A stretch of DNA of 64,000 nt, from the NCBI GenBank assembly GCA_964609855.1, contig CAZSTB010000001.1, positions 27,854 through 91,853 on the forward strand, written 5' to 3'. The DNA comes from an uncultured Bdellovibrionales bacterium. GTDB lineage: Bacteria > Patescibacteriota > Minisyncoccia > Moranbacterales > GWC2-37-73. The notes under the pieces are model-generated. The model searched no databases, was not told the DNA's origin, and worked only from the letters and a program-made list of their open reading frames with translations. Of this stretch, positions 1 through 64,000 are shown in pieces. Made by a program: the position numbers and the translations under genes. How positions within the stretch are numbered: position 1 is the stretch's first letter; every line of letters begins with the position of its first letter.

Positions 1-50
1 ATTGTCTGTAAATCATTCACGACAGTTTGTACCTCTGGAAGTTCGGGCAT
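1..50 (-). CDS. mutM: Formamidopyrimidine-DNA glycosylase (Fpg/MutM/Nei family), first 16 codons only; gene runs off the left edge
   Basis: Minus-strand translation from ATG (plus coordinates 48-50) reads MPELPEVQTVVNDLQT. This is the near-invariant Fpg/Nei N-terminus (Pro2, Glu3, Glu6). Confidence 0.55.
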   Translation of the reverse strand, partial: MPELPEVQTVVNDLQT

Positions 51-112
51 ACTTCAATAATTTTTAAATTTGAAATTTTAAATTTGAAATTGAGGAGTCG
101 CTTGCGACGACA

Positions 113-2824
113 TTATATTTCTCCCCAATTTTCTCCCACAGCCACGTCTACGATTAGGGGAACACGAAGCGGGTGAACGTTTTCCATAGCGTGCTTGAGC
201 CTGATTGCGACATCTTGCGCTTTGTCGGCTGCGACTTCTAAAATGATTTCATCATGAATTTGCAGTAGCATCTGGACGTCATTATCATTTTCGAAAGCTT
301 TTTTTGTTGCAAGCATTGCCAGTTTCATGATATCAGCTGCAAGACCTTGAATCGGCATGTTGATTGCCATGCGCTCAGCGCCAGCTTTTACGAGAAAATT
401 GGGCGAATGTATTTCGGGAAGATTGCGTCTTCTGCCAAACAGGGTCTCAACGTATCCATTAATGCGTGCAGATTCGCGAGTTTCTTTCATATAAGCAGCA
501 ACTCCGGAAAATTTTTCCATGTATGCGTTGATGAATTTTTGGGCTTGGTCGCGCGGGATTCCAGCTGACTGTGCAAAGCCGAAAGAGCTCATCCCGTAAA
601 TAATTCCAAAGTTAAGAGCTTTTGCGTTGGAACGCATTTTTTGTGTTACTTCAGACAAAGAAACGCCATTGACTTCAGCCGCGGTAATTTTATGAATATC
701 GTCTCCGCGATGAAATGCTTCGATAAGTTTTTTATCTGCACTTACATGGGCCACTGCCCGTAAATCTATTTGTGAATAATCCGCACTTACGAGCTTGCAG
801 CCTTCTTTGGCAACGAAAGCCGTCCTTAGTAGCTGCCCAAGGTCTGTTTTGATAGGAATATTTTGAAGATTCGGGTCGGTTGATGAGAGTCTGCCAGTTG
901 CTGTTATTGCTTGATTGAATGTCGTGTGAATGCGAGAGTTTTTGTTGAGCAGTTTTGGAATTGCATCTAGATAGGTGGTTTTTAATTTGAAAAGCTCCCG
1001 ATACTCTTCGATTTTTTCGATAATTTTATGAGAGCCGCGCAATTTTTCAAGTTCCGCTGCAGCAGTTGAAAGACCCTTTTTTGTTTTTTTAATGTCAGCT
1101 GTAGACAGCGCTAAAGTGGTAAAAAGAATTTCAGAAAGTTGAGAAGGTGAGTTAATATTGAATTCTTTCCCCGCCATTTCATAAATGGAACTTTCAAGTT
1201 TTTTTAAGGTCTTAGTAATTTTTTCAGAAATCCCTTTAAAAATTATCGGATTTATCTCTATGCCGGTTAGCTCCATTTCCGCTAAGATTTCCACAAGCGG
1301 CATCTCAATTTTATGAAAGACGGTGTTAAGTGTTCCTTCGGTTAAATTGGATTCTTGCTGCTCGGCGCTGATTTGCACCAGGTTTTTTTCTAACGCTGAT
1401 TTTAGCTTGAAACAATAGTCAGCTTTCTGACAGACGACATGCATATTTGCTTCAAGCTCTTCTTGGCTGGCTACTAGCGAGAGTTGACCCTTAGTCTTTG
1501 GCTGAAAATTTATTTCTTCTCCCAGTTCGCTTAAGATTAATTTTTCCAAAGTTATTTTTTCTCCAGGATTCAAGACATAGGCTGCTAACAGGCAATCAAA
1601 GTGCATATTTGCCATTAGAACAGAATTTTTTGCGAGTAATTTGAAAAGCGTTTTCAGGTCGTAGCCAATTTTTTTAATTGAGTTATCGCCTAAAATAGAG
1701 CTTAATGCAAGGACAGAATCTCTATTAAAGGGGAAGAACGTAGCGCGACCGATTTTTTGAGAAAGTGCAATGCCAGTTATCTCTTCGCCGCTATTTTCAA
1801 TTGCAATTGAAATCTCGCTAGCTGTTTGAAACTCTTTCAAATCGCTCTCCATTGTCACATCGGTCGAGATGACATATTTAAAATCCTTCACGCCTTCGCT
1901 GACGGGTTTTGAATTAGTTTCTTCGGTTGAAGTGAGGTCGTGGATGCTTCCGGGAAGCCTTTTTACGAGGCTGTAGAAGTTAAGTTCGGTAAAAAGTTTT
2001 ACAATAGTTTCACGATCAAAATCATGAAGCTGCGATTTTTCCAGTTCCAAAGTTACCGGAGCATTCAAATCAATCGTTGCCAGTTCCTTGCTGAGCAGTG
2101 CGTTTGCCTTGTCGCGCTCAAGCTTGTCTTTGACAGCCCCCTTGATTTCAGCAAGATTCTCATAAACGCCTTCAATCGTGGAATACTTTTGTAGTAAGAC
2201 GGTTGCTGTTTTATCTCCAATGCCTTTTACGCCAGGAATATTATCAGACGGATCTCCTCTCAGCCCCTTGTAGTCGATAATTTGTGAAGGACTCAAGCCA
2301 TAGCGCTCAAAGACTTTGGCTTCATCATAAAGATGAGAATCCGAAAGCCCCCGGCGCATGGTGTAGACCTTGGTGCTGTCATTAACGAGCTGCAGGGTAT
2401 CCATATCGCCAGTTACGATGATGGTTTCAATGTTTTCCGCATGCTGCTTGATTTGACGCGCCATGGTTCCGATAATATCGTCAGCCTCGAATCCAGCCTG
2501 CTCGTATATGGGAATATTGAACGCTTTTACAATTTCTTTTACTCTGGGGATTTGAGCATAAAGTTCATCATCAGCTTTTACTCTGTTTGCTTTGTATTGA
2601 TCAAATTTTTCATGACGAAAAGTTCCGCCTGCCAAATCAAAAGAAGCTACAATGTAGTCCGGCTTAAATTCGGCAATCACGCTCAGTAGCGTTGAAGAGA
2701 ACCCGTAAACGGCATTAACTAGTTCGCCGGATTTTGTCGTAAATGGCGGCAATGCATGATAAGCCCGGTGGATGATGGCGTTTCCGTCGATAAGAATAAG
2801 TTTTTTGTATTTTTTTGAATCCAT
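113..2824 (-). CDS. polA: DNA polymerase I (5'-3' exonuclease + 3'-5' exonuclease-like + polymerase domains)
   Basis: 942-aa ORF. Starting at internal MDSKKYKKLILIDGNAIIHRAYHALPP gives a typical PolI N-terminus, the FEADDIIGT 5'-nuclease motif, and the C-terminal polymerase motifs (RRxxKxxNFGxxYG, QIHDEIILE). Start taken at Met40 of the ORF (ATG at 2822-2824). Confidence 0.93.
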   Translation of the reverse strand: MDSKKYKKLILIDGNAIIHRAYHALPPFTTKSGELVNAVYGFSSTLLSVIAEFKPDYIVASFDLAGGTFRHEKFDQYKANRVKADDELYAQIPRVKEIVKAFNIPIYEQAGFEADDIIGTMARQIKQHAENIETIIVTGDMDTLQLVNDSTKVYTMRRGLSDSHLYDEAKVFERYGLSPSQIIDYKGLRGDPSDNIPGVKGIGDKTATVLLQKYSTIEGVYENLAEIKGAVKDKLERDKANALLSKELATIDLNAPVTLELEKSQLHDFDRETIVKLFTELNFYSLVKRLPGSIHDLTSTEETNSKPVSEGVKDFKYVISTDVTMESDLKEFQTASEISIAIENSGEEITGIALSQKIGRATFFPFNRDSVLALSSILGDNSIKKIGYDLKTLFKLLAKNSVLMANMHFDCLLAAYVLNPGEKITLEKLILSELGEEINFQPKTKGQLSLVASQEELEANMHVVCQKADYCFKLKSALEKNLVQISAEQQESNLTEGTLNTVFHKIEMPLVEILAEMELTGIEINPIIFKGISEKITKTLKKLESSIYEMAGKEFNINSPSQLSEILFTTLALSTADIKKTKKGLSTAAAELEKLRGSHKIIEKIEEYRELFKLKTTYLDAIPKLLNKNSRIHTTFNQAITATGRLSSTDPNLQNIPIKTDLGQLLRTAFVAKEGCKLVSADYSQIDLRAVAHVSADKKLIEAFHRGDDIHKITAAEVNGVSLSEVTQKMRSNAKALNFGIIYGMSSFGFAQSAGIPRDQAQKFINAYMEKFSGVAAYMKETRESARINGYVETLFGRRRNLPEIHSPNFLVKAGAERMAINMPIQGLAADIMKLAMLATKKAFENDNDVQMLLQIHDEIILEVAADKAQDVAIRLKHAMENVHPLRVPLIVDVAVGENWGEI

Positions 2825-3089
2825 ATTTGATAATTTGCTAGATTTTAAGAGTCTTTTAAGTATACCGCGCCAGGAAAATAATACAAATACGAAATCAAAT
2901 AATTTATATTTTATAAAGTACAGTAGACATTCCCATTCCACTTCCTTTGGTAAAATATTTATTTACTCGTCTTGTTAAAGGAAAGCTTTGTAATTACGAA
3001 ATAAAAGTAATTATTATTTAAGCAAATTAATATTTTTTAGAAATAATTATTAAACATGCTAAAATATAAACAATACTAAAGTATATTTT

Positions 3090-3962
3090 ATGAATTCATT
3101 TGAAAATCCGCTTGCACAAAATAAGGCAACTCAAGATGTAGTTGTTCAGAAATCAAAATCTTCCATGACGGCAAATGAAGTTTTTGAAAGGTATCTAAAA
3201 AAGGATGAAAAAATAGAGATGAGGGATTTTCGTGATATTTATGGAGCAGAAGATGTGAAAAAAGATTTAGACAGAGTTGCGTATGTTAAAAACTCTAAAG
3301 GTTTTGAGAAGCCGACTTCTGAAAGTGTCGTTTTGGAAAACATGTTCAGCGACTTAGTAGAAAAATATAATTGGTTCGGGCAGGGGGTAAAATCGGTGCA
3401 GCTTTCGGAATTTGATGACATGATTGCAAGCGGGGCGCACTGCGATGTGGTATTGGAAATCCCAACTAATGATGGCAAATGCGTAAGAATTGGAGTTGAT
3501 CTCACAACTGCAATCAATTATGATACGCTAAGTAAGAAACGAACCAAGTGCATTGAAGGGATTCAAAGTGGAAAATTATTCAGTGTGAAATATTTTAAAT
3601 CAAAAATAGACGACACGAAAGGGAGAATTTCAAACGTACCAGTATTTTTTGCAGGTTTGGATAGAAACACTTTGCAAAATCTTTGCGAGACGATGGCGAA
3701 GCAAGAAAACGCAGGCAGTGAAATTTTAGAAAAACATGAAGGCCAATTTGTTTTTTTAGACGAAATTCTTAGTCAGTCAAACAGATTTATTGCAGTGGCG
3801 AGAGTCAGGCATGGGGAGCAAGCGGGTGTTACAAAATGGATGGAATATTATAAAGAACTTTTCAAGTGGATCTTGGATAATAAAAAATCCCCCCGTCCGA
3901 ATAACTTTGGACAGAGGGCTGGACAAGATGAGGTATATAGATATATCACCAAGTTTGTCTAA
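3090..3962 (+). CDS. hypothetical protein (290 aa), no recognisable motif
   Basis: Long clean ORF with ATG start, divergent from polA. No family recognised by eye. Confidence 0.5.
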   Translation: MNSFENPLAQNKATQDVVVQKSKSSMTANEVFERYLKKDEKIEMRDFRDIYGAEDVKKDLDRVAYVKNSKGFEKPTSESVVLENMFSDLVEKYNWFGQGVKSVQLSEFDDMIASGAHCDVVLEIPTNDGKCVRIGVDLTTAINYDTLSKKRTKCIEGIQSGKLFSVKYFKSKIDDTKGRISNVPVFFAGLDRNTLQNLCETMAKQENAGSEILEKHEGQFVFLDEILSQSNRFIAVARVRHGEQAGVTKWMEYYKELFKWILDNKKSPRPNNFGQRAGQDEVYRYITKFV

Positions 3963-4147
3963 TGCGAGATCATTTTCATCTCGTCTTCTTTTTTGAGGGC
4001 TTCAGTGATAAGTAGGATTTCGATGGCGATGTCCTTTCCTTCGGTTTTGGACAAAATTTCGAAATCCAGGGCGGCTAGATTAGTTGCTTGCACTAAAACT
4101 ACCGCGTGGCTACTATTCGATTTTGATTTTCCATTTCTACTACCCAT
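3959..4147 (-). CDS. small hypothetical protein (62 aa)
   Basis: ATG at 4145-4147 preceded by GAGGAGG SD (revcomp of tcctcctc at 4151-4158). Overlaps the stop of the convergent upstream gene by 4 nt. Confidence 0.35.
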   Translation of the reverse strand: MGSRNGKSKSNSSHAVVLVQATNLAALDFEILSKTEGKDIAIEILLITEALKKEDEMKMISH

Positions 4148-4226
4148 GATTCCTCCTCAAAATATGGAATATTATAGCAACTTAAAATACTATACTATTT
4201 TCGTATTTTTGTCAATAGCAGGCAAC

Positions 4227-4378
4227 TACCATCCGCGCTCTTTCATATAGGTCGCTTGTTTTAAAGCAGATATATTTTCTAAGGAACCAAACAGGAGTCT
4301 ACAGCGAATTTTTTCGTGGTCATCTAATTTTTTAAAAAACATATCGAGAACTTTTTTCCACCACAGTATTTTCTTTTT
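4227..4378 (-). CDS. small hypothetical protein (50 aa, MKKKILWWKKVLDMFFKKLDDHEKIRCRLLFGSLENISALKQATYMKERGW), not in ORF track (<60 aa)
   Basis: Hand translation of the minus strand. ATG at 4376-4378 is preceded by AGGAGGG SD 7 nt upstream and lies immediately downstream of tsaE. Confidence 0.3.
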
Positions 4379-4411
4379 CATGATTAGCCCTCCTGGATGT
4401 GTTGATAGCTG

Positions 4412-4885
4412 CTAGCTATTACTGGAAAAAGTCAGCTTTCTTTCTTTTTCACTTAGCCATTCAAAATTAATCCACACTGCTGAAGTAGGAATTATTTTTT
4501 TTACGTTCTCAGGCCATTCGATAATTGTGACTGAGTTTTCTTTCCCGGTAAAATCTTTAAAACCTAATTCGAGTAAATCTTTAGAATTTATTCTGTAAGC
4601 ATCTATATGATAGACATTTGTAAATTTTGAATTGCTTTTATAATGCTTGATGATTGAAAAAGTCGGACTCGTGTAAGGGCCTTTTATTTTCAGACCTTTT
4701 AATAATCCTTGTGTGAAAGTCGTTTTTCCCGCGCCCAAATCGCCTGAAAGACAAATTATCGCGCCTGTCTCGGCGCTTGAAAACAAGCTATTTTTTAAAA
4801 GCGGTTGTCCACCATAAAGCTCTTCGGCAAGTAATTGCCCAAGTCTTTTGGTTTTAAGTGATGAAGTTGTATTGAAAGTTTGCAT
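4412..4885 (-). CDS. tsaE: tRNA threonylcarbamoyladenosine biosynthesis protein TsaE (YjeE-type P-loop ATPase)
   Basis: GDLGAGKTTFTQGLLKGL Walker A and the YHIDAYRI motif typical of TsaE/YjeE. Start taken at internal Met (ATG 4883-4885) to give about 157 aa. Confidence 0.8.
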   Translation of the reverse strand: MQTFNTTSSLKTKRLGQLLAEELYGGQPLLKNSLFSSAETGAIICLSGDLGAGKTTFTQGLLKGLKIKGPYTSPTFSIIKHYKSNSKFTNVYHIDAYRINSKDLLELGFKDFTGKENSVTIIEWPENVKKIIPTSAVWINFEWLSEKERKLTFSSNS

Positions 4886-4950
4886 ATAAAATATTCTAAA
4901 GGTATTTTTAAAAAAAGGAAGAGCGGTCAAATTTTCTGACCGCCCCAGGT

Positions 4951-5439
4951 TTATCTACGTCTCCTTTCCAGTCCTTGATCATGTTGCCTATGCTGTCTGT
5001 TGCCATGTGATCCGCGACTATCACCCCTGTGACCGTATGAGTGCCTGGGAGCATATTGGCGCACCGGAACTCGATAATTTGTCGGGTATCGGTAAACATA
5101 CCTGTAGTGCCTGCCATCACTGCCGACAAAGAAAACCGAATTTGATCCCCGGTACCAATATTTCCAGGCATAGCCAGGATAAAATGGCGGGTCTCTGTAA
5201 TAAATAGTTGTTTTCGGCTGCACATAGGTCACGGCCTGAAAGCTGCCGTAGTCGGGAAGTATGACTCTGCTCTCCGCGTAAGTGGTTACAGCGGTGACAT
5301 TGTGCGACAGACGAGTAATAGAGGCATTTAGCGTGGGAAAATTTCCGTAGGCTACCGTAAAGGGCTGAGCCTCGACGTGGCCACTGCAGCCAGACAGCTG
5401 AAGGGAGATAAGAAGAATTACTACATTAACTATTTTCAT
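4951..5439 (-). CDS. secreted lipoprotein with Tyr/Arg-rich C-terminal tail (162 aa). Compositionally foreign (about 50% GC).
   Basis: AAGGAGG SD 5 nt upstream of ATG. Signal peptide ends in lipobox LSGC. Overlapping alternative-frame ORFs exist (4908..5225), so the C-terminal frame is uncertain. Confidence 0.5.
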   Translation of the reverse strand: MKIVNVVILLISLQLSGCSGHVEAQPFTVAYGNFPTLNASITRLSHNVTAVTTYAESRVILPDYGSFQAVTYVQPKTTIYYRDPPFYPGYAWKYWYRGSNSVFFVGSDGRHYRYVYRYPTNYRVPVRQYAPRHSYGHRGDSRGSHGNRQHRQHDQGLERRRR

Positions 5440-5545
5440 TTTTGGCCTCCTTAAGCCTTATTTTGAAAAAGAACCATACCTAAACTAACTTTTAATTATA
5501 CACCTAATTCAAGTCTTTGTCAATGGCCTAAAAAGTTTAAATTTT

Positions 5546-5902
5546 TTAATATTCGAAATCATAACCACGGTCATAATAGCCACCAAAGCCGCGCCCTGAA
5601 TAACATCTATCAGTAAAGGCATCTTTATTTTTTTTGCATTTCTTTCTTTCTTTTTTATCTTCAATACAATCACAGGTAAAATTAGCTTCACCGTAGTTTT
5701 CACGTTGGCTTTTGTATCTGTAAAAATATGGTACTTGTCTCAAATTTCTTGCCACGTCGCGGTCATGGATGTACTGTTGAGTTTCAGGACTCCAAAAGTC
5801 GATACCCGGATAGCTATTCCAAGCAAGAACGCGGGTTACACCTAAAAGGTTAAATATTACTACGGCTGAAATCAGCAGTGTAAGTTTATTTTTTAGTTTC
5901 AT
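5546..5902 (-). CDS. small secreted protein with Tyr/Gly/Arg-rich C-terminus (about 118 aa)
   Basis: N-terminal signal peptide (MKLKNKLTLLISAVVIFNLLGVTRVLA). C-terminal GRGFGGYYDRGYDFEY resembles the tail of the neighbouring lipoprotein. Start could also be 5920. Confidence 0.5.
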   Translation of the reverse strand: MKLKNKLTLLISAVVIFNLLGVTRVLAWNSYPGIDFWSPETQQYIHDRDVARNLRQVPYFYRYKSQRENYGEANFTCDCIEDKKERKKCKKNKDAFTDRCYSGRGFGGYYDRGYDFEY

Positions 5903-5965
5903 AATTTTTTTAACTATCAATATTAAATGTAACGCTTTAATATTGGCTTTTTGTCAAGATTATGA

Positions 5966-5994
5966 TTGACACAAGCCATAAAGCTTGTTATCTT
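5966..5994 (+). promoter_or_regulatory. sigma70-like promoter (TTGACA-17 bp-TATCTT) upstream of DHH phosphoesterase gene
   Basis: -35 TTGACA at 5966-5971, 17-nt spacer, -10 TATCTT at 5989-5994. About 55 nt upstream of ATG 6051. Confidence 0.4.
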
Positions 5995-6050
5995 GTAATA
6001 CTTTGGGTAATAGTGAAAATTTCGTAATTAAGGCGGGTTAAAATAAGAAG

Positions 6051-7199
6051 ATGAGTTTGAATAATGCCCAACAATTGGAAAATGTACTGAAAACTGCGAA
6101 ACACGTTTTGATTTTCATGGCGCAAAATTCTGGTGGAGACAGTATAGCATCTGCTTGGGCTACATATTTTTTCTTGAGAAAAAGTGATATAGAGGCAACA
6201 GTGGTCGTTCCTAAAAGCGAGCAACTTTTTCAGCGTTTTTCATTTTTAACAAAGCCGGAAGACTTGATGGATTCATTGGCGGGCGCCAGAGATTTTGTTT
6301 TAGCTTTTAACACAAAGTTCAATAAGATTACTAATGTTCGTAGTGAGAGAGTTGAGGACGAGCTGAGAATTTTCATTACACCAGAAAAAGGTTCAATAGA
6401 TCCGCGAGACTTTTCTTTTATTCCAGCAAAATTCAAATACGATCTCGTAATTGTCCTGGGTAGTCCCGACAAAGAATCGCTTGGCAGTGTATATGAGGAA
6501 AATCCAGATATTTTTTATGAAGTTCCGGTTGTAAATATTGACCATCATACTGAAAATGATAATTTTGGGCAGGTAAATATCGTAGACATCACAGCCTCCT
6601 CTACATGCGAGGTGATTGCTGACCTGTTTCAGACTATAAATGAAAAGAATATCGACGAAAGTATGGCGGAAAGCCTGCTTACGGGAATAATAGATGCCAC
6701 AAACAGTTTTCAAAAGAAAAATACCACTCCAAAGTCGCTTCGGATTGCTGCGGCGCTGATGAGTAAGGGTGCGGATCAACAAAAAATTATCAGATATCTT
6801 TATAAGACGCAGCCCTTGCATCTGCTAAAGCTTTGGGGAAGAGTGATGGCGCGATTATTCTGGGAAGAAGAAATAAACTTAGCCTGGGCTCCGATATATT
6901 TGGAAGATTTTGTTCAAAGTCGTTCCACACCCAAAGATGTTTCTTTTATTTTGGATAAAATAAAAGAAAATTATTCCGCAGCAAAAATAATCATGGTTTT
7001 GTATAATGAAAAAGCAGGATTAGTGCGTGGGATAATCAAGTGTCAGAACCGCGAACAGCTTAAAAAAGTTTCCGAAGCGCTGGATGTAGCAATTGTAGGT
7101 GATTTTTGCGAATTTACTGAACAGGCCGATGATACTACGGAAGCGGGACAGCGTGCAGTAGAAAAATTACGCACAAAATTTTTAACCGAAATGGAATAA
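6051..7199 (+). CDS. DHH-family phosphoesterase (NrnA-like bifunctional oligoribonuclease/pAp phosphatase type, DHH-DHHA1)
   Basis: GGDSIAS and NIDHHTEN motifs (the DHH signature) in the N-terminal half. C-terminal DHHA1-like region. Confidence 0.85.
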   Translation: MSLNNAQQLENVLKTAKHVLIFMAQNSGGDSIASAWATYFFLRKSDIEATVVVPKSEQLFQRFSFLTKPEDLMDSLAGARDFVLAFNTKFNKITNVRSERVEDELRIFITPEKGSIDPRDFSFIPAKFKYDLVIVLGSPDKESLGSVYEENPDIFYEVPVVNIDHHTENDNFGQVNIVDITASSTCEVIADLFQTINEKNIDESMAESLLTGIIDATNSFQKKNTTPKSLRIAAALMSKGADQQKIIRYLYKTQPLHLLKLWGRVMARLFWEEEINLAWAPIYLEDFVQSRSTPKDVSFILDKIKENYSAAKIIMVLYNEKAGLVRGIIKCQNREQLKKVSEALDVAIVGDFCEFTEQADDTTEAGQRAVEKLRTKFLTEME

Positions 7200-7367
7200 G
7201 AATTTCTTATTGAATTTGAATGGCGTTGATGTAAATTGACGCCTTTTATTTTTGCTGAATGACTGAAAATGGAGTAAGATAAAAGAAGAAAAAGGCTCCA
7301 AAAATATAAACAAAAAAAATTAGTATTCATGTCCGCATTTCACATGCCTGCATGATTCATAATCCGT

Positions 7368-10300
7368 ATGGTAAAAGTTTCACATAACCAGCTGACGCAT
7401 AATTCAGAAAAAGATGAGCAATCAGGAAAGCTTTTGCAGCGCATGCGTGAGCATTCCGAGGAGGAGCAAGCTTCACAATTAGCCAACGAATATGATCTTG
7501 CCTATGTAGATTTGAATGTTTTTCCAGTGGGAGGTGAGGATATGCAAACAATTACTTCTGAAGACTCGCATCGCTACAAGGTAGTAGTTTTTCAAAAAGC
7601 AGGAAAAGAAGTCCGAATGGGAATGATTGATCCAAACAGTGAAGAAGCGCTCTTGTTTATTGAAAAATTAAAAAAAGAAAATGGTTGGGTTATTCACCTT
7701 TATGTTATTTCAAATTCATCATTAGAAAAAATTTGGAAAAGATATGCGGAGGCGCCGCTGCTGGAAAGTCTTGAATCATTGCAGATATCGCTGACAGGCG
7801 AAGATTTGGAAAAGTTTGAAAAGGAATTTGGTAGCATGTTGGAACTCAAGCAGCGAATCAGGGAAATCCCCACAACGCAAGTCATCGCGATTATTATGGC
7901 AGGAGCTGTAAAAATGAAAGCTTCTGATGTGCATTTCGAACCGCAGGAAGAAGAAACACGTATGCGCTTTCGTATCGACGGCGTACTTCAGGATATTGGA
8001 AAATTTCCGAATGACACTTATCGTTTTATTTTGTCCCGTATAAAGATGATGGGAAAAATGAAAATCAATATTCGCGACATCGCGCAAGACGGTCATTTTT
8101 CCGTGGAAATGGAAAGCGGAAAAATAAACGTCAGAACAAACATCATTCCAGGCAATCATGGCGAATCAGTTGTTATGCGACTTCTTTCCCAAGCAGACAT
8201 TATGCTTTCAGTTGAAGATCTTGGTCTTCGCGGTCTGGCATATGAACATGTGCAAAAAGAAATCGCCAAACCGCATGGTATGATTTTAACAACTGGGCCT
8301 ACAGGCAGCGGAAAAACCACCACACTTTACGCCTTGGTTAATAAGCTCAACACGGCCGGCGTAAAAATTATTACGATTGAAGACCCGATTGAATATGAGG
8401 TTAAAAATGTTTCGCAAACACAAGTTGCCAAAGATCGAAATTATACTTTCGCAGAAGGCTTGAGAGCAGTAGTCCGTCAAGATCCGGACGTTATTTTAGT
8501 GGGAGAAATTCGAGATGACGAAACTGCCGACATTTCTGTAAATGCCGCACTAACGGGACATCTCGTGCTTTCGACGCTGCACACAAACAATGCTCCTGCA
8601 TCAATTCCACGTTTTATTGAGCTTGGTATAAAGCCTAATTTGATTGCGCCCTCCGTCAACTGTTTTATTGCTCAGCGTTTGGTCCGAAAACTATGTCAAC
8701 ATTGCAAGGAGGAATATGTGCCAGCTAGAGAAACCAGCGACAGTGTGAAAAAAATCTTGTCGATTATTTCTCCAAAAGCGAAATTGGAGATTCCTAAAAC
8801 GATTGAAAAACTTTATCGTCCAAAAGGATGCGACAAATGCCATATGTTGGGATTTAAGGGTCGTATCGGAATTTTTGAAGTGCTGACAATTAGTGAAAAC
8901 ATTGAAAAACTTATTCTGGAGATGGGCGGCGAAAGAGAAATTACTCAGACTGCACTTGAAGATGGAATGATAACAATGGCTCAGGACGGTATTTTAAAAG
9001 CTATCGAAGGGCTGACTTCAATGGAGGAAGTTTGGCGCGCAACTGGACAGACGGAATTCCTGGAAGAAATTTATGAAAAACTCATGGAACAATCCATGTC
9101 ACGCTCGATTGAAATTCCGGAGGAAGATTTGATTATTGTTTCGGATGCGATGTCATCGATAGAGAACTTGAAACAGTTGATTCAGACTACTAATCAAAAA
9201 AACATTGCCAAATATGTTTTCGCAAGTAGCTTGATGCTGAATGTTGGAGATATTCATATTGAACCAGAAGAAAATAGTGTGAAAATTCGCTACCGCATGG
9301 ATGGAATCCTGCAGACTATTGCAGAAATTCCGCTGACGGAATATCCCAGTTTTTTGGGCGCCATCAAATTTCTGAGCGGCTTCAGTACTGAAATTCGCGG
9401 CGGAGTTATGGATTCGCGTTTTTCTATCGCTTTGGAAAAGCCATTTAAAAATATTACTGAAACAAAAGTTGATGTGCGCGTTTCGATAATCTTAGGTGGA
9501 TATGGAGAAACGGTGGTAATGCGACTTTTAAACAAGTCTTCGGTGGCGCTGGATTTGGAAAAACTGGGGATTAGGAAACAAAATCTGGAAAGAATACTTC
9601 ATGCCGCAAAAAAACCGAATGGCGTTTTTCTTAATACTGGTCCTACTGGAAGCGGAAAAACTACCACGCTTTACAGTATTTTAAAAGTCTTGAATAATCC
9701 TGAAGTTAAGATTATTTCCGTTGAAGACCCGATTGAATATCAACTTGAAGGAATCTTGCAAACGGCAGTTGATGACAAAAACGGTTATACTTTTGCAACC
9801 GCGCTTAGGGCCTTGCTTCGTCAAAATCCGGATATTATGATGATTGGTGAAATTCGCGACGAAGAAACTGCTAACATCGCAGTGCAGGCGGCACTGACAG
9901 GTCATTCTATTCTTTCAACTTTGCATACCAATGATGCCGCCGGTTCCATTCAGCGCTTGATTAACATGGGCGTGCGAAGCGACGATTTGGCGACAGCAGT
10001 AAATGCCTTGATGGCACAGCGTCTAGTTCGAAAACTTTGTGATTGTAAGACTCCGCGCAACTTGAGCGATGACGAAAAACTTTCCATGCAAAAAAGTTTA
10101 GCAAGTCTTTCTGAAAAAGCTGGAATCCAGATTCCTGCTATACAACAAGTGTTTGAACCGAATGGATGCGAAAAGTGTAACAAAATAGGCTACAAAGGAC
10201 GAACAACAATCAGTGAGGTATTGGTTATTGACCGCGAAATCGAGGAAATGATAACTCAAGGAGCATCTTCTTCGCAAATCAGAGACAAAGCCATTGAAAA

Positions 10301-10385
10301 TGGTATGATCGCAATGGAGCAAGATGGAATTTTGAAAGTATTGGAGGGAGAAACTTCACTTGAAGAAGTTGAGCGAGTTATTTGA
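7368..10385 (+). CDS. Tandem-duplicated type II secretion / type IV pilus assembly ATPase (two complete GspE/PilB units fused, 1005 aa)
   Basis: Each half has Walker A (GPTGSGKTTTLYA / GPTGSGKTTTLYS), Asp box, Walker B (ILVGEIRD / MMIGEIRD), His box (TLHTNNA / TLHTNDA) and a tetracysteine CxxC...CxxC motif. N-terminal T2SSE_N-like region present. Start codon uncertain (7368 or ATG 7443). Confidence 0.85.
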   Translation: MVKVSHNQLTHNSEKDEQSGKLLQRMREHSEEEQASQLANEYDLAYVDLNVFPVGGEDMQTITSEDSHRYKVVVFQKAGKEVRMGMIDPNSEEALLFIEKLKKENGWVIHLYVISNSSLEKIWKRYAEAPLLESLESLQISLTGEDLEKFEKEFGSMLELKQRIREIPTTQVIAIIMAGAVKMKASDVHFEPQEEETRMRFRIDGVLQDIGKFPNDTYRFILSRIKMMGKMKINIRDIAQDGHFSVEMESGKINVRTNIIPGNHGESVVMRLLSQADIMLSVEDLGLRGLAYEHVQKEIAKPHGMILTTGPTGSGKTTTLYALVNKLNTAGVKIITIEDPIEYEVKNVSQTQVAKDRNYTFAEGLRAVVRQDPDVILVGEIRDDETADISVNAALTGHLVLSTLHTNNAPASIPRFIELGIKPNLIAPSVNCFIAQRLVRKLCQHCKEEYVPARETSDSVKKILSIISPKAKLEIPKTIEKLYRPKGCDKCHMLGFKGRIGIFEVLTISENIEKLILEMGGEREITQTALEDGMITMAQDGILKAIEGLTSMEEVWRATGQTEFLEEIYEKLMEQSMSRSIEIPEEDLIIVSDAMSSIENLKQLIQTTNQKNIAKYVFASSLMLNVGDIHIEPEENSVKIRYRMDGILQTIAEIPLTEYPSFLGAIKFLSGFSTEIRGGVMDSRFSIALEKPFKNITETKVDVRVSIILGGYGETVVMRLLNKSSVALDLEKLGIRKQNLERILHAAKKPNGVFLNTGPTGSGKTTTLYSILKVLNNPEVKIISVEDPIEYQLEGILQTAVDDKNGYTFATALRALLRQNPDIMMIGEIRDEETANIAVQAALTGHSILSTLHTNDAAGSIQRLINMGVRSDDLATAVNALMAQRLVRKLCDCKTPRNLSDDEKLSMQKSLASLSEKAGIQIPAIQQVFEPNGCEKCNKIGYKGRTTISEVLVIDREIEEMITQGASSSQIRDKAIENGMIAMEQDGILKVLEGETSLEEVERVI

Positions 10386-10440
10386 TGCTTGTTTGGATTG
10401 TGGCGGTTGAAAGGGCCTTAAAGGAATTTTAAGAATAAAA

Positions 10441-10475
10441 AAACCTCCGTAAATGGAGGTTTTTTTATTTTTTGC
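10441..10475 (+). terminator. rho-independent terminator after the tandem GspE gene
   Basis: Stem cctcc/ggagg with a gtaaat loop, followed by a T-rich run (10460-10475). Confidence 0.7.
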
Positions 10476-10482
10476 GTTCATT

Positions 10483-10631
10483 GGTCTGTAGACATATCCC
10501 AGGAAATAGATCCCCCGGGGAAGCGACAGTGTCGAGGAGAACCGCAGCCGAAACCGCCGAACCCATGTCTGGGCAAAAAAAGTCGCCGAGATTGAGGACA
10601 AAAGATAGAAGCCCCCAACTGTCTACAGGTC
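10483..10631. other. GC-rich (about 55% GC) structured intergenic element bounded by 9-10 bp inverted repeats; candidate small ncRNA or MITE/REP-like element
   Basis: gtctgtagaca (10484-10494) pairs with tgtctacag (10621-10629). Internal palindromes ccccgggg and cgacagtgtcg. Sits in the long leader between the GspE terminator and ruvB. Confidence 0.3.
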
Positions 10632-10917
10632 AATGAAAACAAATAATTATTGATGTACTTACCACTCGATTTAAAAGTATAGCATGGGTAATTTTTTTTG
10701 TCAATAGCTAATTTGTTAACAGCTAAAAAGAAGCCTCATTAAGCCAATTATTTCTTTAAATCAAGCTTCTATGTTGTAATACGCAAACCAAAGTCATTAT
10801 GTTTCACTTTTTGTCACTTTTTTTAAATAATTTCTTATGTGGTGTCATAGTGGAGATAAAAGTGTTATTATTACTAAGGATTAAAGTAAAAGGTAATAAG
10901 AATTTGAGAAAAAGTAT

Positions 10918-11925
10918 ATGATAACGACTTCAGAAGAACAAGAAGAAGACTCAGGATTAGAAACAACTTTACGTCCTCAGAATCTTGGAGAATATGTCGG
11001 ACAAAAGAAAATTCGCAAAAATTTGCAAATGTTTATTGATGCCGCCAAGAAACGCGGTGAAGCAATTGAGCATGTGCTGCTTTATGGTCCAGCAGGATTG
11101 GGTAAGACAACCTTGGCGCATATTATTGCAAACGAGATGGGTGTAAACATAAAGGTTACTTCAGGTCCAGCCATAGAAAGAGTGGGTGATCTAGGTTCGA
11201 TATTAACAAATCTCCAAGACGGCGACGTGCTTTTTATTGATGAAATCCATCGTCTAAATAAATTGATTGAAGAAGTGTTGTACCCTGCTATGGAAGACTA
11301 CAAATTGGACGTCATCATTGGAAAAGGTCCTTCCGCCAGAACCTTGCAATTGGATCTTCCAAAGTTTACACTCATCGGGGCCACTACTCGTCTTGGTGCG
11401 CTTTCAAATCCACTCAGAAACCGTTTTGGTGCGATTCATCGCTTGGAGTTTTATGATGAGGATGAGATGAAAAAAATTATCTACCGCTCTGGAGGAATTT
11501 TAGGCGTTGAAATGGAAGATAACGGCGCACGTGAAATCGCACTTTCAAGCCGTAAAACACCTCGGGTAGGAAATAGACTTATCAAGCGTGTGCGAGATTT
11601 TGCTCAGATAAATGACCATCCGACAATTACTAAGGATATCGCCAGGCAAGCGTTGGAAATGATGGACATTGATGAATTGGGACTTGAGCCAACAGATAGA
11701 TTTATTTTAGAAACGATCGCTTTAAAATTTAGCGGTGGGCCGGTTGGCATTGGAACAATTGCGGCTGCTACTTCGGAAGAAATTGAAACTATTGAAGATG
11801 TCTATGAACCTTTCTTGATACAATTGGGCTTCTTGATTCGCACACCGCGCGGACGCATGCTGACAGCAAATGCCTATCACCATCTGGGGCTTCCAGTGCC
11901 TGAAACGCATCAAAAAATAGTATAG
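10918..11925 (+). CDS. ruvB: Holliday junction branch migration ATPase RuvB
   Basis: [22 protein letters not shown] Walker A, DEIHRL Walker B, RuvB-typical C-terminal winged helix. Confidence 0.95.
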
Positions 11926-12044
11926 GAACTTAGGCGGGATGAATTTTTTTCTTCGCAGTTTAAATGTGGTATACTTGAAATATAAAAGTATCCATAAAAA
12001 AATAAAAATGTTGCCATAATTAAATATGGAGACAAAAACATAAA

Positions 12045-12269
12045 ATGCTTGTTTTGATTTTTCAAACATTATATTATCTCAGCTTGTTCTCAATGTTTTT
12101 GATGAGTATTTTTATTGTTTTTCATATTGTTTTTTACGCTTATAGTGCGGCTTCTAAGCTGATAACTCTGCTGATTTTTGTACCAGTAGCATTGGTTTTA
12201 ATGTTCACTAATTTTGCACTTTTTTCTGAACTGCCACTGGAAAGAATTTTAACCGGCATGCTACCATAG
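12045..12269 (+). CDS. small hydrophobic membrane protein (74 aa), hypothetical
   Basis: Two predicted TM helices. Precedes the bPH_2 membrane protein on the same strand. Confidence 0.3.
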   Translation: MLVLIFQTLYYLSLFSMFLMSIFIVFHIVFYAYSAASKLITLLIFVPVALVLMFTNFALFSELPLERILTGMLP

Positions 12270-12309
12270 CAAGAGGTACCTTGCTAAAAGAAAAATAAAT
12301 AAAATACAC

Positions 12310-12888
12310 ATGGACGGATTTTCAAATTTTCATTTTAATGACTTAGGGCAGGACGAGCAAATTGTGCGAGTCATTCATCGAAATTGGTTTTATTTATTGT
12401 CTCAGTTTTTTCTGGTATTTTTCGTGCTCGGAATTTTTTGGAGTGCGATTACTTTCGTGCCGATGTATTTTCCGGATTTTCTTGGCAATGTAAATGAGCT
12501 CGTCATGCTTTTCGTGCAAAATTTTTTCATGTTGGCGCTTTGGATTTACTGCTTTTTGATTTGGATTGATTATTATTATGATATTTGGATTATTACAAAC
12601 GAACGAGTTATAAATATCGAGCAGAAAGGCATGTTTACGCGCAAGGTCAGCGAACTTCGATTCAATAAAATTCAGGATGTAACAACAGAGGTTATCGGGT
12701 TTATTCCTTCGGTTTTAAATTACGGCGACGTGCAGATACAGACTGCCGGAGAACAAGAAAGATTCATTTTCAGAACAATTTCCGATCCGTATCATATTAA
12801 AAATATTCTTATGGAGCAGCAGAAGAATAATGAGAAAAAATCAACGGAACGTCTTGGTGAAATGATCAAAGAGAAGATGAATGAATAG
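12310..12888 (+). CDS. membrane protein with bacterial PH-like (bPH_2/DUF304, YdbS/YdbT-like) domain
   Basis: N-terminal TM hairpin followed by ITNERVINIEQKGMFTRKVSELRFNKIQDV...YGDVQIQTAG, typical of the bPH_2 fold. Confidence 0.55.
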   Translation: MDGFSNFHFNDLGQDEQIVRVIHRNWFYLLSQFFLVFFVLGIFWSAITFVPMYFPDFLGNVNELVMLFVQNFFMLALWIYCFLIWIDYYYDIWIITNERVINIEQKGMFTRKVSELRFNKIQDVTTEVIGFIPSVLNYGDVQIQTAGEQERFIFRTISDPYHIKNILMEQQKNNEKKSTERLGEMIKEKMNE

Positions 12889-12937
12889 GGGCGTTTCTGA
12901 TTTATAATTTTTCATATATCAGGGGGTCAAAAAAAGG

Positions 12938-15364
12938 GTGAAAGAAAAAAACGCATCCCGTGGAAAACTAATTCTACGGGTAAAAAAATCGTTTAAATAT
13001 CAAGCGATATTGGCACTGCTTTTTGCGGTGCTTTTTATTTTTCCAAATTTTTCTTATGCAACCGAATGCCCAAAAATTATTATAAGTGAACTGCAAATAA
13101 CGGGTGGGACAGGAAAAACAAATGAAGATTTCATAGAATTATTGAACGCTGGAGATGAAAACTGCAATCTCGAAGGACATCGCATCGTGAAAAGAACCGA
13201 AAACGGAACATCGGACAATTTGATTTATGAATGGCAACACGATGAGATTGTTTTGCCATGGAGATATTATCTGTGGGCTAATGCCGGCGGATTTGCTACC
13301 AAAATAAATGCCGATGTTTCGAGCAATGGATTGATTTCTAGCGACAATGGAATTGCTTTGCGATATAGGGACGATAACGGTGACAAGATCATTGATGCGC
13401 TTGGCTGGGGAGCGAGTAAAAATATTTATTCTCAAGAATATCTTTTTGAAAAAAATCCGGGCACAAATCAAAGTCTTGAGAGGAATGCGGATGGAACTTT
13501 CTTTTTGCAGACAAAACCTGAACCAAAAAACAGTTTATTTGAAAAAGATGAGGAAAAAAATGTGTGCAAAGCAGATATTTTATTTAATGAGATATATCCT
13601 TTCACAAATGAAGAATATGTTGAGGTGGTAAATCAAACAGACAGTCCATGTTTTTTGACTGGCTGGAAAATCAGCGACGAGAAAGGATATGACGAAGAGT
13701 TTCCTGATGATGCAGAAATTGCTGCGGGAGATTTTTTTATTTTAGATGGAAATCTTCATTTGAACAATGACACGGATAAGGTTTATCTTTTCAACTCAAG
13801 AGGAGAAAGAACTGATGAGCGCGAATACGAAGTGGATTTCAGCACGCAAGACAAATCGTATAGTTTTTTTGAGAATGATTGGCGCTGGACCAAATCACTC
13901 ACCCCAGCAGAAGAAAATGTTGAAAACTATGAAGAGGATGAAGAAGACTCGGTGCGTCTGGATGAACGCTCTGAACATGCCGGAACTGTTTTTATCAATG
14001 AATTTTTACCTGATCCTGAAAAGGGAGATGACGAGTTTATTGAAATCTACAACTCAGGCGATGCAGAAAGGGATTTGTCGGGATGGAAAATTCATGATGC
14101 GACAAAATCGGGAGAATATGAATTTGAAAGCCATGTGGTCATAGGAGCTAAAAAATTTCTGACTATTTTTGGGGAAGTTTTTAAATTCGCTCTCAACTCC
14201 AGTAAGGAAACTTTGACACTGCGCGATGAAGAGGGAAAAATCGTTTCCGAAATTTATTATGACAAAAGCAAAAAAGGCGCTTCCTACAATTTCAATGGTA
14301 GCATTTGGCGTTGGAGCAAATTTTTGACGCCCGGAAAGGAAAACATTTTCAACAGCGAGCCCTATGGAAAAATAAAAATTCCGGATGAGATTTATGAAAA
14401 GGTGTATGCGGAGTTTTCCGTTGGCACGGGCGACACTGATGGCGACATTGTGAAAGTTACTTGGGATTTTGGAGATAAGCATAAAAGTTATCTTGCAAAA
14501 ACACGTCATAAATATGTGAAAAAAGGAACATATGAAGGATACGTGAAACTATCCGACGGAAGTGAAGATGTCGTGCATAATTTCACCGTCAAAGTTGAAG
14601 AATTTCCACATCCTAAAGTTAAGATCACAATTGTTAATGCTAACCCAAAAGGAAGCGATACGAAATTTGAAACCATCACGATTCAAAACAAATCAAAGAA
14701 AAAAATAAACTTGAATGGTTGGAGCATCGCAACAGGTTGGAAAAATTTGGTGAATCATCCAATCAGGGAAGATGTTGAGATTAAGAAAAACAAATCCAAA
14801 GAGCTTAGCAGGGAAGTTTCAAGTTTCACTTTGAACAATAAAAAAGACAAAATAGAACTGCGCTATCCTGACGGTGAAGTCGCATATAAATTGAAATATA
14901 AAAAAGAGGAAGGCATTGAGGAGGGAGAAGTTTACAGGAAAGTTGATGGGGGATGGGAGTGGAAAAATAATAGGCAAAATTCAACAGACAAAATTCTCAA
15001 GAAGAATATGGAAGAATTGATTATTGATAATCAAGACGCAATAAGCAACATTCAAAAGACTGGAATCAGCAAGCAGCCAGATTTTAAGCAAGAAAAAGAG
15101 TTAGTGGACAGCAGCAATCAATCATCAGATAAGGAAGAAAAAGGAAATAAGCTTATAACCTTGAGCAATGAGAAAATTACAATTGAAATTCTCAAATTCG
15201 ACGCTGCTATCATTGAGAACACGAGCGTTAGGAATGTGGAGGGAAAATATCTACTTACCGGGGAAATTTCAAGTCGCGAACATTATGGAATTGTTTTTCT
15301 AAAAAAAGTTTCATCGAATGCAAATTTGAAATTGAACTTCATCCTGAATTATTTCTTGAATTAA
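12938..15364 (+). CDS. secreted multi-domain surface protein: four lamin-tail-domain (LTD) repeats plus a PKD-like domain (808 aa)
   Basis: Signal peptide. Repeated LTD signatures (IISELQITGG..EDFIELLNAGDENCNLEGHRI; LFNEIYPF..EYVEVVNQ..LTGWKISD; VFINEFLPDP..EFIEIYNSGDAERDLSGWKIHD; ITIVNANP..ETITIQNKS..LNGWSIA). WDFGDKHKSY PKD-like motif. GTG start with AGGGGG SD. Confidence 0.7.
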   Translation: MKEKNASRGKLILRVKKSFKYQAILALLFAVLFIFPNFSYATECPKIIISELQITGGTGKTNEDFIELLNAGDENCNLEGHRIVKRTENGTSDNLIYEWQHDEIVLPWRYYLWANAGGFATKINADVSSNGLISSDNGIALRYRDDNGDKIIDALGWGASKNIYSQEYLFEKNPGTNQSLERNADGTFFLQTKPEPKNSLFEKDEEKNVCKADILFNEIYPFTNEEYVEVVNQTDSPCFLTGWKISDEKGYDEEFPDDAEIAAGDFFILDGNLHLNNDTDKVYLFNSRGERTDEREYEVDFSTQDKSYSFFENDWRWTKSLTPAEENVENYEEDEEDSVRLDERSEHAGTVFINEFLPDPEKGDDEFIEIYNSGDAERDLSGWKIHDATKSGEYEFESHVVIGAKKFLTIFGEVFKFALNSSKETLTLRDEEGKIVSEIYYDKSKKGASYNFNGSIWRWSKFLTPGKENIFNSEPYGKIKIPDEIYEKVYAEFSVGTGDTDGDIVKVTWDFGDKHKSYLAKTRHKYVKKGTYEGYVKLSDGSEDVVHNFTVKVEEFPHPKVKITIVNANPKGSDTKFETITIQNKSKKKINLNGWSIATGWKNLVNHPIREDVEIKKNKSKELSREVSSFTLNNKKDKIELRYPDGEVAYKLKYKKEEGIEEGEVYRKVDGGWEWKNNRQNSTDKILKKNMEELIIDNQDAISNIQKTGISKQPDFKQEKELVDSSNQSSDKEEKGNKLITLSNEKITIEILKFDAAIIENTSVRNVEGKYLLTGEISSREHYGIVFLKKVSSNANLKLNFILNYFLN

Positions 15365-15570
15365 AAACCTTGATAAAAACGCGGTCGTCGAAAGGTCACA
15401 GTTTAGTTTTGGCATGTGATTAATTTTAGTAATCGAATTTACTTTACTCTGGGCGCGCTTGAAGCTGACGCTTTTGGATGCTAGTATTAAAAAAGATAAG
15501 TAGTTGATGTTTATATCGGGTATTTTGTGTGCACTCATACGAAATACAAGATACAAAATACTATATTCAT

Positions 15571-16287
15571 ATGTCAGGACATTCACATTGGGCAGGAATA
15601 AAGCAAAGAAAAGGGGTCAATGACGCCAAAAGAGCGAACGTATTCACCAAATATGGGCGTCTTATTACGATTGCGGCCAAAGAAGGCGGCGGCAAGCCGG
15701 AAATGAACTTCAAGTTGAAAATGGCTATCGATCAGGCGCGTTACGTAAATATGCCCAAAGAAACTATTGAAAGAGCAATAAAAAAAGGAACGGGAGAATT
15801 GAAAGATGGCGCCGAGATTGAAGAAATAATCTACGAAGGTTATGGACCTGGCAATGTCGCCATGCTTATCAAAACCGCCACGGACAATCGAAACAGGACT
15901 GGAAGCGAGGTGCGCAGCATTCTGACCAAGGCTGGCGGAAAACCAGCTAGCGAAGGTGGTGTGAAATTTATGTTCAAGCTGGTGGGAAACATTGCGGTGG
16001 CTGTTGGAGACAAAGATCCTTATGATGTTGAGATGGCAGCAATTGAGGCAGGAGCGGAGGATACTATTTTCGAAGGAGACATGGTTATCGTTTACACTAA
16101 AGTTGAAGATCTTCAAAAAGTAAAAGAAAATTTGGACAAGGCAGGCTTCACTGTTGAAGGCGCCGAACTTGTTTATGCTGCTGTCCAAAAAACAGAGCTT
16201 GATCCAGAGTCCAAAATCGACTACGAAAAACTTTTGGAAAAATTGGATGAAAATGATGATGTGCAGGAAATTTATGACAATCTGTAA
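15571..16287 (+). CDS. yebC: YebC/PmpR family DNA-binding transcriptional regulator
   Basis: MSGHSHWAGIKQRKG N-terminus is diagnostic of the YebC family. Conserved synteny immediately upstream of ruvC. Confidence 0.9.
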   Translation: MSGHSHWAGIKQRKGVNDAKRANVFTKYGRLITIAAKEGGGKPEMNFKLKMAIDQARYVNMPKETIERAIKKGTGELKDGAEIEEIIYEGYGPGNVAMLIKTATDNRNRTGSEVRSILTKAGGKPASEGGVKFMFKLVGNIAVAVGDKDPYDVEMAAIEAGAEDTIFEGDMVIVYTKVEDLQKVKENLDKAGFTVEGAELVYAAVQKTELDPESKIDYEKLLEKLDENDDVQEIYDNL

Positions 16288-16370
16288 GCTATCGCTTAAA
16301 GATTGTAATTTCTAATTTAGAATTTCGAATTTTAAATGAAACTCGAATGACTGAATGTTTTAAAAATAAA

Positions 16371-16426
16371 AATTCAAAATTAAAAAATTGATTCAAAATT
16401 CAAAATTCAAAATTCAAAATTCAACC
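16371..16426. repeat. AT-rich heptamer tandem repeat (attcaaa x5) overlapping the 5' end/leader of ruvC
   Basis: attcaaaattcaaaattcaaaattcaaaattcaacc at 16391-16425. Related aaatttgaaatt motifs recur at 61-100, 20950-20970 and 27590-27650. Confidence 0.5.
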
Positions 16427-16927
16427 AAAGCTCTTCGTGTTATTGGAATTGATCCTGGAACTGCGATTGTAGGCTGGGCGATTATAGATGAAATTGCGGG
16501 AAAATTAAATGCGGTGGCTTACGGCCATATTACTACTTCGCCGAAAAATACCACGGCCGAGAGACTTTTTGAAGTTGTGCGCGATCTTGATGAAATTATC
16601 AAGAAATATAAGCCTGAAGAATCGGCAGTAGAGGATTTGTTCTTTTTTAAGAATGTGAAGACAGTAATGAAAGTTAGTCAGGCGCGGGGTTCAATACTCT
16701 TGACTTTGCAGCAAAATTGTGTTAACATATATGAATATACACCGTTGCAAGTAAAACAGGCACTTACGGGGTATGGCAGGGCTGAAAAAAAGCAAATTCA
16801 GATAATGACGCAAAAGATTCTCAATCTGAAAAGTATTCCCAAACCTGACGACACGGCAGATGCGATTGCAATCGCTTTGTGCCATATAAACAGCCGAAAG
16901 ATGAAAGGAATAAAGAGTGGTTGTTGA
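16388..16927 (+). CDS. ruvC: crossover junction endodeoxyribonuclease RuvC
   Basis: LRVIGIDPGTAIVGWAIID (RuvC catalytic Asp motif) and C-terminal PKPDDTADAIAIALCH. N-terminus is encoded by the tandem repeat and the start is non-ATG (TTG 16388), so the true start is uncertain. Confidence 0.85.
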   Translation: MIQNSKFKIQNSTKALRVIGIDPGTAIVGWAIIDEIAGKLNAVAYGHITTSPKNTTAERLFEVVRDLDEIIKKYKPEESAVEDLFFFKNVKTVMKVSQARGSILLTLQQNCVNIYEYTPLQVKQALTGYGRAEKKQIQIMTQKILNLKSIPKPDDTADAIAIALCHINSRKMKGIKSGC

Positions 16928-17015
16928 TGATTTTAGATTTAAAATGAATCTGAAACAAAAATAAAAAGAGGTTCACTTCAATAGAATCTGCTTATTTTTT
17001 TATAAGATTAATTTT

Positions 17016-17672
17016 ATGCCAAATGTAAGTCCAATCATCCAATACTTTATTCAGCAAGGAGTGCCGCTCGACACGGTTATTTTGCTTTTCATGCTACCGA
17101 TTATTGTAACCTTGATCGCTTTTTTCCGCCAAGTTGTCGGAATTAAAGCTTTTGGAATATATACGCCCGCCATCGTGACCTTTGCATTTCTGGCTATCCC
17201 ACAGCTTCGTTACGGAGTTGTGATTTTTATTAGTGTCATCTTGGTCGGAATGCTGATGCGTTTCGTGCTTAAAGGTCTTAGAATTCTTTATCTACCGCGC
17301 GTTGCAATCACTTTAAGTATAATTGCCTTTTCTATCCTAATGCTCTTGGGAATCGGCGGTTCTTTGCAGCGAACTGGTTTAGCTTCGGTTTCAATTTTTC
17401 CTATCTTGATTATGATAACCTTGGTGGAAAAATTTGTAGCAGCGCAGCTTGAAAAAGGTAACAAGGCTGCTTTGATTCTAGCGATTGAGACGTTAGCTAT
17501 CTCATTGATAGGTTATAAATTAGCGAGCTGGCCATTTTTAATAAGTGGAATTGTTGCCTATCCTTGGCTTATATTGTTTACAATTCCGGTTAATATTTTC
17601 CTAGGTAAATGGGATGGTTTGAGACTTACTGAATATATAAGGTTTAGAGAGGTTCTGAAAAATCTTAAATAA
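17016..17672 (+). CDS. polytopic membrane protein (about 7 TM), resembling the 7TM module that partners with RimK-like ATP-grasp/DUF785 protease systems
   Basis: 218 aa, almost entirely hydrophobic helices. First gene of a same-strand cluster with four ATP-grasp genes. Confidence 0.55.
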   Translation: MPNVSPIIQYFIQQGVPLDTVILLFMLPIIVTLIAFFRQVVGIKAFGIYTPAIVTFAFLAIPQLRYGVVIFISVILVGMLMRFVLKGLRILYLPRVAITLSIIAFSILMLLGIGGSLQRTGLASVSIFPILIMITLVEKFVAAQLEKGNKAALILAIETLAISLIGYKLASWPFLISGIVAYPWLILFTIPVNIFLGKWDGLRLTEYIRFREVLKNLK

Positions 17673-17751
17673 TACTAAGTTGGTAGGATTTAAAAGATGA
17701 TATAATTAGGGCCATTGAGATCATTTCTTGCTGGTTTAATGACTTATATAA

Positions 17752-19146
17752 ATGTTTGAAGCTTTCAGAAATGGAAAAAAATTGTTGGGTATGAATGCCC
17801 GCAATCTTGATTACATTAGGCCTTACAATCGAAAACGCGCAAAGAAATTGGCAGACGATAAAATCCTGAGCAAGCGTATGCTTAAAAAGGGCGGGATTCC
17901 CGTGCCAAAATTACTTGCGAAAATCAGAACCGCTGAAGAGTTGGAAAACTTCGATTGGTCTTCTTTGCCGAATACGTTTGCTTTAAAACCCAATAGAGGC
18001 TATGGCGGCGGCGGGATTATGGTTGTATATGGAAAAAAGAAGAACAGAGCCGATGCCTGGGTTAAAGCTGATGGAAAAATTGTTACAATCGAAGACATTA
18101 AAAGTCATATTTTGAATATTTTGGATGGTGCTTTCTCATTGGCTAATATGCCTGACATCGCATTTTTTGAGGAAAGACTTACTTTACTGAAATTGTTTAA
18201 ACCTTACGCCTACAAGGGTATTCCGGATATCCGTGTAATTGTTTTTAATCGCATCCCGGTGATGGCCATGCTCAGACTCCCAACCAAGGAGTCAGGAGGA
18301 AAAGCTAATCTGCAACAGGGAGGTATCGGTGTGGGAATAGATTTGGCATCGGGAGTTACCACGACCGCTGTGATGGGCAAGGGGAACATCATTGATTATG
18401 TTCCAGGAACCAGACTTTTGCTTTCAGGTATTAAAATTCCATATTGGAAAGATATGCTGCTGCTGGCTGTAAAAGCTCAAGAGATTTCGGGAATGGGATT
18501 TTTAGGTGCGGATGTCGCAATTGATCGTGAAAGAGGTCCGGTATTTTTGGAAATTAATGCGCGTCCGGGACTTTCAATTCAAGTTGCGAATCTAAGCGGA
18601 CTTAGGGAGCGGCTGGAACGCATTAAAGGCTTGCGCATAAAAACCGCAGCTCGTGGCGTGCGCGTAGGTCGCGACTTGTTTGGTGGCGAAGTTGAAGAAG
18701 AAGTTGAGGAAATTTCGGGAAAAAAATTGATTGGAACGATTGAAAGAGTGAAACTTATTGGTCTGAAAGGAAAATTTGCAGAAATTGAAGCAAAAATTGA
18801 TACCGGAGCAGGTTTTACTTCTATTGATACCGACTTAGCTCAGCAGCTTGGCTTTGAGGATACGGTTGAGGAATTTCAAAAAATTGAAACAACCTATAAG
18901 GATATCGCTCATCTTGGAAAAAAAGAGCGTTGGGATATTTTTAAACACATTCCTCACCTTGAGAGTACCGTTGTTGTGCATAGCGCGAGCGGATCAACAT
19001 ATAGGCCTACAATCAAAATTACCGTTGTGATGGATAATGTGGTTATTCCAACTAAAGTGACTTTAATAAACAGAGCGCATTTGAAATACCCGATTATTAT
19101 CGGTAAAAGAAATTTAAAGAAATTTTTGATTGACGTAAGTAAATAG
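17752..19146 (+). CDS. ATP-grasp ligase (alpha-L-glutamate-ligase-related type) fused to a C-terminal retropepsin-like DUF785 ('putative ATP-dependent zinc protease') domain
   Basis: N-terminal 330 aa with ATP-grasp glycine-rich loop (NRGYGGGGIMVVYG) and LEINARPGLS. C-terminal 130 aa with aspartyl-protease-like KIDTGAGFTSID motif. Confidence 0.7.
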   Translation: MFEAFRNGKKLLGMNARNLDYIRPYNRKRAKKLADDKILSKRMLKKGGIPVPKLLAKIRTAEELENFDWSSLPNTFALKPNRGYGGGGIMVVYGKKKNRADAWVKADGKIVTIEDIKSHILNILDGAFSLANMPDIAFFEERLTLLKLFKPYAYKGIPDIRVIVFNRIPVMAMLRLPTKESGGKANLQQGGIGVGIDLASGVTTTAVMGKGNIIDYVPGTRLLLSGIKIPYWKDMLLLAVKAQEISGMGFLGADVAIDRERGPVFLEINARPGLSIQVANLSGLRERLERIKGLRIKTAARGVRVGRDLFGGEVEEEVEEISGKKLIGTIERVKLIGLKGKFAEIEAKIDTGAGFTSIDTDLAQQLGFEDTVEEFQKIETTYKDIAHLGKKERWDIFKHIPHLESTVVVHSASGSTYRPTIKITVVMDNVVIPTKVTLINRAHLKYPIIIGKRNLKKFLIDVSK

Positions 19147-19174
19147 GTGATTCATGTCCAGTAAAAGATGAGGT

Positions 19175-20020
19175 ATGAGATTTTATTGCATAAACAAGAG
19201 GCAGTCGCTTGGATTTGCTCGCGAATATTTGAAAAGCGCTTGTCAAAAATTGGGCGTGGAATTTGTGGAAATCGTTTCTGAGGATTTCAATATTTTAGAG
19301 ATGCCGCTACTAGGAAAGCAGGACATGCTTTACAGAGTGAGCACTGATAAAACTTCGTTTGCAATCGAACAATTTTTGTTAAATGATAATGTTACGACTT
19401 TTTACATTAATTCTCTGGAGCATGGAAAGTCGCGCGCTTCGTATTTGGCACTGAAAGGTTCGGAAATCTCCATTCCAAAAACCATCTCTGTACCGTCACT
19501 GAACAAGAAAAATATCGAAAAGTACGTTGAATATTTGGGCGGCTTCCCGATTATCTTGAAAGTCGTCGGCGGGATGCGCGGTGTTGGCGTTATTAAAGTA
19601 GATTCTTTGCCTGCGCTTTATTCCATTACCGATTATTTGGATACAATTGAAAGTAAATATATTTTTCGCGAGTTTATTGACTCTTCCAGTAGTGCTCGCT
19701 TAGTAGTTTTAAATGGAGAAGTTATTGCTAGTGTTGAATATGGCTCCACTGGAAACGATTTTCGTTCAAACAGTAGGCTTAGCGGTACCAGTGTGATTGA
19801 AAAGACTTATGACGAAAAAATTCAAAAAGCCGCTATTGAGGCAACGAGGCTTAGGGGATTTGCTTTTGGCGGCGTTGATATCATGATAGATAAGGGTGGA
19901 AAGTATTATGTTTTGGAAGTTAATTTTCCTTTTGGATTTCCAGAGGTTCAGAAAATTACCGGTATCGATGTGGCAGAAAAAATGATATGCTTTCTAATGA
20001 ATAAATCAAAAAAATTATAA
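19175..20020 (+). CDS. ATP-grasp family ligase (RimK/GshB-like)
   Basis: ILKVVGGMRGVGVIKV glycine-rich ATP-binding loop and VLEVNFPFGF ATP-grasp C-terminal motif. Confidence 0.7.
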   Translation: MRFYCINKRQSLGFAREYLKSACQKLGVEFVEIVSEDFNILEMPLLGKQDMLYRVSTDKTSFAIEQFLLNDNVTTFYINSLEHGKSRASYLALKGSEISIPKTISVPSLNKKNIEKYVEYLGGFPIILKVVGGMRGVGVIKVDSLPALYSITDYLDTIESKYIFREFIDSSSSARLVVLNGEVIASVEYGSTGNDFRSNSRLSGTSVIEKTYDEKIQKAAIEATRLRGFAFGGVDIMIDKGGKYYVLEVNFPFGFPEVQKITGIDVAEKMICFLMNKSKKL

Positions 20021-20022
20021 TA

Positions 20023-20943
20023 GTGGCTATGGAAATCAAAAAACGCCTTCTAATCATAGGTATCAGCGAAAAGGTTCACACGAGTGACAGACTCATAAGG
20101 GAAGCAAGACGAAATGATTTACCCTATGATTTTATTAAATGGGGTTCGCTGGTTTTTCTTGGTGGAGAAATTTTTTCGCAGTCGCAGAAAGTTGAAATTA
20201 AAAACTATGCAGCAATTTTTTGTGATATTCCTAGTTATAAGCTTAATGGAAAATCGCAGGATTTTTATTTCCGTCTCTATAACGAACTGAATGAAGTTTG
20301 CAAAGCAGCCGAAAAACATGGTGTAAAGTTATTGAACGGAAAATTTTTGCTGAGAAACCCTTTCTATAATAAATTTGCGCAAGCGCAAATGTTCGCAGAA
20401 AAAAATGTCGAGGCCATTGAAACCTTGCATCTTTGTGACAATAAACTTTCAAAAGTCGTTAGGGTTATTGATTCATTAGGGTGGGGTTATCCGTTGGTAG
20501 TTAAATGCAGTGAGGGCGGGATGGGGCAGGCTGTCTGGAAAGCGCAAGATGTCGAGGGTCTGCAAGACATTATCGAAGATAAACGCAATCAAAGTCTTGT
20601 TTATCAGCCATTTGTGAAAAATGATTGCGACTTTAGAGTTTTAGTGATCGGCGGAAAGGTTTTAGGCATCATGAAAAGAACAGCAAAGGATGGTGAATGG
20701 AAAAACAATTTCGCTTTGGGTGGCAGCGTAGTGGCATTTGAAGATGAAAAGATGGATATTTTTTGCAAGGATGTGTGCCGGAAACTGGAATTGGAATATG
20801 TAGGCCTGGATGTTTTTAAGGTGGGGGAGGGTTATAAGATCATTGAAACTAATATTTTTGCTTGTTTTGAGGGATTTGAGGAAGCTTTTCCGCATGAAAA
20901 CGTGGCACTGCAAATCCTTAGAGCGCTTGAACTAGTCAATTAG
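20023..20943 (+). CDS. ATP-grasp family ligase (RimK-like paralogue)
   Basis: VVKCSEGGMGQAVWK loop, DFRVLVIGGKV central motif, GLDVFKVGEGYKIIETN. GTG at 20023 or ATG at 20029. Confidence 0.7.
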   Translation: MAMEIKKRLLIIGISEKVHTSDRLIREARRNDLPYDFIKWGSLVFLGGEIFSQSQKVEIKNYAAIFCDIPSYKLNGKSQDFYFRLYNELNEVCKAAEKHGVKLLNGKFLLRNPFYNKFAQAQMFAEKNVEAIETLHLCDNKLSKVVRVIDSLGWGYPLVVKCSEGGMGQAVWKAQDVEGLQDIIEDKRNQSLVYQPFVKNDCDFRVLVIGGKVLGIMKRTAKDGEWKNNFALGGSVVAFEDEKMDIFCKDVCRKLELEYVGLDVFKVGEGYKIIETNIFACFEGFEEAFPHENVALQILRALELVN

Positions 20944-20998
20944 TTATAATTAAAATTTTGAAATTTTGAGCATAGCTCAGCTTTTCTAGGATATATCT

Positions 20999-21949
20999 AT
21001 GAAAAAAGTAATGATTCTTTTTGGAAGAAGTGATTGGAATAAGGCAAAGCCTTTCGCTAATCCTGAATATCAGTATTCTTATGAATATTTTTATGATCTT
21101 TGCAAACACAACGACATCCAGATGTATCGCGCGTCATATGAGTGGTATGACTATGAGAAAAATATTTTCACCCATGCTTGGATGTATGAAAGTGAGGGAG
21201 GGAATTGGAAGAAAGTTTCCAATATTGAACCTGATTTAGTTTACGATAAGACTAAAGCGCGCATGGAAGTCTATTACAAGAAAGAGCTTATTGGAAAAAG
21301 ATATCCATTTGTAAACGATTTGAATTTTACGAAAATAATTGACGATAAATTCGTTACAAGCCTGCTTTTTTCGCAGTGGTCAAAAAAAAGTTGGCTTTTT
21401 AAGAACAAGCAAGAACTTGATAGTATTTTGCCCGAGCTTAAAACTTCAAAAGTAGTCATTAAGCCCGTCAGCGAAAGTGGCGGCAAGGGTGTTTATATTC
21501 TTGATAAAGATGATGCTAAAAATTTGGAACTTAGCGGCGAAAATATTGCACAGGAGTTTATTGATTCATCCAAAGGAGTTCCAGGTGTCAGCAGTGGTAT
21601 GCACGATCTGAGGTTAGTTTTTGTGAACAATGAAATAATGTACGCCTATATTCGTCAGCCCCAAGAGGGAAGTTATTTGGCAAACTTGGCGCAAGGCGGT
21701 TCACTGATAATTGTTCCCATTGAAAATTTACCGGCCTCTTTGAATCCAGTCCTCGCTTATACGAAAGAAATATTTGCCACGTTTACAAATAAAATATACG
21801 CAATCGATTTCATGTTTGATGAAGAGGGAACTCCTTGGATTGTGGAACTCAATTCGATGCCGGGACTTTATTTTACGCCGGAAGAAAAACCGCACATGTT
21901 GAAAATGTATCAGAAGCTGCTCGACATGTTCAATGGAATATTGAAATAA
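20999..21949 (+). CDS. ATP-grasp family ligase (YheC/YheD-like paralogue)
   Basis: VIKPVSESGGKGVYIL glycine-rich loop, DLRLVFVNNEI, IVELNSMPGLYF. Confidence 0.65.
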   Translation: MKKVMILFGRSDWNKAKPFANPEYQYSYEYFYDLCKHNDIQMYRASYEWYDYEKNIFTHAWMYESEGGNWKKVSNIEPDLVYDKTKARMEVYYKKELIGKRYPFVNDLNFTKIIDDKFVTSLLFSQWSKKSWLFKNKQELDSILPELKTSKVVIKPVSESGGKGVYILDKDDAKNLELSGENIAQEFIDSSKGVPGVSSGMHDLRLVFVNNEIMYAYIRQPQEGSYLANLAQGGSLIIVPIENLPASLNPVLAYTKEIFATFTNKIYAIDFMFDEEGTPWIVELNSMPGLYFTPEEKPHMLKMYQKLLDMFNGILK

Positions 21950-22150
21950 CTTTTAAAAAACAGGCAATGCCTGTTTTTTTCATGGTATAGTACGAGTTTT
22001 GTGCTATAATTACAAGCATATAAATAAATTCTTTTTAATGAGAGTTGATATTTTTAAAAGAGGAAATTTTATTTTTTACGCTTGATTAAATTGTTACTTG
22101 GTGTATAGTAGTAGCTGCTTTAAAAAATGTAATTTTTAGTTTTTTTATAT

Positions 22151-24487
22151 ATGAAACCAATCTTTGTTTCAACAAAATTTAAAAATATCTCCCGTCAAGG
22201 AAAGTGGAAACTGGCTGGAAAAATTGCGCTCTACTCATTCGGGGTCGGAATTCTTTTTGTGGTGGGTCTTTTCATTTATTTTGCAAAAGATCTTCCAAGT
22301 CCGACAGCTGTGAATAGTCGCATGGTTGCTGAGTCTACTAAAATTTATGACAGAACCGGTGAACATCTCCTTTATGATGTGCATGGCGAAGAAAAAAGAA
22401 CTATCATTGAATTCAATCAAATCCCGGATACGGTTAAATACGCAACTATTGCTTTGGAGGATCAGGAATTTTATTCTCATCATGGAATCAAGATCACTTC
22501 TATTATTCGCAGCGCACTTAAGGATATTATCAAGGGTGGAGCGAAGCAAGGAGGTTCGACTATTACGCAGCAACTTGTAAAGCAATCACTCCTGACTTCA
22601 GAAAAAACGCTGACAAGAAAAATTAAGGAAGTTATCCTTGCTATTGAAATTGAACAGCGCTATACCAAAGATGAAATCTTGGGAATGTACCTGAATCAAA
22701 TTCCTTATGGCTCTAACGCTTACGGTATCGAAGCGGCTGCCCAGACTTTTTTTAAGAAATCAGCAGGCGAACTCACATTAGCTGAAGCGGCTTTACTTTC
22801 AGCTCTTCCAAATGCCCCAACTTACTATTCTCCTTTTGGATTACATACTGATGCCTTGAAAGCTCGCCAAGAAACCGCACTCAGCCGCATGGCAAGTATC
22901 GGGTATATCACTGAAGAGCAAACAGCGGATGCGAAAAATGTTGACATTCTCGCAGGCATAAGTCCAAAAAATGACAATATTTCAGCGCCGCACTTTGTTA
23001 TGTATATCAAGGATTATCTGGTTAATAAATATGGTGAGCAATCCGTTGAGCAGGGTGGTCTAAAAGTTTATACTTCCTTGAATTGGGAAATGCAGCAAGC
23101 TGCTGAAAAAGCGGTAGCTGAAGGAGCGGAAAAAAATGCCGCAAATAAGGCTTCAAATGCCGCACTCGTAGCGATGGATCCAAAGACTGGGCAGATTTTA
23201 GCAATGGTCGGATCTAAAAATTATTTTGATAAAACCATTGATGGTCAAGTGAATGTAGCCTTGGCTAACCGTCAGCCAGGTTCTTCATTTAAGCCTTATG
23301 TTTATCTTACAGCCTTTACTAAGGGCTACACTCCTGAAACAATGCTTTTTGACGTACCGACAAGTTTTAGTACGGACGCTACTCAACAAGATTATACTCC
23401 TCAAAACTATGATGGAAGTTTTCATGGACCGTTACAAATGAAAAACGCACTTGCTATGTCATTGAATATTCCTGCCGTTAAAACTTTGTACTTAGCCGGA
23501 GTTAAGGATTCGATAAATTTGGCGAAAAGTTTGGGAATCTCAGGACTTAATCAGCCGGATAGATATGGTCTTTCGCTTGTGCTTGGTGGAGGGGAAGTGA
23601 CATTGCTTGATCATGTCAGTGCATACAGTACGTTGGCAAGTGGAGGCATGAAGCGAGATAGGGTATCAATTTTAAAAGTCGAAGACAAAAATGGAACTGT
23701 CCTGGAAAAGTATAGGGAGAGTAGTGGTGTGCGAGTAGTGGATGAGAAATACGTAGGAATGTTGGATTACATTATGTCTACGAATGATTTTCGTGCCCCT
23801 GTTTTTGGTGAAAATAATCCCTTTAAATTTACTGAGCGGGCAGTGGCTGCCAAGACAGGAACAACAAATGAATTTCGTGATGGTTGGGCGATGGGATATA
23901 CTCCCTCCATCGCGGCCGGAGTATGGGCTGGGAATAATGATAACTCTTCAATGAAAGTCGGAGCTGATGGTATTATTGTTGCGGCTCCTATATGGAGAGC
24001 ATTTATGAATTTTGCTTTAGGTAATAGCGCAGCGGATAAATTTCCTGAATATGAAAAAGAGGAGCTAGAAAAGCCGGTGCTGAATGGAGATTTTAATACT
24101 AAAGAAATTGAAGTTTGTGAAATAGATAAAGGTAAAAAGGATGGAGAATATTGTTTGGCAAATGACACCTGCCCAAGTGACGCAAAAGATAAAGTTACAT
24201 TTGGAGATGTGCATGATATTCTTTACTACGTTAACAAGGAAGATCCCAGGGGAGACCAACCAAAAGATCCAAGTGACGACCCTCAATACAAAAACTGGGA
24301 AAAAGGAGTCCAGTCTTGGCTTAAGGATAGCAAGGGTAAAAAAGAAGTTAAGGGACTTAGAAAACTTGAACCTGCTCCAACTGATGAATGTAAATCTGAT
24401 TACTTTTCAGCGAATGATAAGCCAAAGGAAGAGCCAAAACCAGAGCCTGCCCCTGTTGTAACTCCCGTTGCAACTCCGGTTCTGTAG
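22151..24487 (+). CDS. class A penicillin-binding protein (bifunctional glycosyltransferase/transpeptidase, PBP1A type)
   Basis: N-terminal TM anchor, glycosyltransferase motifs (EDQEFYSHHGI, GGSTITQQL), transpeptidase SxxK (SSFKP), SxN and KTGTT motifs. Pro/Glu-rich C-terminal tail. Confidence 0.9.
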   Translation: MKPIFVSTKFKNISRQGKWKLAGKIALYSFGVGILFVVGLFIYFAKDLPSPTAVNSRMVAESTKIYDRTGEHLLYDVHGEEKRTIIEFNQIPDTVKYATIALEDQEFYSHHGIKITSIIRSALKDIIKGGAKQGGSTITQQLVKQSLLTSEKTLTRKIKEVILAIEIEQRYTKDEILGMYLNQIPYGSNAYGIEAAAQTFFKKSAGELTLAEAALLSALPNAPTYYSPFGLHTDALKARQETALSRMASIGYITEEQTADAKNVDILAGISPKNDNISAPHFVMYIKDYLVNKYGEQSVEQGGLKVYTSLNWEMQQAAEKAVAEGAEKNAANKASNAALVAMDPKTGQILAMVGSKNYFDKTIDGQVNVALANRQPGSSFKPYVYLTAFTKGYTPETMLFDVPTSFSTDATQQDYTPQNYDGSFHGPLQMKNALAMSLNIPAVKTLYLAGVKDSINLAKSLGISGLNQPDRYGLSLVLGGGEVTLLDHVSAYSTLASGGMKRDRVSILKVEDKNGTVLEKYRESSGVRVVDEKYVGMLDYIMSTNDFRAPVFGENNPFKFTERAVAAKTGTTNEFRDGWAMGYTPSIAAGVWAGNNDNSSMKVGADGIIVAAPIWRAFMNFALGNSAADKFPEYEKEELEKPVLNGDFNTKEIEVCEIDKGKKDGEYCLANDTCPSDAKDKVTFGDVHDILYYVNKEDPRGDQPKDPSDDPQYKNWEKGVQSWLKDSKGKKEVKGLRKLEPAPTDECKSDYFSANDKPKEEPKPEPAPVVTPVATPVL

Positions 24488-24510
24488 CTAATATTAAACG
24501 TAAAATATAA

Positions 24511-25083
24511 ATGATAGCGAAAATAAAAGGCAACCTTGAATATCTGCGAGATTCCTATGTGGTAGTGGATGTGAATGGAGTTGGATATAAAGTTTTCATA
24601 ACCATGCATACTTTCGGTGTAGTTGCAGGGAGGAAAGAAATTGAACTGTATACTCATACATATGTTCGAGAAGACACTTTAGCTCTGTATGGATTTCTAG
24701 AAATCGATGAGCTTGAAATGTTTGAACTACTGATTTCTATTTCCGGAATAGGACCGAAAGCAGCACTGGGAATCCTCACGATTGCCAATCCAGACACCGT
24801 TAGAATGGCTGTGCTGAATGAAGACCCGTCTATTCTTACACGTGTTTCCGGTGTGGGTAAAAAAATTGCTGAGCGCGTAATTTTGGAGCTTAGAAATAAA
24901 ATTACCGAAATTCCGGAAAGACAGAAAGCTCAAATTTCTGCTGACAGCGATTCACTGGAGGCTTTAGTTGCGATGGGATATTCAATTTCGGATGCCAGAG
25001 AGACTCTTAAGTTAATTCCTTCTGAAATAAAAGATGTTGCAGAAAGAGTAAAATTAGCATTAAAAAATTTAGGAAAAAAATAA
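24511..25083 (+). CDS. ruvA: Holliday junction DNA helicase subunit RuvA
   Basis: MIAKIKG...VVVDVNGVGYKV N-terminal OB domain, helix-hairpin-helix ISGIGPKAALGIL, C-terminal domain III. Confidence 0.9.
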   Translation: MIAKIKGNLEYLRDSYVVVDVNGVGYKVFITMHTFGVVAGRKEIELYTHTYVREDTLALYGFLEIDELEMFELLISISGIGPKAALGILTIANPDTVRMAVLNEDPSILTRVSGVGKKIAERVILELRNKITEIPERQKAQISADSDSLEALVAMGYSISDARETLKLIPSEIKDVAERVKLALKNLGKK

Positions 25084-25163
25084 TAACTGCCGGTTTTTTT
25101 GCTAAAATTTTCATAAAAAAAATTAGAATGGTATAATATGACCATAAGACTTCAATATTCTTT

Positions 25164-26426
25164 ATGAAAATAAAAATAAAAAATCAACACACGAAAAGAG
25201 GCTCAATACTTGCATATTCTTTGATAATACTTTTTGCAATGATTGCAATTGTTACTTCAATGTCTGCAACGACGCTTTTGGAAAAGAAGAGTTCAAATTC
25301 TACGGAATTTTCCGTGCAATCATTCCAGGTTGCTGATAGTGGTGCTCAGCTAGCGCTAAAAAAAATAAACAACGGACTTGGCAAAGCTATAAATGTTTCT
25401 TTTACTTGTGATGCCAGTGGGGACGTCTTGAATAATTTGGATGGCGGATTGGGAAAGTATGATCTCTCATTTTATTCTGATTCTGCAGGAACGATAAAAA
25501 TTACTGATTGCTCCAAGATGGTTTCTGAAATTTCCAGTATTAAATCGGTCGGATCTTTTAGGGGTACAATCAGGGCTGTAAATGTCGCAGTCTCGGCTCA
25601 ATCTTTGCCGACACTATATGTAACTGATTATTCCTCAGCAACTGGAAATATCAACATCTTGGATCTTACAAATCCTTTGGCACCTTCGCTAGCTGGAATA
25701 TTTACCGGGGGAACAGCAGATCCTTATCATATGGTAGTTTCTGGTAGGTTTGCATATGTGGCAACTTATACTCAGAATAAAATTGAAATTTTAGATCTTA
25801 GGAATAGCTTTGTTCCTACAAAAATAGAGGAAGTTGCAACAGTAAAAACCACACCTGTTGGACTTGCGATTTATGACAAATACCTATATGTTTCATATTT
25901 TAGTGAAGCCCAAATTGGAATATACAGTATCAATGAAAATACTGGAGCACTCAACCTCGAACTGGCTTCTTTCCCAGCAGGAACACGTCCCTATGGGATG
26001 GCTGTCAGCGGTAAATATCTTTATGTTGCTAATTCGGGAGATAATAATATTCAGGTGTTTGACTTGAGTAGCCCAACTAACCCCGTCTCTGTAGCTCTTG
26101 TAAATACAAATCCTAGTGGTGGTCCCACCGGATTATCGGCAACAGGTAATTATTTGTATGTTGCTAATCACGGATTGGATGAAGTTCAAATTATGAACAT
26201 AACTACGAAAAATAATCCTCTGCCGCTTAAAGCCTTTCCAGTAACAGGAAGTCCTTATGGGGTATTGGCTCATAATAATGTTCTTTACGTTTCCAGATTG
26301 ACGGCTGGAAAAGTGAGCATGTTTGACATCACTTCACCGGAATTGATAAATAATCCAATAGCTAAAGGTGACATCCCCGCAGCCTTAAATGGACCTTTGG
26401 GTATGGCGATATCGGTGGGAGAATAA
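25164..26426 (+). CDS. surface/secreted beta-propeller protein with YVTN/LVIVD-type repeats and a prepilin-like hydrophobic N-terminus
   Basis: N-terminal KRGSILAYSLIILFAMIAIV anchor (pilin-like but lacking the canonical Glu5). At least 6 repeats of the LYV(A/T)N...I.V.D type. Confidence 0.5.
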   Translation: MKIKIKNQHTKRGSILAYSLIILFAMIAIVTSMSATTLLEKKSSNSTEFSVQSFQVADSGAQLALKKINNGLGKAINVSFTCDASGDVLNNLDGGLGKYDLSFYSDSAGTIKITDCSKMVSEISSIKSVGSFRGTIRAVNVAVSAQSLPTLYVTDYSSATGNINILDLTNPLAPSLAGIFTGGTADPYHMVVSGRFAYVATYTQNKIEILDLRNSFVPTKIEEVATVKTTPVGLAIYDKYLYVSYFSEAQIGIYSINENTGALNLELASFPAGTRPYGMAVSGKYLYVANSGDNNIQVFDLSSPTNPVSVALVNTNPSGGPTGLSATGNYLYVANHGLDEVQIMNITTKNNPLPLKAFPVTGSPYGVLAHNNVLYVSRLTAGKVSMFDITSPELINNPIAKGDIPAALNGPLGMAISVGE

Positions 26427-26464
26427 TCTTAAAATTCTTTATTTTTCCATCTGATGCTGGTATA

Positions 26465-27529
26465 GTGAAAATTATGAATTCCTGCAAAAAACTAAATCAT
26501 CATAACCAGCAAGACTCCCTCGATGGAGGTTTTTTGCAATCTTCCGCGTGGCTTAAGTTTCAAGAAAGCGTTGGTAGAAAAATCTTGGAAGTCACTCTTC
26601 AAAATTCTCAAGCACAGATTTCCGAAAGTGATTCAGAATTCAAAGCTGGCCTTATTGAACATAAACTTCCAATTGTGGGAAAATATTTTTACATCCCAAG
26701 AGGTTCAATTTTCAGCGTAAATCTCATTAAATCTGGCATTCAGAAAATAATAAGTGAAGCTAAAAAAGAAAATGCCGGCTGGATAAGACTTGAGCCAGCT
26801 GATAATAAAACGCTCGAGCTCATAAGAGAGAGTTATCCGGCAAAAATAGCGCGAGCGCCGCATGACGTTCAACCTAAGGAGATATTTGTTATTGATATCT
26901 CAAAATCTCCCGAACAACTGCTTGAGGAGATGAAAAGTAAAACTCGCTATAATATTAAACTAGCTCAGAAAAGAGGTGTTATTATTCGCACAGTTTCTGA
27001 TTTTCGTTCGCAAGCTGGTGAGACATATGTGGCAGCATTTTTGGCTCTGACAAGAGAAATGGCCGCAAGACACGGAATAGCTGCACATGGCGATCAGTAT
27101 TATAGAAAGATGATTCAAGCTTTGCCAAAAGAGATGATTAGTATTTATATTGCCGAATATCAAAATAAAATTATTGCTGCAAATCTGGTTTTGTTTTATG
27201 GCAATTTCGCAACATATCTGCATGGCGCATCTGGCAACGAGCAACGGAACCTAATGGCCCCATTTTTATTGCAATGGCAGGCGATCTTGGATGCAAAAAA
27301 TAGGGGATGCGAAAAATACGATTTTGGAGGAGTGCAAACGCCAGGCGCTCAACATCAAAAGCATAGCGACTTGGTAGGAGTTACAAACTTTAAACTCGGC
27401 TTTTCTCCACTGACCAAGCCTATTGAATTTCCAGGAAGTTATGATATTATTATCAATCCTCGCGCGTATGCACTATACAGAGGGCTTCAAAAGGCAAAAT
27501 CAATGATAAAAATTTTTAAAAAAAATTAA
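26465..27529 (+). CDS. FemAB/FemX-family peptidoglycan interpeptide-bridge aminoacyltransferase
   Basis: GFLQSSAWLKFQ N-terminal motif, TRYNIKLAQKRGV, and C-terminal YLHGASGNEQRNLMAPFLLQWQAILDAKNRGCEKYDFGG typical of FemABX. Start GTG 26465 or ATG 26474. Confidence 0.7.
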   Translation: MKIMNSCKKLNHHNQQDSLDGGFLQSSAWLKFQESVGRKILEVTLQNSQAQISESDSEFKAGLIEHKLPIVGKYFYIPRGSIFSVNLIKSGIQKIISEAKKENAGWIRLEPADNKTLELIRESYPAKIARAPHDVQPKEIFVIDISKSPEQLLEEMKSKTRYNIKLAQKRGVIIRTVSDFRSQAGETYVAAFLALTREMAARHGIAAHGDQYYRKMIQALPKEMISIYIAEYQNKIIAANLVLFYGNFATYLHGASGNEQRNLMAPFLLQWQAILDAKNRGCEKYDFGGVQTPGAQHQKHSDLVGVTNFKLGFSPLTKPIEFPGSYDIIINPRAYALYRGLQKAKSMIKIFKKN

Positions 27530-27626
27530 ATCTCAATTCCAAAATCTAAATGACAAATAAATGACTCAATGATAAAATATCAAACGTATCATTTTTAGAT
27601 TTTAGATTTAGGATTTTATTGGATAT

Positions 27627-28943
27627 TTGAAATTGAGATTTTGGATTTATATGTTTTATATAAAAAAATTATTCCCTCAATGGTTGAAAAACATCTATCA
27701 TCTTGCTCAAGCAATGGTGGCTAATGTTTGGTTTGGATTTCCTTCTCGTAAAATCAAAATTATCGGAGTGACCGGAACAGACGGCAAGACAACGACGGTG
27801 CAGATGATAACAGCTATTTTGGAAGAGGCTGGGAAAAAAGTTGCGACGGCATCGACGATAAATTTTAAAATTAATAGGAAAGAGGAAAAAAACTTGTCCC
27901 ACTTTACCACCTCCTCTGCTTTCGCGGTGCAAAAATTTATAGCCAAGGCTATCAGCAGTAAATGCGAATATTTGGTTTTAGAAACCTCATCCCATGCTCT
28001 CGATCAACATAGGGTTTGGGGTATTAAGTTTCAAACTGCACTTATCACTAACGTTACGCGCGAACACTTGGATTATCATAAGACAATCAAGCAATATCGC
28101 GAAGCTAAGGGGAAGCTTTTTGAAATAGTCAAAAAAAATAACGGAAAAGCTATTGTAAATCTTGACATGGAAAATCCTGAAGAATTTTTAATGCTTACTG
28201 ATGATAATTGTTATGGATACACTATCAAGAAAAATCAGGAGTCGCGATTTTCGAAGTATGAATTAAGAATCATTCAGGCTGAGGGGATTGAATTAAAAAT
28301 AACGGGTTCTAAATTTCAAGTTCAAAATTCAAGTATCGAGCTAAATATTCCAGGATTGTTTAACATTGAAAATGCGCTGGCGGCCGCTTGTGTAGGCTTG
28401 TCTGAAAGTATCAACTTGGAAGTCATTTCCAGGGCATTAAGGGGGATCAAGAGTGTGCCGGGAAGAATGGAAACAGTAAAAAATGAAAAAGGGCTCAATG
28501 TAATAGTTGACTTTGCGCTTACGCCTAACGCCCTGGATAAATTGTATGCGCATTTATTTTCAGTTAAAAAGGATGAGAATAAAATTATCGCAGTTTTTGG
28601 ATCTTGCGGCGAAAGAGATCGAGGTAAACGTCCGATTATGGGAGAAATTGTTTCAAAATATGCAGATCTAATTATTCTTACAAATGACGAGCCGTACCGC
28701 GAAAATCCCGAAAATATAATTGAAGAAATTGCAGCTGGCATTTCAAATAAAAAAGAAAATGAAACTTTTTGGAAAATTCCCGACAGACGGCAGGCTATCA
28801 GGAGAGCTCTTCAGCTCGCCTCGGCGGGAGACATCATTGTGGTTACTGGAATGGGCAATTTTGAAACCATGATCATAGGCTGCGAAAAAATTCCTTGGAG
28901 TGATAAAGGGGTAATTCAAGAGGAATTAAAAAATCTCCCTTAA
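27627..28943 (+). CDS. Mur ligase family protein, MurE-like (UDP-MurNAc-dipeptide:diamino-acid ligase) with shortened N-terminal domain
   Basis: FGFPSRKIKIIGVTGTDGKTTT matches the MurE P-loop context. Central and C-terminal Mur ligase domains present. Only about 50 residues precede the P-loop. Confidence 0.7.
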   Translation: MKLRFWIYMFYIKKLFPQWLKNIYHLAQAMVANVWFGFPSRKIKIIGVTGTDGKTTTVQMITAILEEAGKKVATASTINFKINRKEEKNLSHFTTSSAFAVQKFIAKAISSKCEYLVLETSSHALDQHRVWGIKFQTALITNVTREHLDYHKTIKQYREAKGKLFEIVKKNNGKAIVNLDMENPEEFLMLTDDNCYGYTIKKNQESRFSKYELRIIQAEGIELKITGSKFQVQNSSIELNIPGLFNIENALAAACVGLSESINLEVISRALRGIKSVPGRMETVKNEKGLNVIVDFALTPNALDKLYAHLFSVKKDENKIIAVFGSCGERDRGKRPIMGEIVSKYADLIILTNDEPYRENPENIIEEIAAGISNKKENETFWKIPDRRQAIRRALQLASAGDIIVVTGMGNFETMIIGCEKIPWSDKGVIQEELKNLP

Positions 28944-28961
28944 TTAAGGGAGATTTTTTAA
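28932..28961 (+). terminator. rho-independent terminator overlapping MurE-like stop codon
   Basis: tctccct-taatta-agggaga hairpin followed by tttttt. Confidence 0.6.
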
Positions 28962-29007
28962 TGCTATTTTTGTTGTTGTCGAACGAGTGATGACATCAAA
29001 TAGGTTT

Positions 29008-29029
29008 AACCTGCCTGCCGGCAGGCAGG
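29008..29029. repeat. perfect 22-bp GC-rich palindrome (acctgcctgccggcaggcaggt) between convergent genes; REP-like element / bidirectional terminator
   Basis: Perfect inverted symmetry. A related acctgcc...ggcag..caggt palindrome recurs at 30951-30993. Confidence 0.5.
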
Positions 29030-29060
29030 TACCTCGGGGCTTGCCCAGGGGTCAATACTT

Positions 29061-29501
29061 TTATTTAAAAAGTTGTATAAATATCATTGTTAAAGCCAAG
29101 CCTGCACTAGCGCCAACAACTACTTCACTGACCTTGTGACCCATTCTCTCTTTTAAACGAGGAAACTGCTTTTCATTTATATTTAGTTGACCGATGAGCA
29201 TGTTGAGATATTTACCCTGATCTCCAAGTGTCATTCTTAGTCTGGTAGCATCGTCAATGATCAAGAACGCAAGTGCGGTTGCAACTGCGAATGAACCGGT
29301 GTGAATACCCTCATAAAAACCTATGCTTGTTAGCAGCGAAACAGCAAATGCTGTATGCGCCGAAGGCATGTGTCCGTGAGTGAAAGCATAGCGAATATCC
29401 CAACCATGCTTCATGCTGTAGAGAACAAATTTTATTCCCTGCACAATGATACCGACAAATATCGGAATTAAGAACACGGCGTAAGGGGCAATATTTTTCA
29501 T
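29061..29501 (-). CDS. divergent PAP2-family membrane protein (DUF212 / acid phosphatase-vanadium haloperoxidase-related)
   Basis: HGHMPSAHTA motif (GMPSSHSA-type signature of divergent PAP2) and overall TM topology. Confidence 0.8.
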   Translation of the reverse strand: MKNIAPYAVFLIPIFVGIIVQGIKFVLYSMKHGWDIRYAFTHGHMPSAHTAFAVSLLTSIGFYEGIHTGSFAVATALAFLIIDDATRLRMTLGDQGKYLNMLIGQLNINEKQFPRLKERMGHKVSEVVVGASAGLALTMIFIQLFK

Positions 29502-29697
29502 TTGTTTTGCGTATTATTGTTTAATGCTTACATTATAGCATAAAATGCATTGTTTCTCTTGGAATAAAATAAGTGAAGCATGGATTTGCATGAATTAATT
29601 TGAACAAGGAGCGTTTTTTATGTATAATAAATAAAGGTAATTTAAATTATCTGCGGATCGCAGTAAAATCGTTTACGGCGCTTGAGCGGAAAAAAAT

Positions 29698-30240
29698 ATG
29701 TTCATAGGAATAATTGTGGTAGGCGTTTTAGCGCTATTGTTTATTGGAATGTACAATGGATTGGTAACCTCAAAAAATCGTGTTGATGAGGCATGGAGCG
29801 ACATCGATGTTCAGCTAAAAAGGAGGTATGATTTGATTCCTAATCTTATAAATACTGTAAAGGGGTACGCTACGCATGAAAAAAATTTACTGGAGGAAAT
29901 AACAGCTGCCAGAACAGCTGCAATGGGCGCGCAGTCTCCTGGTCAAAAGGAGCAGGCAGAAAACATGCTCAGTGGAACATTGAAATCATTGTTTGCAGTC
30001 AGTGAAAATTATCCAGATTTGAAAGCTAATCAGAATTTTTTAGAGCTTCAAAGAGAACTTGCTGACACTGAGGATAAGATTCAATCATCCAGGCGCTTTT
30101 ATAATGGAAATGTTAGGGACTTCAATACTAAAATTGAAACTTTTCCAACAAATATTTTCGCCAAGATGTTAAATTTTACAAAAAGAGCTTTTTTTGCTGC
30201 TGATGAAGTCGAAAAAGAGAATGTAAACGTGCAATTCTAA
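29698..30240 (+). CDS. lemA: LemA family membrane protein
   Basis: N-terminal TM followed by NRVDEAWSDIDVQLKRRYDLIPNLI, the LemA signature. Confidence 0.85.
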   Translation: MFIGIIVVGVLALLFIGMYNGLVTSKNRVDEAWSDIDVQLKRRYDLIPNLINTVKGYATHEKNLLEEITAARTAAMGAQSPGQKEQAENMLSGTLKSLFAVSENYPDLKANQNFLELQRELADTEDKIQSSRRFYNGNVRDFNTKIETFPTNIFAKMLNFTKRAFFAADEVEKENVNVQF

Positions 30241-30251
30241 GCTCCTATCTC

Positions 30252-30911
30252 ATGCTTGAACACAATGAGTCAAAAACTGGTGTAAATATCATTACTGCGG
30301 CGGTTATTACGTTAACCGGGCTGATTGTTTTAGCTGTAACATATTCCGTCTATATTTTTATAGATCTTACACATGTCTCAACTGCTGCCAATGTGCATGT
30401 TACGAAGAATTTGTTTTTGGCTGGTAAGCGAGCGCAAGGAAAACTGTATAGCAATGAAAGCAAGGGAATATCTGACTGGGTTGTTTATAGTGATAAAAAT
30501 ATTGGGTTTGAATTAAAATATCCAAATGAATTTAGGTTCCAAGACAGTGCTGATTGCGGGCATTTGTTGATTATAAAAAAATTTAACAAAGTTTCTGGAA
30601 ATGGCAGTGATTCTCTTTCCATGGCTATTTATTTGGATATAAGGGATATTCCAGACAATCAATCCTTAAGGCAGACACTGGAAAAGGCTGGAGTAGCTTG
30701 GAATGAGTCATGGAGACAGCAAGAGTTTGGTGGTAGGGCAGGAATTAGAACTGGAGAAAGAACTGATAGTTCTGGTGTAATAAAAGATACAGTGTATTGG
30801 CAATTTAATGGCAAAGTTTTTTCTTTGGAGGGGGATTTTTATAATATGAAATCGGCTGAGAATGAAAAAATATTTGATGAAATTTTATCTGAATTCAAAT
30901 TTATTATCTAG
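30252..30911 (+). CDS. hypothetical membrane-anchored protein (219 aa)
   Basis: Single N-terminal TM. Sits between LemA and HtpX on the same strand. Confidence 0.5.
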   Translation: MLEHNESKTGVNIITAAVITLTGLIVLAVTYSVYIFIDLTHVSTAANVHVTKNLFLAGKRAQGKLYSNESKGISDWVVYSDKNIGFELKYPNEFRFQDSADCGHLLIIKKFNKVSGNGSDSLSMAIYLDIRDIPDNQSLRQTLEKAGVAWNESWRQQEFGGRAGIRTGERTDSSGVIKDTVYWQFNGKVFSLEGDFYNMKSAENEKIFDEILSEFKFII

Positions 30912-30924
30912 CGAAGTCGAGAGC

Positions 30925-30993
30925 AAATTGAAAAGTACTCTTTTCAATTTACCTGCCCACTGCCGATCTATCGGTAGGTAGGGCAGACAGGTC
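30925..30993. repeat. perfect 11-bp-stem hairpin (aaattgaaaag/cttttcaattt) followed by a GC-rich imperfect palindrome related to the 29008 element
   Basis: 30925-30950 hairpin. 30951-30993 acctgcccactgccgatctatcggtaggtagggcagacaggtc. Confidence 0.4.
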
Positions 30994-31037
30994 TTAGAGG
31001 CTTATTCGCGCTTGTCCTGAAGCATTAATCCTTTTAT

Positions 31038-31934
31038 TTGATAGCTATGGCAACACTATATACACAAGCTGACAAAAATAGACGCCTGACCTGGGTTTAT
31101 ATTGCGGGTTTTTTGATTTTCGTTATTGGTATTGGATATTTTTTCTCTCAAATCATGGGCAATCGAGTCATTTTATATGGTGCTGTGCTTTTTTCAACGA
31201 TTATGAGCTTCGGTTCATATTGGTGGAGTGATAAGATTGTTCTGAAGATGAGTGATGCGAGTGAGGTGACTCGCGAAAATGCTAAGGAGTTATACCAGCT
31301 TGTGGAAAACCTGTGCATAACTGCTGGATTACCCTTACCTAAGATCTATATCATCCAAGATAGCGCACCAAACGCTTTTGCAACTGGTCGCGATCCGGAG
31401 CATGGCGTCATTTGTGTAACAACTGGAATTTTAGAAAAATTGGAAAAAATAGAACTTGAGGGTGTTTTAGCTCATGAGCTTTCACATATTGGTAACAGGG
31501 ATATTCTGCTTTCAACGGTGGTGGTTATCTTAGTGGGATTCATTGCCTTATTGGCTGATTGGTTTCAGCACTGGGCATTCTGGGGAAGATCCGATGATGA
31601 CGGAGACAACTCAAATCCATTGTTTATCGTTTTGGGTATCGTGTTGTCTTTGCTAGCACCACTGGCTGCAATGTTGATCCAGTTGGCAATTTCAAGAAAG
31701 CGTGAATATCTTGCAGATGCTTCCGCTGCATTGCTTACAAGGCATCCAGAAGGCCTTGCCAGCGCACTTGAAAAGATATCAGGAGACCAAGAGCCACTTG
31801 AAGTTGCAAATCGCGCCACCGCGCATTTGTATATAGCTAACCCTTTTAAGGGAAAGAATATTGCTAAACTTTTTTCAACTCATCCACCGATTGAGGAGCG
31901 TGTTGCAAGATTAAGGGGAGTAGATACAAACTAG
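31038..31934 (+). CDS. htpX: M48-family zinc metalloprotease HtpX
   Basis: HELSHIGNRD (HExxH) zinc-binding motif, multi-TM topology, downstream Glu. TTG 31038 or ATG 31047 start. Confidence 0.85.
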   Translation: MIAMATLYTQADKNRRLTWVYIAGFLIFVIGIGYFFSQIMGNRVILYGAVLFSTIMSFGSYWWSDKIVLKMSDASEVTRENAKELYQLVENLCITAGLPLPKIYIIQDSAPNAFATGRDPEHGVICVTTGILEKLEKIELEGVLAHELSHIGNRDILLSTVVVILVGFIALLADWFQHWAFWGRSDDDGDNSNPLFIVLGIVLSLLAPLAAMLIQLAISRKREYLADASAALLTRHPEGLASALEKISGDQEPLEVANRATAHLYIANPFKGKNIAKLFSTHPPIEERVARLRGVDTN

Positions 31935-32086
31935 CTTTTAGCTTCGTTAGCTTTTAGCTTTTCAGGAAAATCCATTGCATAAAAGCCAACGACCATAGTC
32001 AATGGCTTTATGTTTGGATATTTAGAAGTTTGAAGTTAAAATAGCCTAAGAAGCTAAAAGCTAATGCCTAAAAAGCTGTTAATGCT

Positions 32087-32665
32087 ATGCAATGGAAAAC
32101 ACCAAAAAATACCGACAAATATCAATGGACTGCGCATGTGAGTGAAAAGATGCATTATTATGGACTCAGTGAACAGAAAGTTTTGGGCGTAATCCGCAAT
32201 CCCCAAAGAATTGAAACAGGTATTGTGGAAAATACGGTGGCGGTGATGATTCCTGTTGGTAACACTCAAAAAATATTGAAACCTAGATGGGGCAGACCCG
32301 CGCCAGTCTTCGCTTCCGCTAAAGCTTCAACGAAACAACTTTCTTCTGAAAGGGAAAGCTCCTCTTCCTCTAAAGCTCCGGCGGACACATGGAATCAGGA
32401 AATATGGGTAATGTATCAGCTTCGAGGGAAAGGACCGTTTGCAGCTAAAAATGACATGATTTCAGCAAAAGATGAAGAAGCAATGCAAAAGCTGGAAGCT
32501 CAATATACTAAGTTTGGTACGAGCGAGCAAGCTAAAAAGCTAATGAAGCTAATGCCTAAGAAACTAATCATCATTTCTGCTTGGCGATATCCAGGCGTAA
32601 GTCCTAAAAATAATCCTATTCCTGAAGAAATTTTGAGAGAAATTGAAGAAACAATTCATATTTAA
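32087..32665 (+). CDS. hypothetical protein (192 aa); contains repeat-derived sequence
   Basis: ORF start is embedded in an inverted repeat (atgcaatgga) and the 3' part carries a copy of an intergenic agctaatgcctaa motif. Coding status uncertain. Confidence 0.35.
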   Translation: MQWKTPKNTDKYQWTAHVSEKMHYYGLSEQKVLGVIRNPQRIETGIVENTVAVMIPVGNTQKILKPRWGRPAPVFASAKASTKQLSSERESSSSSKAPADTWNQEIWVMYQLRGKGPFAAKNDMISAKDEEAMQKLEAQYTKFGTSEQAKKLMKLMPKKLIIISAWRYPGVSPKNNPIPEEILREIEETIHI

Positions 32666-32817
32666 TTCAACATCGCGATGCGATATTTTTTTATAATACT
32701 CAAGGTGAGCCTCTACGGCTCACCTTTGTTTTTCTTGCAATTTTTTAACATGTCTATAACTAACATTTATGATATAATTAAAATAAATAAAACTTAGCAT
32801 TAAAATAAAAAGTTCTT

Positions 32818-33405
32818 ATGGAGAAAAAACAAATTATCTTGATAATTATTATTGGTGTCGTCTTATTGCTAGGAGTATCTGCGGCAACTTATTTTTATTT
32901 TGATGTGCATGAAGCTTCACTATCAAATGCAATAAACAATGGAAGCGGTGGCGATGTTGCAATGGAAAAACCATTGTACAATGGAAAGGTTGAATCAACC
33001 CCAGCAGGTGATTCTTATAGTGACGAGCGCGGAACTTGGCAGCGATCAGGGGCGGGTACGACATTTGAGAGTGGTGGGGATGGAAATGTGAAAAAATGGA
33101 GTGTTAATAGTGGAACCAGATCGATCGATGGTATTGACGGAGAGTGGGAAATGACGGATTCCGTCGTTTCCTATGATGGTCCGTATGGATCCTATAGTGA
33201 TACTGGCTCTACAGTTTCTTTTGATTCAGGAAATATTCATCTCGAATCAACAGGAAGTGTTACTTCTGTGGAAAATTCAAGTGGAAGCAGTACTGAAACA
33301 GATTCTGTAAAATCTTCAACAGGAATCAAGGGCTCTTTTACGCAAACAGACTCAATAAAATCTTACAGCAATAGTGAAGATGATTGGGCAGACATTGATG
33401 AATAA
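32818..33405 (+). CDS. secreted Ser/Thr/Gly/Asp-rich low-complexity protein (195 aa)
   Basis: Signal anchor then S/T/G/D-rich repeats. Confidence 0.45.
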   Translation: MEKKQIILIIIIGVVLLLGVSAATYFYFDVHEASLSNAINNGSGGDVAMEKPLYNGKVESTPAGDSYSDERGTWQRSGAGTTFESGGDGNVKKWSVNSGTRSIDGIDGEWEMTDSVVSYDGPYGSYSDTGSTVSFDSGNIHLESTGSVTSVENSSGSSTETDSVKSSTGIKGSFTQTDSIKSYSNSEDDWADIDE

Positions 33406-33445
33406 GATTCAATAATCTAACTATTCAAAATTACTTCAATAATCT

Positions 33446-34555
33446 ATGAAAAAAGCAATTTTTATAAGCACAGCAATATTTGGGTCATTTGGTTTATATT
33501 TTTCGGTTGTTTTTTTATCTCCAGTAAATGTAAAAGATGACAGTCTAAGTAGCATTGTTCCTTTTGTAAGTGCGAGCGAAAATACTTGTAAAATGGAATT
33601 TGATAATCTTTTGCAGAGCGTTAAGAGAGACTTTTCCAATTGTTCCGTGAATCCATTGCAAGAAACAACCGCAAAGACACAGGAAAAACCAAAGAAAAAA
33701 AATAACATGGTTTTAATTTTCGATTCTTCTGGATCGATGGCTCCGAAAATCGGTGGAATTTCAAAACTAGATCAGGCAAAATCTGCGGCGAGGAAATTTT
33801 TGCAAGATATGGATGCAAAAGATTTGAATTTAAGTATTGTGGCATATGGACACAAGGGTTCAAATAGCACCAGGGACAAGGCTATTTCTTGTAGTGGAAT
33901 CGAAGAAGTTTATTATATGGGATCAATTAATGCTAAAGTTGCACAAGCAAAATTGGATATCTTCAAACCAACTGGTTGGACTCCGATAGCGGATTCCCTT
34001 AAGAAAGCAGAAACTATTTTGAACAAATATCCTAAAGAGCAGAATAATAATTCGATACTCCTGCTTTCTGATGGAGAAGAAACATGTGGAGGCGATCCTA
34101 TTGAAACAGCTCGGAGATTGAAAGAATCCGGACTTAATGTGCATGTAAATGTTATTGGATTTGATGTGGTTGGTATGGAAGAAAAGCAGCTTCAAGCGAT
34201 TGCGAATGCTGGAGGTGGGGAATATTTTAGTGCGAAAAAACAAGAAGATATTGAGAAAGCATTTCAAAAACACGAAGACCTCATCGCAAAATTTGATAAT
34301 GATATTTCAATGACAAAGCAAACACTTGGAGATATCACAAAAATAGGTAATACTTTTGCTAGTTGCCTTTTGAATCTGGAAGAAGAAAAAGCAAATCTTA
34401 TTTTAGATATGTATGCACAAAAGAAAATTTCTACAAAATGCCAAAATTTTGTAGAACGAGAATATCAAAAGCGATATGAAAATACATATGAACAACTCAA
34501 GAAACCTTTTCATGAAGCAATGCGAAAGGTTCAACAAAATGAAGTTATGCGCTAG
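33446..34555 (+). CDS. secreted von Willebrand factor type A (VWA) domain protein
   Basis: Signal peptide. MIDAS motif in VLIFDSSGSM, and LLSDGEETCGGDPIE...VIGFDV typical of VWA. Confidence 0.75.
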   Translation: MKKAIFISTAIFGSFGLYFSVVFLSPVNVKDDSLSSIVPFVSASENTCKMEFDNLLQSVKRDFSNCSVNPLQETTAKTQEKPKKKNNMVLIFDSSGSMAPKIGGISKLDQAKSAARKFLQDMDAKDLNLSIVAYGHKGSNSTRDKAISCSGIEEVYYMGSINAKVAQAKLDIFKPTGWTPIADSLKKAETILNKYPKEQNNNSILLLSDGEETCGGDPIETARRLKESGLNVHVNVIGFDVVGMEEKQLQAIANAGGGEYFSAKKQEDIEKAFQKHEDLIAKFDNDISMTKQTLGDITKIGNTFASCLLNLEEEKANLILDMYAQKKISTKCQNFVEREYQKRYENTYEQLKKPFHEAMRKVQQNEVMR

Positions 34556-34625
34556 ATGTGGATTGTTAAATATCAATAAATTTGATATAATTCCAATATA
34601 AATAAGATTATAAATTTGAAATCAG

Positions 34626-34952
34626 ATGCTAAAAAAGACGACATTATTTTTCATGGGGATAATCTGGTTTTTGATGCCAGCCTTGGCTCTGGCTGGTAAT
34701 TCTCAAGTCAAAACTGCCGGTGCGATTACAGGCGGTATATTCATTCTTTTTTTTCTGATTGTTGTTGCTGTTGTTGCTACCACCATTTTTTGGATCTTGA
34801 TGCTGGTGCATGCCGCTACCAAAGAAGTTGAAAACAAAGCGCTATGGCTCATTATCATAGTTTTCCTAGGCTTTATAGGAGCTATTGTGTATTATTTCGC
34901 CATAAAGCGCCCAATGGATGAAGCCATAAATTCTACTGCGCAGGCTAAATAA
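34626..34952 (+). CDS. small membrane protein, PLDc_N-like (108 aa)
   Basis: Two TM helices with LWLIIIVFLGFIGAIVYYFAIKR resembling the PLD-nuclease N-terminal membrane domain. Confidence 0.45.
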   Translation: MLKKTTLFFMGIIWFLMPALALAGNSQVKTAGAITGGIFILFFLIVVAVVATTIFWILMLVHAATKEVENKALWLIIIVFLGFIGAIVYYFAIKRPMDEAINSTAQAK

Positions 34953-34974
34953 TTTAATTTTTAAGAATAAAAAA

Positions 34975-35346
34975 ATGAGAAAAATTATTGCTTGCTCGTT
35001 TGTATTATTGGCATCAGTTTTATTATCCGGCTGTTCGCTTCAGGATTTTGCTGATTCAAAGGTTAAAATTGATGAAAGTGGAATCGATATTCAAAGCGAT
35101 AAAGGTTCTGTGAAGATAGATGAAAAGGGAATTGATGCAGGATTAAATGGTGGACAAAAATCGAGCAGAGAAAAAGATCCAGCTTCTTCGACAAATGAAA
35201 AGTATACGGCACCAATTGATGTTTCGATGCTAGATGGCGACACAACCAAGGTCGATGCTGATGGAACGATAAATGTAAAAACGGGAAACACTGAAATCAA
35301 AACAAATCCTAATGGCTCTGTAACTATAGATGGCGTAACTTATTAA
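34975..35346 (+). CDS. lipoprotein (123 aa), hypothetical
   Basis: Signal peptide ending in LSGCS lipobox. Confidence 0.55.
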   Translation: MRKIIACSFVLLASVLLSGCSLQDFADSKVKIDESGIDIQSDKGSVKIDEKGIDAGLNGGQKSSREKDPASSTNEKYTAPIDVSMLDGDTTKVDADGTINVKTGNTEIKTNPNGSVTIDGVTY

Positions 35347-35363
35347 TAAATAAATTTAATACA

Positions 35364-35741
35364 ATGGAAGAAAATACACAAAATCAGCAAGAACAACAAA
35401 ACGTTAATGCCACTCCAGACGGTCAAAACGATGATGTTCAAAAAAACAAGCCAATCGCAATCATCGGGTATATTTTGCCGTTCTTATTTTTTGTGCCGCT
35501 CATAAGTGAAGCAAAAAACAGTAAGTTTGCAATGTTTCATGCTAATCAACAACTGATTTTACTGATAGCTGCCGTAGCGGTTAATGTGGTTGGCACGTTA
35601 ATTCCCATTTTAGGCTGGTTCATAATCCTGCCGTTTGGGACTATCTTCCTTTTTGTTATCGCAATTTTAGGCATAATTAATGCAGCCAAGGGAGAAATGA
35701 AGAAATTACCGCTAATTGGAGATTTTCAAATTTTGAAATAA
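35364..35741 (+). CDS. DUF4870-like small membrane protein
   Basis: Gln/Asn-rich N-terminus then two TM helices with AMFHANQQLILL motif. Confidence 0.45.
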   Translation: MEENTQNQQEQQNVNATPDGQNDDVQKNKPIAIIGYILPFLFFVPLISEAKNSKFAMFHANQQLILLIAAVAVNVVGTLIPILGWFIILPFGTIFLFVIAILGIINAAKGEMKKLPLIGDFQILK

Positions 35742-35842
35742 CTCTCCGGTAAATAGAAAACAGGCTCCTTTCTTTAGGTTGCCTGTTTTTGATTAATGTG
35801 GCAGTATTATTAGAGGATTCCTATTAAATTAACGTTAATATT

Positions 35843-37285
35843 ATGAAAAAAACAAAGATCGTAGCAACATTAGGATTAGTTTCTGATAGTCGTGAGGTGC
35901 TGAAAAAACTGATTGAAAACGGCATGAATGTGGCACGTTTGAATTTTTCTCACGGTTCTCATGAATGGCATGGCAACATCATTAAGCTTATCAGAGAGCT
36001 GTCTGCTGAAATGAATGTTACGGTTGGAATTTTGGCTGATCTTCAGGGTCCTAGAATTCGCACGGTGGTAGATCAACCTGTTCAGATGATGCCAGGGGAA
36101 AGAATTCTTGTTAGTGATGTTTTTTATGCGCCAGATTTGAATTTCCCACTCAAGGATGAAAAATTTGCTCAAGATAAAAGATTTTCACTTGATGTGGAAA
36201 AAATTATTGACGATGTGGAAATTGGAAATGAAATTCTCATCGAAGACGGACTGATGAAAGTCGTGGTAATAGAAAAGATTGACGGAGTACTCGTTACCGA
36301 GGTTATGGATGGAGGAACAGTGAAAAACCACAAGGGAGTGAACATCCCTGATGCGAAACTCAAAATCAGCCCAATTACGGAAAAGGATGAAAAAGACTTA
36401 GCTTTCGTTTTGGGAATGGACGTGGATTTTGTTGCGATGTCATTTGTGAGCAGCGGCGAAAACATTGAGGACCTAAGAGGAAAAATGAAAACTATCCTGA
36501 GACGCGAAGACAGTCTTCCTCAAATTATTGCTAAAATTGAACGCAAGGAAGCCATTAAAAATCTCGATGATATCATTGAACACACTGATGCCGTCATGGT
36601 AGCCAGAGGCGACCTAGGGATTGAAATTGAGGGAACGATGGTTGCGATTTTGCAAAAAGAAATCGTTAAAAAAAGTTTGCAAGCAATGAAACCGGTTATC
36701 GTGGCAACGCAAATGCTTGATTCTATGATTGAAAATCCGCGTCCAACCCGCGCAGAAGTGAGCGACGTAACCAATGCAGTTGTTGATCATGCCGATGCAG
36801 TCATGCTTTCAGGAGAATCCGCAAGCGGAAAATATCCGGTTGAAAGTGTTCGCACAATGCGCGAAATTATTGAAAACACTGAAAAATCATCCTTTGACGA
36901 TGTAACTCATTTGTTGGAATTGAATGGAGATGACGATTTTAAAAAACTCGTGAAGAGCGCTTTTGATTTAGCGAAGACAAGCAGTGCTAAAGCAATCGTG
37001 CTGGCAAGTTCTTCCGGTTTCACAGCAAGACTGATGTCGCATTTCCGCAGCGAAAAACCGCTGTTTGTAGTTACGAACAATAAAAAAACATTCAACCAAT
37101 TAGCTTTGGTTTGGGGAGCGCAAGGTTTTTATACTGAAGAAAAAGAATTATTCAGCGCAATTGAAAAAATGATTGAACATAGAAAAGAAAGTAGCGAGCT
37201 GCAAACCGGTGATACGGTAATTATGGTTCTTGGTAGTATTCCCGCAGGACCTAGGATGCAGATGGTTGGCGTTAAGATGGTTTAG
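35843..37285 (+). CDS. pyk: pyruvate kinase
   Basis: KIVATLG...NFSHGSHEWH N-terminal motif, MVARGDLGIEI active site region, C-terminal allosteric domain. Confidence 0.92.
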   Translation: MKKTKIVATLGLVSDSREVLKKLIENGMNVARLNFSHGSHEWHGNIIKLIRELSAEMNVTVGILADLQGPRIRTVVDQPVQMMPGERILVSDVFYAPDLNFPLKDEKFAQDKRFSLDVEKIIDDVEIGNEILIEDGLMKVVVIEKIDGVLVTEVMDGGTVKNHKGVNIPDAKLKISPITEKDEKDLAFVLGMDVDFVAMSFVSSGENIEDLRGKMKTILRREDSLPQIIAKIERKEAIKNLDDIIEHTDAVMVARGDLGIEIEGTMVAILQKEIVKKSLQAMKPVIVATQMLDSMIENPRPTRAEVSDVTNAVVDHADAVMLSGESASGKYPVESVRTMREIIENTEKSSFDDVTHLLELNGDDDFKKLVKSAFDLAKTSSAKAIVLASSSGFTARLMSHFRSEKPLFVVTNNKKTFNQLALVWGAQGFYTEEKELFSAIEKMIEHRKESSELQTGDTVIMVLGSIPAGPRMQMVGVKMV

Positions 37286-37297
37286 AAATTACAATTG

Positions 37298-37317
37298 CAT
37301 GGCCTTTGGCCATGTTT
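37298..37317 (+). terminator. hairpin terminator after pyk (catggcc-ttt-ggccatg + tttgg)
   Basis: 7-bp perfect stem immediately before tRNA-Ser. Confidence 0.45.
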
Positions 37318-37406
37318 GGAGAGGTCGCATAGTGGTCGAGTGCACCACCTTGGAAAGGTGGCATACTGTCAAAGGTATCGGAGGTTCGAATCCTCTCCTC
37401 TCCGCC
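37318..37406 (+). tRNA. tRNA-Ser (anticodon GGA), class II with long variable arm
   Basis: Acceptor GGAGAGG/CCTCTCC. Anticodon stem CCACC/GGTGG with loop TTGGAAA. T-arm GGAGG-TTCGAAT-CCTCT. 18-nt variable arm. Discriminator G. Confidence 0.85.
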
Positions 37407-37538
37407 TTCGCCTCGCTATAGCTCGGCTTCGGCGTGACGCAGTCCGCCTAAGACGAGCGAAAGCGGGATTCACTACGCTGAAGCATGACTACGGCGTAAC
37501 AAAGTCTGCCAGTGGTTATGTGAAAGCTAAATTTAATT

Positions 37539-37778
37539 ATGTATTACGTCTATAGTTTGAAGTGCAAAGATGGTTTTTATATTGGATGCACGGACAATCT
37601 TAAAGAAAGATTTGAAAGACATCAAAAAGGATATGTTACGGCGACGAAGAATCGTTTGCCTATCAATTTGAATTTTTATTTTGCAATAGATGATAAATAT
37701 AAGGCATTTGAGTTTGAGAAATATTTAAAATCAGGATCGGGCAGAGCCTTCACTCTAAAACATTTTTATTTAAAATGA
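37539..37778 (+). CDS. small GIY-YIG nuclease superfamily protein (YhbQ/UPF0213-like)
   Basis: YYVYSLKCKDGFYIGCTDNLKERFERHQKG matches the GIY-(x10)-YIG motif with the conserved Arg and Glu. Confidence 0.7.
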   Translation: MYYVYSLKCKDGFYIGCTDNLKERFERHQKGYVTATKNRLPINLNFYFAIDDKYKAFEFEKYLKSGSGRAFTLKHFYLK

Positions 37779-38140
37779 ATTACGTATTAAATGTAATTGA
37801 ATATATTTTTCTGGAACATTTAGATGCAACATCTTTTGTTTTAAGCATTCTTTCTATTCTTATTGGATACTGGTTCTGGAAAAATCCTTTATCGACTGAA
37901 ATAATTAAAAAAAGATGCTTTACGGATAAGAATGGTGATATTAGATTTATATCAGGTATTAATCACAAGGGCTGGATTGTTAAAAGATTTGATACGGAAT
38001 TGTCCAATAAACTTGATGATGCAAATATTAAAACGGGTCCAATTGAAGAGTATGCCAGTAGGAAAAACAATAAGAAAGTCAAAAGTCCGCCATCAACATT
38101 TGAGGAATTAGAAAAATTAAACTACAGTGAAGACTTATGA
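37775..38140 (+). CDS. hypothetical protein (121 aa) with N-terminal TM segment
   Basis: ORF overlaps neighbours by 4 nt on both sides (operon-like). Confidence 0.4.
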   Translation: MNYVLNVIEYIFLEHLDATSFVLSILSILIGYWFWKNPLSTEIIKKRCFTDKNGDIRFISGINHKGWIVKRFDTELSNKLDDANIKTGPIEEYASRKNNKKVKSPPSTFEELEKLNYSEDL

Positions 38141-38814
38141 AAACAGTTTTAATTACCGGAGCTAGTCGTGGAATTGGAAAGGCAACTGCGGAAAAATTTT
38201 TGACAGAAGGTTGGAAAGTAATTGGAACCTCAACAAGTGGAAAGGCAGATTTTCAACATGAGAATTTGCAGATTTTGAAACTAGACTTAGGCAAGGAGGA
38301 GAGTATTAAAAATGTTGCAGATGAAATAATTTCCAAAGGAGAAAAAATTGATGTTCTTGTTAATAATGCAGGCGTTTCTCTGGATCCTTTTGATGTTGGC
38401 GTGAACTTGGAAAAGGTTCGCAAAACATTTGAAGTCAATCTTTTCGGGCTCATCGATTTCACGGAAAAACTTTTGTCTGTAATCAAAGAAAATGGACACG
38501 TAATAAATATGGATTCCCGTTACGGTTCATTTGCTATGCCGATCGACGATGACACATCAATTGGTTATCGCATGAGTAAGGCTGCCTTGAATATGTACAC
38601 ACGCTTTCTGGCTTTTCGTCTTAAAGCAAGAAGTATTTGTGTTTCCTCTCTTCATCCCGGTTGGACAAATACTGATATGGGTAATGATGCCGCTACTGAA
38701 ACAGAGAGGCCAGACACTGAACCAGAAGAAGCTGCTGGCGACATCTTTAAGCTTGCAACTAGCAATGTTGAAACAGGACAGTTTTGGTTTAAGGGAGAAA
38801 AAATGGATTGGTAG
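38137..38814 (+). CDS. SDR-family short-chain dehydrogenase/reductase
   Basis: TGASRGIGKA Rossmann motif, NNAG, and catalytic YxxxK (YRMSK). Confidence 0.85.
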   Translation: MKTVLITGASRGIGKATAEKFLTEGWKVIGTSTSGKADFQHENLQILKLDLGKEESIKNVADEIISKGEKIDVLVNNAGVSLDPFDVGVNLEKVRKTFEVNLFGLIDFTEKLLSVIKENGHVINMDSRYGSFAMPIDDDTSIGYRMSKAALNMYTRFLAFRLKARSICVSSLHPGWTNTDMGNDAATETERPDTEPEEAAGDIFKLATSNVETGQFWFKGEKMDW

Positions 38815-39017
38815 TATTGGCATGCGCAATTCTTCTCAAGTTAGTGAAGATTGAAAGGTCGTTACTTTCCGCAATCGAGCACCTTGAATTTAGGACGGGA
38901 TACTTTATGGTTCTTGTGAATAAACAAATAAGTTGCAGAAATACATCAAATAAGAAAATCTCAATAAATATTATAACACTGGACAAAATCAAAATTTCAT
39001 GATATACTTATATTATT

Positions 39018-39047
39018 GAAAAAGACGGGTGAAAGCTCGTCTTTTTG
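39018..39047. terminator. hairpin terminator (aaaaagacg-ggtgaaagct-cgtcttttt), bidirectional type
   Basis: 9-bp stem flanked by an A-run and a T-run. Confidence 0.55.
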
Positions 39048-39071
39048 CGTCTAAATAAATAAAACAAAAAC

Positions 39072-39590
39072 ATGGAAAAAATACCAACAGACTATAATTC
39101 AGAAAATCCAGCAAAAAAATACCAGGACCCGATATTTGAAAAGAGGATGAATCGGAGGGAAATCCTGAAAGGACTTGCGTACACTACGGCGGGAGCTCTT
39201 GTTGCGGCTTCAGGGTTAAGGGCGGTAAATATTTATAATGACAATAAAAAGGAACAAAAAAATAGTTCAGAGGCGATAGAAACTGAAATCAGAAAGCAAA
39301 TCGATGAGCTTAATGGCGATGTTAAATTTCTTGAAGATAATATGGATTCTCAATACTATATTGATCGATATGAACCCGGCGAGGGAGCCGTGCAGGGCGC
39401 GTTGATTATTGAAGATGATGCGGACAGTTTGCGGAAAAGAATTACCGAATATCGCGAAAAGGTAAACTTTTTTACTGAAAAAAGTAATCAAAAGGATTTT
39501 GCTGCAATAATGCCGGATGAGCTTTCAAAAATGAGCATCGATATTTTTCGTGACAGACATAAATTAATGACTTGGATGAAAAGAAAATAA
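39072..39590 (+). CDS. hypothetical exported protein (172 aa) with twin-arginine-like signal (NRREILKGLAYTTAGALVAASG)
   Basis: RRxILK motif followed by a hydrophobic stretch. True start may be the internal Met at 39147. Confidence 0.45.
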   Translation: MEKIPTDYNSENPAKKYQDPIFEKRMNRREILKGLAYTTAGALVAASGLRAVNIYNDNKKEQKNSSEAIETEIRKQIDELNGDVKFLEDNMDSQYYIDRYEPGEGAVQGALIIEDDADSLRKRITEYREKVNFFTEKSNQKDFAAIMPDELSKMSIDIFRDRHKLMTWMKRK

Positions 39591-39622
39591 GGATTTTTGG
39601 ATTTTTAAAACATTTCCTTTCT

Positions 39623-39656
39623 GACGGGGCCATTTGGCCTCGTCTTTGCTTTTTTG
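39623..39656 (+). terminator. rho-independent terminator (gacggggcc-attt-ggcctcgtc + T-run)
   Basis: 9-bp stem then tttgcttttttg. Confidence 0.6.
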
Positions 39657-39680
39657 CGCAATTTTGTATAGCATGTAGAT

Positions 39681-41486
39681 ATGAACAATAACGTTGAAGA
39701 AATAAAATCGCGGCTCAATATCGTGGATATTGTAGGCGAATACGTGCGGCTTACAAAGGGAGGGGCAAACTGGAAAGGCTTGTGTCCTTTTCATGGCGAA
39801 AAAAGTCCTTCATTCATGGTTAATGAAGAGAAACAGATTTTTCATTGTTTCGGCTGTACGAAAGGTGGGGATGTTTTTACTTTTGTGCAGGAAATTGAAA
39901 GTTTGGAATTTCGCGAAGTGCTGAAGATTTTGGCTGAAAAGGCTGGCGTACAGCTGCAAGAATATAAGGGTGGGCAACCGCAGGATAATAAAAAAAGAAT
40001 AACCGAGGCCTTGGAATTGGCAACAAAATTTTATCAAGATCAGCTTGAAAACAGCGCTGCGCGTGAGCTAATTTCTAAGTATTTACATGATAGAGGCCTA
40101 AATGACGAAAGTATTGCGAGATTTCGCTTGGGATATGCGCCGGCAGGATGGGACAACATTATCAAGCATCTTACGGAAAAAGGATTTTCAACCGCGGAAA
40201 TCGAAAAAACTGGACTGTTAGTTGTGAAAGACCAGCAAAATGCTGGCCAGCAAGCATCAAGCAGATATTACGACCGCTTTCGCGATAGAATCATGTTTCC
40301 AATTTGCGACCCCATGGGTGCAGTTGTGGGATATAGTGCTCGCGTGGCTCCTGGTCAGGATGAATCGCAGGCAAAATACATCAATTCTCCGGAATCGCTA
40401 GTTTATCATAAGAGTAAAGCGCTTTATGGAATCAATCTGGCAAAAAGCGAAATTAAAAGAAAAAATTACGTACTTTTGGTAGAGGGAAATATGGACGTTA
40501 TTGCTTCTGCACAGGCAGGTTTTGGCAATGCGGTTGCGGTTTCCGGTACAGCCCTTACTTCTGATCAATTAACTTTGCTTAAGCGTTATACGGAAAATAT
40601 TGCTATGCTTTTTGATATGGATAGTGCAGGGCAACAAGCCGCTGAAAAAAGTGCTGATTTGTGCTTCCAGATGGGAATTAATGTTAAAATCGTGGTGCTT
40701 AGCGATGGAAAAGATGCCGCTGATGTAGTTGCAAAAGACCCAAATTTGCTAGTGGAAGCGGTGAGAAATTCCGTGGCGGCAATGGAATATTTCTTTAATA
40801 ATGCGCTTTCTAAGCACGATAGGCATAGTGCGGAGGGAAAACGCAATATTGCTAAGGAGGTTTTGGCTCATGTGGTTAATCTTGAAAGTCAGATTGAAAA
40901 AGCTCATTGGATAAAGAAAATCGCCCATGAAGTTGATGTGGAAGAAAAAGTAATCAATGACGTACTAAAAAATATTGCGCCTCAAGCAACGCAAATTCGT
41001 CAGCAAAATCCGATTGTTGAGGAAGAAAGTTCTTTTCAGCGTCGTTCGGATATAATTAGAGATTCGCTGGTTGGCGCAATCATGAGCAGTGCTAAAGTTT
41101 GGAAAGAGATTTCTGAGACTAGGCTTGCCGAAGATTGGGTTGGTGCTGATAAATTGATTGAGTTCATTTTGACAAAGGGGATTGAGGTTGATTTCTCTTT
41201 TGATGCACTTTTGGCTTCAGTAAGCGACACAAGGGCAGCTGAGAAGCTCAGGAAAATTTATTTTGAAACCAAATACAGGTTTACGCAAGATGGGGTAATT
41301 GAATATGGAGCTGAAGATTTGCGTCAATTGACACTCGGATTTATCGCGCAATACGTCAAGGAATTGCAAAAAGAAAGACTTCATAGTATCATAAAGGAAA
41401 TTGAGGCAGCTGAACAAAAAGGGGATAAAGAGACCCTCGCCAAATTAATGAGCGAGTTCACAAAGCTTTCTCAGGAAATGAGATGA
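39681..41486 (+). CDS. dnaG: DNA primase DnaG
   Basis: CHC2 zinc finger CPFHGEKSPSFMVNEEKQIFHCFGC, TOPRIM domain (LVEGNMDVIA, DGKDAADV), C-terminal helicase-interaction region. Confidence 0.92.
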   Translation: MNNNVEEIKSRLNIVDIVGEYVRLTKGGANWKGLCPFHGEKSPSFMVNEEKQIFHCFGCTKGGDVFTFVQEIESLEFREVLKILAEKAGVQLQEYKGGQPQDNKKRITEALELATKFYQDQLENSAARELISKYLHDRGLNDESIARFRLGYAPAGWDNIIKHLTEKGFSTAEIEKTGLLVVKDQQNAGQQASSRYYDRFRDRIMFPICDPMGAVVGYSARVAPGQDESQAKYINSPESLVYHKSKALYGINLAKSEIKRKNYVLLVEGNMDVIASAQAGFGNAVAVSGTALTSDQLTLLKRYTENIAMLFDMDSAGQQAAEKSADLCFQMGINVKIVVLSDGKDAADVVAKDPNLLVEAVRNSVAAMEYFFNNALSKHDRHSAEGKRNIAKEVLAHVVNLESQIEKAHWIKKIAHEVDVEEKVINDVLKNIAPQATQIRQQNPIVEEESSFQRRSDIIRDSLVGAIMSSAKVWKEISETRLAEDWVGADKLIEFILTKGIEVDFSFDALLASVSDTRAAEKLRKIYFETKYRFTQDGVIEYGAEDLRQLTLGFIAQYVKELQKERLHSIIKEIEAAEQKGDKETLAKLMSEFTKLSQEMR

Positions 41487-41655
41487 TAACAAAGACTGGT
41501 AACCGCCGGTTTTTGGTGTTTGTGTGCGAATGGCAGCATGTTTGCCGAGCGGACACAAACAAAAAAGGCATCTCTTTTCTTGTTTTATGCAAGAACTACG
41601 TTTTTTAATTTGTGTATCTTTCGAATGATTTAATTTGTTCGAAAACAAGTCTCTT

Positions 41656-43083
41656 ATGAAAAAAGTGCAAAAAAAGGTGGCCAAAAAAATAGTTCCAGCA
41701 AAGAAGGTGGCAAAAGCTGCAATAAAAAAAGTTGCAAAAATTTCACCGAAAAAAGTTGCTGTTGCTGCAAAGAAAACTGTAAGTAAAGTTAATGTAAAAA
41801 AAATCGTGCCAAATAAAAATGCTAAAGCAGTTAAAAAAAACGTAGCAAAGAAGCCTGAAGTGAAAAAACCTGAACCTGCTGCTAAAAAGATTGAACAAAA
41901 AGCTCACACTCCAAAGCAGGCGCCTCTTAAGCATGGCGATCAGAAAAAACCAGCTCCTAAAGCTGTTAAGAAAGAAGAAGTTTCTGAAAAAGTTGATATT
42001 ATCGGTGAATTGATTGCGCGTGGAAAACAAAGAGGCTTCGTCACAGAAGATGAGATCATCCACCTTTTGCCAGAAATTGAAGAAGAGATAGAGGAGCTTG
42101 AAAATCTTTATGAAAGATTGGAGACAGCGGGTGTTAAGGTTGTCATCTCAGATGATATGCTTAAGATAGATTCTGACAAGGAAGCCGAAGCTTTCGAGAA
42201 GAGCAAAAAGGAAAAAAATGCCGACATGCTTTTAAGTGAGGGAATCGAAGACAGTTCTTCCGACTTAGTGCAGATGTATCTTCGTGAAATTGGTCGCGTG
42301 CCGCTTTTGAAATCTGAGGAGGAAGTAAAGCTAGCAAAGGCCAATGAAAAAGGAGACCTTGCTGCTAAGCAAAAATTGACTGAAGCAAACCTACGTTTGG
42401 TTGTAAGTATCGCAAAAAAATATGTGGGACGCTCTCATAATCTTTCCTTGCTAGATTTGATTCAGGAGGGAAACATCGGACTTTTTCGCGCAGTAGAAAA
42501 ATTTGATTACCGCAAAGGTTACAAATTCTCAACTTATGCAACTTGGTGGATTCGCCAAGCAATTACGCGAGCCTTGGCTGACCAATCAAGAACAATTCGT
42601 ATTCCTGTGCATATGGTGGAAACGATTAACAAGTATACGCAGATTACTAGAAGATTAGTTCAGGAACTCGGACGCGAACCTTTGCCAGAAGAAATTGCAG
42701 CTGAAATGAATTTAGAAGTCGACAAAATTCGTCATATTCAAAAAATTTCACAGGAAACGGTTTCCTTAGAAACGTCTGTGGGAGACAGCGACGACGACAG
42801 TGTACTTGGAGACTTCATTGAAGACACGGAGACCGTTATGCCTCACCAGGTTGCTTCACGCAAGCTTTTAAAGAACCATGTGGGCGAAGTTTTGACTGAT
42901 CTTACTCCTCGCGAACAGAAAATTCTGAAAATTCGTTTTGGATTGGAAGATGGCGTTACTCACACCTTGGAAGAAGTTGGAAAAGAATTTGGGGTTACAC
43001 GCGAACGTATTCGTCAGATTGAGGCGAAAGCACTTGAAAAAATCAGACAACACAAAGGTATCAGCAAATTGAAAGATTATTAA
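41656..43083 (+). CDS. rpoD: RNA polymerase primary sigma factor (sigma-70/RpoD) with about 110-aa Lys/Ala/Pro-rich N-terminal extension
   Basis: Regions 1.2-4 recognisable ([39 protein letters not shown]; region 4 [24 protein letters not shown]). Classic dnaG-rpoD adjacency. ATG 41656 chosen over upstream TTG. Confidence 0.92.
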
Positions 43084-43219
43084 ACTGGTTTCCATATCTT
43101 TATATCTTGCAAATGCGTCTCGCAAGGGACGCATTTGCAATTCTTTCTCTCATTTGCAAACTCTTGCCAGGCTGAAAAACATTTGTTATACTGATTTTGT
43201 TATCAAAAATTTAATATAT

Positions 43220-43291
43220 TCCGGCGTAGCGCAGCGGTAGCGCAGTTGACTGTTAATCAATTGGTCGTAGGTTCGAATCCTACCGCCGGAG
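43220..43291 (+). tRNA. tRNA-Asn (anticodon GTT)
   Basis: Acceptor TCCGGCG/CGCCGGA. Anticodon loop CTGTTAA. T-arm GTAGG-TTCGAAT-CCTAC. Discriminator G. Confidence 0.85.
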
Positions 43292-44848
43292 CACAATAGG
43301 ATGAAGAGATGCGAAAGCGTCTCTTTTTCCTTTTATGGAGCCACTTTCAGCGAGTTCGAAAGTACTATTTATCCTAGGCATCCATTCTGACATGAATTCA
43401 AACCCTAAGGTGTAGTTTGGCCTGATTTTATCGGCATTTAATGTAAGGTTCGAAAAAATATGACTTAAGAGTAGTCTTTTTTCTTCAGTGCTTGCTTCTG
43501 GGCATTTGTAGATTTCAGATGCCTTTAGTGCGAGTTCATGAATAGCAAGTCCAGCTTCATAATAGGCAGCACGAGACTCTCCTAATTTTTTGAGAGCTAT
43601 CACTGCATCTTCTTTTTCTTTTGCAGATTCATCCATCATCTTTTGACAGAGTTCCATAGACATCTTTCCATCAAGCTTGTCCCTGTAGGCATTTTCATAG
43701 CGTTTGTCAGCGGTTTGAATGGTTCTTGTAAATTCATTTCTTCTTAGTGTATTGTGTTCTATCTCGTCGTCGTGACTTTCTCTCAATGCCTTCTCGAGAA
43801 TCTTGAGCACACGCTCATTCTTTGGGGCTACATTGTCAAATAGAGGAAAGAGTTGATCTTCTACCTTCTCTTGCCTGAGATAGGTCCTCTGGCTACATTT
43901 TTTGTAATGATTGCAATGGCCATACCAGTGCCCTTTTTGGGTTTCCCAAGTAATTAACCCACCACATTCGTCGCACTGAATTTTTGCCTTGAATACGGGC
44001 AGATGCTTTTTAAAGCTAGGGTTGGCTCTTTTGCGACTCATTATTCCTTGAACTGCGTCAAATAAGTCTTTGGATATGAGCGGTTCATGCTTACCTGGAC
44101 TCTGCACTCCATTCCAAGTAATGATGCCATAATAATAAGGATCGCTGAGTAGTTGATGTATTCTACTTATGACAATTTTTCCACCAGCAACACTACGAAG
44201 TCCCTCTTTAGTTATTGTCTCAGTGATTGCCTTAAGGGAATAATTCCCTGTAGCGTAAAGCTCAAATGTTCGCGCCATAAGTGGACCCATAACTTCATCA
44301 ATAACATGACTCTTGCGACCCTTTTCTCCAATAGTTTTATAACCAGCCTTGGCTCTTTGAGGAAATTCACCTTGAGCTATTTTTTCTTTTTGACCTTTCT
44401 TTACCTCTTCAGAAAGATTATCGATATAAAATCTCGCAATTGCAACTTTCATATTCCAAACAAGACTTTCATGAGCCTTTGTGTTTTTGTTTAATATAAA
44501 TGATTCTTTTACAAAATGTATTTCGCGTTCAGTGTTCTCAGTAATCCAATCACTTATTATGCCGGCATCTTTTGGGCTACGAGTAAGCCTATCTATTTTT
44601 TCACAAAGTATCGTTAATACATTGTTTTTTGAAGCATAATCAAGCATTTCATTGAAAGTTTTTCGTATTTGTTTTCCACTTGCTGATTCAGATATTTTGA
44701 AAATCTTCTTAATAGCAATCTCGTTTTTTTGTCCGTAGGCTTCCAATAGTGTCACTTGAGCATCTAACGAATACCCAGCATCTTCTTGTTCCTTGGATGA
44801 AACGCGGGCATAGATCACCGCTTTGTTGTTTTTGTTGGCATTTTCCAT
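43280..44848 (-). CDS. large serine recombinase (resolvase/invertase N-terminal catalytic domain + recombinase domain + zinc ribbon)
   Basis: AVIYARVSSKEQ catalytic-serine motif near the N-terminus. C-terminal Cys cluster (CDECGG...CNHYKKC). Stop overlaps the 3' end of tRNA-Asn. Confidence 0.85.
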   Translation of the reverse strand: MENANKNNKAVIYARVSSKEQEDAGYSLDAQVTLLEAYGQKNEIAIKKIFKISESASGKQIRKTFNEMLDYASKNNVLTILCEKIDRLTRSPKDAGIISDWITENTEREIHFVKESFILNKNTKAHESLVWNMKVAIARFYIDNLSEEVKKGQKEKIAQGEFPQRAKAGYKTIGEKGRKSHVIDEVMGPLMARTFELYATGNYSLKAITETITKEGLRSVAGGKIVISRIHQLLSDPYYYGIITWNGVQSPGKHEPLISKDLFDAVQGIMSRKRANPSFKKHLPVFKAKIQCDECGGLITWETQKGHWYGHCNHYKKCSQRTYLRQEKVEDQLFPLFDNVAPKNERVLKILEKALRESHDDEIEHNTLRRNEFTRTIQTADKRYENAYRDKLDGKMSMELCQKMMDESAKEKEDAVIALKKLGESRAAYYEAGLAIHELALKASEIYKCPEASTEEKRLLLSHIFSNLTLNADKIRPNYTLGFEFMSEWMPRINSTFELAESGSIKGKRDAFASLHPIVLRR

Positions 44849-45042
44849 ATGATTTTGATTTTATAAAGACGCTAAAGGGACGGTTCTGACTTACCCAACT
44901 AACCACGAGGATTGTCGGCAGAACCGCCCCTTTAGGGCGACAATATAAAGTCGTGGTATTTATAATTGGGTAAGTATCTACATTATACATTTTCTGCAGC
45001 AAAATAAAAGCCAAAAAGTAAACCAAAGTAAACAGATGATGG

Positions 45043-45483
45043 TTAACTTTCTCTTTTGTGACCTTGAATTTCTCTAAGTATCCTGTGAGCTTGTTGTTTT
45101 GCTGTTTTTGGGCTAAATCCCGCCAGCACCGCTGCTCTAGTAGCGTTTCCCCTTGAACTAATAAATCCATAAAGAAAAGAGAGTCTTTTCATTGATGGGG
45201 CATTAAACATAGGTAGTTGCTTTAATGAGCTATCATTCATTATCTCATCTGCTATATAATGAAATAATAGTCCGTGAGGCTTATGAAAAATTAAATCTCT
45301 TATAAATAGCGCTTCTTGCAATGTAAATTTAGGTGAAGGATTTCGTTTTTTATAATTCACGTTATCTGAAAGAAGATTAAGTATATTTATAAGTTCCTCG
45401 GTAGCAATAATGGCGCGTTTTTTCCTCATTTTTTTTATTTTCATTAGTGGTTTTTTATTGTACATATTGATCGATAACCTCAT
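45043..45483 (-). CDS. phage terminase small subunit-like HTH protein (Terminase_2/P27-like), tentative
   Basis: GNATRAAVLAGFSPKTAKQQAHRIL resembles the conserved HTH of small terminase subunits (GNATqAAi.AGYS.kTA.sqasrLL). Confidence 0.4.
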   Translation of the reverse strand: MRLSINMYNKKPLMKIKKMRKKRAIIATEELINILNLLSDNVNYKKRNPSPKFTLQEALFIRDLIFHKPHGLLFHYIADEIMNDSSLKQLPMFNAPSMKRLSFLYGFISSRGNATRAAVLAGFSPKTAKQQAHRILREIQGHKRES

Positions 45484-45664
45484 CTAATAATTTTGAAATA
45501 GTTATCTCTTGAAGTTTTGCTATCTCTTTTAATTTTTCATATCTGGTTTTTTCAATTCGTTCTTGTTGAGTGATCCTTTTTGGTTTTAATCTTTTCGAAA
45601 GGATTTTAAGTGCATTTTTATTGGCTTTCTTAGCTATTTTTTCCTGTTGAGTGAAATCAATCAT
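45455..45664 (-). CDS. small basic hypothetical protein (69 aa)
   Basis: Overlaps the upstream gene by 29 nt on the same strand. Lys-rich, likely DNA-binding. Confidence 0.3.
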   Translation of the reverse strand: MIDFTQQEKIAKKANKNALKILSKRLKPKRITQQERIEKTRYEKLKEIAKLQEITISKLLDEVIDQYVQ

Positions 45665-45960
45665 ATTTTTGTTACCAATTACTATTTAGAACTGCTTTTG
45701 AGGCATCATATAACTCTTTATGACTTATAGAGAGAATAGAGTATTAAGTCAGTTGTGCGGGCGCACAAATTTTTGTCTGAGAATACTTTACCCAAGTTAA
45801 TTATTGATGGACAAATGACGCACCCCGTTGAGAATCAGTCACTCAGAGCGGGGGTTTGGATTTATCCACCAATAATGTTTGCAGCCGGTTTTTTATTCCA
45901 GGGGATTCGCTGACCGCCCCTGCTCTATAATTTGTAAATGTTAGGCTTAAAAAGCCTGAG

Positions 45961-46149
45961 TTAATTCTTTTCAGGAATCACTTCAGGATTTTCAATAGTA
46001 GTCATTCTCCGGTATTCAATTTTTGCAAGCAAGTCAAAATAAGCAACAAGATCGCTCATGATTTTGCGCGCATCGCTGATTGTTATTTCTCGTCCGTATT
46101 CCTCAGCCACAATCTGCTGAAACTCAATTATTGTTTCTTCTTTAATCAT
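45961..46149 (-). CDS. small hypothetical protein (62 aa)
   Basis: Followed by aggcttaaaaagcct hairpin (45943-45957). Confidence 0.3.
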   Translation of the reverse strand: MIKEETIIEFQQIVAEEYGREITISDARKIMSDLVAYFDLLAKIEYRRMTTIENPEVIPEKN

Positions 46150-46232
46150 AAAATCGCATTAGGATATTCCTAATGCGATTATCGATCTTTATGAAGTTTT
46201 AATATAATACACGCAAGTTTAACTTACGTGAA

Positions 46233-47072
46233 TTATGAAAAGGAGGCTTCTTTTAGGGCCTTTTTGAATCTCGCAATGTATGTTCCGACCTTCTGATAAT
46301 CACCGACCCATCCCATTTTCTTGGAAATTTCTTTGTAAGTCAGTTCTTGTTTGTACCTGAGATCATAAACTTTTTTATAGTTATTGAACTCTTTGTAAGT
46401 TTTGAATCTTTTAAATCCAGTAGGTTTTATGCTGTAGCTTTTTGTATTTTTTGAATCAAGCACTAATACGTCATTGTTTGGAAAAGATATTTTGCCTGTA
46501 TTCTTTTTCAGGTATCCAAGTATATTTCTGTGCTTTTCAATGTTTTTCCATTCCTTTGCTACTTGTTCTAGCGTAGTATCAGAATAAATTTCTATTTTTA
46601 ATCTAAGTAGGCCACCATCATTTTCAGTTCGATAATCTAATTGAGATGGGATAATAGGGTCTATATTGTCGTTATTTAAAAATGTGAAGTATTCAATTGC
46701 ATTTTTCCACCTCGGGTGGATATTAAACTTTACTAATATGTTTAAAATTGATGAGTCGTACTGTATCTTTATTTTTTCATTTTCACAAACTTTTTTAAGA
46801 TATTTGATGCAGTTTTCTTCACTTGTAAATCCTTGAGGCGGTATGCTGAAGGTTTCTCTTAAGTTATTGACTTCATCTATGAATTTGTCATTTGCAATTA
46901 AAAACAAAAATTTTTCCTTGTTGACTGTAAACTTATTGATTTTTGGTCGAATTGAATAGGGATCTTGAAATAAATCAAACTTCCATTGTTCAAAACAACC
47001 AGCATCTCTATATTTAATTTTTGTTAACATTTTCATAGTATAAAGTGTAGCTCTATATTGTAAATCTTTCAA
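46233..47072 (-). CDS. hypothetical protein (279 aa) with C-terminal HTH-like segment (LTYKEISKKMG)
   Basis: Long ORF on the island's minus strand. Sigma-R4/LuxR-like HTH at the C-terminus. Confidence 0.45.
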   Translation of the reverse strand: MKDLQYRATLYTMKMLTKIKYRDAGCFEQWKFDLFQDPYSIRPKINKFTVNKEKFLFLIANDKFIDEVNNLRETFSIPPQGFTSEENCIKYLKKVCENEKIKIQYDSSILNILVKFNIHPRWKNAIEYFTFLNNDNIDPIIPSQLDYRTENDGGLLRLKIEIYSDTTLEQVAKEWKNIEKHRNILGYLKKNTGKISFPNNDVLVLDSKNTKSYSIKPTGFKRFKTYKEFNNYKKVYDLRYKQELTYKEISKKMGWVGDYQKVGTYIARFKKALKEASFS

Positions 47073-47144
47073 TTATTTATAATCTATGATAATCTGTAGT
47101 TACAATTAAATGCCTAAACTTCACGGATTCCCGCGGAGCATGGC

Positions 47145-47284
47145 AAAAAATACCGACTAAAGTATATCAAGCTCTCCATCCAGAGCACTTTAGTCGGTCG
47201 TGCGTCGAAAGGCGTGCGGGTGTCCGCAAGGACATCGCTGGTGGGGAGCTTTATGTTTTCCACCAAAAAAAATCCGACTAAAGA
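47145..47284. other. GC-rich structured element flanked by 18-bp direct repeats (aaaaaataccgactaaag / aaaaaaaatccgactaaag); candidate ncRNA or MITE
   Basis: Inverted copy actttagtcgg at 47187-47197 forms an 11-bp stem with 47151-47161. GNRA hairpin tgtcc-GCAA-ggaca at 47221-47234. A spurious 77-aa ORF overlaps it. Confidence 0.35.
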
Positions 47285-47407
47285 AATGAAAAAAAGAATA
47301 AACTTATCTCGCATAGTATTTTTCGCTATGGCTTCTTTCGAAGTCATGTTTACAACCTTTTAAGGTTGTTTTTTTGTCGTTAATTATTTTTACTTAATAA
47401 AATTATT

Positions 47408-47830
47408 ATGAAAAATGCAATCAAAAGAATCTTTCAAGGAAGGCTCGCGCGAAAACACTATTTCTTAGCTCACATTTATATCCTTTTTCCAATTGCATTT
47501 ATTGGTGGAGTCATGGGTTCATTATTAGGTCTTAATAGTTTCGAAATGGGTATTTTCATTGGTTCGGTGCTTTTTCCAATTATTATAATACCGGTTACAG
47601 TTAGAAGACTTCATGATTTAGGCTTAAGCGGATGGGTTTTACCTATATTTTTCCTTGTCCCTTACCTTGGAAATAATTTTTCACTTCAAATCTTAGTAGG
47701 ACTACTTTTTTCAGGATATTTATTTTTTTATCAAGGCAAACAGGACGCTAATAAGTATGGCAAACCAGCACAAAAGGACAGAAAATTCTGGGATGCAGTT
47801 TTAAATAGAAACATTGCTAATGTTAATTGA
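47408..47830 (+). CDS. DUF805-family inner-membrane protein
   Basis: RRLHDLGLSGW motif diagnostic of DUF805/YhaH-like proteins, multi-TM. Confidence 0.6.
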   Translation: MKNAIKRIFQGRLARKHYFLAHIYILFPIAFIGGVMGSLLGLNSFEMGIFIGSVLFPIIIIPVTVRRLHDLGLSGWVLPIFFLVPYLGNNFSLQILVGLLFSGYLFFYQGKQDANKYGKPAQKDRKFWDAVLNRNIANVN

Positions 47831-48122
47831 TATGAAAGCACTAAATACGTTCAAATACATAATTGCAATAATCGCTATAATTTTTATTTTTTTCAGTTGG
47901 AAAATATCGCTATTATTATTTGTAATTGCATCCATCGCACACGCTTTTCCATTGGGTCCATACATGCTTTTAAATACGCTGGCAGGTTATTCATTGATTG
48001 GTGGCATACTTTATTTGTTTGTGAGCTGGAAAATAGGCGCGGTGCTAATTATATGCTCAATCTTGATTGTAAAGTTCAGGGCTTGGACTAATAGTGTGAA
48101 TGTTGATTACTACAAGAAGTAA
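47814..48122 (+). CDS. small membrane protein (102 aa), hypothetical
   Basis: Three hydrophobic helices. 17-nt overlap with the upstream gene. Confidence 0.35.
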   Translation: MLMLIDMKALNTFKYIIAIIAIIFIFFSWKISLLLFVIASIAHAFPLGPYMLLNTLAGYSLIGGILYLFVSWKIGAVLIICSILIVKFRAWTNSVNVDYYKK

Positions 48123-48147
48123 ATAAAACGATAATAAGATACGAAAT

Positions 48148-48441
48148 ATGCCAAAATTTTTAGCAACAACCTGTCCTCACTGCAAGGGAGAATTTGAAAA
48201 GAAAGTCCTGGATCTTATTTGTGGCGGAGTTAAATACTCATCCGATGAGTACAATGTGAGTTCAGAGGGTACATACACGCGCAAGACGCCTCATCTTCAG
48301 AGATGCCCCTTGTGCGACCACTTGATGAACGAGGAAGACTGGAAGCAGGTGAAACAACGATATAGATACGAGGATGATCCTAAGCCGATTCAAACCAAGT
48401 GGCAAAACTTTAAATGGTGGAGTAAACGCTTTTTACCGTGA
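48148..48441 (+). CDS. zinc-ribbon protein (97 aa), hypothetical
   Basis: CPHC...(50 aa)...CPLC metal-binding pairs. Confidence 0.45.
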   Translation: MPKFLATTCPHCKGEFEKKVLDLICGGVKYSSDEYNVSSEGTYTRKTPHLQRCPLCDHLMNEEDWKQVKQRYRYEDDPKPIQTKWQNFKWWSKRFLP

Positions 48442-48476
48442 TTTTTCTTCTAATAAGGAGTTGATTGAAGTGATAT

Positions 48477-48506
48477 TTGACATTATACGCATTCAATGCG
48501 TATAAT
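48477..48506 (+). promoter_or_regulatory. consensus sigma70 promoter (TTGACA-18-TATAAT) with embedded perfect 11-1-11 palindrome ttatacgcatt-c-aatgcgtataa (48483-48505); candidate auto-operator; drives leaderless transcript starting at ATG 48513
   Basis: -35 at 48477-48482, -10 at 48501-48506. ATG 7 nt downstream of the -10. The palindrome spans the spacer and the -10 box. Confidence 0.5.
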
Positions 48507-48512
48507 GTAGAA

Positions 48513-51500
48513 ATGAAATACAACATCGGAAAACTTATAAAAACAGAAAGAAAAAAGCATGGATGGGACCAGGCTGAATTGGTTCGTCGCCTGGGTGGGT
48601 CGATACGTCAGCAGGCTATCAGCGGTTGGGAGCGTGGTGCTTCTCGACCTACTCGCGAAACCATTCATCTTTTAAGTAGAGAATTTGAAATTGAAGAAAA
48701 AATCCTTTTAGAGAAAGCTGGGTACATAAGTGGAGTGGAAAGGATTCCCAGAAAACCAGTTAGACCACTGCTTACTACACTTCCAATTGCTGATCTTACT
48801 CCTTATCAATTCGAACAATTTTCAGCGGATTTAGCTTCTTATTTGAACCCGGAAAAAGGTGTTTCAATTGCTCGCTATGGGTCCACTGGCCATAAGCAGG
48901 AAGGTGCTGATATTATAGTTACAAAAAGCGGTCGCAAGAAAGCTATTTATCAATGCAAGAGAGTTAACCAATTTGGACCAGCCGCAATAAAAAAAGCAGT
49001 TGATGATACAAATCTCGTTGCAGAAAATTATTATTTGCTTCTTACGCGGGTAGCCACTCCTCAAGCTCGCGAGGAAATCCAAAAATATGAAAAATGGATA
49101 CTTTGGGATATTGAAGATATTTCACAACGAGTTCGTGAATTGCCAGTAGATAAAGCTCTTCGCTTAGTTGAAACATATTTCCCAGGTGGTTGGAGGGAAC
49201 AATTTCTTGGTATTGATGATTCCGGACCGTGGACTTCTGTTGAGGATTTTTATCGTCGTTTTAATGGTGACCAAATCTTTTCACATACATGGGGGCTGGT
49301 TGGTCAAGAAAAAATTATTGATGAAATCAAACTTTTTTATGCGGATGCTCAGCAAAAATTAGGTGTTATATCAGGGAGAGGAGGCAGCGGAAAGACTCGT
49401 CTTTTGCGCGAGTTAGCGAAAATAGCTCAAGAGGATTTTGAATACAATGTTCGTTTTTTAGGTAATGGTCAAAAACCAACTTTAAAAAATTATGAGTTAT
49501 TGCGGGATATTTCTAAACTTTTAATTATAGTAGATGATGCTCATGAGCGTTCAGATATTGCTCAAATCATTGATGGTATCCATGGAGCACAACCTGAAGC
49601 AAAAATTATTTTAGCACTACGTCCATATGGCTTTTCTCAACTATCTTCCGATTTGCGCCGTATAGGTGTGCATCCCTCTGAATTTCCAAGCTGGGAAATT
49701 CAGGAAATAAAATTTCAAGATGCAGAAAAATTAACAAAAGAAGTGCTAGGTGACAAGGCTGACTCTAGAATAGTTTCACGTATAGCTCATATGACAAAAG
49801 ATTGCCCATTGTTGACGGTTGTTGGTGCTGGCTTATTTAAGCGCGGTGAATTAGATGTTCTACAGTTGGAATCTGACGATCAAATAAAAGAAGAAATCTT
49901 ATCCAGATTTAGAGATACATTTATTGAAAGTTCAAGCCAAGGAGATTCAACCATATTAAATACCGTGCTAAATACCATTTCCGCGCTGCAACCTTTTCCG
50001 CTTAATGATCCTGATTTTCGCAAAACATTGGAAAAACTGTCCAATAAACATTGGGATGAGTTGATACCATATATTCGAAGATTAGAAGAAAAGGGAATTT
50101 TATTAAAAAGAGGTAATGTAGTCAGAATCGTTCCGGATTTATTAGGAGATGTTATATTAGCTGAAGCGTGTTTTGATAACAGTGGAAGTACCGGTTACAT
50201 AGAAAGGCTTTTTGCTGATTTGTCTGATATTCCTTTGCAGCATCTCATTATAAATACTGCCCGAGTTGACTGGCAGGTAAATACATCCAAGAGAGGACAA
50301 TCTCTTGTTGGATTTCTTTGGCCTAAAATTATTTCTGAATTTGAATCATCGGACTGGGGTGGTCGCTTAGTAATAATGAAGCTTTTGAAAAAAGTTGCTT
50401 TTTTTCAGCCAGAACAAACGCTATCTCTTGTAAATATAGCAATGACAGAAATTTCCGAAGATTCTGATGAAAAAACACGAGATGATATTTTTTCTTTGAA
50501 TAATGAGCATGTTATGCACGCTATTCCAGAAGTATTGAAACAAGTTGCTTATAATTTCGATTTTTTGAAAGAAGCTGCTGATTTACTTTGGGAGCTCGCC
50601 AGAAAAGATGATAGAAGAACAAATTCTTATCCAGATCATCCTATTCGTATTCTTCAGGATTTGGCTTCTTATTCACCATGGAAACCAGCTTATTTCAATG
50701 AGAAATTAGCAGATATTGCAATAAACTGGCTAAACGAAGAAAAAAAATCAATCCATTCTCCATTTGATATTCTTGAAACATTGCTTGCTACTGAAAGTTC
50801 AGAAACTTTATCTGAAGGACCTACGCTTACATTTAGGCCTTTTGCAGTAAGATTAGAGGCTGTACAGAAGATTAGAGATTCTATTTTGCAGGTGGCTTTT
50901 TTGCAGGCAAACACAAAAGAAATTGGAAAAGCAGCTCGAGCAGTGGATGCTATAAGTAAGGGAATAAGTTACCCCATGGGCATGTTTAATAGGATTCCTT
51001 CTGAGGCGGAGCGTTCTCATTGGACTCCTTATTTTGTAAAAACTATTTCAGAGCTTGGAGAGCTTGCAAGGATGCCAGAATTAGATCCTACTATTGCACT
51101 TGAAATACGCAAGGCTTTGCAATGGCACAGGATGTATTCTAAAACAGAAACAAAAAATGCTGCCCTGGAAGCGCTCAAAGGTATGCCAGAAGGAATTGAG
51201 CACCAAATGGCTTTAGCGCTCCACTCTGGCTGGGGAGATTTAGTTTTTGAAAGAATCCGTGATTTCAAATTAAGAGATGAGCGAAGAGAAGCTTGGTATG
51301 AGGAGTTAGCTGAAAATCTAGGTCGCACTTATTCTGATCAAGAAATTGCAGATCTGTTGGAAAGTCGTCTAAATGCACAAAAAGAAGTATCGGATAGTCA
51401 ATCGCATCCAGGTCCTTTCATGTGGGCGCTAGTAAAAGAAAACCCTTCTATTGGGGAAATTATCTGTGAGAAAGTTATGGAGAATAATGACTCAGTTTTT

Positions 51501-52616
51501 CTAGCTGTTCTTCCTATAGTGCTTTCGCAGATGATGGAAAATGATTCAGCGAAAAATATACTTGTAATCCGTAAGCTTGTTGCAACTGAAAATCTCTCTG
51601 TAATTCGTTCGGTCGTTCATGCTTTTGGATGGAATCGTGGTGGGCGAGACGAACTAAATGAGGAAGAATTTGATATTTTATGTGTATTGGCCAAACATTC
51701 AGATCAGCATATTCGAAGTTCTTTGATAAGAGTTGTTCATTATATTTCTTCTAAGCATCTTGATAAAGCAATAAAACTTGTTTCTCTTATTGAATTTGGA
51801 GATTCTTTACAGGTGGCAAGTGAAGTATTTTCCATTTTCGGAAAGCATGGCGTTATGAAGCTAGAGGACTTGGGTTCGGATGAAATTGAAAAAATATGGC
51901 AGCAATTAAAAATAGTTTCCTCCATTGATGATCATTCCATTATGGAGTTCCTATTCGAGGCATCAGAAAAAAATCCAGATAAAGTGTTAGAATTGCTCAA
52001 GGGACGGATTGAATATGGAGAAATGCATCCAGAAATTAAAGATTTTAATGAACTGCCGTTTCATTGGGATGGCAATTTTCGATTTCGTGAACATCCAAGC
52101 TTTAAACAGTTACTTAGAGAAATTCGTGATTGGATGGCCGAGAAGCCAGATTCTTGGGGGAGGATGATGGAAGGTGCAAAACTATTTCAAAATGTATCTG
52201 GAGAATTTGATGACATTGTTATTGGTGTACTTGAAGAAGTTTTATATTCTGGAACAGATGGTCAACTAGAAGCTGTCAGCTACATATTGCGTGAAGCGCC
52301 AAAAAATTTGATATTGGATAATCCTGCTTTTGTAGAAAGAGTGTTGGAGATAGCTAATAATCGAGGAGAGGAGAAGTTGAGAAACATCAGTTTCAGTCTT
52401 ATATCCGCTGTAGAGAATGGCGTAAGGAGTGGAACACTAGGAGAGCCTTTTCAGGCAGATGTTGAGCAAAAAGAAAAAGCATTAAGGATTGCGGAGTCCC
52501 TTGTCTCTGGTACTTTGGTGGAAAAATTTTACCGAACACTTGCAGAATCAGCCGAGAGAAACATGAATTGGCATGCCGAAAGTAATGAGAAAATGCAGGA
52601 CTCTCGCGAATGGTAA
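48513..52616 (+). CDS. Avs/bNACHT-like antiphage STAND NTPase: N-terminal HTH(XRE) + Mrr-like PD-(D/E)xK nuclease + P-loop STAND NTPase + about 900-aa helical repeat sensor region (about 1367 aa)
   Basis: HTH: IGKLIKTERKKHGWDQAELVRRLGGSIRQQAISGWERG. Mrr_cat-like: FEQFSADL...GADIIV...YQCKRV. Walker A GRGGSGKTRLL and Walker B LLIIVDDAHE. Long all-helical C-terminus. ORF track start 48477 is a TTG inside the -35 box; ATG 48513 preferred. Confidence 0.7.
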   Translation: MKYNIGKLIKTERKKHGWDQAELVRRLGGSIRQQAISGWERGASRPTRETIHLLSREFEIEEKILLEKAGYISGVERIPRKPVRPLLTTLPIADLTPYQFEQFSADLASYLNPEKGVSIARYGSTGHKQEGADIIVTKSGRKKAIYQCKRVNQFGPAAIKKAVDDTNLVAENYYLLLTRVATPQAREEIQKYEKWILWDIEDISQRVRELPVDKALRLVETYFPGGWREQFLGIDDSGPWTSVEDFYRRFNGDQIFSHTWGLVGQEKIIDEIKLFYADAQQKLGVISGRGGSGKTRLLRELAKIAQEDFEYNVRFLGNGQKPTLKNYELLRDISKLLIIVDDAHERSDIAQIIDGIHGAQPEAKIILALRPYGFSQLSSDLRRIGVHPSEFPSWEIQEIKFQDAEKLTKEVLGDKADSRIVSRIAHMTKDCPLLTVVGAGLFKRGELDVLQLESDDQIKEEILSRFRDTFIESSSQGDSTILNTVLNTISALQPFPLNDPDFRKTLEKLSNKHWDELIPYIRRLEEKGILLKRGNVVRIVPDLLGDVILAEACFDNSGSTGYIERLFADLSDIPLQHLIINTARVDWQVNTSKRGQSLVGFLWPKIISEFESSDWGGRLVIMKLLKKVAFFQPEQTLSLVNIAMTEISEDSDEKTRDDIFSLNNEHVMHAIPEVLKQVAYNFDFLKEAADLLWELARKDDRRTNSYPDHPIRILQDLASYSPWKPAYFNEKLADIAINWLNEEKKSIHSPFDILETLLATESSETLSEGPTLTFRPFAVRLEAVQKIRDSILQVAFLQANTKEIGKAARAVDAISKGISYPMGMFNRIPSEAERSHWTPYFVKTISELGELARMPELDPTIALEIRKALQWHRMYSKTETKNAALEALKGMPEGIEHQMALALHSGWGDLVFERIRDFKLRDERREAWYEELAENLGRTYSDQEIADLLESRLNAQKEVSDSQSHPGPFMWALVKENPSIGEIICEKVMENNDSVFLAVLPIVLSQMMENDSAKNILVIRKLVATENLSVIRSVVHAFGWNRGGRDELNEEEFDILCVLAKHSDQHIRSSLIRVVHYISSKHLDKAIKLVSLIEFGDSLQVASEVFSIFGKHGVMKLEDLGSDEIEKIWQQLKIVSSIDDHSIMEFLFEASEKNPDKVLELLKGRIEYGEMHPEIKDFNELPFHWDGNFRFREHPSFKQLLREIRDWMAEKPDSWGRMMEGAKLFQNVSGEFDDIVIGVLEEVLYSGTDGQLEAVSYILREAPKNLILDNPAFVERVLEIANNRGEEKLRNISFSLISAVENGVRSGTLGEPFQADVEQKEKALRIAESLVSGTLVEKFYRTLAESAERNMNWHAESNEKMQDSREW

Positions 52617-52649
52617 TAATCAATTTTTTAGAAGTTAAAAAAATATAAA

Positions 52650-53393
52650 ATGAATGGATACAAAATTTTAGCAATAGACGAAACTGGTAAAGCAAGTTTA
52701 ACGCATAAATCAAAAAATTTTATACTTTCAGGAATAATTATCCCGGAAAGCTTTAAGCCGCAGTTGAAAAAAATGATGTGCAAATTAAAAATAAAACATT
52801 TCAATGATGAAGATCTGGTGTTTCATTGTAGAGATATGCTTCGAAAAAAAGGACCATTTGCTTGTTTAAGAGGAGATAAAAATAAAGAAATGCTTTTTTG
52901 GTCTGATTTTATAAGTATCCTAAATTCAGATAAAATTTCGTTGGCCTTCGTTATTACTGATAAGGAAAATGCAAAAAAATTAAATTGGAATGAAATAGCG
53001 ATACTAAGAAAAGCTTATAAAAAGATGCTTGAGCAATTTGTTGTGCAACATTTAAACCATAAAACAAACGGAAAAATAATAGTCGAATCTGATTCATCGC
53101 AAGACAAATTTTTGATTGAAGCCAATGCGAGGTTGCAGAGTGCGGGCATTCCTTCGGAAGGAATTAGTGGTTCAGATTATCGTGCTAAAATTACGTCATT
53201 AAGTTTAGTTAATAAACTAAATTTCGATGACGATATACAAATAGCAGATAGCTTAGCACTGATGGCGGATACGGTTTATGAAATGAAGATTGGCCGTCAT
53301 TCAAGGCGTGTTAATAAAGTTCAGCTCATGATGAAAAGACTCATAGAAAGAAAAATGAAAAATAAATTAGGTATTTTTGAGATTCTTTCATAA
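52650..53393 (+). CDS. DUF3800-family protein (defense-island associated)
   Basis: N-terminal YKILAIDETGK...NFILSGIII resembles the DUF3800 (IyIDESG...FvlaGvi) motif. ESDSSQDKFLIEAN central motif. Confidence 0.45.
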   Translation: MNGYKILAIDETGKASLTHKSKNFILSGIIIPESFKPQLKKMMCKLKIKHFNDEDLVFHCRDMLRKKGPFACLRGDKNKEMLFWSDFISILNSDKISLAFVITDKENAKKLNWNEIAILRKAYKKMLEQFVVQHLNHKTNGKIIVESDSSQDKFLIEANARLQSAGIPSEGISGSDYRAKITSLSLVNKLNFDDDIQIADSLALMADTVYEMKIGRHSRRVNKVQLMMKRLIERKMKNKLGIFEILS

Positions 53394-53397
53394 CAAA

Positions 53398-53516
53398 AGA
53401 GTCGGCCATGGCTATCCGCGCTTTACCGACTCTTATATAATATACTACGCTTTTTTTGAAAAAAAATAACAAAAAAATCGGCCATGGCTATCCGCGCATA
53501 TACCGACTTCTTATAC
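53398..53516. repeat. two roughly 38-bp GC-rich direct repeats, each an internal hairpin (agagtcgg-N20-ccgactct), spaced 77 bp
   Basis: tcggccatggctatccgcgc identical at 53402-53421 and 53479-53498. Each copy is preceded by an A-run. Shares the ataccgact core with the 47145 element. Confidence 0.6.
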
Positions 53517-53661
53517 CTGATCCTACACCTTTTAGAAAAAAATGTCAAGTTTATAAAATTTGGCCTTAAAAAGGCAATTTCTTTGCGAAGAATGAATACT
53601 TTTTTAAAAATGTTTGTAAAATCGAAGTTAACTCCTCGAAAACTTGGAATTTCAATTTTGC

Positions 53662-53690
53662 TTGACATTTTTGCCAAAAAATGCTATCAT
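53662..53690 (+). promoter_or_regulatory. consensus sigma70 promoter TTGACA-17-TATCAT upstream of the high-GC two-gene cassette
   Basis: -35 at 53662-53667, -10 at 53685-53690. About 105 nt upstream of ATG 53796, which has a GGAGGAAG SD. Confidence 0.5.
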
Positions 53691-53795
53691 TTCTTGATTA
53701 TTTCATATAATCACCCCTGTCATTTTTACAACAGAATAATTGTGTTTTTTAGTTTTTTAACCGAAGTCAAATAACCCACAGAGGAGGAAGTCGCA

Positions 53796-55052
53796 ATGAA
53801 AAAGAGTCAGGTTAATGTTTTTGATAAAGGAACGCCGGATTACGTGATAGCTCACGCAGTCAGGCAGCAGAAAAGAGGACGTCGCCCTTCAATGGCCTTT
53901 CTTGGTGAAAGGAATCCGGAGAAGGCTTTGGCTCTAGCAAAACGTTTCAAGGGCTGCAACATGGTAGTTTCCCAGGATGGTGAAAAGCAATGGAAGGTTA
54001 CGTTTAACGGAGCCATCGCTGCACAGATCCACATGGACTACCAGAACCAGGCTGACAAGGTTGTTCTCATGAACGACGACAAGCGCTGCCAGCGGTTCGT
54101 CAAAGAGCTCGTCCTCTCGCATGCAGTACAGTTCGTTATGCAGCGGGGACCGATGCCGGCAGCACTTCTAAGGGTTGTTCCTGAACGCGCGCTGGAAGAA
54201 TATACCTGCGAAAACCTGATAAGCTTTGGCAAGATTCCCAGTAGTATTTTCGCGATGAGCGACAAAACCCTGGGCTCATATCTTTCCCAGTTCGTCACCG
54301 TTGTTGAAGGAAAGTATTCCAGCCCCGAACAAATGCTCACCTGCCTGTTGATGGAAATCTACGAGAAGAAAGGTATCCTTCTGGGTATCCGGGACGCTCA
54401 GTGGTCACGCATGGACGATGGTCATATCGTCGCTACGTTCGAAATAAAAAGCGAACAAACCTTCAAGGTGTGGAATGGTAACGACGCAAGCAACATGTTT
54501 CATTTCGTCGCACCTTACCACCCGTCGAGGAACGGCAAGAAAAGCGTCTGCCTGATCAACGGCAGCACCGATTATTACATCAGGGGAAGCGAGGCCGGAA
54601 TCAGAAGAGTGCTTTCTCCTGAAGAATCGAGACCTGTGAAGGAAGGATTGTTTCTTTCTTCTACCTGGTCAAAAATCAACCATCCGTTCTACGCCGAGGG
54701 TAAGACCTTGGGCATCGAGTTTTCGGCCGTGCTCTGCATGTCGAAAACCGGCTACCAGACGCTCTACGAGTTACTGCTTGCAGCAATGAATCAGGACAAT
54801 CTGTTTGTAGCGGTCAGTGGAGGGTTTGGCTCTCCTTACGATTATGCACAGAACGTCCTGAGTCGCAAAGGCATCCGTTCGCCTGCAGGCAAACAAGGGG
54901 CTCACGAAGTTCGTGGCTCCGAAGAGGACTGCGTCTGGGAACACGAGGTTCTCAAGTCGGAAGGCGTTCTGGACAAAAGTGTCGCTCCGGACTGGTTTTA
55001 CCACGAAGGGTGGCTCAAGATTTTCGAAGGAGAAGAAAAGAAGTTCAACTAA
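53796..55052 (+). CDS. hypothetical protein (418 aa) in about 50% GC cassette; no recognisable domain
   Basis: Strong SD (GAGGAGGAAGTCGCAATG). GC content far above the window average. Antisense ORFs in the same region are judged artefacts of the high GC. Confidence 0.6.
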   Translation: MKKSQVNVFDKGTPDYVIAHAVRQQKRGRRPSMAFLGERNPEKALALAKRFKGCNMVVSQDGEKQWKVTFNGAIAAQIHMDYQNQADKVVLMNDDKRCQRFVKELVLSHAVQFVMQRGPMPAALLRVVPERALEEYTCENLISFGKIPSSIFAMSDKTLGSYLSQFVTVVEGKYSSPEQMLTCLLMEIYEKKGILLGIRDAQWSRMDDGHIVATFEIKSEQTFKVWNGNDASNMFHFVAPYHPSRNGKKSVCLINGSTDYYIRGSEAGIRRVLSPEESRPVKEGLFLSSTWSKINHPFYAEGKTLGIEFSAVLCMSKTGYQTLYELLLAAMNQDNLFVAVSGGFGSPYDYAQNVLSRKGIRSPAGKQGAHEVRGSEEDCVWEHEVLKSEGVLDKSVAPDWFYHEGWLKIFEGEEKKFN

Positions 55053-55081
55053 ATATCAACTTCAAATGGAGGTATAGGAAC

Positions 55082-56074
55082 ATGACAAGCACACAGAAGG
55101 TTTTCGTCCCCGAAGAGCACTTCCGGGAAGTTCCCGACAGTTTTTCGGGAGAATCCAACATCGTTAGTGTCGAGTCCCGAGTTTGCTCCAACGGCATCAT
55201 CCTTGATAACCTCAAGGAAGTCGAGTGCGCACTCAGGATCCACAACGGGGAAATGCTTCTTACTCCGGTGTCTAGCACGTTTACCAATATGGATCTGATC
55301 GGCAATATGTTCAAGTCGGCCGGCCCCATGGGAGCAGGACTCGCAGCTATGGCCAGTCAAACGCTGATGAAAGGCAAGGACTTTGTCGGCACGATGATGG
55401 CGGAAGCGAGATGTAACCTTGCCACTACTGGCAAATACCATCGCAGTTACGACTACGACGCCATGGGAACGAATTTCCTGAAAACCTCGGTAACTGTTGC
55501 CAGGGTGGAAAGCAAGTTCGTTCTTAATATCAGTGGCTCCCGGGTCGAAACAGATCTGAGTGTACTCCTTGGGAAAAGGGTTGCACTTTCGAGCGCGGTT
55601 ATCTACGCAAATCTGAGTGTTGTCGACGAATGGTGGTATAATCTGAACCTGAAAAAGGTTCTCGGCGACATTGGCTATCTTGATCCCGATTTCGAGCCTA
55701 CCTGGCCGCAACTTGCGCAGGTTCTGGCCTCTGAAGGTCACCAATTCCGGTTACCGATTCTGAAGGATGGTGTTCCTCTCGATCTCTTGATCAGCGTGGA
55801 TTATTCCAGCTATCGGTACCCTTCGGAAGAAGACAAGCGGGCAAGTAAGGACCTGACCAGAGCAATCGGCAGTAACGTTGCCGGCGCCACCTGGAACGCC
55901 TATCGCCACCAACGCGAGGAAGCAACCAATGAAGACAGAAAGCTTCAGATAACTGTTGCACATCACGGCAGGGGCTATGGTTCCTCGCCGGTAATCGATC
56001 CCGCGTTCACTGATGCTTTGGCAACAGTGGCAAGGGAGATCGAAGAAAAGCTCATCAAGAAAGTAGTCGCTTAA
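55082..56074 (+). CDS. hypothetical protein (331 aa), second gene of the high-GC cassette
   Basis: ATG 55082 preceded by AAATGGAGGTATAGG SD (the ORF-track start 55010 overlaps the upstream gene). Followed by a strong terminator. Confidence 0.55.
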   Translation: MTSTQKVFVPEEHFREVPDSFSGESNIVSVESRVCSNGIILDNLKEVECALRIHNGEMLLTPVSSTFTNMDLIGNMFKSAGPMGAGLAAMASQTLMKGKDFVGTMMAEARCNLATTGKYHRSYDYDAMGTNFLKTSVTVARVESKFVLNISGSRVETDLSVLLGKRVALSSAVIYANLSVVDEWWYNLNLKKVLGDIGYLDPDFEPTWPQLAQVLASEGHQFRLPILKDGVPLDLLISVDYSSYRYPSEEDKRASKDLTRAIGSNVAGATWNAYRHQREEATNEDRKLQITVAHHGRGYGSSPVIDPAFTDALATVAREIEEKLIKKVVA

Positions 56075-56107
56075 TCTTACGTCGTTGAATCAACGAAGCA
56101 CCAATAA

Positions 56108-56144
56108 AAGACCCACAAGCATAATTGCGCTTGTGGGTCTTTTC
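56108..56144 (+). terminator. rho-independent terminator (agacccacaagc-ataattgc-gcttgtgggtct + ttt)
   Basis: 12-bp GC-rich stem after the cassette. Confidence 0.7.
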
Positions 56145-56412
56145 AATTTCTAATAACAGATTGAAGTCAATTCCCTTATTTGCCTTACTGCAATATCGGG
56201 ATCTGGAAACATCCTTTCCCATTCCAAAGTTCGGAACGTGCGTACCCAAGCGAGCAAGCTCAAAAAATACACCATTTATTGGTGTATTTTTGCTTTACCT
56301 TAACTATAATGGTAGTTCTGAAATAGCACTTTTCAATTCTTTGCTCTTAGTTATCTTGTATGAAAATATGATATACTATAATCAATGATAAATCTTAAAG
56401 GATAAGTATTAT

Positions 56413-56835
56413 ATGAAAATGAAGCCTTGGCAAATCAATTCGTTACTTATATTGGGATATGTTGGCATTGTGTATCTTATGCCAAAAGAATATAAGCAAA
56501 TAGTCGGATATGTAATTACTATCCCAAGTGCAATTTGGGTATTTTTTGATGCTAAAAAACTTGATATTAAAAAATACAAAGCTAGCAATATAGGAACTGC
56601 CTCACCATTCTGGGTTGCATTTTTCGTTGCCTTTTTTTGGATACTTGCAATGCCCATATACATTAGCTGGAGACAAAAAATTATTAATGGAAAATGTCCT
56701 TTAAAAGAAGAAATAGTGGCAAGTTCTCAAAAAAAATCTAAAAAATCCTGGACTTCGTTTTTTATTACATTATTAGCAGTAATTGTTGTGGTAGTTTCAG
56801 TTATATTTTATATAAATTATTACTATTCTAAATAA
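56413..56835 (+). CDS. small membrane protein (140 aa, 4 TM), hypothetical
   Basis: Hydrophobic helices. AT-rich (native-like) composition. Confidence 0.45.
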   Translation: MKMKPWQINSLLILGYVGIVYLMPKEYKQIVGYVITIPSAIWVFFDAKKLDIKKYKASNIGTASPFWVAFFVAFFWILAMPIYISWRQKIINGKCPLKEEIVASSQKKSKKSWTSFFITLLAVIVVVVSVIFYINYYYSK

Positions 56836-57014
56836 GCTGTTTGCATAAATAAAGGCAGTGATTGCATATCCAATTCAATCTTTGTTAGGTTTAAACTTCT
56901 GAACACATCAGCTATTGAGAGCACTTGACAAAAATATAGCATTATGCTATATTTTTTTGTTAGTTAAAAAATAGTAGTTCATATCATCACAGAATTATCA
57001 AGAGGAGGTTCGTC

Positions 57015-57299
57015 ATGGAACACAATTTTCCTGCAAATGCATTAGGCTTAAAACGAGGTTCCATCATAGTTAGCGCTCATCCGCAAGTTGAAGAACAGCT
57101 TGGGGTGAAAGTTGGAGATTCGCTGCCAATTGGCTTCGATGGCACCTATGTTTGCTGTGCTGGATTCACCTGGTCAATCGAACAACTTGTGAAGGAGATT
57201 AGATATGGGTTATGGACCATCAACAACAAATGCGTAGACTTATCTTCAGAAGAAGCTCGACATGAGTTCCGTTCAATTGTCGAGAGAACTGCAGAGTAA
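57015..57299 (+). CDS. hypothetical protein (94 aa)
   Basis: AGAGGAGG SD 6 nt upstream of ATG. Followed by terminator at 57354-57388. Confidence 0.45.
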   Translation: MEHNFPANALGLKRGSIIVSAHPQVEEQLGVKVGDSLPIGFDGTYVCCAGFTWSIEQLVKEIRYGLWTINNKCVDLSSEEARHEFRSIVERTAE

Positions 57300-57353
57300 G
57301 AAAAGGTAAAAAAATTTATAGAGCTGCATGGCATCGTCCATTAGAAAAGCTAA

Positions 57354-57388
57354 ATCCGCACGCTTAAGCAGGGTGCGGTTTTTTTTAT
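57354..57388 (+). terminator. rho-independent terminator (ccgcac-loop-gtgcgg + T9)
   Basis: Stem at 57356-57361/57373-57378 followed by tttttttt. Confidence 0.7.
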
Positions 57389-57625
57389 CCCAATTAAATT
57401 TAAATTCTTCAAATGCTTTTTGAAAGCTTACCCCACTCAATAGTTCTAAGTTTATTTATCAGAGGGCTCATAATAGGGAGGATGCTAACTTCGGCCTCTT
57501 TTTTCTGTCTATATCTAAATCTAATGTAAGCTGGACAAGATCTTTAAAATCTGCTACAATTGATGTATAGTAAAGACGGGTAATGCCGTCTTTTTATTTA
57601 TTTAAGTCAATGATAAACAAACAAA

Positions 57626-58135
57626 ATGGAAAACGAAACAGTAGTAGCAAGCGAACTGAGTAATCAACCTGTCCAAAGCCAAAGTCCAGTTGTTGTGGAA
57701 AAGAAGCACGACTTGGCATGGGTTATTGTGCATATTTGGGTTAAGGGTTTAATTGTTTCTTTTCCTGCATCTATCATTTTGATGATAATTTCAGGAATTG
57801 TGGTGGTAAGTATGGGATTTGATATGACAGTACTTGCACAGAGAGCGGCAACCGACCCAGAATTTGCGAAACAATTCACAATGATAAATCAATTATTTGG
57901 CTTTATTTTAATTCCCGTATCTTATTTTGGTCTTAAATGGGGTTGCAAAACAGCACTTCAAAAAACATCTATTGATGAAAAAGATTTTGGAAAAATTGGT
58001 TATTGGGTTGGTATTATCCCGATACTGTTTTCAATTCTGAACAGAGATTTAATGCTCGCTGCTTTGATATTTGGTATTTTCCTAACACCAAAACTCGTTA
58101 AAAAATGGCTTACACAATTTAACCAAGTAGCATAA
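57626..58135 (+). CDS. membrane protein (169 aa), hypothetical
   Basis: Four predicted TM helices. Confidence 0.45.
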   Translation: MENETVVASELSNQPVQSQSPVVVEKKHDLAWVIVHIWVKGLIVSFPASIILMIISGIVVVSMGFDMTVLAQRAATDPEFAKQFTMINQLFGFILIPVSYFGLKWGCKTALQKTSIDEKDFGKIGYWVGIIPILFSILNRDLMLAALIFGIFLTPKLVKKWLTQFNQVA

Positions 58136-58137
58136 TT

Positions 58138-58629
58138 ATGGTTCAAATAATCCTCAGTTACTTAGTTCTCGGCATTCTATCTTTTAATTTGGTGAAAGTG
58201 CTGAGGAAATACCTCTTGGATTTAGGCGAAAAGGCACAAAAAATAGGTGTTACAATTTTTATAATTGCAATCGCCTTTTTGCTTATCGTGTTCAAAATTT
58301 CTTACGCCAGAGATGCTATCGTTATTCTTCAATTTTTTGTTTTCCTTTATGATGCATACAGAGGGGAATTATATAAAAAACCAGAGAAAAACTTTTATGA
58401 TCTCACTTTCAATGAGAAATTTTATATGACCGCCTATAATTTGGTTTTTGTAAGTAGTTGCTTTATATACGCTCTCTATACATTTCCCTCGCGTCTTTCT
58501 GAGGATATGCAACCACTTGGTAATATAATAGTTATTTTTGTTATCGTATACTTGAGTTTTATAGATAAGAGAAAAAAAGGTAAATCCCTGATGTTTTACG
58601 GAAACAAGAAGAAAACAGTTTCAATTTAA
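58138..58629 (+). CDS. membrane protein (163 aa), hypothetical
   Basis: Starts 3 nt after the previous stop. 4 TM. Confidence 0.45.
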   Translation: MVQIILSYLVLGILSFNLVKVLRKYLLDLGEKAQKIGVTIFIIAIAFLLIVFKISYARDAIVILQFFVFLYDAYRGELYKKPEKNFYDLTFNEKFYMTAYNLVFVSSCFIYALYTFPSRLSEDMQPLGNIIVIFVIVYLSFIDKRKKGKSLMFYGNKKKTVSI

Positions 58630-58721
58630 TATTGCAAAGTGAAACTATTGAAAAATAAAGTCAATTCTTCCGTGAATTTAAGCGATTTCAGTTCCGAATA
58701 TAGCTGGTTGGGGGGGGCAAA

Positions 58722-58750
58722 TAAAAAGGGCTTAATAAAGCCTTTTTTGT
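58722..58750 (+). terminator. rho-independent terminator (aaaagggctt-aata-aagccttttt)
   Basis: Preceded by an unusual G8 homopolymer at 58707-58717. Confidence 0.55.
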
Positions 58751-58976
58751 TATCTAGAATGAATTTCGAACTTTGGTAATTTGATCAATAGCGTGTGAAA
58801 TATGTATTGACAAACTTTGATAAATCCGCTATGCTCTAAAGTCTTGGATGTCAGCGAGAATGTATTGTTTGTAGAGCATTATTTATGGCTATAATAGCGC
58901 AAATAATGTTCTGGAAATAATTTCAGAGCAGTAAACTTGAAAACTTAATCTTTACAAACGGAGGAGGTGAAAATCT

Positions 58977-59276
58977 ATGTACGCAGCACTGGAGTTGGTG
59001 TTTCTTTTTTTGGCTGTACTGTTCATCGTGACGCAAATGCTTATGCCGGCTTTAACTGGCGGGCAATACTTCTGGATTTTCCGAAAGGAACAGAAGGCGA
59101 TTAAGAGCAAGGAGGCTGAGCTTTCCGCACTGAGGGAACGTGAAAAGGCAATTGATCTTGACTCGGCCATCGCTGCAGGAAAAGCAAGGCTTAGGCAGAA
59201 AGCAGAAAGCGTAGGCCAGATGAAAGAAGCCATCACAGAGGAAGAAAAAGGCAAGATCCCTGAAGAAGAGAAATAA
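58977..59276 (+). CDS. small membrane-anchored coiled-coil protein (99 aa); NfeD-like partner of the downstream SPFH gene (tentative)
   Basis: GGAGGAGG SD. One N-terminal TM then a charged coiled-coil. TTGACA-17-TATGCT promoter at 58808-58836. Confidence 0.5.
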   Translation: MYAALELVFLFLAVLFIVTQMLMPALTGGQYFWIFRKEQKAIKSKEAELSALREREKAIDLDSAIAAGKARLRQKAESVGQMKEAITEEEKGKIPEEEK

Positions 59277-59312
59277 CTTTCCGCCTAGGCGGACATCAAG
59301 GAGGAGGACACG

Positions 59313-60611
59313 ATGGAAAGATTCGACGCAGATGATGCAATTGACAAGGCGACAGAACTGGGAAGGGCAGTGAAGCAGAAACTTCCGGGCAAACGAGGCA
59401 TGACTATCAGCCTCGTTTGTCTGGCACTGTTGTTCGTGCTCTTTGCGATCAAGGGCAAGATCTATTACGATCTGGCTCAAAACGAGATACTGTTCATCAA
59501 GGAAATGGGGTCCGGCAAGGTCTACATCCACAAGAATGCAGGCTGGAAGTGGGTCCGTTTCGGTGAGCCGACCATGATTAAGAAGAGCTATACGTTCTGG
59601 TTCTCCAATAAGGCTGACCAGGGCAAGAAGAATGACGAGAGTATCAAAGCGCGCTTCAATGATAACGGCCACGGGAACATCTCCGGATCCATCCGGATAA
59701 ACTCGCCACTGAACGATAAGCAGCTGTTGGATATATACTCTCAGTTTAAGACCCAGGAAGCCATCGAGCACGAGATCATCAGAACGACGCTCGAGAAGGC
59801 GGTTTATTTCGCCGGCCCACTGATGTCGTCCACTGAGAGCGCTTCCACCAAGAGGAACATGCTTCTTAGCTATATCGAAGATCAGGCCCAAAGTGGGATC
59901 TACAAAACTGTATCGGAGGAAGTGAAGGTTAAAGATACTCTGACTGGCGCCGATAAGACCATGACTCAGGTAAGACTGCTTACCGATGAAAAGAAGCCTA
60001 ATGGCATTGCCAGACACGAGCAATCGCTCCTGGCGAAGTTTGGCTTCACATCATCAAACCTGAGCATCAATGAAATTGTCTACGACGATGAAGTTGAGGC
60101 CCAGATCAAGGCCCAGCGGGAATCGATCATGTCGGTACAGACTTCCATTGCCGCGGCGAAGAAAGCCGAGCAAGACACGATCACCACTGAAGAAAAAGGA
60201 AAGGCTACAGCAGCTAAAGCCAAGTGGGCACAGGAAACGCTCAAGGCTACGGCGGTCACCAAGGCTGAGCAGGATCGCGAGGTGGCCCGTATCGACAAGG
60301 AAGCAGCTGAGTTTACCAAGCAAAAGCTGATCTTGGAAGGTCAGGGTGAAGCCGAAAAGCGACGTCTGATCATGGCAGCTGACGGAGCCCTGGACAAGAA
60401 GCTCAAGACATATGAGAACGTCATGGGTCGCGCTGTCCAGGAATTCGCCAAGCAGAAATGGGTGCCTGAAATCGTGATGGGTGGGGGATATAGTGGCAGC
60501 GCAGGCGCAGGCACTCCACTTTACGACATGATGAACATGATGTCCCTGTCGGCTATGAAAAGCATTGGCCTTGACATGGGCATCCCCATCGGCAAAAGCA
60601 CCAAGAAGTAA
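59313..60611 (+). CDS. SPFH/band-7 (flotillin/prohibitin-like) domain membrane protein
   Basis: N-terminal TM. Central SPFH-like region. C-terminal Ala/Glu/Lys-rich coiled-coil (KAEQDREVARIDKEAAEFTKQKLILEGQGEAEKRRL), flotillin-like. Confidence 0.65.
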   Translation: MERFDADDAIDKATELGRAVKQKLPGKRGMTISLVCLALLFVLFAIKGKIYYDLAQNEILFIKEMGSGKVYIHKNAGWKWVRFGEPTMIKKSYTFWFSNKADQGKKNDESIKARFNDNGHGNISGSIRINSPLNDKQLLDIYSQFKTQEAIEHEIIRTTLEKAVYFAGPLMSSTESASTKRNMLLSYIEDQAQSGIYKTVSEEVKVKDTLTGADKTMTQVRLLTDEKKPNGIARHEQSLLAKFGFTSSNLSINEIVYDDEVEAQIKAQRESIMSVQTSIAAAKKAEQDTITTEEKGKATAAKAKWAQETLKATAVTKAEQDREVARIDKEAAEFTKQKLILEGQGEAEKRRLIMAADGALDKKLKTYENVMGRAVQEFAKQKWVPEIVMGGGYSGSAGAGTPLYDMMNMMSLSAMKSIGLDMGIPIGKSTKK

Positions 60612-60635
60612 GCACGAAGTATTTTCACAACCGAA

Positions 60636-60670
60636 AAGGGCTGGCCGAGAAGTTTCGGCCAGCCTCTTTT
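60636..60670 (+). terminator. rho-independent terminator (ggctggccga-gaagtt-tcggccagcc + tctttt)
   Basis: 10-bp perfect GC-rich stem. Confidence 0.65.
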
Positions 60671-60689
60671 AACAAAAGGAGGCAATCTG

Positions 60690-61376
60690 ATGAAATTGCG
60701 AAAACTGATTTTGTTTTGTCTGGCTCTGCTTGTTTTTGCAGGGTGCAGGTCTGATATCATCGAAAAAGTCGCAACTGGCGCGGCTCTTAGCGAAGATGAT
60801 AAAAAAGAGTACGCTGAGTATACTAAGGATGCCAAAAGCAAGGCAGACTTTGACACAGCAGTCGCTGAATACAAGAAAAAGATCGCCGAAAATAGTTATT
60901 CGCCGCCCACTGAAGAACAAAAAAAACTCGGAGTCAGGGAGTATCATGGCCAAGAATTGAAGATTTCACCGGTAGTGACAGATCAGATCGGTTTTATCGA
61001 AGGTTCCAGGGTTAAGACGCCCGACGGTGAAGGATACTTCGTCGGAATCGATAAGGACGGCGACGGATGGTTTCACCTTGATGGCAAAACATCCCTGCAT
61101 TATTACAAAGGCGGGAAAGATGAATACATCAAGAAAGGATTCATGCTCATCGCATCTCCAGCAGAGCAGCAAGAATTGGTACTTATCGCGGAAAAGAGTG
61201 CAGAAGAACAAAATGCTCTTCCTTTGGTTCCAGCGGCACCGGCAGTCAAGCCCAATCCCGCAGCTCCGAAGATCGCGAAAGCCGCTTCGGCAACTTCGGT
61301 CGTTGCAGATCTGCAGGTAGGCGAGATTGAAAAACTCCCACCGATCCCACCGATCCCGCCATTAAAAGAGAAGTGA
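60690..61376 (+). CDS. lipoprotein (228 aa) with Pro/Ala-rich C-terminal tail
   Basis: AAAGGAGG SD. Signal peptide with LVFAGC lipobox. C-terminal PPIPPIPPLKEK. Confidence 0.55.
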   Translation: MKLRKLILFCLALLVFAGCRSDIIEKVATGAALSEDDKKEYAEYTKDAKSKADFDTAVAEYKKKIAENSYSPPTEEQKKLGVREYHGQELKISPVVTDQIGFIEGSRVKTPDGEGYFVGIDKDGDGWFHLDGKTSLHYYKGGKDEYIKKGFMLIASPAEQQELVLIAEKSAEEQNALPLVPAAPAVKPNPAAPKIAKAASATSVVADLQVGEIEKLPPIPPIPPLKEK

Positions 61377-61388
61377 TTTAAAACCTAA

Positions 61389-61420
61389 TAGAGGCTGGCT
61401 GAAGCATCAGCCAGCCTCTA
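61389..61420 (+). terminator. strong hairpin (tagaggctggctga-agca-tcagccagcctcta), terminator-like without T-run
   Basis: 14-bp perfect stem. Confidence 0.45.
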
Positions 61421-61449
61421 ATCATATCTTGCATTGATGCGAAAGGAGG

Positions 61450-61821
61450 ATGGTCATGGCACATTCAACAAAGAGAGAGGCTCTGATGGAGATCGTAAAT
61501 CTCATCGTTCAGAATTCTGGCAAAAGAGCATCGCTTGCCTTCCAGGAGGAAGATACGATGACTGAGAAAGTCGAGGATGCTGCACACTTCATCAAGGTCG
61601 ACGGAAAGAGGATTGGCCGTGACATTGGGATGTACGGCTTCATGGGTGATGGCCCAGTTGGCTGGGAAAGAACACTGGCCATGTTCCTGGAAGAAATTCT
61701 CTTTCCAGTTAAAGGTCTCGGCCTCACTGAAAGCTACAATGCTGCCGCCGAGAAATTAAAGGAGCTCGGCCATGAGGTCTATTCCACCGACCTTCATGCA
61801 GAGTGGGATGGGCTGTTCTAA
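61450..61821 (+). CDS. hypothetical protein (123 aa)
   Basis: GAAAGGAGG SD. GC-richer composition. Confidence 0.45.
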   Translation: MVMAHSTKREALMEIVNLIVQNSGKRASLAFQEEDTMTEKVEDAAHFIKVDGKRIGRDIGMYGFMGDGPVGWERTLAMFLEEILFPVKGLGLTESYNAAAEKLKELGHEVYSTDLHAEWDGLF

Positions 61822-61957
61822 GATTCGGCATCGCACCGGATCAACTAACGGCTATGAGTTTATACAGAAATGTATATCTCATGGCCGTTTTATTTTTTAT
61901 AAAAAGCTCTATCTAAAATCAGGGCTCTTTAACTATGAAAGAATTTCGAACTTGGCG

Positions 61958-62000
61958 CAAACAACAAAAAGAGGCTTATTTAAGCCTCTTTTTGTTGTTT
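61958..62000. terminator. bidirectional terminator: perfect long palindrome caaacaacaaaaagaggcttatt|taagcctctttttgttgttt
   Basis: About 20-bp arms, A-run and T-run on either side. Confidence 0.6.
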
Positions 62001-62153
62001 AGTCTTGACTTCTTTTAAAATTCATATTAATCTCCATTATCATTGTTATTTTAAAATTTAATCACGAACTGGCAGTTAAATAATTGAAATTGTTGATTAT
62101 TCAACTGTCAGTTTGTGCAAAATAGAAACTGAACGTCAAATGCGAGGAGGTGT

Positions 62154-62705
62154 GTGATGAGTGAAACGTGCTTGGTGAGAAAGTGGAGGGAAATATCAAG
62201 ACAAGTAGTGTTCACTGCCAAACGATTTTCAATCTTAAGCATTGATTTCTTAAGACCAGGCAATGAGAAATATCCAGAGGTATTTATTAAGAAAGAGCCT
62301 GATTCTGTGGGAATTTTTGCCATTACAAAAGATCAACAAGTCGTGATGGTGAAACATTACAGAGCTGGGCCAGGGGAAATAGTGCTTGAACTTCCAGCAG
62401 GCGACGTGGACAACGGAGAAAGCCCAGTGGAGGCTGCATTAAGGGAATTGCTTGAAGAAACGGGATTTCAAGGGGAAAAAGCAGTTATAACAGGATCAAC
62501 ATATCGGGACGCATATTCCACTGGAATTTTTTTCTCAGTCGTTGTGACTGATTGCGTCTTTGAGAGAATTCCAGTGGAACAACAAAGGCATAAAAATCTG
62601 CGTAAGATAATTCTTGTCCCGCTAGAGGAATTTCCTGGAATATTGGAAAGTTGCACGATGACAAATTCCGAGGCTGGATTCAGGGGTTTATATTTTCTAA
62701 AATAA
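62154..62705 (+). CDS. NUDIX hydrolase
   Basis: Nudix box GDVDNGESPVEAALRELLEETGF (Gx5Ex7REUxEExGU). Confidence 0.8.
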   Translation: MMSETCLVRKWREISRQVVFTAKRFSILSIDFLRPGNEKYPEVFIKKEPDSVGIFAITKDQQVVMVKHYRAGPGEIVLELPAGDVDNGESPVEAALRELLEETGFQGEKAVITGSTYRDAYSTGIFFSVVVTDCVFERIPVEQQRHKNLRKIILVPLEEFPGILESCTMTNSEAGFRGLYFLK

Positions 62706-62723
62706 CTCTCAAAGGAGAATGAC

Positions 62724-63365
62724 ATGAAAAATTCGAAAGACACTGTAGGTATAAGCGAACGCACTGATTGGGATAGAATGATAAATGAAGTAGATGCTCT
62801 CCGGAGAAGACTTCGGGAAAAACCCCAAGAATTAAGAATCGGATATTCCATAACACCTGGTGGCATACTCAATGCTTATTGTGAAGGTGATATTTTATTT
62901 GAACAAGCAGTTGCAGAACTGACCAAATTGACTCCTGGAACGGCCATGAAAAAAGTGATCATAACAAGAGGTATTCCTGGTTCAGGGAAAACGACTGAGT
63001 TGGAAAAGAATTATCCCGCAGCTTTCGTTTGTTCGGCAGTAAACTTTCACACTGACCACCTTGGAAACTACAAGTTTTATCCGAATGGCGTCAGAGAAGC
63101 GCACACTTATTGCCAGAATGCTTTTCGGGCAGCGCTTCAAAACAACCTCCCGCTCATTGCAGTAGACAATACCCACATTAAGACGTGGGAATTTGCTAAC
63201 TATATCGAACAGGCTGAAGATTACGGCTACGAAGTGGTTGTTATCCGCATGAAGTTCGATGACATCGCCGCCGCATTCGAAAGGAACATTCACAGAGTTC
63301 CACTTGAAGTAATTGCTCGGATGCACAGCATGATGGAAGATTATGCTGGTGAAATTTTTGTCTAG
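62724..63365 (+). CDS. P-loop kinase-like ATP-binding protein (AAA_33 / polynucleotide-kinase-like)
   Basis: Walker A GIPGSGKTT, Walker B-like IAVDNTH. Size and layout match small nucleotide/polynucleotide kinases. Confidence 0.55.
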   Translation: MKNSKDTVGISERTDWDRMINEVDALRRRLREKPQELRIGYSITPGGILNAYCEGDILFEQAVAELTKLTPGTAMKKVIITRGIPGSGKTTELEKNYPAAFVCSAVNFHTDHLGNYKFYPNGVREAHTYCQNAFRAALQNNLPLIAVDNTHIKTWEFANYIEQAEDYGYEVVVIRMKFDDIAAAFERNIHRVPLEVIARMHSMMEDYAGEIFV

Positions 63366-63403
63366 CCGATGACATTATAAAAAGGTAAAGGAGGATTTGA
63401 AAG

Positions 63404-63793
63404 ATGCTAACTATAAAAACATGGTGTTTGCCGAACGGTCTTTCGGAGAAAGAATTAAACGATCTGCATAACGCAATGGTAGCTGCAGTCATCTCCATCC
63501 CAAAGACTGGGGTTAAGAATGAGAGTATGATGCTCAATCTTTTTCCTTCAGACATGATGAGCTATGGTCTGGGAAATGAAATCAGTATTGAGATCACAAA
63601 AGTTCCTGTATCCTGTGATCGGCACATCCTAAATAAGCTCGCACGAGCTGTTGGCGTGGTCGTCAGAAAGGCTTTCCCAAACGCGAGAGTAGAATGCGAA
63701 GCTTTGCCATTTAACACTGCCGCTGGCTTTTTCTCAGCCATAAGCGAACAGCAGCAATTCGAGGAAGAGTGTGCGGCGGGATTTCATAAATAG
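63404..63793 (+). CDS. hypothetical protein (129 aa)
   Basis: AAAGGAGG SD 7 nt upstream. Hairpin aggaggc-ttgtttt-ggcctct downstream at about 63939-63962. Confidence 0.4.
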   Translation: MLTIKTWCLPNGLSEKELNDLHNAMVAAVISIPKTGVKNESMMLNLFPSDMMSYGLGNEISIEITKVPVSCDRHILNKLARAVGVVVRKAFPNARVECEALPFNTAAGFFSAISEQQQFEEECAAGFHK

Positions 63794-64000
63794 TTCTGTC
63801 TGCACAACAAGCAGTAAGAAGAAAAAGAGAGTCGTTGGCAAATGCCCGCGGCTCTTTTCATATCCAAATTTGATATTCTGAGTCTTTATTGTAATTTAAA
63901 AAGTATAAGGTTTGTTTAGCGGGGAGAGATAAACGTTTAAAGGAGGCTTGTTTTGGCCTCTCTTTGCTCTCTCTTTGCTGTTTGCTATTGACTTAAACTT

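Follow-up and report, generated by a model that had tools for sequence, protein, structure and literature searches.

An open reading frame with an ATG start in the 64-kb stretch of DNA analyzed here (hereafter, the window) encodes a 1005-residue protein that contains two complete ATPase modules in a single polypeptide. This had been claimed in an earlier note on the same DNA and was borne out: Pfam T2SSE (PF00437) was found as two stretches in the protein (E = 1.3e-226), in agreement with an alignment of the two ATPase halves to each other, which gave 44% identity across 434 residues (BLASTP E = 1e-125). The protein is a motor ATPase of the PilB/GspE clade from a Moranbacteria-like Patescibacterium, one of the ultra-small CPR bacteria. 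We infer that it assembles as a trimer, forming one ring of six modules that would act as a PilB-like motor of a type IV filament, with its partners encoded elsewhere; we put the probability of this reading at about 60%.

Domain layout, catalytic motifs and family

The features of the gene and its neighbors are listed in Table 1. The N1D stands once, ahead of module 1, and module 2 is without one. Its alignment to the PilB N1D of 5zfr starts at residue 17 and that to TIGR02538 at profile position 25, whereas the score with Pfam MshEN/T2SSE_N, 21.2 bits, is just below the cut-off of 23.1. The domain was modeled by AF2 with a pLDDT of about 78–91, and no RLGxx motif, associated with c-di-GMP binding, was visible in it on inspection by eye. 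A flexible hinge in linker 1 (residues 130–136) had a pLDDT below 50. The inter-module linker is coding and constrained: members of the Moranbacteria-like group are on average 56% identical to one another here, and dN is 0.118 versus a dS of 1.74.

Table 1. Positions in the window of the tandem ATPase gene, its domains and motifs, and the conserved neighboring genes.
Feature	Residues	Position	Strand	Remarks
Whole ORF	1005 aa + stop	7368-10385	+	N1D - [N2D-CTD] - linker - [N2D-CTD]
N1D, MshEN/T2SSE_N-like	13-130	7404-7757	+	single copy; 5zfr alignment, AF2; Pfam score just below cut-off
Linker 1, N1D to N2D-1	131-175	7758-7892	+	homologous to start of inter-module linker
N2D, module 1	176-285	7893-8222	+	arginine fingers R256, R271; H243 (PilB R257 position)
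CTD, module 1	286-560	8223-9047	+	inter-chain Arg R440
Walker A, module 1	310-317	8295-8318	+	GPTGSGKT; within CTD
Asp box, module 1	338-342	8379-8393	+	EDPIE; within CTD
Walker B, module 1	379-383 (GEIRD)	8490-8516	+	within CTD
His box, module 1	396-407	8553-8588	+	TGH...LHTN; within CTD
CxxC...CxxC, module 1	C443-x2-C446...C488-x2-C491	8694-8840	+	within CTD
Inter-module linker	561-617	9048-9218	+	mostly helical, hinge aa 572-578 (AF2)
N2D, module 2	618-733	9219-9566	+	R684 (PilB R257 equivalent), R704, R719
CTD, module 2	734-1005	9567-10382	+	inter-chain Arg R888
Walker A, module 2	758-765	9639-9662	+	GPTGSGKT; within CTD
Asp box, module 2	786-790	9723-9737	+	EDPIE; within CTD
Walker B, module 2	827-831 (GEIRD)	9834-9860	+	within CTD
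His box, module 2	844-855	9897-9932	+	TGH...LHTN; within CTD
CxC...CxxC, module 2	C891-D-C893...C934-x2-C937	10038-10178	+	within CTD
TsaE		4412-4930	-	conserved upstream neighbor
DHH phosphoesterase		6051-7199	+	conserved upstream neighbor
RuvB		10918-11925	+	conserved downstream block
bPH		12310-12888	+	conserved downstream block
LTD/PKD protein		12938-15364	+	conserved downstream block
YebC		15529-16287	+	conserved downstream block
RuvC		16388-16927	+	conserved downstream block

Searches against solved structures gave PilB/GspE matches for each half (half 1, E = 8e-108; half 2, E = 4e-86), and an AF2 module placed on PilB cores gave target-normalized TM-scores of 0.91–0.93 and an rmsd of 2.4–2.9 Å. 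In the single-chain model the modules were confident and the pTM was 0.46, so that their placement relative to each other is not predicted.

Walker A, Asp box, Walker B and His box are all present in both halves, and the claim of a full catalytic set in each half thus stands. The claim of a tetracysteine motif in both stands with one correction of detail: there are four cysteines in each half, but the first pair in module 2 is CxC, not CxxC. The PilT/VirB11-like (PF00437) motif set was found in both modules and showed little or no variation across 159 relatives. In the alignment of these 159 full-length tandems, the same was true in both modules of the Walker A Lys, the Asp-box Glu, the catalytic Glu and both His-box His residues, as well as of all eight cysteines and the acidic residues of the pore loop. 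The arginine fingers, defined by the two universally conserved N2D arginines of PilB, R271 and R286, were present in 159/159 in both modules, and the equivalent of the inter-chain arginine R455 of PilB was present in 159/159 (R440) and 158/159 (R888).

Compared with an 88%-identical relative, dS was saturated (at least 1.7, with some segments not estimable) and dN was 0.05–0.12 across the modules and linker; amino-acid identity stays at 88–96% despite the saturated synonymous sites. Purifying selection on both modules is strong, and both have a complete ATP site and are apparently active. The earlier note had named degraded motifs in one half as a finding that would speak against it; there were none, and a degenerate second half is ruled out by the catalytic residues, all of which are invariant in the 159 tandems.

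The top NCBIfam and PDB matches of the protein were PilB and GspE. Two features are peculiar to the PilB/GspE clade, the tetracysteine motif and an R455-type arginine (PMC5424180), and both modules carry the cysteines, which form a predicted zinc site, as well as the arginine. Taken singly, the modules scored below the cut-offs of the equivalog models for PilB (TIGR02538; 483 and 406 bits, cut-off 675.65) and GspE (TIGR02533; 473 and 411 bits, cut-off 630.25), while the whole protein scored above them (879 and 874 bits, respectively) because the scores of the two modules add up. A PilB–PilT fusion, combining extension and retraction, was rejected, since both modules have the tetracysteine site and the R455-type arginine, and PilB/GspE models score far above PilT for both.

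Among the closest known systems is PilB, the extension ATPase of type IVa pili (5TSG/5TSH from Geobacter metallireducens, 5ZFR from G. sulfurreducens and Thermus thermophilus PilF, 5IT5/5OIU), with 36–42% identity. Module 1 appears to have the same N1D–N2D–CTD layout, and the tandem shares with PilB the Walker A motif, the Asp box, an atypical Walker B with the catalytic Glu, the His box, two arginine fingers, the tetracysteine site and the inter-chain arginine. Unlike PilB, it has a second N2D–CTD module in the same chain and one N1D per two ATP sites, has His for R257 in module 1 and CxC for the first CxxC in module 2, and is not adjacent to pilC, pilM or pilin genes. GspE/EpsE, the ATPase of type II secretion (Vibrio 4PHT, 4KSR and 1P9R), belongs to the same clade with the same motif set; it is the best PDB sequence match for module 2, and its NCBIfam scores equal those of PilB. 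A classical T2SS is unlikely, however, because there is neither an outer membrane nor PilQ/secretin in CPR bacteria (PMC6744442).

Relatives and genomic slot

A search of related genomes, which the earlier note had suggested, found the same tandem in full length in about 160 relatives, some 1000 residues long, from independent assemblies of Moranbacteria, Parcubacteria and Paceibacterota. More than 120 clusters from NCBI, JGI, ENA and Logan had 66–100% identity, all with a length of about 1005 residues, and about 14 more full-length tandem clusters at 38–53% identity were found among 1.84 billion representatives. In a scan of GTDB species genomes, which is a sample rather than a census, most of the matches listed were PilB loci with a single module, spread over many phyla, and one further tandem was among them (L003, Moraniibacteriota). 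A 1460-residue relative with three modules occupies the same genomic slot. The chimeric middle module of this protein combines a module-2-type linker and N2D with a module-1-type CTD end, so that both internal junctions of the triple protein are alike in kind.

The slot is conserved in CPR bacteria and reads PolA–TsaE–(DHH)–[PilB]–RuvB–YebC–RuvC in most loci examined. TsaE and DHH flank most of the tandem, single and triple relatives examined; two tandem loci, L083 and L084, are without either gene. The single PilBs of other Patescibacteria are positional orthologues, with TsaE/DHH upstream and RuvB downstream. One of them, P0136 (565 residues), has one module that is 48% identical to module 1 of the tandem, and the Nealsonbacteria PilB in the slot (431 residues) has one module and lacks the N1D altogether.

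As previously noted, there are no pilus genes next to the tandem: no PilC or prepilin motif was found within the window, a Pfam scan of its larger ORFs showed no PilM, and there was no PilC, PilM or pilin within 10 kb of nine other tandem and triple loci examined. The description of the gene as an orphan is nevertheless correct for adjacency only. The slot is conserved, and in some Saccharibacteria it contains TsaE–PilB–PilC, with PilC directly after PilB, suggesting that the tandem is probably the ordinary pilus assembly ATPase of its lineage, with partners encoded elsewhere. Components of type IV pili occur widely among CPR bacteria (PMC6744442), and type IV pili have been reported for patescibacterial genome bins, two Moranbacteria included (PMC9530719).

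The neighborhood might also indicate a motor for DNA uptake instead of adhesion or motility pili, driving a competence-type filament in the manner of ComGA and tied to the adjacent recombination and repair genes. The synteny with PolA, RuvB, YebC and RuvC, as well as with an LTD protein that is extracellular, extends across distant Patescibacteria, the LTD protein of a Nealsonbacteria locus has a ComEA-type HHH_3 DNA-binding domain, and CPR bacteria are thought to depend on pilus-mediated uptake of DNA (PMC6744442, PMC9530719). However, the two modules scored 243 and 225 bits with the ComGA model (NF041000), under its 300-bit cut-off, the flanking genes are housekeeping genes, and CPR gene order is broadly conserved, so the neighborhood may reflect no shared function. 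We regard this reading as rather unlikely; it would be compatible with the type IV filament motor proposed here, since competence pili are type IV filaments.

Proposed ring assembly and mechanism

In the trimer that we favor, three chains would join head-to-tail into one six-module ring in which modules 1 and 2 alternate, and the helical, hinged linker would replace the chain break between neighboring "beads on a string", a picture that the two modeled hinges (residues 130–136 and 572–578) appear to fit. Nucleotide-driven opening and closing of the packing-unit interfaces would turn and lift the PilC platform, whereby pilins would be added to a type IV filament with a possible role in adhesion, motility and/or DNA uptake; the genes for PilC, PilM and the pilins would lie elsewhere in the genome. 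With the modules covalently linked, two ATP sites that differ slightly would always follow each other in the same order, and a ring would have three N1D domains, half as many as usual. Such a trimer of dimers is plausible and fits the 1460-residue relative: the tandem (2 × 3) and the triple (3 × 2) both make six modules, which argues for a single ring, as do the like junctions of the triple protein and the retention in both modules of pore-loop residues that are believed to work on PilC. Both modules also keep all of the residues that canonical PilB uses to contact its neighbors in the ring.

That the ATP sites within one chain may be non-equivalent is supported by the position of PilB R257, which in module 1 is His, Gln, Ser or Ala in 119/159 relatives, whereas in module 2 it is Arg in 158/159. 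Where the PilB interface is open and ATP-bound, R257 is salt-bridged to the Glu of the Asp box (PMC5424180). The solved PilB rings are all C2 with a CCOCCO pattern (PMC6858323). This speaks against the favored trimer, since exact C2 symmetry would be impossible in a ring of alternating A and B modules, and non-identical sites in a fixed order could not run the strictly C2-symmetric CCOCCO cycle that has been proposed for PilB homohexamers. We tentatively raise the possibility that three tandem chains or two triple chains each make one PilB ring with non-identical sites in fixed order, working by a C3-type (OCOCOC) cycle or by a symmetry-broken one with specialized sites, and that such a naturally wired pilus motor arose more than once among the Patescibacteria.

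Stacking is common among tandem P-loop ATPases such as KaiC, p97 and ClpB. By analogy with these and with EccC, the multi-ATPase protein of type VII secretion, six chains could form two coaxial hexamers, a module 1 ring and a module 2 ring, only one of which would touch the membrane platform. The equivalents of R455, R271 and R286 are kept within each module type, which also fits two homomeric rings, and AF2 does not settle how the modules are arranged. However, the acidic pore-loop residues that putatively push on PilC are conserved in both modules, although a distal ring would have no need of them; the triple relative would require three stacked rings, one of them made from the chimeric module; stacking in the PilT/VirB11 family is not reported in PMC5424180 or PMC6858323; and no PDB chain spans both modules. 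A stacked double ring is unlikely in our judgment, and the single six-module ring is preferred.

Alternatively, the labor could be divided between the modules. In the F1 alpha3-beta3 ATPase, the alpha subunit is non-catalytic, and one module, probably module 1, might likewise be mainly regulatory or structural, with the other doing most of the hydrolysis. The replacement of the R257-type arginine in module 1 and its retention in module 2 agree with this, as do the somewhat faster evolution of module 2 (mean identity 75.5% for its CTD versus 81.7% for that of module 1) and the degenerate first Walker A, GSGTTT, of an unrelated tandem, P0139. Nevertheless, every residue that hydrolysis is known to require is invariant in the two modules of this family, and neither module is under relaxed constraint; we find such a division unlikely.

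Origin and significance of the tandem

The earlier note had described the protein as two fused ATPases. The gene organization shows that it arose instead by an internal duplication of N2D and CTD within one PilB gene: module 2 begins at the homologue of module 1 residue 131, the DNA of the modules is in register at a spacing of 1344 nt, and relatives have a single PilB in the same slot. The fusion of two separate ATPase genes was rejected on the basis of this register and slot. In a neighbor-joining (NJ) tree of the modules, which cannot tell whether its two large groups trace to one duplication, the module-1 and module-2 subtrees were congruent inside these groups. In P0130, P0133 and P0139, the modules within each protein were most alike, reflecting either separate duplications or intragenic conversion; conversion is possible for P0130 and P0133 because they are found in the same slot.

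The tandem is a genuine, vertically inherited gene. The 1005-residue type of frame is uninterrupted in about 160 full-length relatives of the same length, from many projects and assemblers, and the identical protein occurs in an NCBI assembly as well as in a Logan assembly of SRR446575, which is independent and of another kind. The linker is conserved at the protein level, and DNA similarity between the halves is limited to short patches of 63–67 nt with 73–78% identity, too diverged to mislead an assembler. Although the window comes from a metagenome-type assembly, no point was found in favor of an artefact, whether two adjacent PilB genes misjoined or one gene falsely duplicated, and these observations make it, like the frameshift at the junction that the earlier note wanted checked, a negligible explanation.

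In the current view, PilB-type motors are homohexamers in which ATP, ADP and empty states circulate with two-fold symmetry. Our literature searches found no description of tandem PilB/GspE ATPases, nor of any PilT/VirB11-family member with a tandem arrangement. Linked or alternating ring ATPases are represented by F1 alpha3-beta3, Pex1/Pex6, KaiC, p97 and EccC, and covalent ClpX hexamers have reportedly been engineered to test subunit coordination, a question that normally calls for such constructs. Like the tandem, these have two related P-loop modules in fixed order or stacked, which lets sites specialize, but they belong to different ATPase families. A GspE–Hcp1 fusion is said to have been engineered to force hexamers; in the tandem, by contrast, one ATPase is naturally linked to another. 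Tandem proteins have been in the databases for years under generic names, and their fold and chemistry are ordinary.

As a natural covalent PilB dimer, and a trimer in one lineage, with intact sites, the protein makes the rotary mechanism testable: module-specific mutants could show whether every site must fire, what the firing order is, and which states, C2 or C3, do the work. The tandem motor would have half of the usual number of N1D domains, which are of the PilM/GspL-binding type. The pili of CPR bacteria are central to host attachment and DNA uptake, and a large clade of Parcubacteria and Moranbacteria appears to run its pili with a tandem motor.

The tandem open reading frame and its relatives

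The tandem gene is an uninterrupted ORF encoding 1005 amino acids. Pfam placed two T2SSE stretches on the protein, and the top NCBIfam models, PilB (TIGR02538) and GspE (TIGR02533), each matched in two stretches. The two halves were 44% identical over 434 aligned residues (E = 1e-125), with residue 131 of half 1 pairing with protein residue 572, the second residue past the split. Against solved PilB/GspE chains, half 1 matched at 8e-108, in an alignment that took in the N-terminal domain (N1D) from residue 17, and half 2 at 4e-86. These results bear out the claim of an earlier note that one polypeptide holds two PilB/GspE ATPases. The N-terminal T2SSE_N-like domain described there does align to the PilB N1D, but scores slightly below the Pfam MshEN threshold. 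Similarly, both halves carry Walker A, Asp box, Walker B, His box and four cysteines, as claimed, but half 2 has CxC where CxxC is expected for its first cysteine pair.

The same tandem layout, which the earlier note proposed to look for in related genomes, was recovered repeatedly. Among 5.8 billion proteins searched, >120 clusters had 66–100% identity to the tandem protein; nearly all were of 1005–1020 aa, and they came from NCBI, JGI, ENA and Logan. Where named, they were Moranbacteria, Parcubacteria or Patescibacteria. About 14 more full-length tandem clusters, at 38–53% identity, came from an exhaustive phmmer search against 1.84 billion representatives clustered at 50% identity; some were named Parcubacteria group or Paceibacterota. 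Tandem PilB is common within one CPR clade. An independent Logan assembly of SRR446575 contained the identical ORF. The only DNA similarity between the halves lay in patches of 63–67 nt (73–78% identity) near Walker A and the Asp box, offset in register by 1344 nt. The inter-module linker was conserved at the protein level, averaging 56% identity within the close group. Compared with an 88%-identical relative, dS was saturated and dN was 0.05–0.12 along the whole gene. With tandem clusters from so many sources and halves so diverged, an assembly artefact is extremely improbable.

Genomic slot and internal duplication

In the window, the gene order is PolA(−), TsaE(−), DHH, tandem gene, RuvB, bPH, an LTD/PKD protein, YebC and RuvC, with RuvA further along. 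As the earlier note had it, no pilin, PilC or PilM gene is adjacent: neither PilC nor a prepilin motif was found in the whole 64 kb, nor did the Pfam scan of the larger ORFs show PilM, and the neighbourhood is not that of a pilus operon. The same block surrounds the homologue across Patescibacteria with differing occupants (see table), including TsaE-PilB-PilC in two Saccharibacteria loci. Because this block flanks single, tandem and triple PilB alike, the tandem gene is the positional orthologue of the ordinary CPR PilB, internally duplicated. The two modules do share a single chain, as the earlier note stated, but by duplication of the slot PilB rather than by gene fusion.

Features of the window and of related loci
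Feature	Locus	Position	Strand	Description
Tandem gene	window	7368-10385	+	1005 aa
LTD/PKD protein	window	12938-15364		808 aa; four Lamin-tail domains, PKD domain
7TM_transglut and ATP-grasp genes	window	17016-21949		membrane protein, then four RimK/ATPgrasp_ST genes, one with Zn-protease domain
tRNA	window	43220-43291		abuts recombinase
Large serine recombinase	window	43280-44848	−	
LOOT RNA	window	47111-47236		84.7 bits
HTH-Mrr_cat-STAND NTPase	window	48477-52616		1379 aa
GC-rich patches	window	53796-56074; 59313-61376		GC 0.48-0.51 vs 0.38 background
Slot: PilB without N1D	L023, Candidatus Nealsonbacteria	9965-11260		431 aa
ComEA-type HHH_3 + Lamin-tail protein	L023	13882-14703		between RuvB and YebC
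Slot: single PilB (P0136)				565 aa
Slot: tandems	several loci			~1000 aa
Slot: triple (P0038)	L002	10001-14383		1460 aa
Tandem P0139	L091 (GCA_964384625.1)	8001-11144		1047 aa
Tandem P0139	L092	3275-6418		1047 aa

In a neighbour-joining tree of the modules (the earlier note had suggested a phylogeny of each half), each module of most tandems lay nearest its counterparts in other tandems, and the module-1 and module-2 subtrees were congruent. This pattern indicates an old duplication followed by joint inheritance. Exceptions were P0133 and P0130, whose own two modules are 76% and 57% alike; together with P0139 they point to separate duplications or intragenic conversion. The triple protein P0038, with three complete ATPase modules in the TsaE-DHH slot, was found on one contig only (JGI 3300022698, Ga0248662_100121). 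Its middle module is a chimera, with linker and N2D of module-2 type and the CTD end of module-1 type, the product that an unequal crossover within the conserved core should give; its pieces have diverged far enough for it to be old.

P0139 represents an independent tandem architecture of another kind, in which two T2SSE modules are joined to a PilC-like T2SSF domain. The first of these modules is degenerate (its Walker A reads GSGTTT, and its Asp box EDPVQ rather than EDPIE), and the genomic context of P0139 looks non-CPR (sulfatase, ECF sigma factor, BatA).

Elsewhere in the window, a low-GC stretch (0.33–0.35 at 44–48 kb) lies beyond the serine recombinase, and 43220–53400 resembles an integrated element or a defence island. 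ORFs in the GC-rich patches had weak or absent Pfam matches, and Rfam gave no rRNA there. The 7TM_transglut and ATPgrasp_ST pair also occurs beside the tandem gene of a distant relative (L083).

Conserved residues and the predicted ring

Functional residues of Geobacter metallireducens PilB (PMC5424180) were mapped through the 5zfr alignment and counted in 159 full-length two-module proteins. The Walker A Lys, Asp-box Glu, catalytic Glu, both His-box His, the equivalents of T411, R271, R286, R455 and pore-loop D398/E400, and all eight cysteines were fully or almost fully conserved in each module, in agreement with the earlier claim of intact catalytic motifs. The sole systematic asymmetry was at the equivalent of R257, a residue that in PilB is salt-bridged to the Asp-box Glu when the interface is open with ATP bound (PMC5424180): in module 1 of 119/159 proteins this position is occupied by His, Gln, Ser or Ala, but module 2 has Arg there in 158/159. 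Mean CTD conservation was slightly lower in module 2 (75.5% versus 81.7%). By every motif tested the protein belongs to the PilB/GspE clade and presumably works like PilB. Taken singly, neither module reaches the equivalog cut-off of the NCBIfam PilB, GspE or ComGA model.

In the PilB ring, the N2D of each chain forms a rigid packing unit with the CTD of the following chain; six such units are strung together by flexible linkers, and ATP lies between adjacent units (PMC5424180, PMC6858323). In every solved PilB ring, closed (C) and open (O) interfaces follow one another as CCOCCO (PMC6858323). Three tandem chains would form one six-module ring in the order 1-2-1-2-1-2, and two P0038 chains would also supply six modules. 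In the ring of tandem chains, N1Ds would number just three, ATP sites would fall into two classes, and exact C2 symmetry would be impossible. In the AF2 single-chain model the modules were confident (mean pLDDT 82.4), and a module superposed on PilB cores with target-normalised TM-scores of 0.91–0.93; hinges fell at residues 130–136 and 572–578, and a pTM of 0.46 makes the relative module placement unreliable. No PDB chain spans both modules.

The output of this motor is most likely type IV filament assembly. Components of type IV pili occur widely in CPR (PMC6744442) and have been reported from patescibacterial genome bins, two Moranbacteria among them (PMC9530719). A role in DNA uptake, compatible with filament assembly, is suggested by the Ruv, PolA and LTD/ComEA-like neighbours and is a tentative possibility; the ComEA-type protein of L023 hints at such a theme for the block. 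LTD proteins recur between RuvB and YebC in Parcubacteria loci L002, L021, L023 and L035. A stacked double ring is unlikely: a single ring appears to fit better, because both modules keep every ring-contact and pore residue, the hinges suit beads on a string, and the triple has two same-type junctions. That one module is mainly regulatory is slightly more doubtful still, with the catalytic residues retained in both.

Database labels of tandem proteins are generic, and our literature search found no paper on tandem PilB/GspE ATPases. As a motor that is covalently linked in nature, tandem PilB lends itself to tests of subunit coordination in pilus ATPases.

What the first reader, a model, noticed from the sequence alone, without database searches (positions are those of the whole stretch)
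17016..21949. Five-gene membrane-linked ATP-grasp cluster: 7TM protein + ATP-grasp/retropepsin fusion + three further ATP-grasp ligases
Five consecutive same-strand genes with 3-80 nt gaps encode a roughly 7-TM membrane protein, then four ATP-grasp enzymes. The first ATP-grasp is fused at its C-terminus to a retropepsin-like DUF785 domain (KIDTGAGFTSID) that is annotated historically as an ATP-dependent zinc protease.

A 7TM module, a RimK-like ATP-grasp and this acid-protease-like domain are a known but functionally uncharacterised trio. The proposed role is synthesis and processing of a ribosome-independent peptide or poly-amino-acid tag at the membrane. Here the ligase and protease are fused, and three extra divergent paralogues follow (RimK/GshB-like, RimK-like, YheC/D-like). 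That suggests sequential addition of several different amino acids, a possible non-ribosomal peptide or surface-modification pathway.

The cluster sits between ruvC and a class A PBP, near FemAB/MurE, which is consistent with a cell-envelope role.
Basis: partly seen in the sequence, partly recalled or inferred. Interest (0 to 1): 0.78.

Follow-up and report, generated by a model that had tools for sequence, protein, structure and literature searches.

The report
Membrane ligase–protease core, variable ligase cassette
A tiny-genome (Candidatus Moranbacteria) bacterium carries a strongly conserved pair of genes, a seven-helix membrane protein and a peptide-bond-forming enzyme fused to a glutamate-cutting protease, followed by a slot whose extra peptide-ligase genes differ between even close relatives, which suggests a strain-variable, ribosome-independent peptide product.

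Summary
The five genes are real and the domain calls are correct. They are not one conserved five-gene unit.

**Conserved core.** Only the first two genes are conserved: a 7TM protein (PF14402) and an ATPgrasp_ST::retropepsin fusion. Across 54 related species they are 48-87% identical, as conserved as the neighbouring YebC and RuvC.

**Variable slot.** The three extra ATP-grasp genes fill a slot between the core and PBP1A. In 43 complete loci this slot holds 44 protein families in 34 different orders: ATP-grasps, GT4, MATCAP/DUF1704 peptidase, YdjC, Mur-ligase-like and DUF3541.

**Fusions elsewhere.** In other organisms the core is fused to MATCAP, YdjC, a second ATP-grasp or the 7TM module. 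This ties the slot genes to the core pathway.

**Closest known system.** This is RloABC of Pseudomonas (2025), so the trio is no longer wholly uncharacterised. Here the RloB-like protein lacks its transglutaminase ectodomain. The RloA-like protease is cytoplasmic and fused, but keeps D350, K348, R418 and R441, which match RloA's catalytic and poly-Glu-binding residues.

**Best reading.** A membrane-tethered machine builds and trims a Glu-rich non-ribosomal peptide whose composition is set by the strain-specific ligase cassette. The product and acceptor are unknown.

**Verdict.** New variant of a known kind; moderately high interest.

The parts
17016..17672 (+). Core gene 1: a 218-aa 7TM membrane protein, homologous to the membrane half of RloB. 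It has no ectodomain. Its cytoplasmic tail GKWxGLRxxEYxRF is invariant.
   Evidence: PF14402 E 2e-27; NF052267 RloB positions 306-508 only. Seven TM segments, N-out/C-in. AF2 all-helical, pLDDT 69. 35-85% identity in 54 loci.
17752..19146 (+). Core gene 2: a 464-aa fusion of an RloC-type ATP-grasp ligase and an RloA/RimB-type retropepsin. It has no signal peptide, so it is predicted to be cytoplasmic.
   Evidence: PF14397 E 2e-67 plus PF05618 E 6e-10. TIGR02291 287 bits. 48-87% identity in 51 loci. Foldseek top hits are ArgX/LysX, RimK and CphA1.
17800..18627 (+). ATPgrasp_ST domain (aa 17-292) with intact catalytic motifs.
   Evidence: K79, D159/R161, K184-A-N186, D254, E267 and N269 are invariant.
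18673..18735 (+). Near-invariant Glu-rich inter-domain segment DLFGGEVEEEVEEISGKKLIG (aa 308-328). It is the best-conserved stretch of the protein yet is predicted to be disordered.
   Evidence: Alignment of 52 fusion proteins, including Dojkabacteria at 48% identity. Absent from stand-alone RloC-like proteins. AF2 block-mean pLDDT 21-45 across 271-330. Translation checked.
18730..19137 (+). Retropepsin-like domain (aa 327-462). The catalytic D350-T-G is encoded at 18799-18807. K348, R418 and R441 are invariant.
   Evidence: Profile versus PDB: RloA structures 9g58 (E 3e-7) and 9g59 (E 2e-5). Residues align to RloA K46, D48, R114 and R137 with the same 23-residue spacing. pLDDT 80-94.
19175..20020 (+). 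Cassette gene g3: a RimK-like ATP-grasp and a rare allele.
   Evidence: PF08443 E 4e-23. PDB RimK 5zct E 2e-19. Below the TIGR00768 cut-off. Unique among the 43 complete loci clustered; only about 10 database clusters at >=52% identity.
20023..20943 (+). Cassette gene g4: a RimK-like ATP-grasp (probable start ATG at 20029).
   Evidence: PF08443 E 4e-23. PDB RimK E 7e-15. Homologues at 26-60% identity in 11 loci.
20999..21949 (+). Cassette gene g5: a divergent ATP-grasp of an unclassified RimK/GshB/TTL/YheCD-like clade (family C0.1).
   Evidence: In the cluster of g5 relatives (C0, 36 proteins), orthologues in 11 other loci at about 47-73% identity.
16388..16927 (+). ruvC: the conserved upstream flank. 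It marks the boundary and is not part of the system.
22151..24487 (+). Class A PBP: the conserved downstream boundary of the variable slot in Moranbacteria. It is not universally linked to the system.
   Evidence: Absent from L058/L059.

Best explanation
This is a candidate-phyla-radiation variant of the Rlo (RloABC-type) amidoligase system, made of a fixed core plus an exchangeable accessory cassette.

**Shown.**
- The 7TM protein is the membrane half of RloB.
- Gene 2 joins an RloC-type ATP-grasp ligase to an RloA/RimB-type aspartic endopeptidase.
- That peptidase keeps the catalytic Asp and the Lys/Arg residues that bind poly-glutamate in RloA.
- The two genes are as conserved as the housekeeping neighbours.
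- They are always followed by at least one further ATP-grasp gene.
- The downstream slot changes its content between close relatives.

**Inferred mechanism.**
1. The 7TM protein holds the ligase-protease at the cytoplasmic face of the membrane through its invariant C-terminal tail.
2. The ATPgrasp_ST domain uses ATP to add amino acids, most likely alpha-linked glutamate, to a carboxylate of a growing peptide or acceptor.
3. The cassette ligases (here two RimK-like and one TTL/YheCD-like) add further or different residues, so the cassette sets product composition.
4. The fused retropepsin, acting as a dimer, cuts the acidic chain. This limits its length or releases it, as RimB does for RimK.
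5. The product is then exported or displayed through the 7TM protein, or acts at it.

The acceptor and the final product are not known.
For: **Domains and catalytic residues.**

**Rlo genetics and biochemistry.**
- PMC12239564: RloA cleaves >=8 Glu; K46, D48, R114 and R137 matter; deletion of rloB or rloC suppresses the protease-null defect.
- PMC11957791: RimB trims RimK's products and stimulates RimK; a RimBK hybrid is proteolytically active.

**Core conservation.** Mean identity is 73.9% (7TM) and 72.4% (fusion), against 71.4% YebC, 71.1% RuvC and 67.3% PBP1A.

**Linkage of extra ligases to the core.**
- All 43 complete loci have an ATP-grasp directly after the fusion.
- The same holds in Dojkabacteria L051 and in L058/L059 outside the PBP context.
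- Single proteins join ATPgrasp_ST + retropepsin to a second ATP-grasp (P0264), to MATCAP (P0241, P0252; P0269 and P0377 carry only a retropepsin-like region with no PF05618 hit) and to YdjC (P0242). P0384 joins the 7TM module to ATPgrasp_ST.
- By my count, about 44 of the best 150 cluster representatives fall in the 747-837 aa size class; all three members scanned carry MATCAP, as does the 916-aa P0241.

**Variability.** 44 families and 34 orders occur in 43 loci. Only 9 of 87 locus pairs with >=80% core identity share a cassette.

**Nearest solved folds of the ligase.** ArgX/LysX, RimK and cyanophycin synthetase. From my own knowledge, all of these extend a peptide or protein carboxylate.
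Against: - No product, acceptor or activity has been measured for any member outside Pseudomonas. Even there the RloC product is unknown.
- The protease here is cytoplasmic whereas RloA is secreted, so the Pseudomonas logic may not transfer.
- No match reaches an NCBIfam equivalog cut-off.
- The 7TM fold matched nothing solved, and its model is mediocre. 'Export' and 'anchoring' are therefore guesses.
- Distant g3 homologues form tandem ligase arrays without any core, so the cassette ligases could work on their own.
- GT4, YdjC and GalT neighbours hint at a sugar-containing acceptor rather than a pure peptide.
- Same-strand adjacency is weak evidence in a genome where nearly all genes in the region are co-directional.
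Confidence: 0.55

Rival explanations
1. **Reversible C-terminal tagging of a specific protein ('tubulin-code-like').** The ligases add Glu and other residues to an acidic C-terminal tail of a cellular or membrane protein. The retropepsin, and in other strains the MATCAP-like carboxypeptidase, would erase the tag. This resembles RimK/RimB on ribosomal protein S6, or TTL/TTLL with MATCAP on tubulin.
For: - g3 and g4 are closest to RimK.
- The core ligase's nearest folds are ArgX/LysX and RimK; from my own knowledge these modify protein C-termini.
- The g5 family hits the TTL and TTLL6 profiles.
- MATCAP-like genes with an intact HExxxH motif occur in 8 of 43 cassettes and are fused to the core in many organisms.
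- RimB and RloA cut poly-Glu tails on proteins.
Against: - No candidate target was identified. The 7TM protein and the fusion protein do not end in Glu.
- No small ORF lies in the gaps.
- A single conserved protein target fits poorly with a ligase set that changes between close relatives.
- GT4 and YdjC genes are unexplained by this model.
Confidence: 0.2
2. **Decoration of a glycan or cell-wall precursor.** The ATP-grasps would attach amino acids or short peptides to sugar carboxylates or amines of a surface glycopolymer or peptidoglycan precursor. The 7TM protein would act as its membrane platform.
For: - The Pfam family is named 'sugar-transfer associated'.
- GT4 occurs in 11 cassettes, YdjC (from my own knowledge a sugar-deacetylase family) in 6 and Mur-ligase-like genes in 3.
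- YdjC is fused to the core in P0242.
- GalT lies next to the 7TM gene in L058.
- PBP1A, FemAB and Mur ligase are neighbours here.
- Rlo mutants show cell-shape and beta-lactam phenotypes.
Against: - The window's own cassette has no sugar-handling gene.
- PBP adjacency is not universal.
- The conserved poly-Glu-binding residues of the protease argue for a peptide chain of several acidic residues rather than a single amino-acid decoration.
Confidence: 0.15
3. **The three extra ligases are functionally independent of the core.** They would lie next to it only because the slot between the core and PBP1A tolerates insertions. The real system would then be just the two-gene core.
For: - The slot also contains unrelated genes, such as an AAA/DUF4143 ATPase in L035 and ORFs with no Pfam hit.
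- Distant g3 homologues occur in core-less tandem arrays.
- The whole region is co-directional.
Against: - An ATP-grasp follows the fusion directly in 43 of 43 loci.
- The same holds in other lineages and other genomic contexts.
- Covalent fusion of the core to a second ATP-grasp, to MATCAP and to YdjC occurs elsewhere.
Confidence: 0.08

Closest known systems
RloABC operon of Pseudomonas aeruginosa (Lormand et al. 2025, PMC12239564)
   Same: It has the same three modules: an ATPgrasp_ST/TIGR02291-type ligase (RloC), a PF14402 7TM domain (RloB) and a PF05618 retropepsin with DTG and the poly-Glu-binding K/R residues (RloA). The genes are adjacent on one strand.
   Different: - Here the protease is fused to the C-terminus of the ligase and has no signal peptide, so it is cytoplasmic rather than secreted.
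- The 7TM protein lacks the periplasmic inactive transglutaminase domain.
- One to several extra ATP-grasp and other genes follow.
- The host is a CPR bacterium, whereas the paper reports 96% of RloB sequence hits from Proteobacteria.
- All matches fall below the NCBIfam Rlo cut-offs.
RimK/RimB and the RimBK hybrid (PMC11957791, PMC7343187)
   Same: A cytoplasmic alpha-L-glutamate ligase is paired with a cytoplasmic retropepsin that trims poly-Glu and stimulates the ligase. A natural ligase-protease fusion exists and is proteolytically active. g3 and g4 are RimK-like.
   Different: - RimBK has the protease at the N-terminus and a true RimK domain. Here the ligase is N-terminal and of the ATPgrasp_ST clade.
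- Rim systems have no 7TM partner.
- The target of the system here is unknown and is not shown to be RpsF.
Tubulin tail enzymes: TTL/TTLL ligases with the MATCAP carboxypeptidase (own knowledge, plus Pfam PF03133 and PF08014)
   Same: ATP-grasp ligases add Glu or Tyr to acidic C-terminal tails, and a MATCAP-family metallopeptidase removes the terminal residue. MATCAP-like genes are cassette members or are fused to the core in relatives.
   Different: There is no MATCAP gene in this window and no known acidic-tail substrate. Similarity of g5 to TTL is weak (Pfam E 8e-7 over 36 residues; the C0 profile gives TTLL6 E 3e-5).
Cyanophycin synthetase and poly-gamma-glutamate synthetase (own knowledge; fold hit)
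   Same: These make non-ribosomal poly-amino-acids using ATP-grasp and/or Mur-ligase-type domains. Mur-ligase-like genes occur in three cassettes. CphA1 is among the nearest folds to the core ligase.
   Different: There is no Mur-ligase domain in this window's cassette, and TIGR02068 scores 21 bits against a cut-off of 850. No primer-binding N-domain was detected.
Variable surface-polymer loci such as O-antigen and capsule clusters between conserved flanks (analogy, own knowledge)
   Same: Conserved flanking genes bracket a slot whose biosynthetic gene content differs between close relatives.
   Different: The variable genes here are mostly amide-bond ligases and peptidases rather than glycosyltransferases. 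No flippase, polymerase or export genes of the Wzx/Wzy or ABC type were seen.

Membership tests
RloABC system | RloC-type ATP-grasp (PF14397 / TIGR02291) | tested here: met
   PF14397 scores 227.9 bits against a cut-off of 31.4. TIGR02291 scores 287.4 bits, just under its 314.2 cut-off.
RloABC system | RloB: inactive transglutaminase ectodomain fused to a 7TM domain | tested here: not met
   Only the 7TM half is present (PF14402 positions 58-247; NF052267 positions 306-508, 79 bits against a cut-off of 900). Just 19 residues precede TM1.
RloABC system | RloA-type retropepsin with a catalytic Asp and a positively charged poly-Glu channel | tested here: met
   PF05618 scores 39.6 bits against a cut-off of 27. 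The profile hits RloA structures 9g58 and 9g59. K348, D350, R418 and R441 are invariant and align with K46, D48, R114 and R137. It is not an NCBIfam equivalog (RloA3 44.9 bits against 210).
RloABC system | Protease carries a signal peptide and is secreted | tested here: not met
   The domain is fused C-terminally to an ATP-dependent cytoplasmic ligase. The N-terminus of the fusion has no hydrophobic signal sequence.
RloABC system | Poly-Glu cleavage; suppression of the protease-null phenotype by loss of the ligase or the membrane protein | not testable with these tools
   This needs biochemistry and genetics.
RimK (ribosomal protein S6 glutamate ligase) / RimBK | RimK-family ligase above the TIGR00768 or PRK10446 cut-off | tested here: not met
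   g3 scores 98.2 and g4 scores 101.9 bits against a cut-off of 143.4. PRK10446 scores 78 and 53 bits against 331. The Pfam RimK domain is present.
RimK (ribosomal protein S6 glutamate ligase) / RimBK | RimBK architecture: RimB domain N-terminal to RimK | tested here: not met
   The order here is ligase then protease, and the ligase belongs to the ATPgrasp_ST clade (PMC11957791).
RimK (ribosomal protein S6 glutamate ligase) / RimBK | RpsF with a C-terminal Glu-Glu as substrate | not tested
   rpsF was not located in the window.
Graspetide / RiPP ATP-grasp maturase | Adjacent precursor peptide gene and a maturase-clade ATP-grasp | tested here: not met
   No plausible small ORF lies in the intergenic gaps. 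TIGR04187 and TIGR04185 score 20-26 bits against cut-offs of 350-425.
Cyanophycin synthetase | ATP-grasp fused to Mur-ligase-type domains; TIGR02068 | tested here: not met
   TIGR02068 scores 21.5 bits against a cut-off of 850. There is no Mur-ligase domain in genes 1-5.

The most novel reading that the evidence does not exclude
The slot after the core is a diversity-generating 'peptide barcode' locus. In these reduced-genome, probably episymbiotic bacteria, an essential membrane ligase-protease builds an acidic peptide or glycopeptide. Its residues are dictated by an exchangeable set of amino-acid ligases, trimming peptidases (MATCAP-like, DUF3541) and sugar enzymes. This would yield a strain-specific surface or exported molecule under diversifying selection, for host recognition or phage evasion. 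It would be a peptide counterpart of O-antigen variation, and a prokaryotic relative of the tubulin-tail writer/eraser enzymes.
Probability: 0.15. Interest if true: 0.85.

Novelty: new variant of a known kind. Interest (0 to 1): 0.6.

Why it matters
The biochemical product of Rlo-type systems is an open question, even though the genes affect osmotic tolerance, antibiotic sensitivity, biofilm formation and cell shape in Pseudomonas.

The Moranbacteria form gives several new handles on that question:
- The ligase and protease are one polypeptide, so they must act in the same compartment and probably on the same molecule.
- The membrane partner is reduced to the bare 7TM module.
- Natural fusions and cassette contents name the likely accessory activities: further amino-acid ligases, a MATCAP-type carboxypeptidase, a sugar deacetylase and a glycosyltransferase.

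Bacteria with genomes of about 1 Mb (own knowledge) keep the core as conserved as RuvC and YebC. That argues for an important function.

The rapid turnover of the ligase cassette between species sharing more than 80% core identity is unusual for amide-ligase genes. It suggests strain-specific chemistry that could be found by heterologous expression.

Tried and rejected
**Searches that gave nothing.**
- Structure of the 7TM protein: the AF2 model is mediocre (pLDDT 69). Foldseek against PDB gave nothing below E=1, so no transporter or enzyme fold could be assigned.
- Promoter and terminator scan of 15.3-25.3 kb: counts were no higher than in shuffled sequence, so operon boundaries could not be set.
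- Precursor peptide search: no plausible small ORF lies in the intergenic gaps.
- Literature: Iyer et al. 2009 (PMC3268129), which first predicted this trio, is not held. Searches for DUF1704/MATCAP with ATP-grasp, and for CPR with RimB/RimK, found nothing relevant.

**Autoprocessing or pseudosubstrate role for the Glu-rich segment.**
- I considered whether the retropepsin cuts or binds the conserved segment aa 308-328.
- The segment is near-invariant, specific to fused forms and predicted to be disordered.
- However, it has only three consecutive Glu residues, interrupted by Val or Ile. RloA needs at least 8 Glu and is blocked by bulky residues.
- The tools return no coordinates for inspecting contacts. 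I keep this as a lead only.

**Readings rejected.**
- Canonical RimK, GshB or cyanophycin synthetase identities for genes 3-5: all scores fall below the curated cut-offs.
- A peptidoglycan role inferred from the neighbours: downgraded after L058/L059.

Full report
**Observation**

The window carries five consecutive + strand ORFs at exactly the stated coordinates.

| Gene | Coordinates | Size | Pfam result |
|---|---|---|---|
| 1 | 17016-17672 | 218 aa | PF14402 7TM_transglut, E 2e-27, 7TM half only |
| 2 | 17752-19146 | 464 aa | PF14397 ATPgrasp_ST (aa 17-292, E 2e-67) + PF05618 Zn_protease/RimB-like (aa 327-462, E 6e-10) |
| 3 (g3) | 19175-20020 | 281 aa | PF08443 RimK, E 4e-23 |
| 4 (g4) | 20023-20943 | 306 aa | PF08443 RimK, E 4e-23 |
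| 5 (g5) | 20999-21949 | 316 aa | Comparable weak hits to ATPgrasp_ST, RimK, YheCD, GSH-S and TTL |

- The quoted motif KIDTGAGFTSID is present, and DTG is encoded at 18799-18807.
- The four ATP-grasps are only 19-26% identical to each other, and all keep the nucleotide- and Mg-binding motifs.
- Flanks are ruvC upstream, and a class A PBP, ruvA, FemAB and a Mur ligase downstream.
- The organism is a Candidatus Moranbacteria (CPR/Patescibacteria) bacterium, judged from the names attached to near-identical proteins and loci.

**What is conserved and what is not**

A scan of one genome per GTDB species returned 55 loci. Fifty-four are Moranbacteria-type and one is Dojkabacteria. Mapping the window's proteins onto them gives this order:

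YebC - RuvC - 7TM - fusion - variable stretch (1.1 to 6.2 kb) - PBP1A - RuvA

Conservation in 28 loci that carry all five genes:

| Protein | Mean identity to the window |
|---|---|
| 7TM | 73.9% |
| Fusion | 72.4% |
| YebC | 71.4% |
| RuvC | 71.1% |
| PBP1A | 67.3% |

So the two-gene core is as conserved as housekeeping genes. The extra ligases are not:
- g3 has no counterpart covering at least 85% of its length in these loci.
- g4-like genes are 26-60% identical.
- g5-like genes are 29-71% identical.

I extracted every ORF between the fusion and PBP1A in 43 complete loci, clustered them and scanned representatives against Pfam.
- Every locus has an ATP-grasp gene directly after the fusion.
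- Beyond that the content is highly variable: many mutually distant ATP-grasp lineages; a GT4 glycosyltransferase (11 loci); a MATCAP/DUF1704-type metallopeptidase with an intact HExxxH motif (8 loci); YdjC (6); DUF3541 (3); and Mur-ligase-like proteins (3).
- At 50% identity there are 44 families and 34 different gene orders in 43 loci.
- Among 87 locus pairs whose fusion proteins are at least 80% identical, only 9 share the same cassette.
- The window's nearest relatives (83-89% core identity) share no cassette family with it.
- A metagenomic contig, L062, carries the window's cassette type (g3-like at 64% identity, then g4-like, g5-like and DUF3541) ahead of PBP1A and RuvA.

**Are the slot genes functionally tied to the core?**

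Three lines of evidence say yes.

1. *Adjacency survives changes of context.*
   - Dojkabacteria L051 has 7TM - fusion - two ATP-grasps with no YebC or RuvC match nearby.
   - L058/L059 have YebC - RuvC - GalT - 7TM - fusion - RimK-like - DUF3541 - ATP-grasp - RuvA - RuvB, with no PBP.
2. *Domain fusions.* An exhaustive search of 1.84 billion cluster representatives found 2120 relatives. Pfam scans of selected hits show single proteins that combine:
   - ATPgrasp_ST + retropepsin + MATCAP (P0241, P0252). P0269 and P0377 keep the MATCAP fusion but have only a retropepsin-like region, with no PF05618 hit.
   - ATPgrasp_ST + retropepsin + YdjC (P0242).
   - ATPgrasp_ST + retropepsin + a second ATP-grasp (P0264).
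   - 7TM + ATPgrasp_ST (P0384).
   - By my count from the length column, about 44 of the best 150 representatives fall in the 747-837 aa class. The three members of that class that I scanned all carry MATCAP, and so does the 916-aa P0241.
3. *The ectodomain of the 7TM partner varies while the 7TM module stays.* It is transglutaminase-like in Proteobacteria (PMC12239564), PKD repeats in L057 and absent here.

Against this, more distant g3 homologues (about 42% identity) sit in tandem arrays of two or three ATP-grasp genes with no core nearby. Such ligase arrays can therefore also stand alone.

**Relation to known systems**

NCBIfam names the parts RloB, RloA and RimB, though all matches are below the curated cut-offs.

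*RloABC.* The rlo operon of P. aeruginosa was described in 2025 (PMC12239564).
- RloA is a secreted retropepsin that cleaves runs of at least 8 Glu. K46, D48, R114 and R137 are important for this.
- RloB is an inactive transglutaminase fused to a 7TM domain.
- RloC is a cytoplasmic ATP-grasp.
- Deleting rloB or rloC suppresses the hypo-osmotic lethality of the triple protease mutant.
- The RloC product is unknown.

*Match of the window's protease to RloA.* A profile of the Moranbacteria fusion hits the two RloA crystal structures, 9g58 (E 3e-7) and 9g59 (E 2e-5). K348, D350, R418 and R441 are invariant and align with those four RloA residues, with the same 23-residue spacing between the two Arg. 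The acidic-substrate specificity is therefore probably retained. This is an inference.

*RimK/RimB.* RimB is the cytoplasmic homologue. It trims poly-Glu made by RimK and stimulates RimK. A natural RimB-RimK hybrid is proteolytically active (PMC11957791).

*Nearest solved folds of the core ligase.* These are ArgX/LysX, RimK and cyanophycin synthetase. From my own knowledge, all of them extend a peptide or protein carboxylate.

*Differences from Rlo.*
- The protease is fused behind the ligase and lacks a signal peptide, so it must work in the cytoplasm.
- The transglutaminase ectodomain is missing.
- A ligase cassette follows.

*Differences from RimBK.* The domain order is the opposite, the ATP-grasp belongs to another clade, and there is a 7TM partner.

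**An unexplained detail**

The segment between the two domains, DLFGGEVEEEVEEISGKKLIG (aa 308-328), is the best-conserved stretch of the protein. It is conserved even in Dojkabacteria at 48% overall identity. It is absent from stand-alone RloC-like proteins and degenerate in some longer fusions. AlphaFold gives it very low confidence: block-mean pLDDT is 21-45 across aa 271-330, while the flanking retropepsin domain scores 80-94.

A conserved but disordered acidic segment beside a Glu-specific protease invites the idea of a self-cleavage site or pseudosubstrate. However, it has only three consecutive Glu, interrupted by Val or Ile, and RloA does not cut such sequences. It may instead be a docking element. 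I could not test this.

**Most likely mechanism**

Shown:
- a conserved membrane protein plus a ligase-protease pair;
- intact catalytic residues in both domains;
- obligate company of further amino-acid ligases;
- rapid cassette turnover.

Inferred:
1. The 7TM protein recruits the enzyme through its invariant cytoplasmic tail GKWxGLRxxEYxRF.
2. The core ligase builds an alpha-linked, Glu-rich chain on a carboxylate acceptor.
3. The cassette ligases add other residues.
4. The retropepsin dimer limits or releases the chain.
5. The product acts at the membrane or passes through it.

Confidence is about 0.55 for this general scheme. It is much lower for any specific acceptor.

Rivals are:
- reversible tagging of a protein C-terminus (0.2);
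- decoration of a glycan or wall precursor (0.15), supported by GT4, YdjC and GalT neighbours and by the Rlo cell-shape phenotypes;
- functional independence of the extra ligases (0.08).

**Novelty and score**

The trio was predicted long ago and has been genetically characterised since 2025, and ligase-retropepsin fusion has a precedent. Not found in the searchable literature are:
- the RloC::RloA fusion with a bare 7TM partner as a highly conserved CPR core;
- its frequent covalent fusion to MATCAP-type peptidases;
- the hypervariable amide-ligase cassette behind it.

I rate it a new variant of a known kind, with interest 0.6.

**Caveats**
- All related loci are metagenome-assembled.
- ORF calling and clustering were mechanical.
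- The locus search finds only fairly close relatives, so distribution figures are lower bounds.
- No activity has been measured.

Noticed in passing
window 16388-25083: In Moranbacteria the usual yebC-ruvC-ruvA arrangement is split. The 7TM gene, the fusion gene, the variable slot and PBP1A all lie between ruvC and ruvA. In L058/L059 the same system sits between ruvC and ruvA-ruvB without a PBP, and in L031 ruvA lies upstream of ruvC.
   Followed up: partly
window 47111-47236: A full-length match to the LOOT RNA motif (RF03000, 84.7 bits against a gathering score of 46.4), next to a low-GC, minus-strand gene block at about 43.3-47.1 kb.
   Followed up: no
window 48477-52616: A 1379-aa protein combining HTH_3, an Mrr_cat restriction-endonuclease domain and a novel STAND NTPase domain. 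It looks like a defence or conflict-system protein.
   Followed up: no
window 53796-56074 and 59313-61376: Two GC-rich islands (0.48-0.51, against about 0.38 for the rest of the window). Their ORFs (418, 354, 432 and 228 aa) have no Pfam match at E<=1e-5. This could be foreign DNA.
   Followed up: partly
window 7368-10385: A 1005-aa protein with two T2SSE (type II/IV secretion ATPase) stretches, which looks like a tandem-duplicated pilus or secretion ATPase.
   Followed up: no
L060 8001-10801: In a contig with archaeal-type neighbours (PTH2, TruD, an intein-containing DUF87 ATPase), the 7TM module and ATPgrasp_ST are fused in one 576-aa protein. It is followed by a separate Transglut_core protein, so the system appears to reach beyond Bacteria.
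   Followed up: no
L057 3436-7377: In a more distant lineage the 7TM partner carries N-terminal PKD domains instead of a transglutaminase domain. The ligase is a 795-aa fusion ending in MATCAP, and its retropepsin motif reads DTS rather than DTG.
   Followed up: partly
L003, L004, L016, L018 and other loci (titles): Several MAG records titled 'uncultured Bdellovibrionales bacterium' share 63-87% identity and full synteny with Moranbacteria loci. Their taxonomic labels are probably wrong.
   Followed up: no
L063 6964-8870; L064 6044-8867: Free-standing tandem arrays of two or three RimK-like ATP-grasp genes with no 7TM/retropepsin core. In L064 the array is flanked by DUF218 and DUF8173 genes. 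This may be a separate multi-ligase module.
   Followed up: no

Follow-up and report, generated by a model that had tools for sequence, protein, structure and literature searches.

Left junction and integration module of a probable serine-integrase island at a tRNA-Asn gene in a Patescibacteria (CPR) genome, with an associated LOOT RNA

In a bacterium of the CPR/Patescibacteria from the Rifle aquifer, the 3′ end of a tRNA-Asn gene runs into the end of a gene for a large serine recombinase (LSR) on the opposite strand, and a short minus-strand operon is followed by genes that all point the other way. The arrangement raises the question of whether an integrative element begins here, and how such an element might use a tRNA gene as its target. 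We examined the 64,000-nucleotide stretch of DNA that carries the locus (the window; Table 1), and we consider it about 75% probable that the region comprises the left end (attL) of an island of ~22.8 kb inserted at the 3′ end of tRNA-Asn, together with the island's conserved module for integration and regulation.

Table 1. Features of the locus; positions are those of the window.
Feature	Position	Strand	Evidence
tRNA-Asn (GTT), predicted integration target, intact at attL	43220..43292	+	ARAGORN; Rfam tRNA, 74.1 bits
attL core (candidate), from T-loop to 4 nt beyond tRNA 3′ end	43275..43296	+	18/22 versus L003 4679-4700
LSR (integrase), 522 aa, intact	43280..44848	-	Pfam Resolvase, Recombinase, Zn_ribbon_recom; phrog_95
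146-aa protein, terminase-small-subunit-type HTH at C-terminal end	45043..45483	-	Pfam Terminase_2; phrog_51, E 2e-8
69-aa protein, weak Arc-like (ribbon-helix-helix) repressor match	45455..45664	-	phrog_3180, E 1.5e-4
62-aa conserved LSR partner	45961..46149	-	tblastn homologues
279-aa protein, first gene of operon, weak C-terminal sigma-70 region-4-like HTH	46233..47072	-	NCBIfam
LOOT RNA (Rfam RF03000), divergent from integrase operon	47111..47236	+	covariance model
LOOT 3′ tail, complementary to apical P2, U-rich end, outside Rfam model	47237..47262	+	covariation
Copy of LOOT P2 5′ strand (47145-47162), just ahead of start codon	47266..47283	+	repeat family D4
Possible 25-aa hydrophobic ORF MKKRINLSRIVFFAMASFEVMFTTF, putative coding	47286..47363	+	sequence reading
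Cargo region, runs past window end	47408..64000	+	Pfam, PHROGs, PADLOC, composition
DUF805 protein	47408-47830	+	Pfam
1379-aa protein, HTH + Mrr_cat nuclease + STAND NTPase	48477-52616	+	Pfam
DUF3800 protein	52650-53393	+	Pfam
Two G+C-rich patches	~53.8-56.1 and 58.9-61.5 kb		composition
SPFH-like protein, 432 aa	59313-60611	+	phrog_11908, phage family of unknown function, E 9e-33
NUDIX protein	62154-62705	+	Pfam
AAA_33 protein	62724-63365	+	Pfam

ORF, tRNA and domain calls agree with the initial annotation of the sequence, in which tRNA-Asn abuts an LSR gene that is followed by four further minus-strand genes. The overlap described there measures 13 nt, and the TAG stop codon of the LSR is the reverse complement of positions 43280-43282 in the T-stem of the tRNA. 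The LSR carries a resolvase catalytic domain (PF00239, E 7.4e-25, residues 10-161), then a recombinase domain (PF07508, E 5.9e-16, residues 189-272) and a probable zinc ribbon (PF13408, E 2.4e-4) whose 21.9 bits lie below the curated cut-off of 25.3; of its four cysteines, C292 and C295 never vary in the family alignment and C312 and C318 hardly do. The ribbon had been placed at the C-terminus of the protein, and is found in its middle, at residues 286-332. The YARVSS motif is there as described, with R15 and S17 invariant across 20 homologues, and the LSR holds every invariant residue of this 20-sequence alignment. It matches the PHROG ‘integrase’ family with E 7e-68 and is distantly similar to the TP901-1 and A118 integrase structures (E ~6e-6 to 8e-6) and to XisF and CcrB models, all NCBIfam matches being far below their cut-offs.

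The association of this LSR with a tRNA gene is observed across its family. The clade is large and chiefly found in Patescibacteria/CPR; at least 3,728 homologues with E <= 1e-10 were found among 8,000 candidates scored. The LSR stop is defined at 72 related loci, and in at least 51 of them the gene lies against or runs into the 3′ end of a tRNA gene (Asn, Gln, Asp or Arg), with overlaps typically of 13, 28-40 or 61 nt. The tRNA 3′ end at the stop is intact in 38 of the 72: 22 are Asn, 12 are Gln, 2 are Asp and 1 is Arg, and the remaining one, at L068, was scored as Glu; the LSR end of L068 also has a tRNA-Ser, and the position of its stop is in doubt. At 13 further loci the LSR adjoins a stretch that has GATATAGTC(C), a group I intron motif; Rfam confirmed a group I intron in all four of the motif loci scanned, and the 3′ half of a tRNA-Asn lies downstream of the motif in the five inspected. 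The tRNA used as target tracks the LSR clades in a rough tree. The initial annotation had named a grouping with chromosomal invertases, together with the absence of an att repeat, as grounds for abandoning its reading; the LSR groups instead with thousands of tRNA-abutting integrases. A 2014 report knew of no serine integrase that targets a tRNA gene. These enzymes insert within, and disrupt, protein-coding genes according to a review of mobilizable elements (PMC5704250).

A repeat of the tRNA-Asn 3′ end, which the initial annotation had proposed to seek further downstream, is absent from the 64-kb window, and a diverged copy was located ~2.1 kb beyond its end, at ~66091-66112 in extended coordinates. 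This candidate attR lies on a short public assembly contig (L003) that is identical to the window end over 2,588 nt. Its sequence, GAATCCTGCCGTTGGAGCAGAA, agrees with the tRNA end, GAATCCTACCGCCGGAGCACAA, at 18 of 22 positions in direct orientation and at a distance of ~22.8 kb; the three differences that fall within stems all still pair, as G-U, and a hairpin and a T-run follow. A match of this stringency arose in just 1 of 2000 shuffles, and the other matches in 2.6 Mb of control sequence were all tRNA-Asn 3′ ends at the ends of LSR genes. Two related islands carry repeats of 19/20 that likewise start in the T-loop (L040, ~10.9 kb; L025, ~8.4 kb). The locus displays two parts of the Islander signature, an intact tRNA gene directly adjoined by an integrase gene and, across the island, a displaced and directly oriented piece of that tRNA's 3′ end, diverged here but with statistical support. 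The gene past attR is not recognisable as a host gene. No recombination event, circular excised form or unoccupied site was seen, and the breaks in the assembly at the tRNA have no cause beyond the repetition of the entire tRNA in the metagenome. Recombination of attP with attB by the LSR is predicted to take place here, with a 2-bp crossover that is bracketed to the 22-nt repeat; as attR has diverged at 4 of its 22 positions, excision may have stopped working.

A related genome (L091), the comparison likewise proposed at the outset, has a tRNA-Asn that is 100% identical over 74 nt and is adjoined by no recombinase. Both the LSR and the cargo are absent from L091, and none of the cargo genes occurs in the 10 kb after its tRNA-Asn. 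The tRNA-Asn of L091 is inverted relative to rpoD and the genes downstream are unrelated to anything here, so that the far flank is not comparable and the right boundary of the island stands without confirmation by synteny. The G+C content of the region is uneven rather than uniform, at 0.32-0.33 at 45-48 kb, 0.49-0.52 at 54-56 and 59-61 kb, and ~0.38 elsewhere. The attR-like repeat, the cargo-free relative and this composition support the original view of the locus as the attL side of an integrative element. The island region has three copies of a ~110-nt repeat that L091 also carries, there in DNA that is not part of an island, and for this reason some of the cargo may be long-resident or host-like.

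As first described, all plausible genes from ~47.1 kb onward are on the plus strand, and the cargo reaches at least the window end. The change in gene style claimed for this side is borne out only weakly. Promoter-like sites number 63, where shuffled sequence gives 46.8 ± 6.2, and terminator-like sites 28, where it gives 16.9 ± 4.0. The nuclease-STAND NTPase and DUF3800 proteins hint at defence, a role that for the former is putative and read from its domains. A PADLOC scan of the cargo gave no known defence system, only isolated domain matches (HTH_VI, a CARF-associated AAA domain and PDC-S07). Genes for replication, transfer or packaging were not found in the island, nor was a tyrosine recombinase in the portion inside the window.

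Among the operon genes beside the LSR, the one for the 62-aa protein is conserved across the family. Homologues were detected by tblastn in 41 related loci (44 when contigs of the window itself are counted), upstream of the LSR gene and often directly adjacent to it, and 28 of 29 in a cluster analysis are on the LSR strand. The protein has no relative in Pfam or the PDB, and is a candidate recombination directionality factor or regulator. Otherwise the gene content beside the LSR differs completely between loci. The 279-aa protein, matched by an NCBIfam SigM-subfamily model over residues 230-268 (E 6e-4) and by nothing in Pfam or PHROGs, has a homologue in one locus only (L021), and its position elsewhere is taken by genes without detectable homology to it. 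The 69-aa protein gave no match in a Pfam scan. The 146-aa protein had been singled out for a terminase-small-subunit-like HTH; the HTH stands and the remainder of the terminase profile is missing, the Terminase_2 match (E 3e-6) joining residues 103-138 to profile positions 8-42 of 141. Its one homologue lies directly upstream of the LSR in L021, and on this evidence the protein is probably a DNA-binding regulator rather than a terminase.

At the strand-switch point itself lies a LOOT RNA, which the initial annotation had not recorded. Its score of 84.7 bits exceeds the Rfam gathering score, 46.4; the match spans model positions 1-121 of 121, and the fold z-score is -7.75. The name refers to Lentisphaerae, OD1, OP11 and Thermotogae. 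In 23 related loci LOOT likewise stands where the LSR operon begins; among the 54 with at least 5 kb upstream it is present in 22, always in this position. The 543 kb of element-side sequence contain 24 copies and the 492 kb of host-side sequence a single one (p = 2.6e-6). In Rfam the RNA is typed as a stand-alone sRNA gene, with its context not given, whereas at these loci it goes with a single family of integrative elements and extends 3′ into a covarying helix and a U-run that compete with part of the structure modelled by Rfam. In a sequence-based alignment (A5) pairing in the tail helix amounts to 89% and includes 11 compensatory pairs, and duplexes of each tail with its own RNA average -28.1 kcal/mol versus -20.1 for cross-locus pairs. 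LOOT has two mutually exclusive helices, each of which covaries, and this suggests a cis-acting terminator/antiterminator switch. A copy of the P2 strand precedes the start codon in 6 of 24 LOOT copies versus ~1% of cross-locus controls. The possible 25-aa ORF is followed by an intrinsic-terminator-like hairpin (47352-47369), and the ORFs downstream of LOOT at other loci resemble, by eye, small membrane proteins.

The recombinase could instead be vertically inherited, as a site-specific invertase or a remnant, with ordinary variable chromosome as its neighbourhood. Six divergent genomes share the order dnaG-rpoD-tRNA-Asn-LSR, members of the LSR family keep an unusually high identity of 57-70% between lineages, the inverted tRNA-Asn of L091 could hint at inversion activity, and both the diverged attR and the host-like intergenic repeat within the island would fit. 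Such a fixed or domesticated locus is nonetheless unlikely, given that the neighbouring genes are wholly different between loci apart from the LSR and the 62-aa protein, that different LSR clades adjoin different tRNAs, that some family members have replication or inovirus modules together with 19/20 flanking repeats, and that the LSR is missing from the close relative L091 and the composition is patchy.

The initial annotation had also entertained a prophage remnant, in which a temperate phage would have decayed and left the module as its integration end, with the terminase-like gene a leftover of packaging. The matches of the LSR to a PHROG integrase family, of the 146-aa protein to terminase small-subunit profiles and of the SPFH-like protein to a phage family are in keeping with this; other LSRs of the family belong to inovirus-like prophages that also have Zot and a G2P-type Rep, and three close relatives are present in IMG/VR. 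Virion and packaging genes, or Zot with Rep, are found in other elements that use this LSR family; the search of 43-64 kb with Pfam and PHROGs that was to reveal phage structural genes here found none, with no capsid, portal, large terminase, tail, Zot or Rep gene appearing in the 20.7 kb that the window covers. The resemblance to a terminase extends over an HTH of 36 residues and no further, and the three close relatives in IMG/VR come from 2.9 million viral contigs, compared with at least 530 confirmed in 185,579 representative genomes. We therefore regard a prophage remnant as very unlikely. Phage satellites are typically smaller than ~22.8 kb, and size is one of the features that make a PICI-like satellite, a small integrative element whose TerS homologue hijacks the packaging of a helper phage, highly improbable. 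The gene order, with a terminal integrase and then small regulators and a TerS-like HTH protein, recalls such elements, and the Tycheposons include tRNA-integrated PICI-like forms with terS. TerS is however represented by its HTH alone, at the C-terminal end of the 146-aa protein, and a primase or replication module was not found, Prim-Pol and Rep being absent from the window, unlike in L058. The TerS-like gene, since it recurs in only one related locus, is not a feature of the family.

With the serine integrases of phages and other elements (A118/LI, TP901-1, phiC31, Bxb1, SPbeta SprA and the Ccr proteins of SCCmec) the LSR shares its domain order, a resolvase catalytic domain with the serine nucleophile, a recombinase domain and, probably, a zinc ribbon. 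Small accessory proteins set the directionality of several of these integrases, and Ccr inserts at the 3′ end of rlmH/orfX, a conserved gene that is not inactivated as a result. Here, by contrast, the target is the 3′ end of a tRNA gene, with the integrase stop inside the tRNA sequence, and the identity between attL and attR is ~20 nt, against the 2-12 nt typical of serine integrases. The intact tRNA, the adjoining integrase, the displaced 3′ fragment and the variable cargo are shared with the tRNA islands of tyrosine integrases (Islander signature; P4-like), as are a tRNA 3′ end, supplied by the island, that would restore the gene and an identity that starts in the T-loop, one of the classic sublocations for such islands; the recombinase is of the unrelated serine family. 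A further likeness, in general description, is to the Tycheposons of Prochlorococcus, which belong to a different host phylum and are likewise tRNA-associated, cargo-carrying and integrative in a streamlined genome. Of the Tycheposons, 27 of 937 have an LSR in place of the tyrosine recombinase and some are PICI-like with terS (bioRxiv 10.1101/2020.12.28.424599); replication genes, found to be missing here, are typical of them, and the passages used here describe no LOOT-like RNA.

We infer that the island-encoded LSR would recombine an attP site on the element with an attB site formed by the tRNA gene from the T-loop to its 3′ end. The attP site would bear a copy of ~20 nt of the tRNA 3′ end, and integration would therefore rebuild an intact tRNA-Asn at attL and leave the displaced, since diverged fragment at attR. 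The opposite strand of the tRNA-like stretch would supply the final codons and stop of the integrase, the last gene of an operon that also comprises the variable HTH first gene, the Arc-like protein, the HTH protein and the 62-aa protein, the best candidate in the operon for a directionality factor or regulator. Diverging from this operon, LOOT would head the cargo side and most likely control, in cis and as a terminator/antiterminator leader, the small membrane-protein gene that lies downstream of it as well as the cargo, which would combine genes hinting at defence with compositionally foreign blocks. Islands integrated at tRNA genes are of a kind already known; here the recombinase is a serine integrase, and it is accompanied by LOOT, a conserved orphan RNA.

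Upstream of the integration module lie the host genes dnaG and rpoD, the latter encoding a protein that clusters at ≥90% identity with a Rifle-aquifer 'ACD' protein. They are followed by a tRNA-Asn gene and, on the opposite strand, by the gene for a large serine recombinase (LSR) whose TAG stop codon is the reverse complement of a CTA in the 3′ strand of the T-stem, so that the two genes overlap by 13 nt. Beyond the LSR gene are four more minus-strand ORFs (146, 69, 62 and 279 aa), and from 47.1 kb to the end of the window all credible genes lie on the plus strand. The initial annotation had described the tRNA 3′ end lying over the recombinase stop, the four further genes and the strand switch at about 47.1 kb; all three are borne out, and its observation is correct with minor corrections. 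The terminase-small-subunit-like HTH that it had noted is likewise recovered by Pfam and PHROGs profiles in the 146-aa protein, where the match is restricted to the 36-residue HTH.

Coordinates of the features discussed (window numbering unless a related locus or contig, L-number, is named)
Feature	Position	Strand	Remarks
tRNA-Asn(GTT)	43220-43292	+	ARAGORN and Rfam agree
LSR, 522 aa	43280-44848	-	Pfam Resolvase E 7e-25, Recombinase E 6e-16, Zn_ribbon_recom sub-threshold
CTA, complement of LSR stop	43280-43282	+	in T-stem
62-aa protein	45961-46149	-	LSR operon
LOOT RNA (Rfam RF03000)	47111-47236	+	84.7 bits
LOOT with unmodelled 3′ tail	47111-47262	+	also in 23 related loci (alignment A5)
P2 5′ strand of LOOT	47145-47162
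Copy of P2 5′ strand	47266-47283		immediately before ATG of next feature
Possible 25-aa hydrophobic ORF	47286-47363
Perfect TTGACA-18-TATAAT promoter	48477-48506		overlaps listed TTG start of next feature
1379-aa protein gene	48477-52616	+	HTH, Mrr-type restriction nuclease, STAND NTPase (nSTAND5)
Tandem duplication	53390-53542		~76 nt, 82% identity
First G+C-rich block	~53800-56100		GC ~0.49-0.52 vs genome ~0.38; two ORFs (418, 354 aa) without family match
Second G+C-rich block	~58900-61500		GC as first block; SPFH-like protein (phrog_11908, E 9e-33), lipoprotein-like ORF
Intergenic repeat, ~110 nt	57356-57466; extended ~64977-65086 and ~65895-65995 (on L003, past the window); L091 5918-6017		75-85% identity
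Inverted repeat	61959-62000		perfect, 20 nt, 2-nt spacer (AAACAACAAAAAGAGGCTTA / TAAGCCTCTTTTTGTTGTTT)
Relatives of inverted repeat	57481-57511; 63943-63973
attR candidate	L003 4679-4700 (extended ~66091-66112)		GAATCCTGCCGTTGGAGCAGAA; tRNA end GAATCCTACCGCCGGAGCACAA
tRNA-Asn of relative L091	L091 4597-4669 (AMFJ01002842.1)		counterpart of window 43220-43292
Group I introns	L005 2912-3236; L031 11699-11978; L077 11488-11760; L050 1663-1954		motif in 13 loci
Other elements with LSR family	L043 8709-9491; L054 7480-8178; L058 7391-9187; L071 1235-7719

The initial annotation had proposed an integrative element whose far end, attR, should be sought outside the window. Within the window a search allowing up to three mismatches gave no second copy of the tRNA 3′ end, nor was any informative 9-mer seen; an attR inside the window was therefore rejected, and the boundary must lie outside it. 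The final 2,588 nt of the window are matched without a difference by contig L003, which comes from the same series of samples and continues for a further 2,367 nt. This extension carries, ~2.1 kb beyond the window, a copy of the tRNA end that matches in 18 of 22 positions and in direct orientation, which supports the proposal. All three differences that fall in stems would keep pairing as G-U, and the copy is followed by a hairpin and T-run, as expected 3′ of a tRNA gene. When 2.6 Mb of control sequence was searched at the same stringency, all other matches proved to be tRNA-Asn 3′ ends lying where an LSR gene terminates; shuffling the 23-kb search space 2000 times produced a match just once. 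We make no claim for a longer tRNA remnant at this site, where a D-loop-like stretch takes the score from ~28 to 33.5 (shuffle maximum 29.5).

Repeats matching at 19 of 20 positions were found within the available 10 kb at two related loci, L040 (island of ~10.9 kb) and L025 (~8.4 kb). Most other loci have no flanking repeat within 10 kb, and islands longer than this thus appear usual. In all three cases (window island, L040 and L025) the identity starts in the T-loop and ends a few bases past the tRNA end. The crossover must be located within the repeat, and a position nearer its T-loop side is favoured because the element would then always supply the LSR stop, whose CTA lies in the T-stem; the attR copy has CTG in place of CTA and hence no stop. 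The attP site would double as the replacement for the tRNA 3′ end and as the C-terminal coding sequence of the LSR itself. Excision is predicted to leave an empty-site junction in which the tRNA-Asn body is joined to ...GGAGCAGAACGTCAAGAAGACACC, and a circle junction in which ...GCAGACGGATGAATCCT is joined to ACCGCCGGAGCACAATAGGATG. Assembly breaks were rejected as a sign of excision: one Logan contig (L001) spans exactly 43263-47176 and its neighbour ends at 43245, and the whole tRNA is therefore a repeat node in the metagenome graph.

Contig L091 of a relative is syntenic with the window through dnaG and rpoD (69-79% nucleotide identity). Its tRNA-Asn agrees with that of the window at all of 74 nt, but neither a recombinase nor any cargo gene is present. 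This tRNA-Asn is inverted, with the 3′ end towards rpoD and unrelated genes beyond. The arrangement shows that the site is variable and the island not universal, and leaves the right boundary unconfirmed. The inversion relative to rpoD takes in part of the upstream region, ACTGATTTTGTT being common to both loci, and may have been left by the inverting activity of a recombinase. The order dnaG-rpoD-tRNA-Asn-LSR is repeated in six more distant genomes, which might suggest a fixed locus that has been inherited. Since the neighbouring genes in these six genomes are unrelated except for the LSR and the 62-aa protein, repeated insertion into a conserved target fits better than such inheritance.

The nature of the element was judged from its gene content and from the company kept by its recombinase. 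The initial annotation had suggested a prophage remnant as one possibility, and an SPFH-like protein with a phage-family match is indeed present in the cargo, alongside DUF805, DUF3800, NUDIX and AAA_33 kinase-like proteins and a 1379-aa protein that combines HTH, Mrr-type nuclease and STAND NTPase domains. Searches with Pfam and PHROGs gave no match to virion, packaging, replication or transfer proteins in 43-64 kb, and close LSR relatives occur in only 3 of 2.9 million viral contigs. The prophage interpretation is therefore not borne out, and we regard the element as a cargo island. Other elements with the same LSR family are of several kinds, being inovirus-like (G2P-type Rep, Zot) or carrying a primase-polymerase with an AAA_25 helicase, or an Eco57I-like restriction-modification enzyme with an SNF2/PLD helicase. 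The GC content of the island is uneven (0.32-0.33 at 45-48 kb, 0.49-0.52 at 54-56 and 59-61 kb, ~0.38 elsewhere), which marks it as a mosaic.

Several features of the cargo are recorded here in their own right. PADLOC recognized no defined defence system in the cargo, and a known system was rejected as its content, the defence-like architecture of the 1379-aa protein notwithstanding. A perfect promoter overlaps the listed TTG start of this gene, and the true start is therefore probably the ATG near 48513. The DUF3800 gene is immediately followed by the tandem duplication, which borders the first G+C-rich block and may mark the point where two modules join. An intergenic repeat that follows terminator hairpins, with three copies in the island region and one in non-island DNA of L091, could be a promoter cassette, a small RNA or a miniature mobile element. 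The perfect inverted repeat near 62 kb is probably a bidirectional terminator.

The LSR belongs to a large family: of 8,000 candidates scored, at least 3,728 are homologues at E ≤ 1e-10. Among the matches listed, the closest are 57-70% identical, and nearly all of those that are named come from Patescibacteria/CPR. When a collection with a single genome for each species was scanned, the 79 LSR loci listed had a best identity of 66% and did not include the source genome. At 38 of the 72 loci with a defined stop codon, the LSR gene overlaps or abuts an intact, convergent tRNA 3′ end, with characteristic overlaps of 13, 28-40 or 61 nt. These tRNAs comprise 22 Asn, 12 Gln, 2 Asp and 1 Arg; one more was scored as Glu, at a locus (L068) with an uncertain LSR stop and with a tRNA-Ser likewise at the LSR end. 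At 13 further loci that at first seemed tRNA-free, a conserved GATGATATAGTCC-type sequence adjoins the LSR end. A tRNA-Asn 3′ half lies beyond it in five of five loci inspected, and Rfam finds a group I intron in four of four scanned. The idea that such loci are free attP sites was rejected: the conserved GATGATATAGTCC that precedes the tRNA-like half is the S element of a group I intron, and the loci are therefore tRNA-Asn genes whose anticodon loop is interrupted by an intron. The interruption explains why ARAGORN misses many CPR tRNA-Asn genes beside these LSRs. Together, the intact and intron-containing genes place at least 51 of 72 loci in a tRNA gene, or 51 of 69 with enough flank, the contig ending at the LSR gene in three.

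In a rough neighbour-joining tree the tRNA target tracks LSR clades (Asn, Gln and a small Asp/Arg group), a pattern that fits site-specific integrases with occasional target switching. Such targeting runs against expectation in the literature, although newer reports are possible. In one review the insertion sites of serine integrases are said to lie in protein-coding genes, which are disrupted thereby (PMC5704250). The report on Tycheposons places large serine recombinases in a minority of those elements (bioRxiv 10.1101/2020.12.28.424599).

Besides the LSR, the 62-aa protein is the only widely conserved gene of the module. Its homologues are located upstream of the LSR in 41 related loci, often directly adjacent, and 28 of 29 members in a cluster analysis are encoded on the LSR strand. 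By BLASTP, the genes that come first in the operon show no homology from one locus to another, and a shared first gene was rejected. Assignment of function by homology was abandoned for the 62-aa protein, which has no significant match in Pfam or PDB. Small accessory factors are known for other serine integrases, and by analogy with these the protein, given its size and position, is the leading candidate for the role of directionality factor or regulator.

The LOOT RNA occupies the point at which the strand switches. Rfam matches to LOOT were found in 5 of 9 related loci tested, and a covariance model built from them gave 26 matches, comprising the window copy and 25 in 23 of the 79 loci. Copies are concentrated on the element side (24 in 543 kb searched, vs 1 in 492 kb on the host side; p = 2.6e-6), and one is present in 22 of the 54 loci that have 5 kb or more of upstream sequence. 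In every mapped case LOOT is at the head of the LSR operon, usually divergent and directed towards the cargo; five loci have it immediately before the operon and on the same strand. The genomic context of LOOT is not discussed in the main text of its source paper. Inspection of the window copy by eye for complementarity to the att site, as an RNA-guided mechanism might require, showed none.

Approximately 20 nt located 3′ of the Rfam model are complementary to apical P2 and end in a U-run. Duplexes of these tails with their own LOOT average -28.1 kcal/mol, compared with -20.1 kcal/mol with LOOTs of other loci. In the purely sequence-based alignment A5 (23 copies) the 19-bp tail helix has 89% pairing and 11 compensatory pairs, support equal to that for the accepted helices P3 and P4. 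The short P2-upper hairpin of the Rfam model is conserved as well and competes for the same 5′ nucleotides; in one column, covariation is seen with each of the two possible partners. A pair of conserved helices that exclude each other, of which the terminator-like one is located immediately before an ORF, constitutes the anatomy of a cis-acting terminator/antiterminator switch. This suggests that LOOT is such a switch rather than a free sRNA, a hypothesis that the covariation supports. It would act as a riboswitch-like or factor-dependent terminator/antiterminator that sets cargo-side transcription, and in some elements it would control transcription of the LSR operon itself.

The ORFs downstream of LOOT have, by eye, the look of small membrane proteins. 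In 6 of 24 copies, compared with ~1% of cross-locus controls, the window copy being one of the six, the P2 5′ strand is duplicated just before the ORF start codon, so that translation initiation, too, could be masked by the P2 3′ strand. In this subset, masking of the start codon of a small membrane protein would form a second layer of control; alternatively, the ORF could encode a toxin-like small peptide.

Islands in tRNA genes are a known kind of element, and this one is an unusual example: its integrase is of the serine and not the tyrosine type, and the coding sequence of that enzyme runs into the regenerated tRNA, where it stops. The family to which the element belongs is large, extends across the CPR and has a conserved small protein and, often, a LOOT RNA. 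Our broadest reading is tentative, with a probability of roughly 0.35: that a large, highly conserved LSR clade using tRNA 3′ ends is a major integrative system of CPR/Patescibacteria, and that LOOT is its cis-acting sensor and not a free-standing sRNA. If true, it would overturn the working rule by which the use of tRNA genes is confined to tyrosine integrases. The link to the LSR gives LOOT, an orphan RNA, a genomic setting and a testable mechanism, and the 62-aa protein can be tested directly as the directionality factor of the clade. Serine integrases are favoured engineering tools, and members that leave conserved, universal tRNA targets intact are possible landing-site enzymes, intractable CPR bacteria included. 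A CPR-wide clade of tRNA-using serine integrases could mean that a sizeable share of the mobilome of these small genomes is unmapped.
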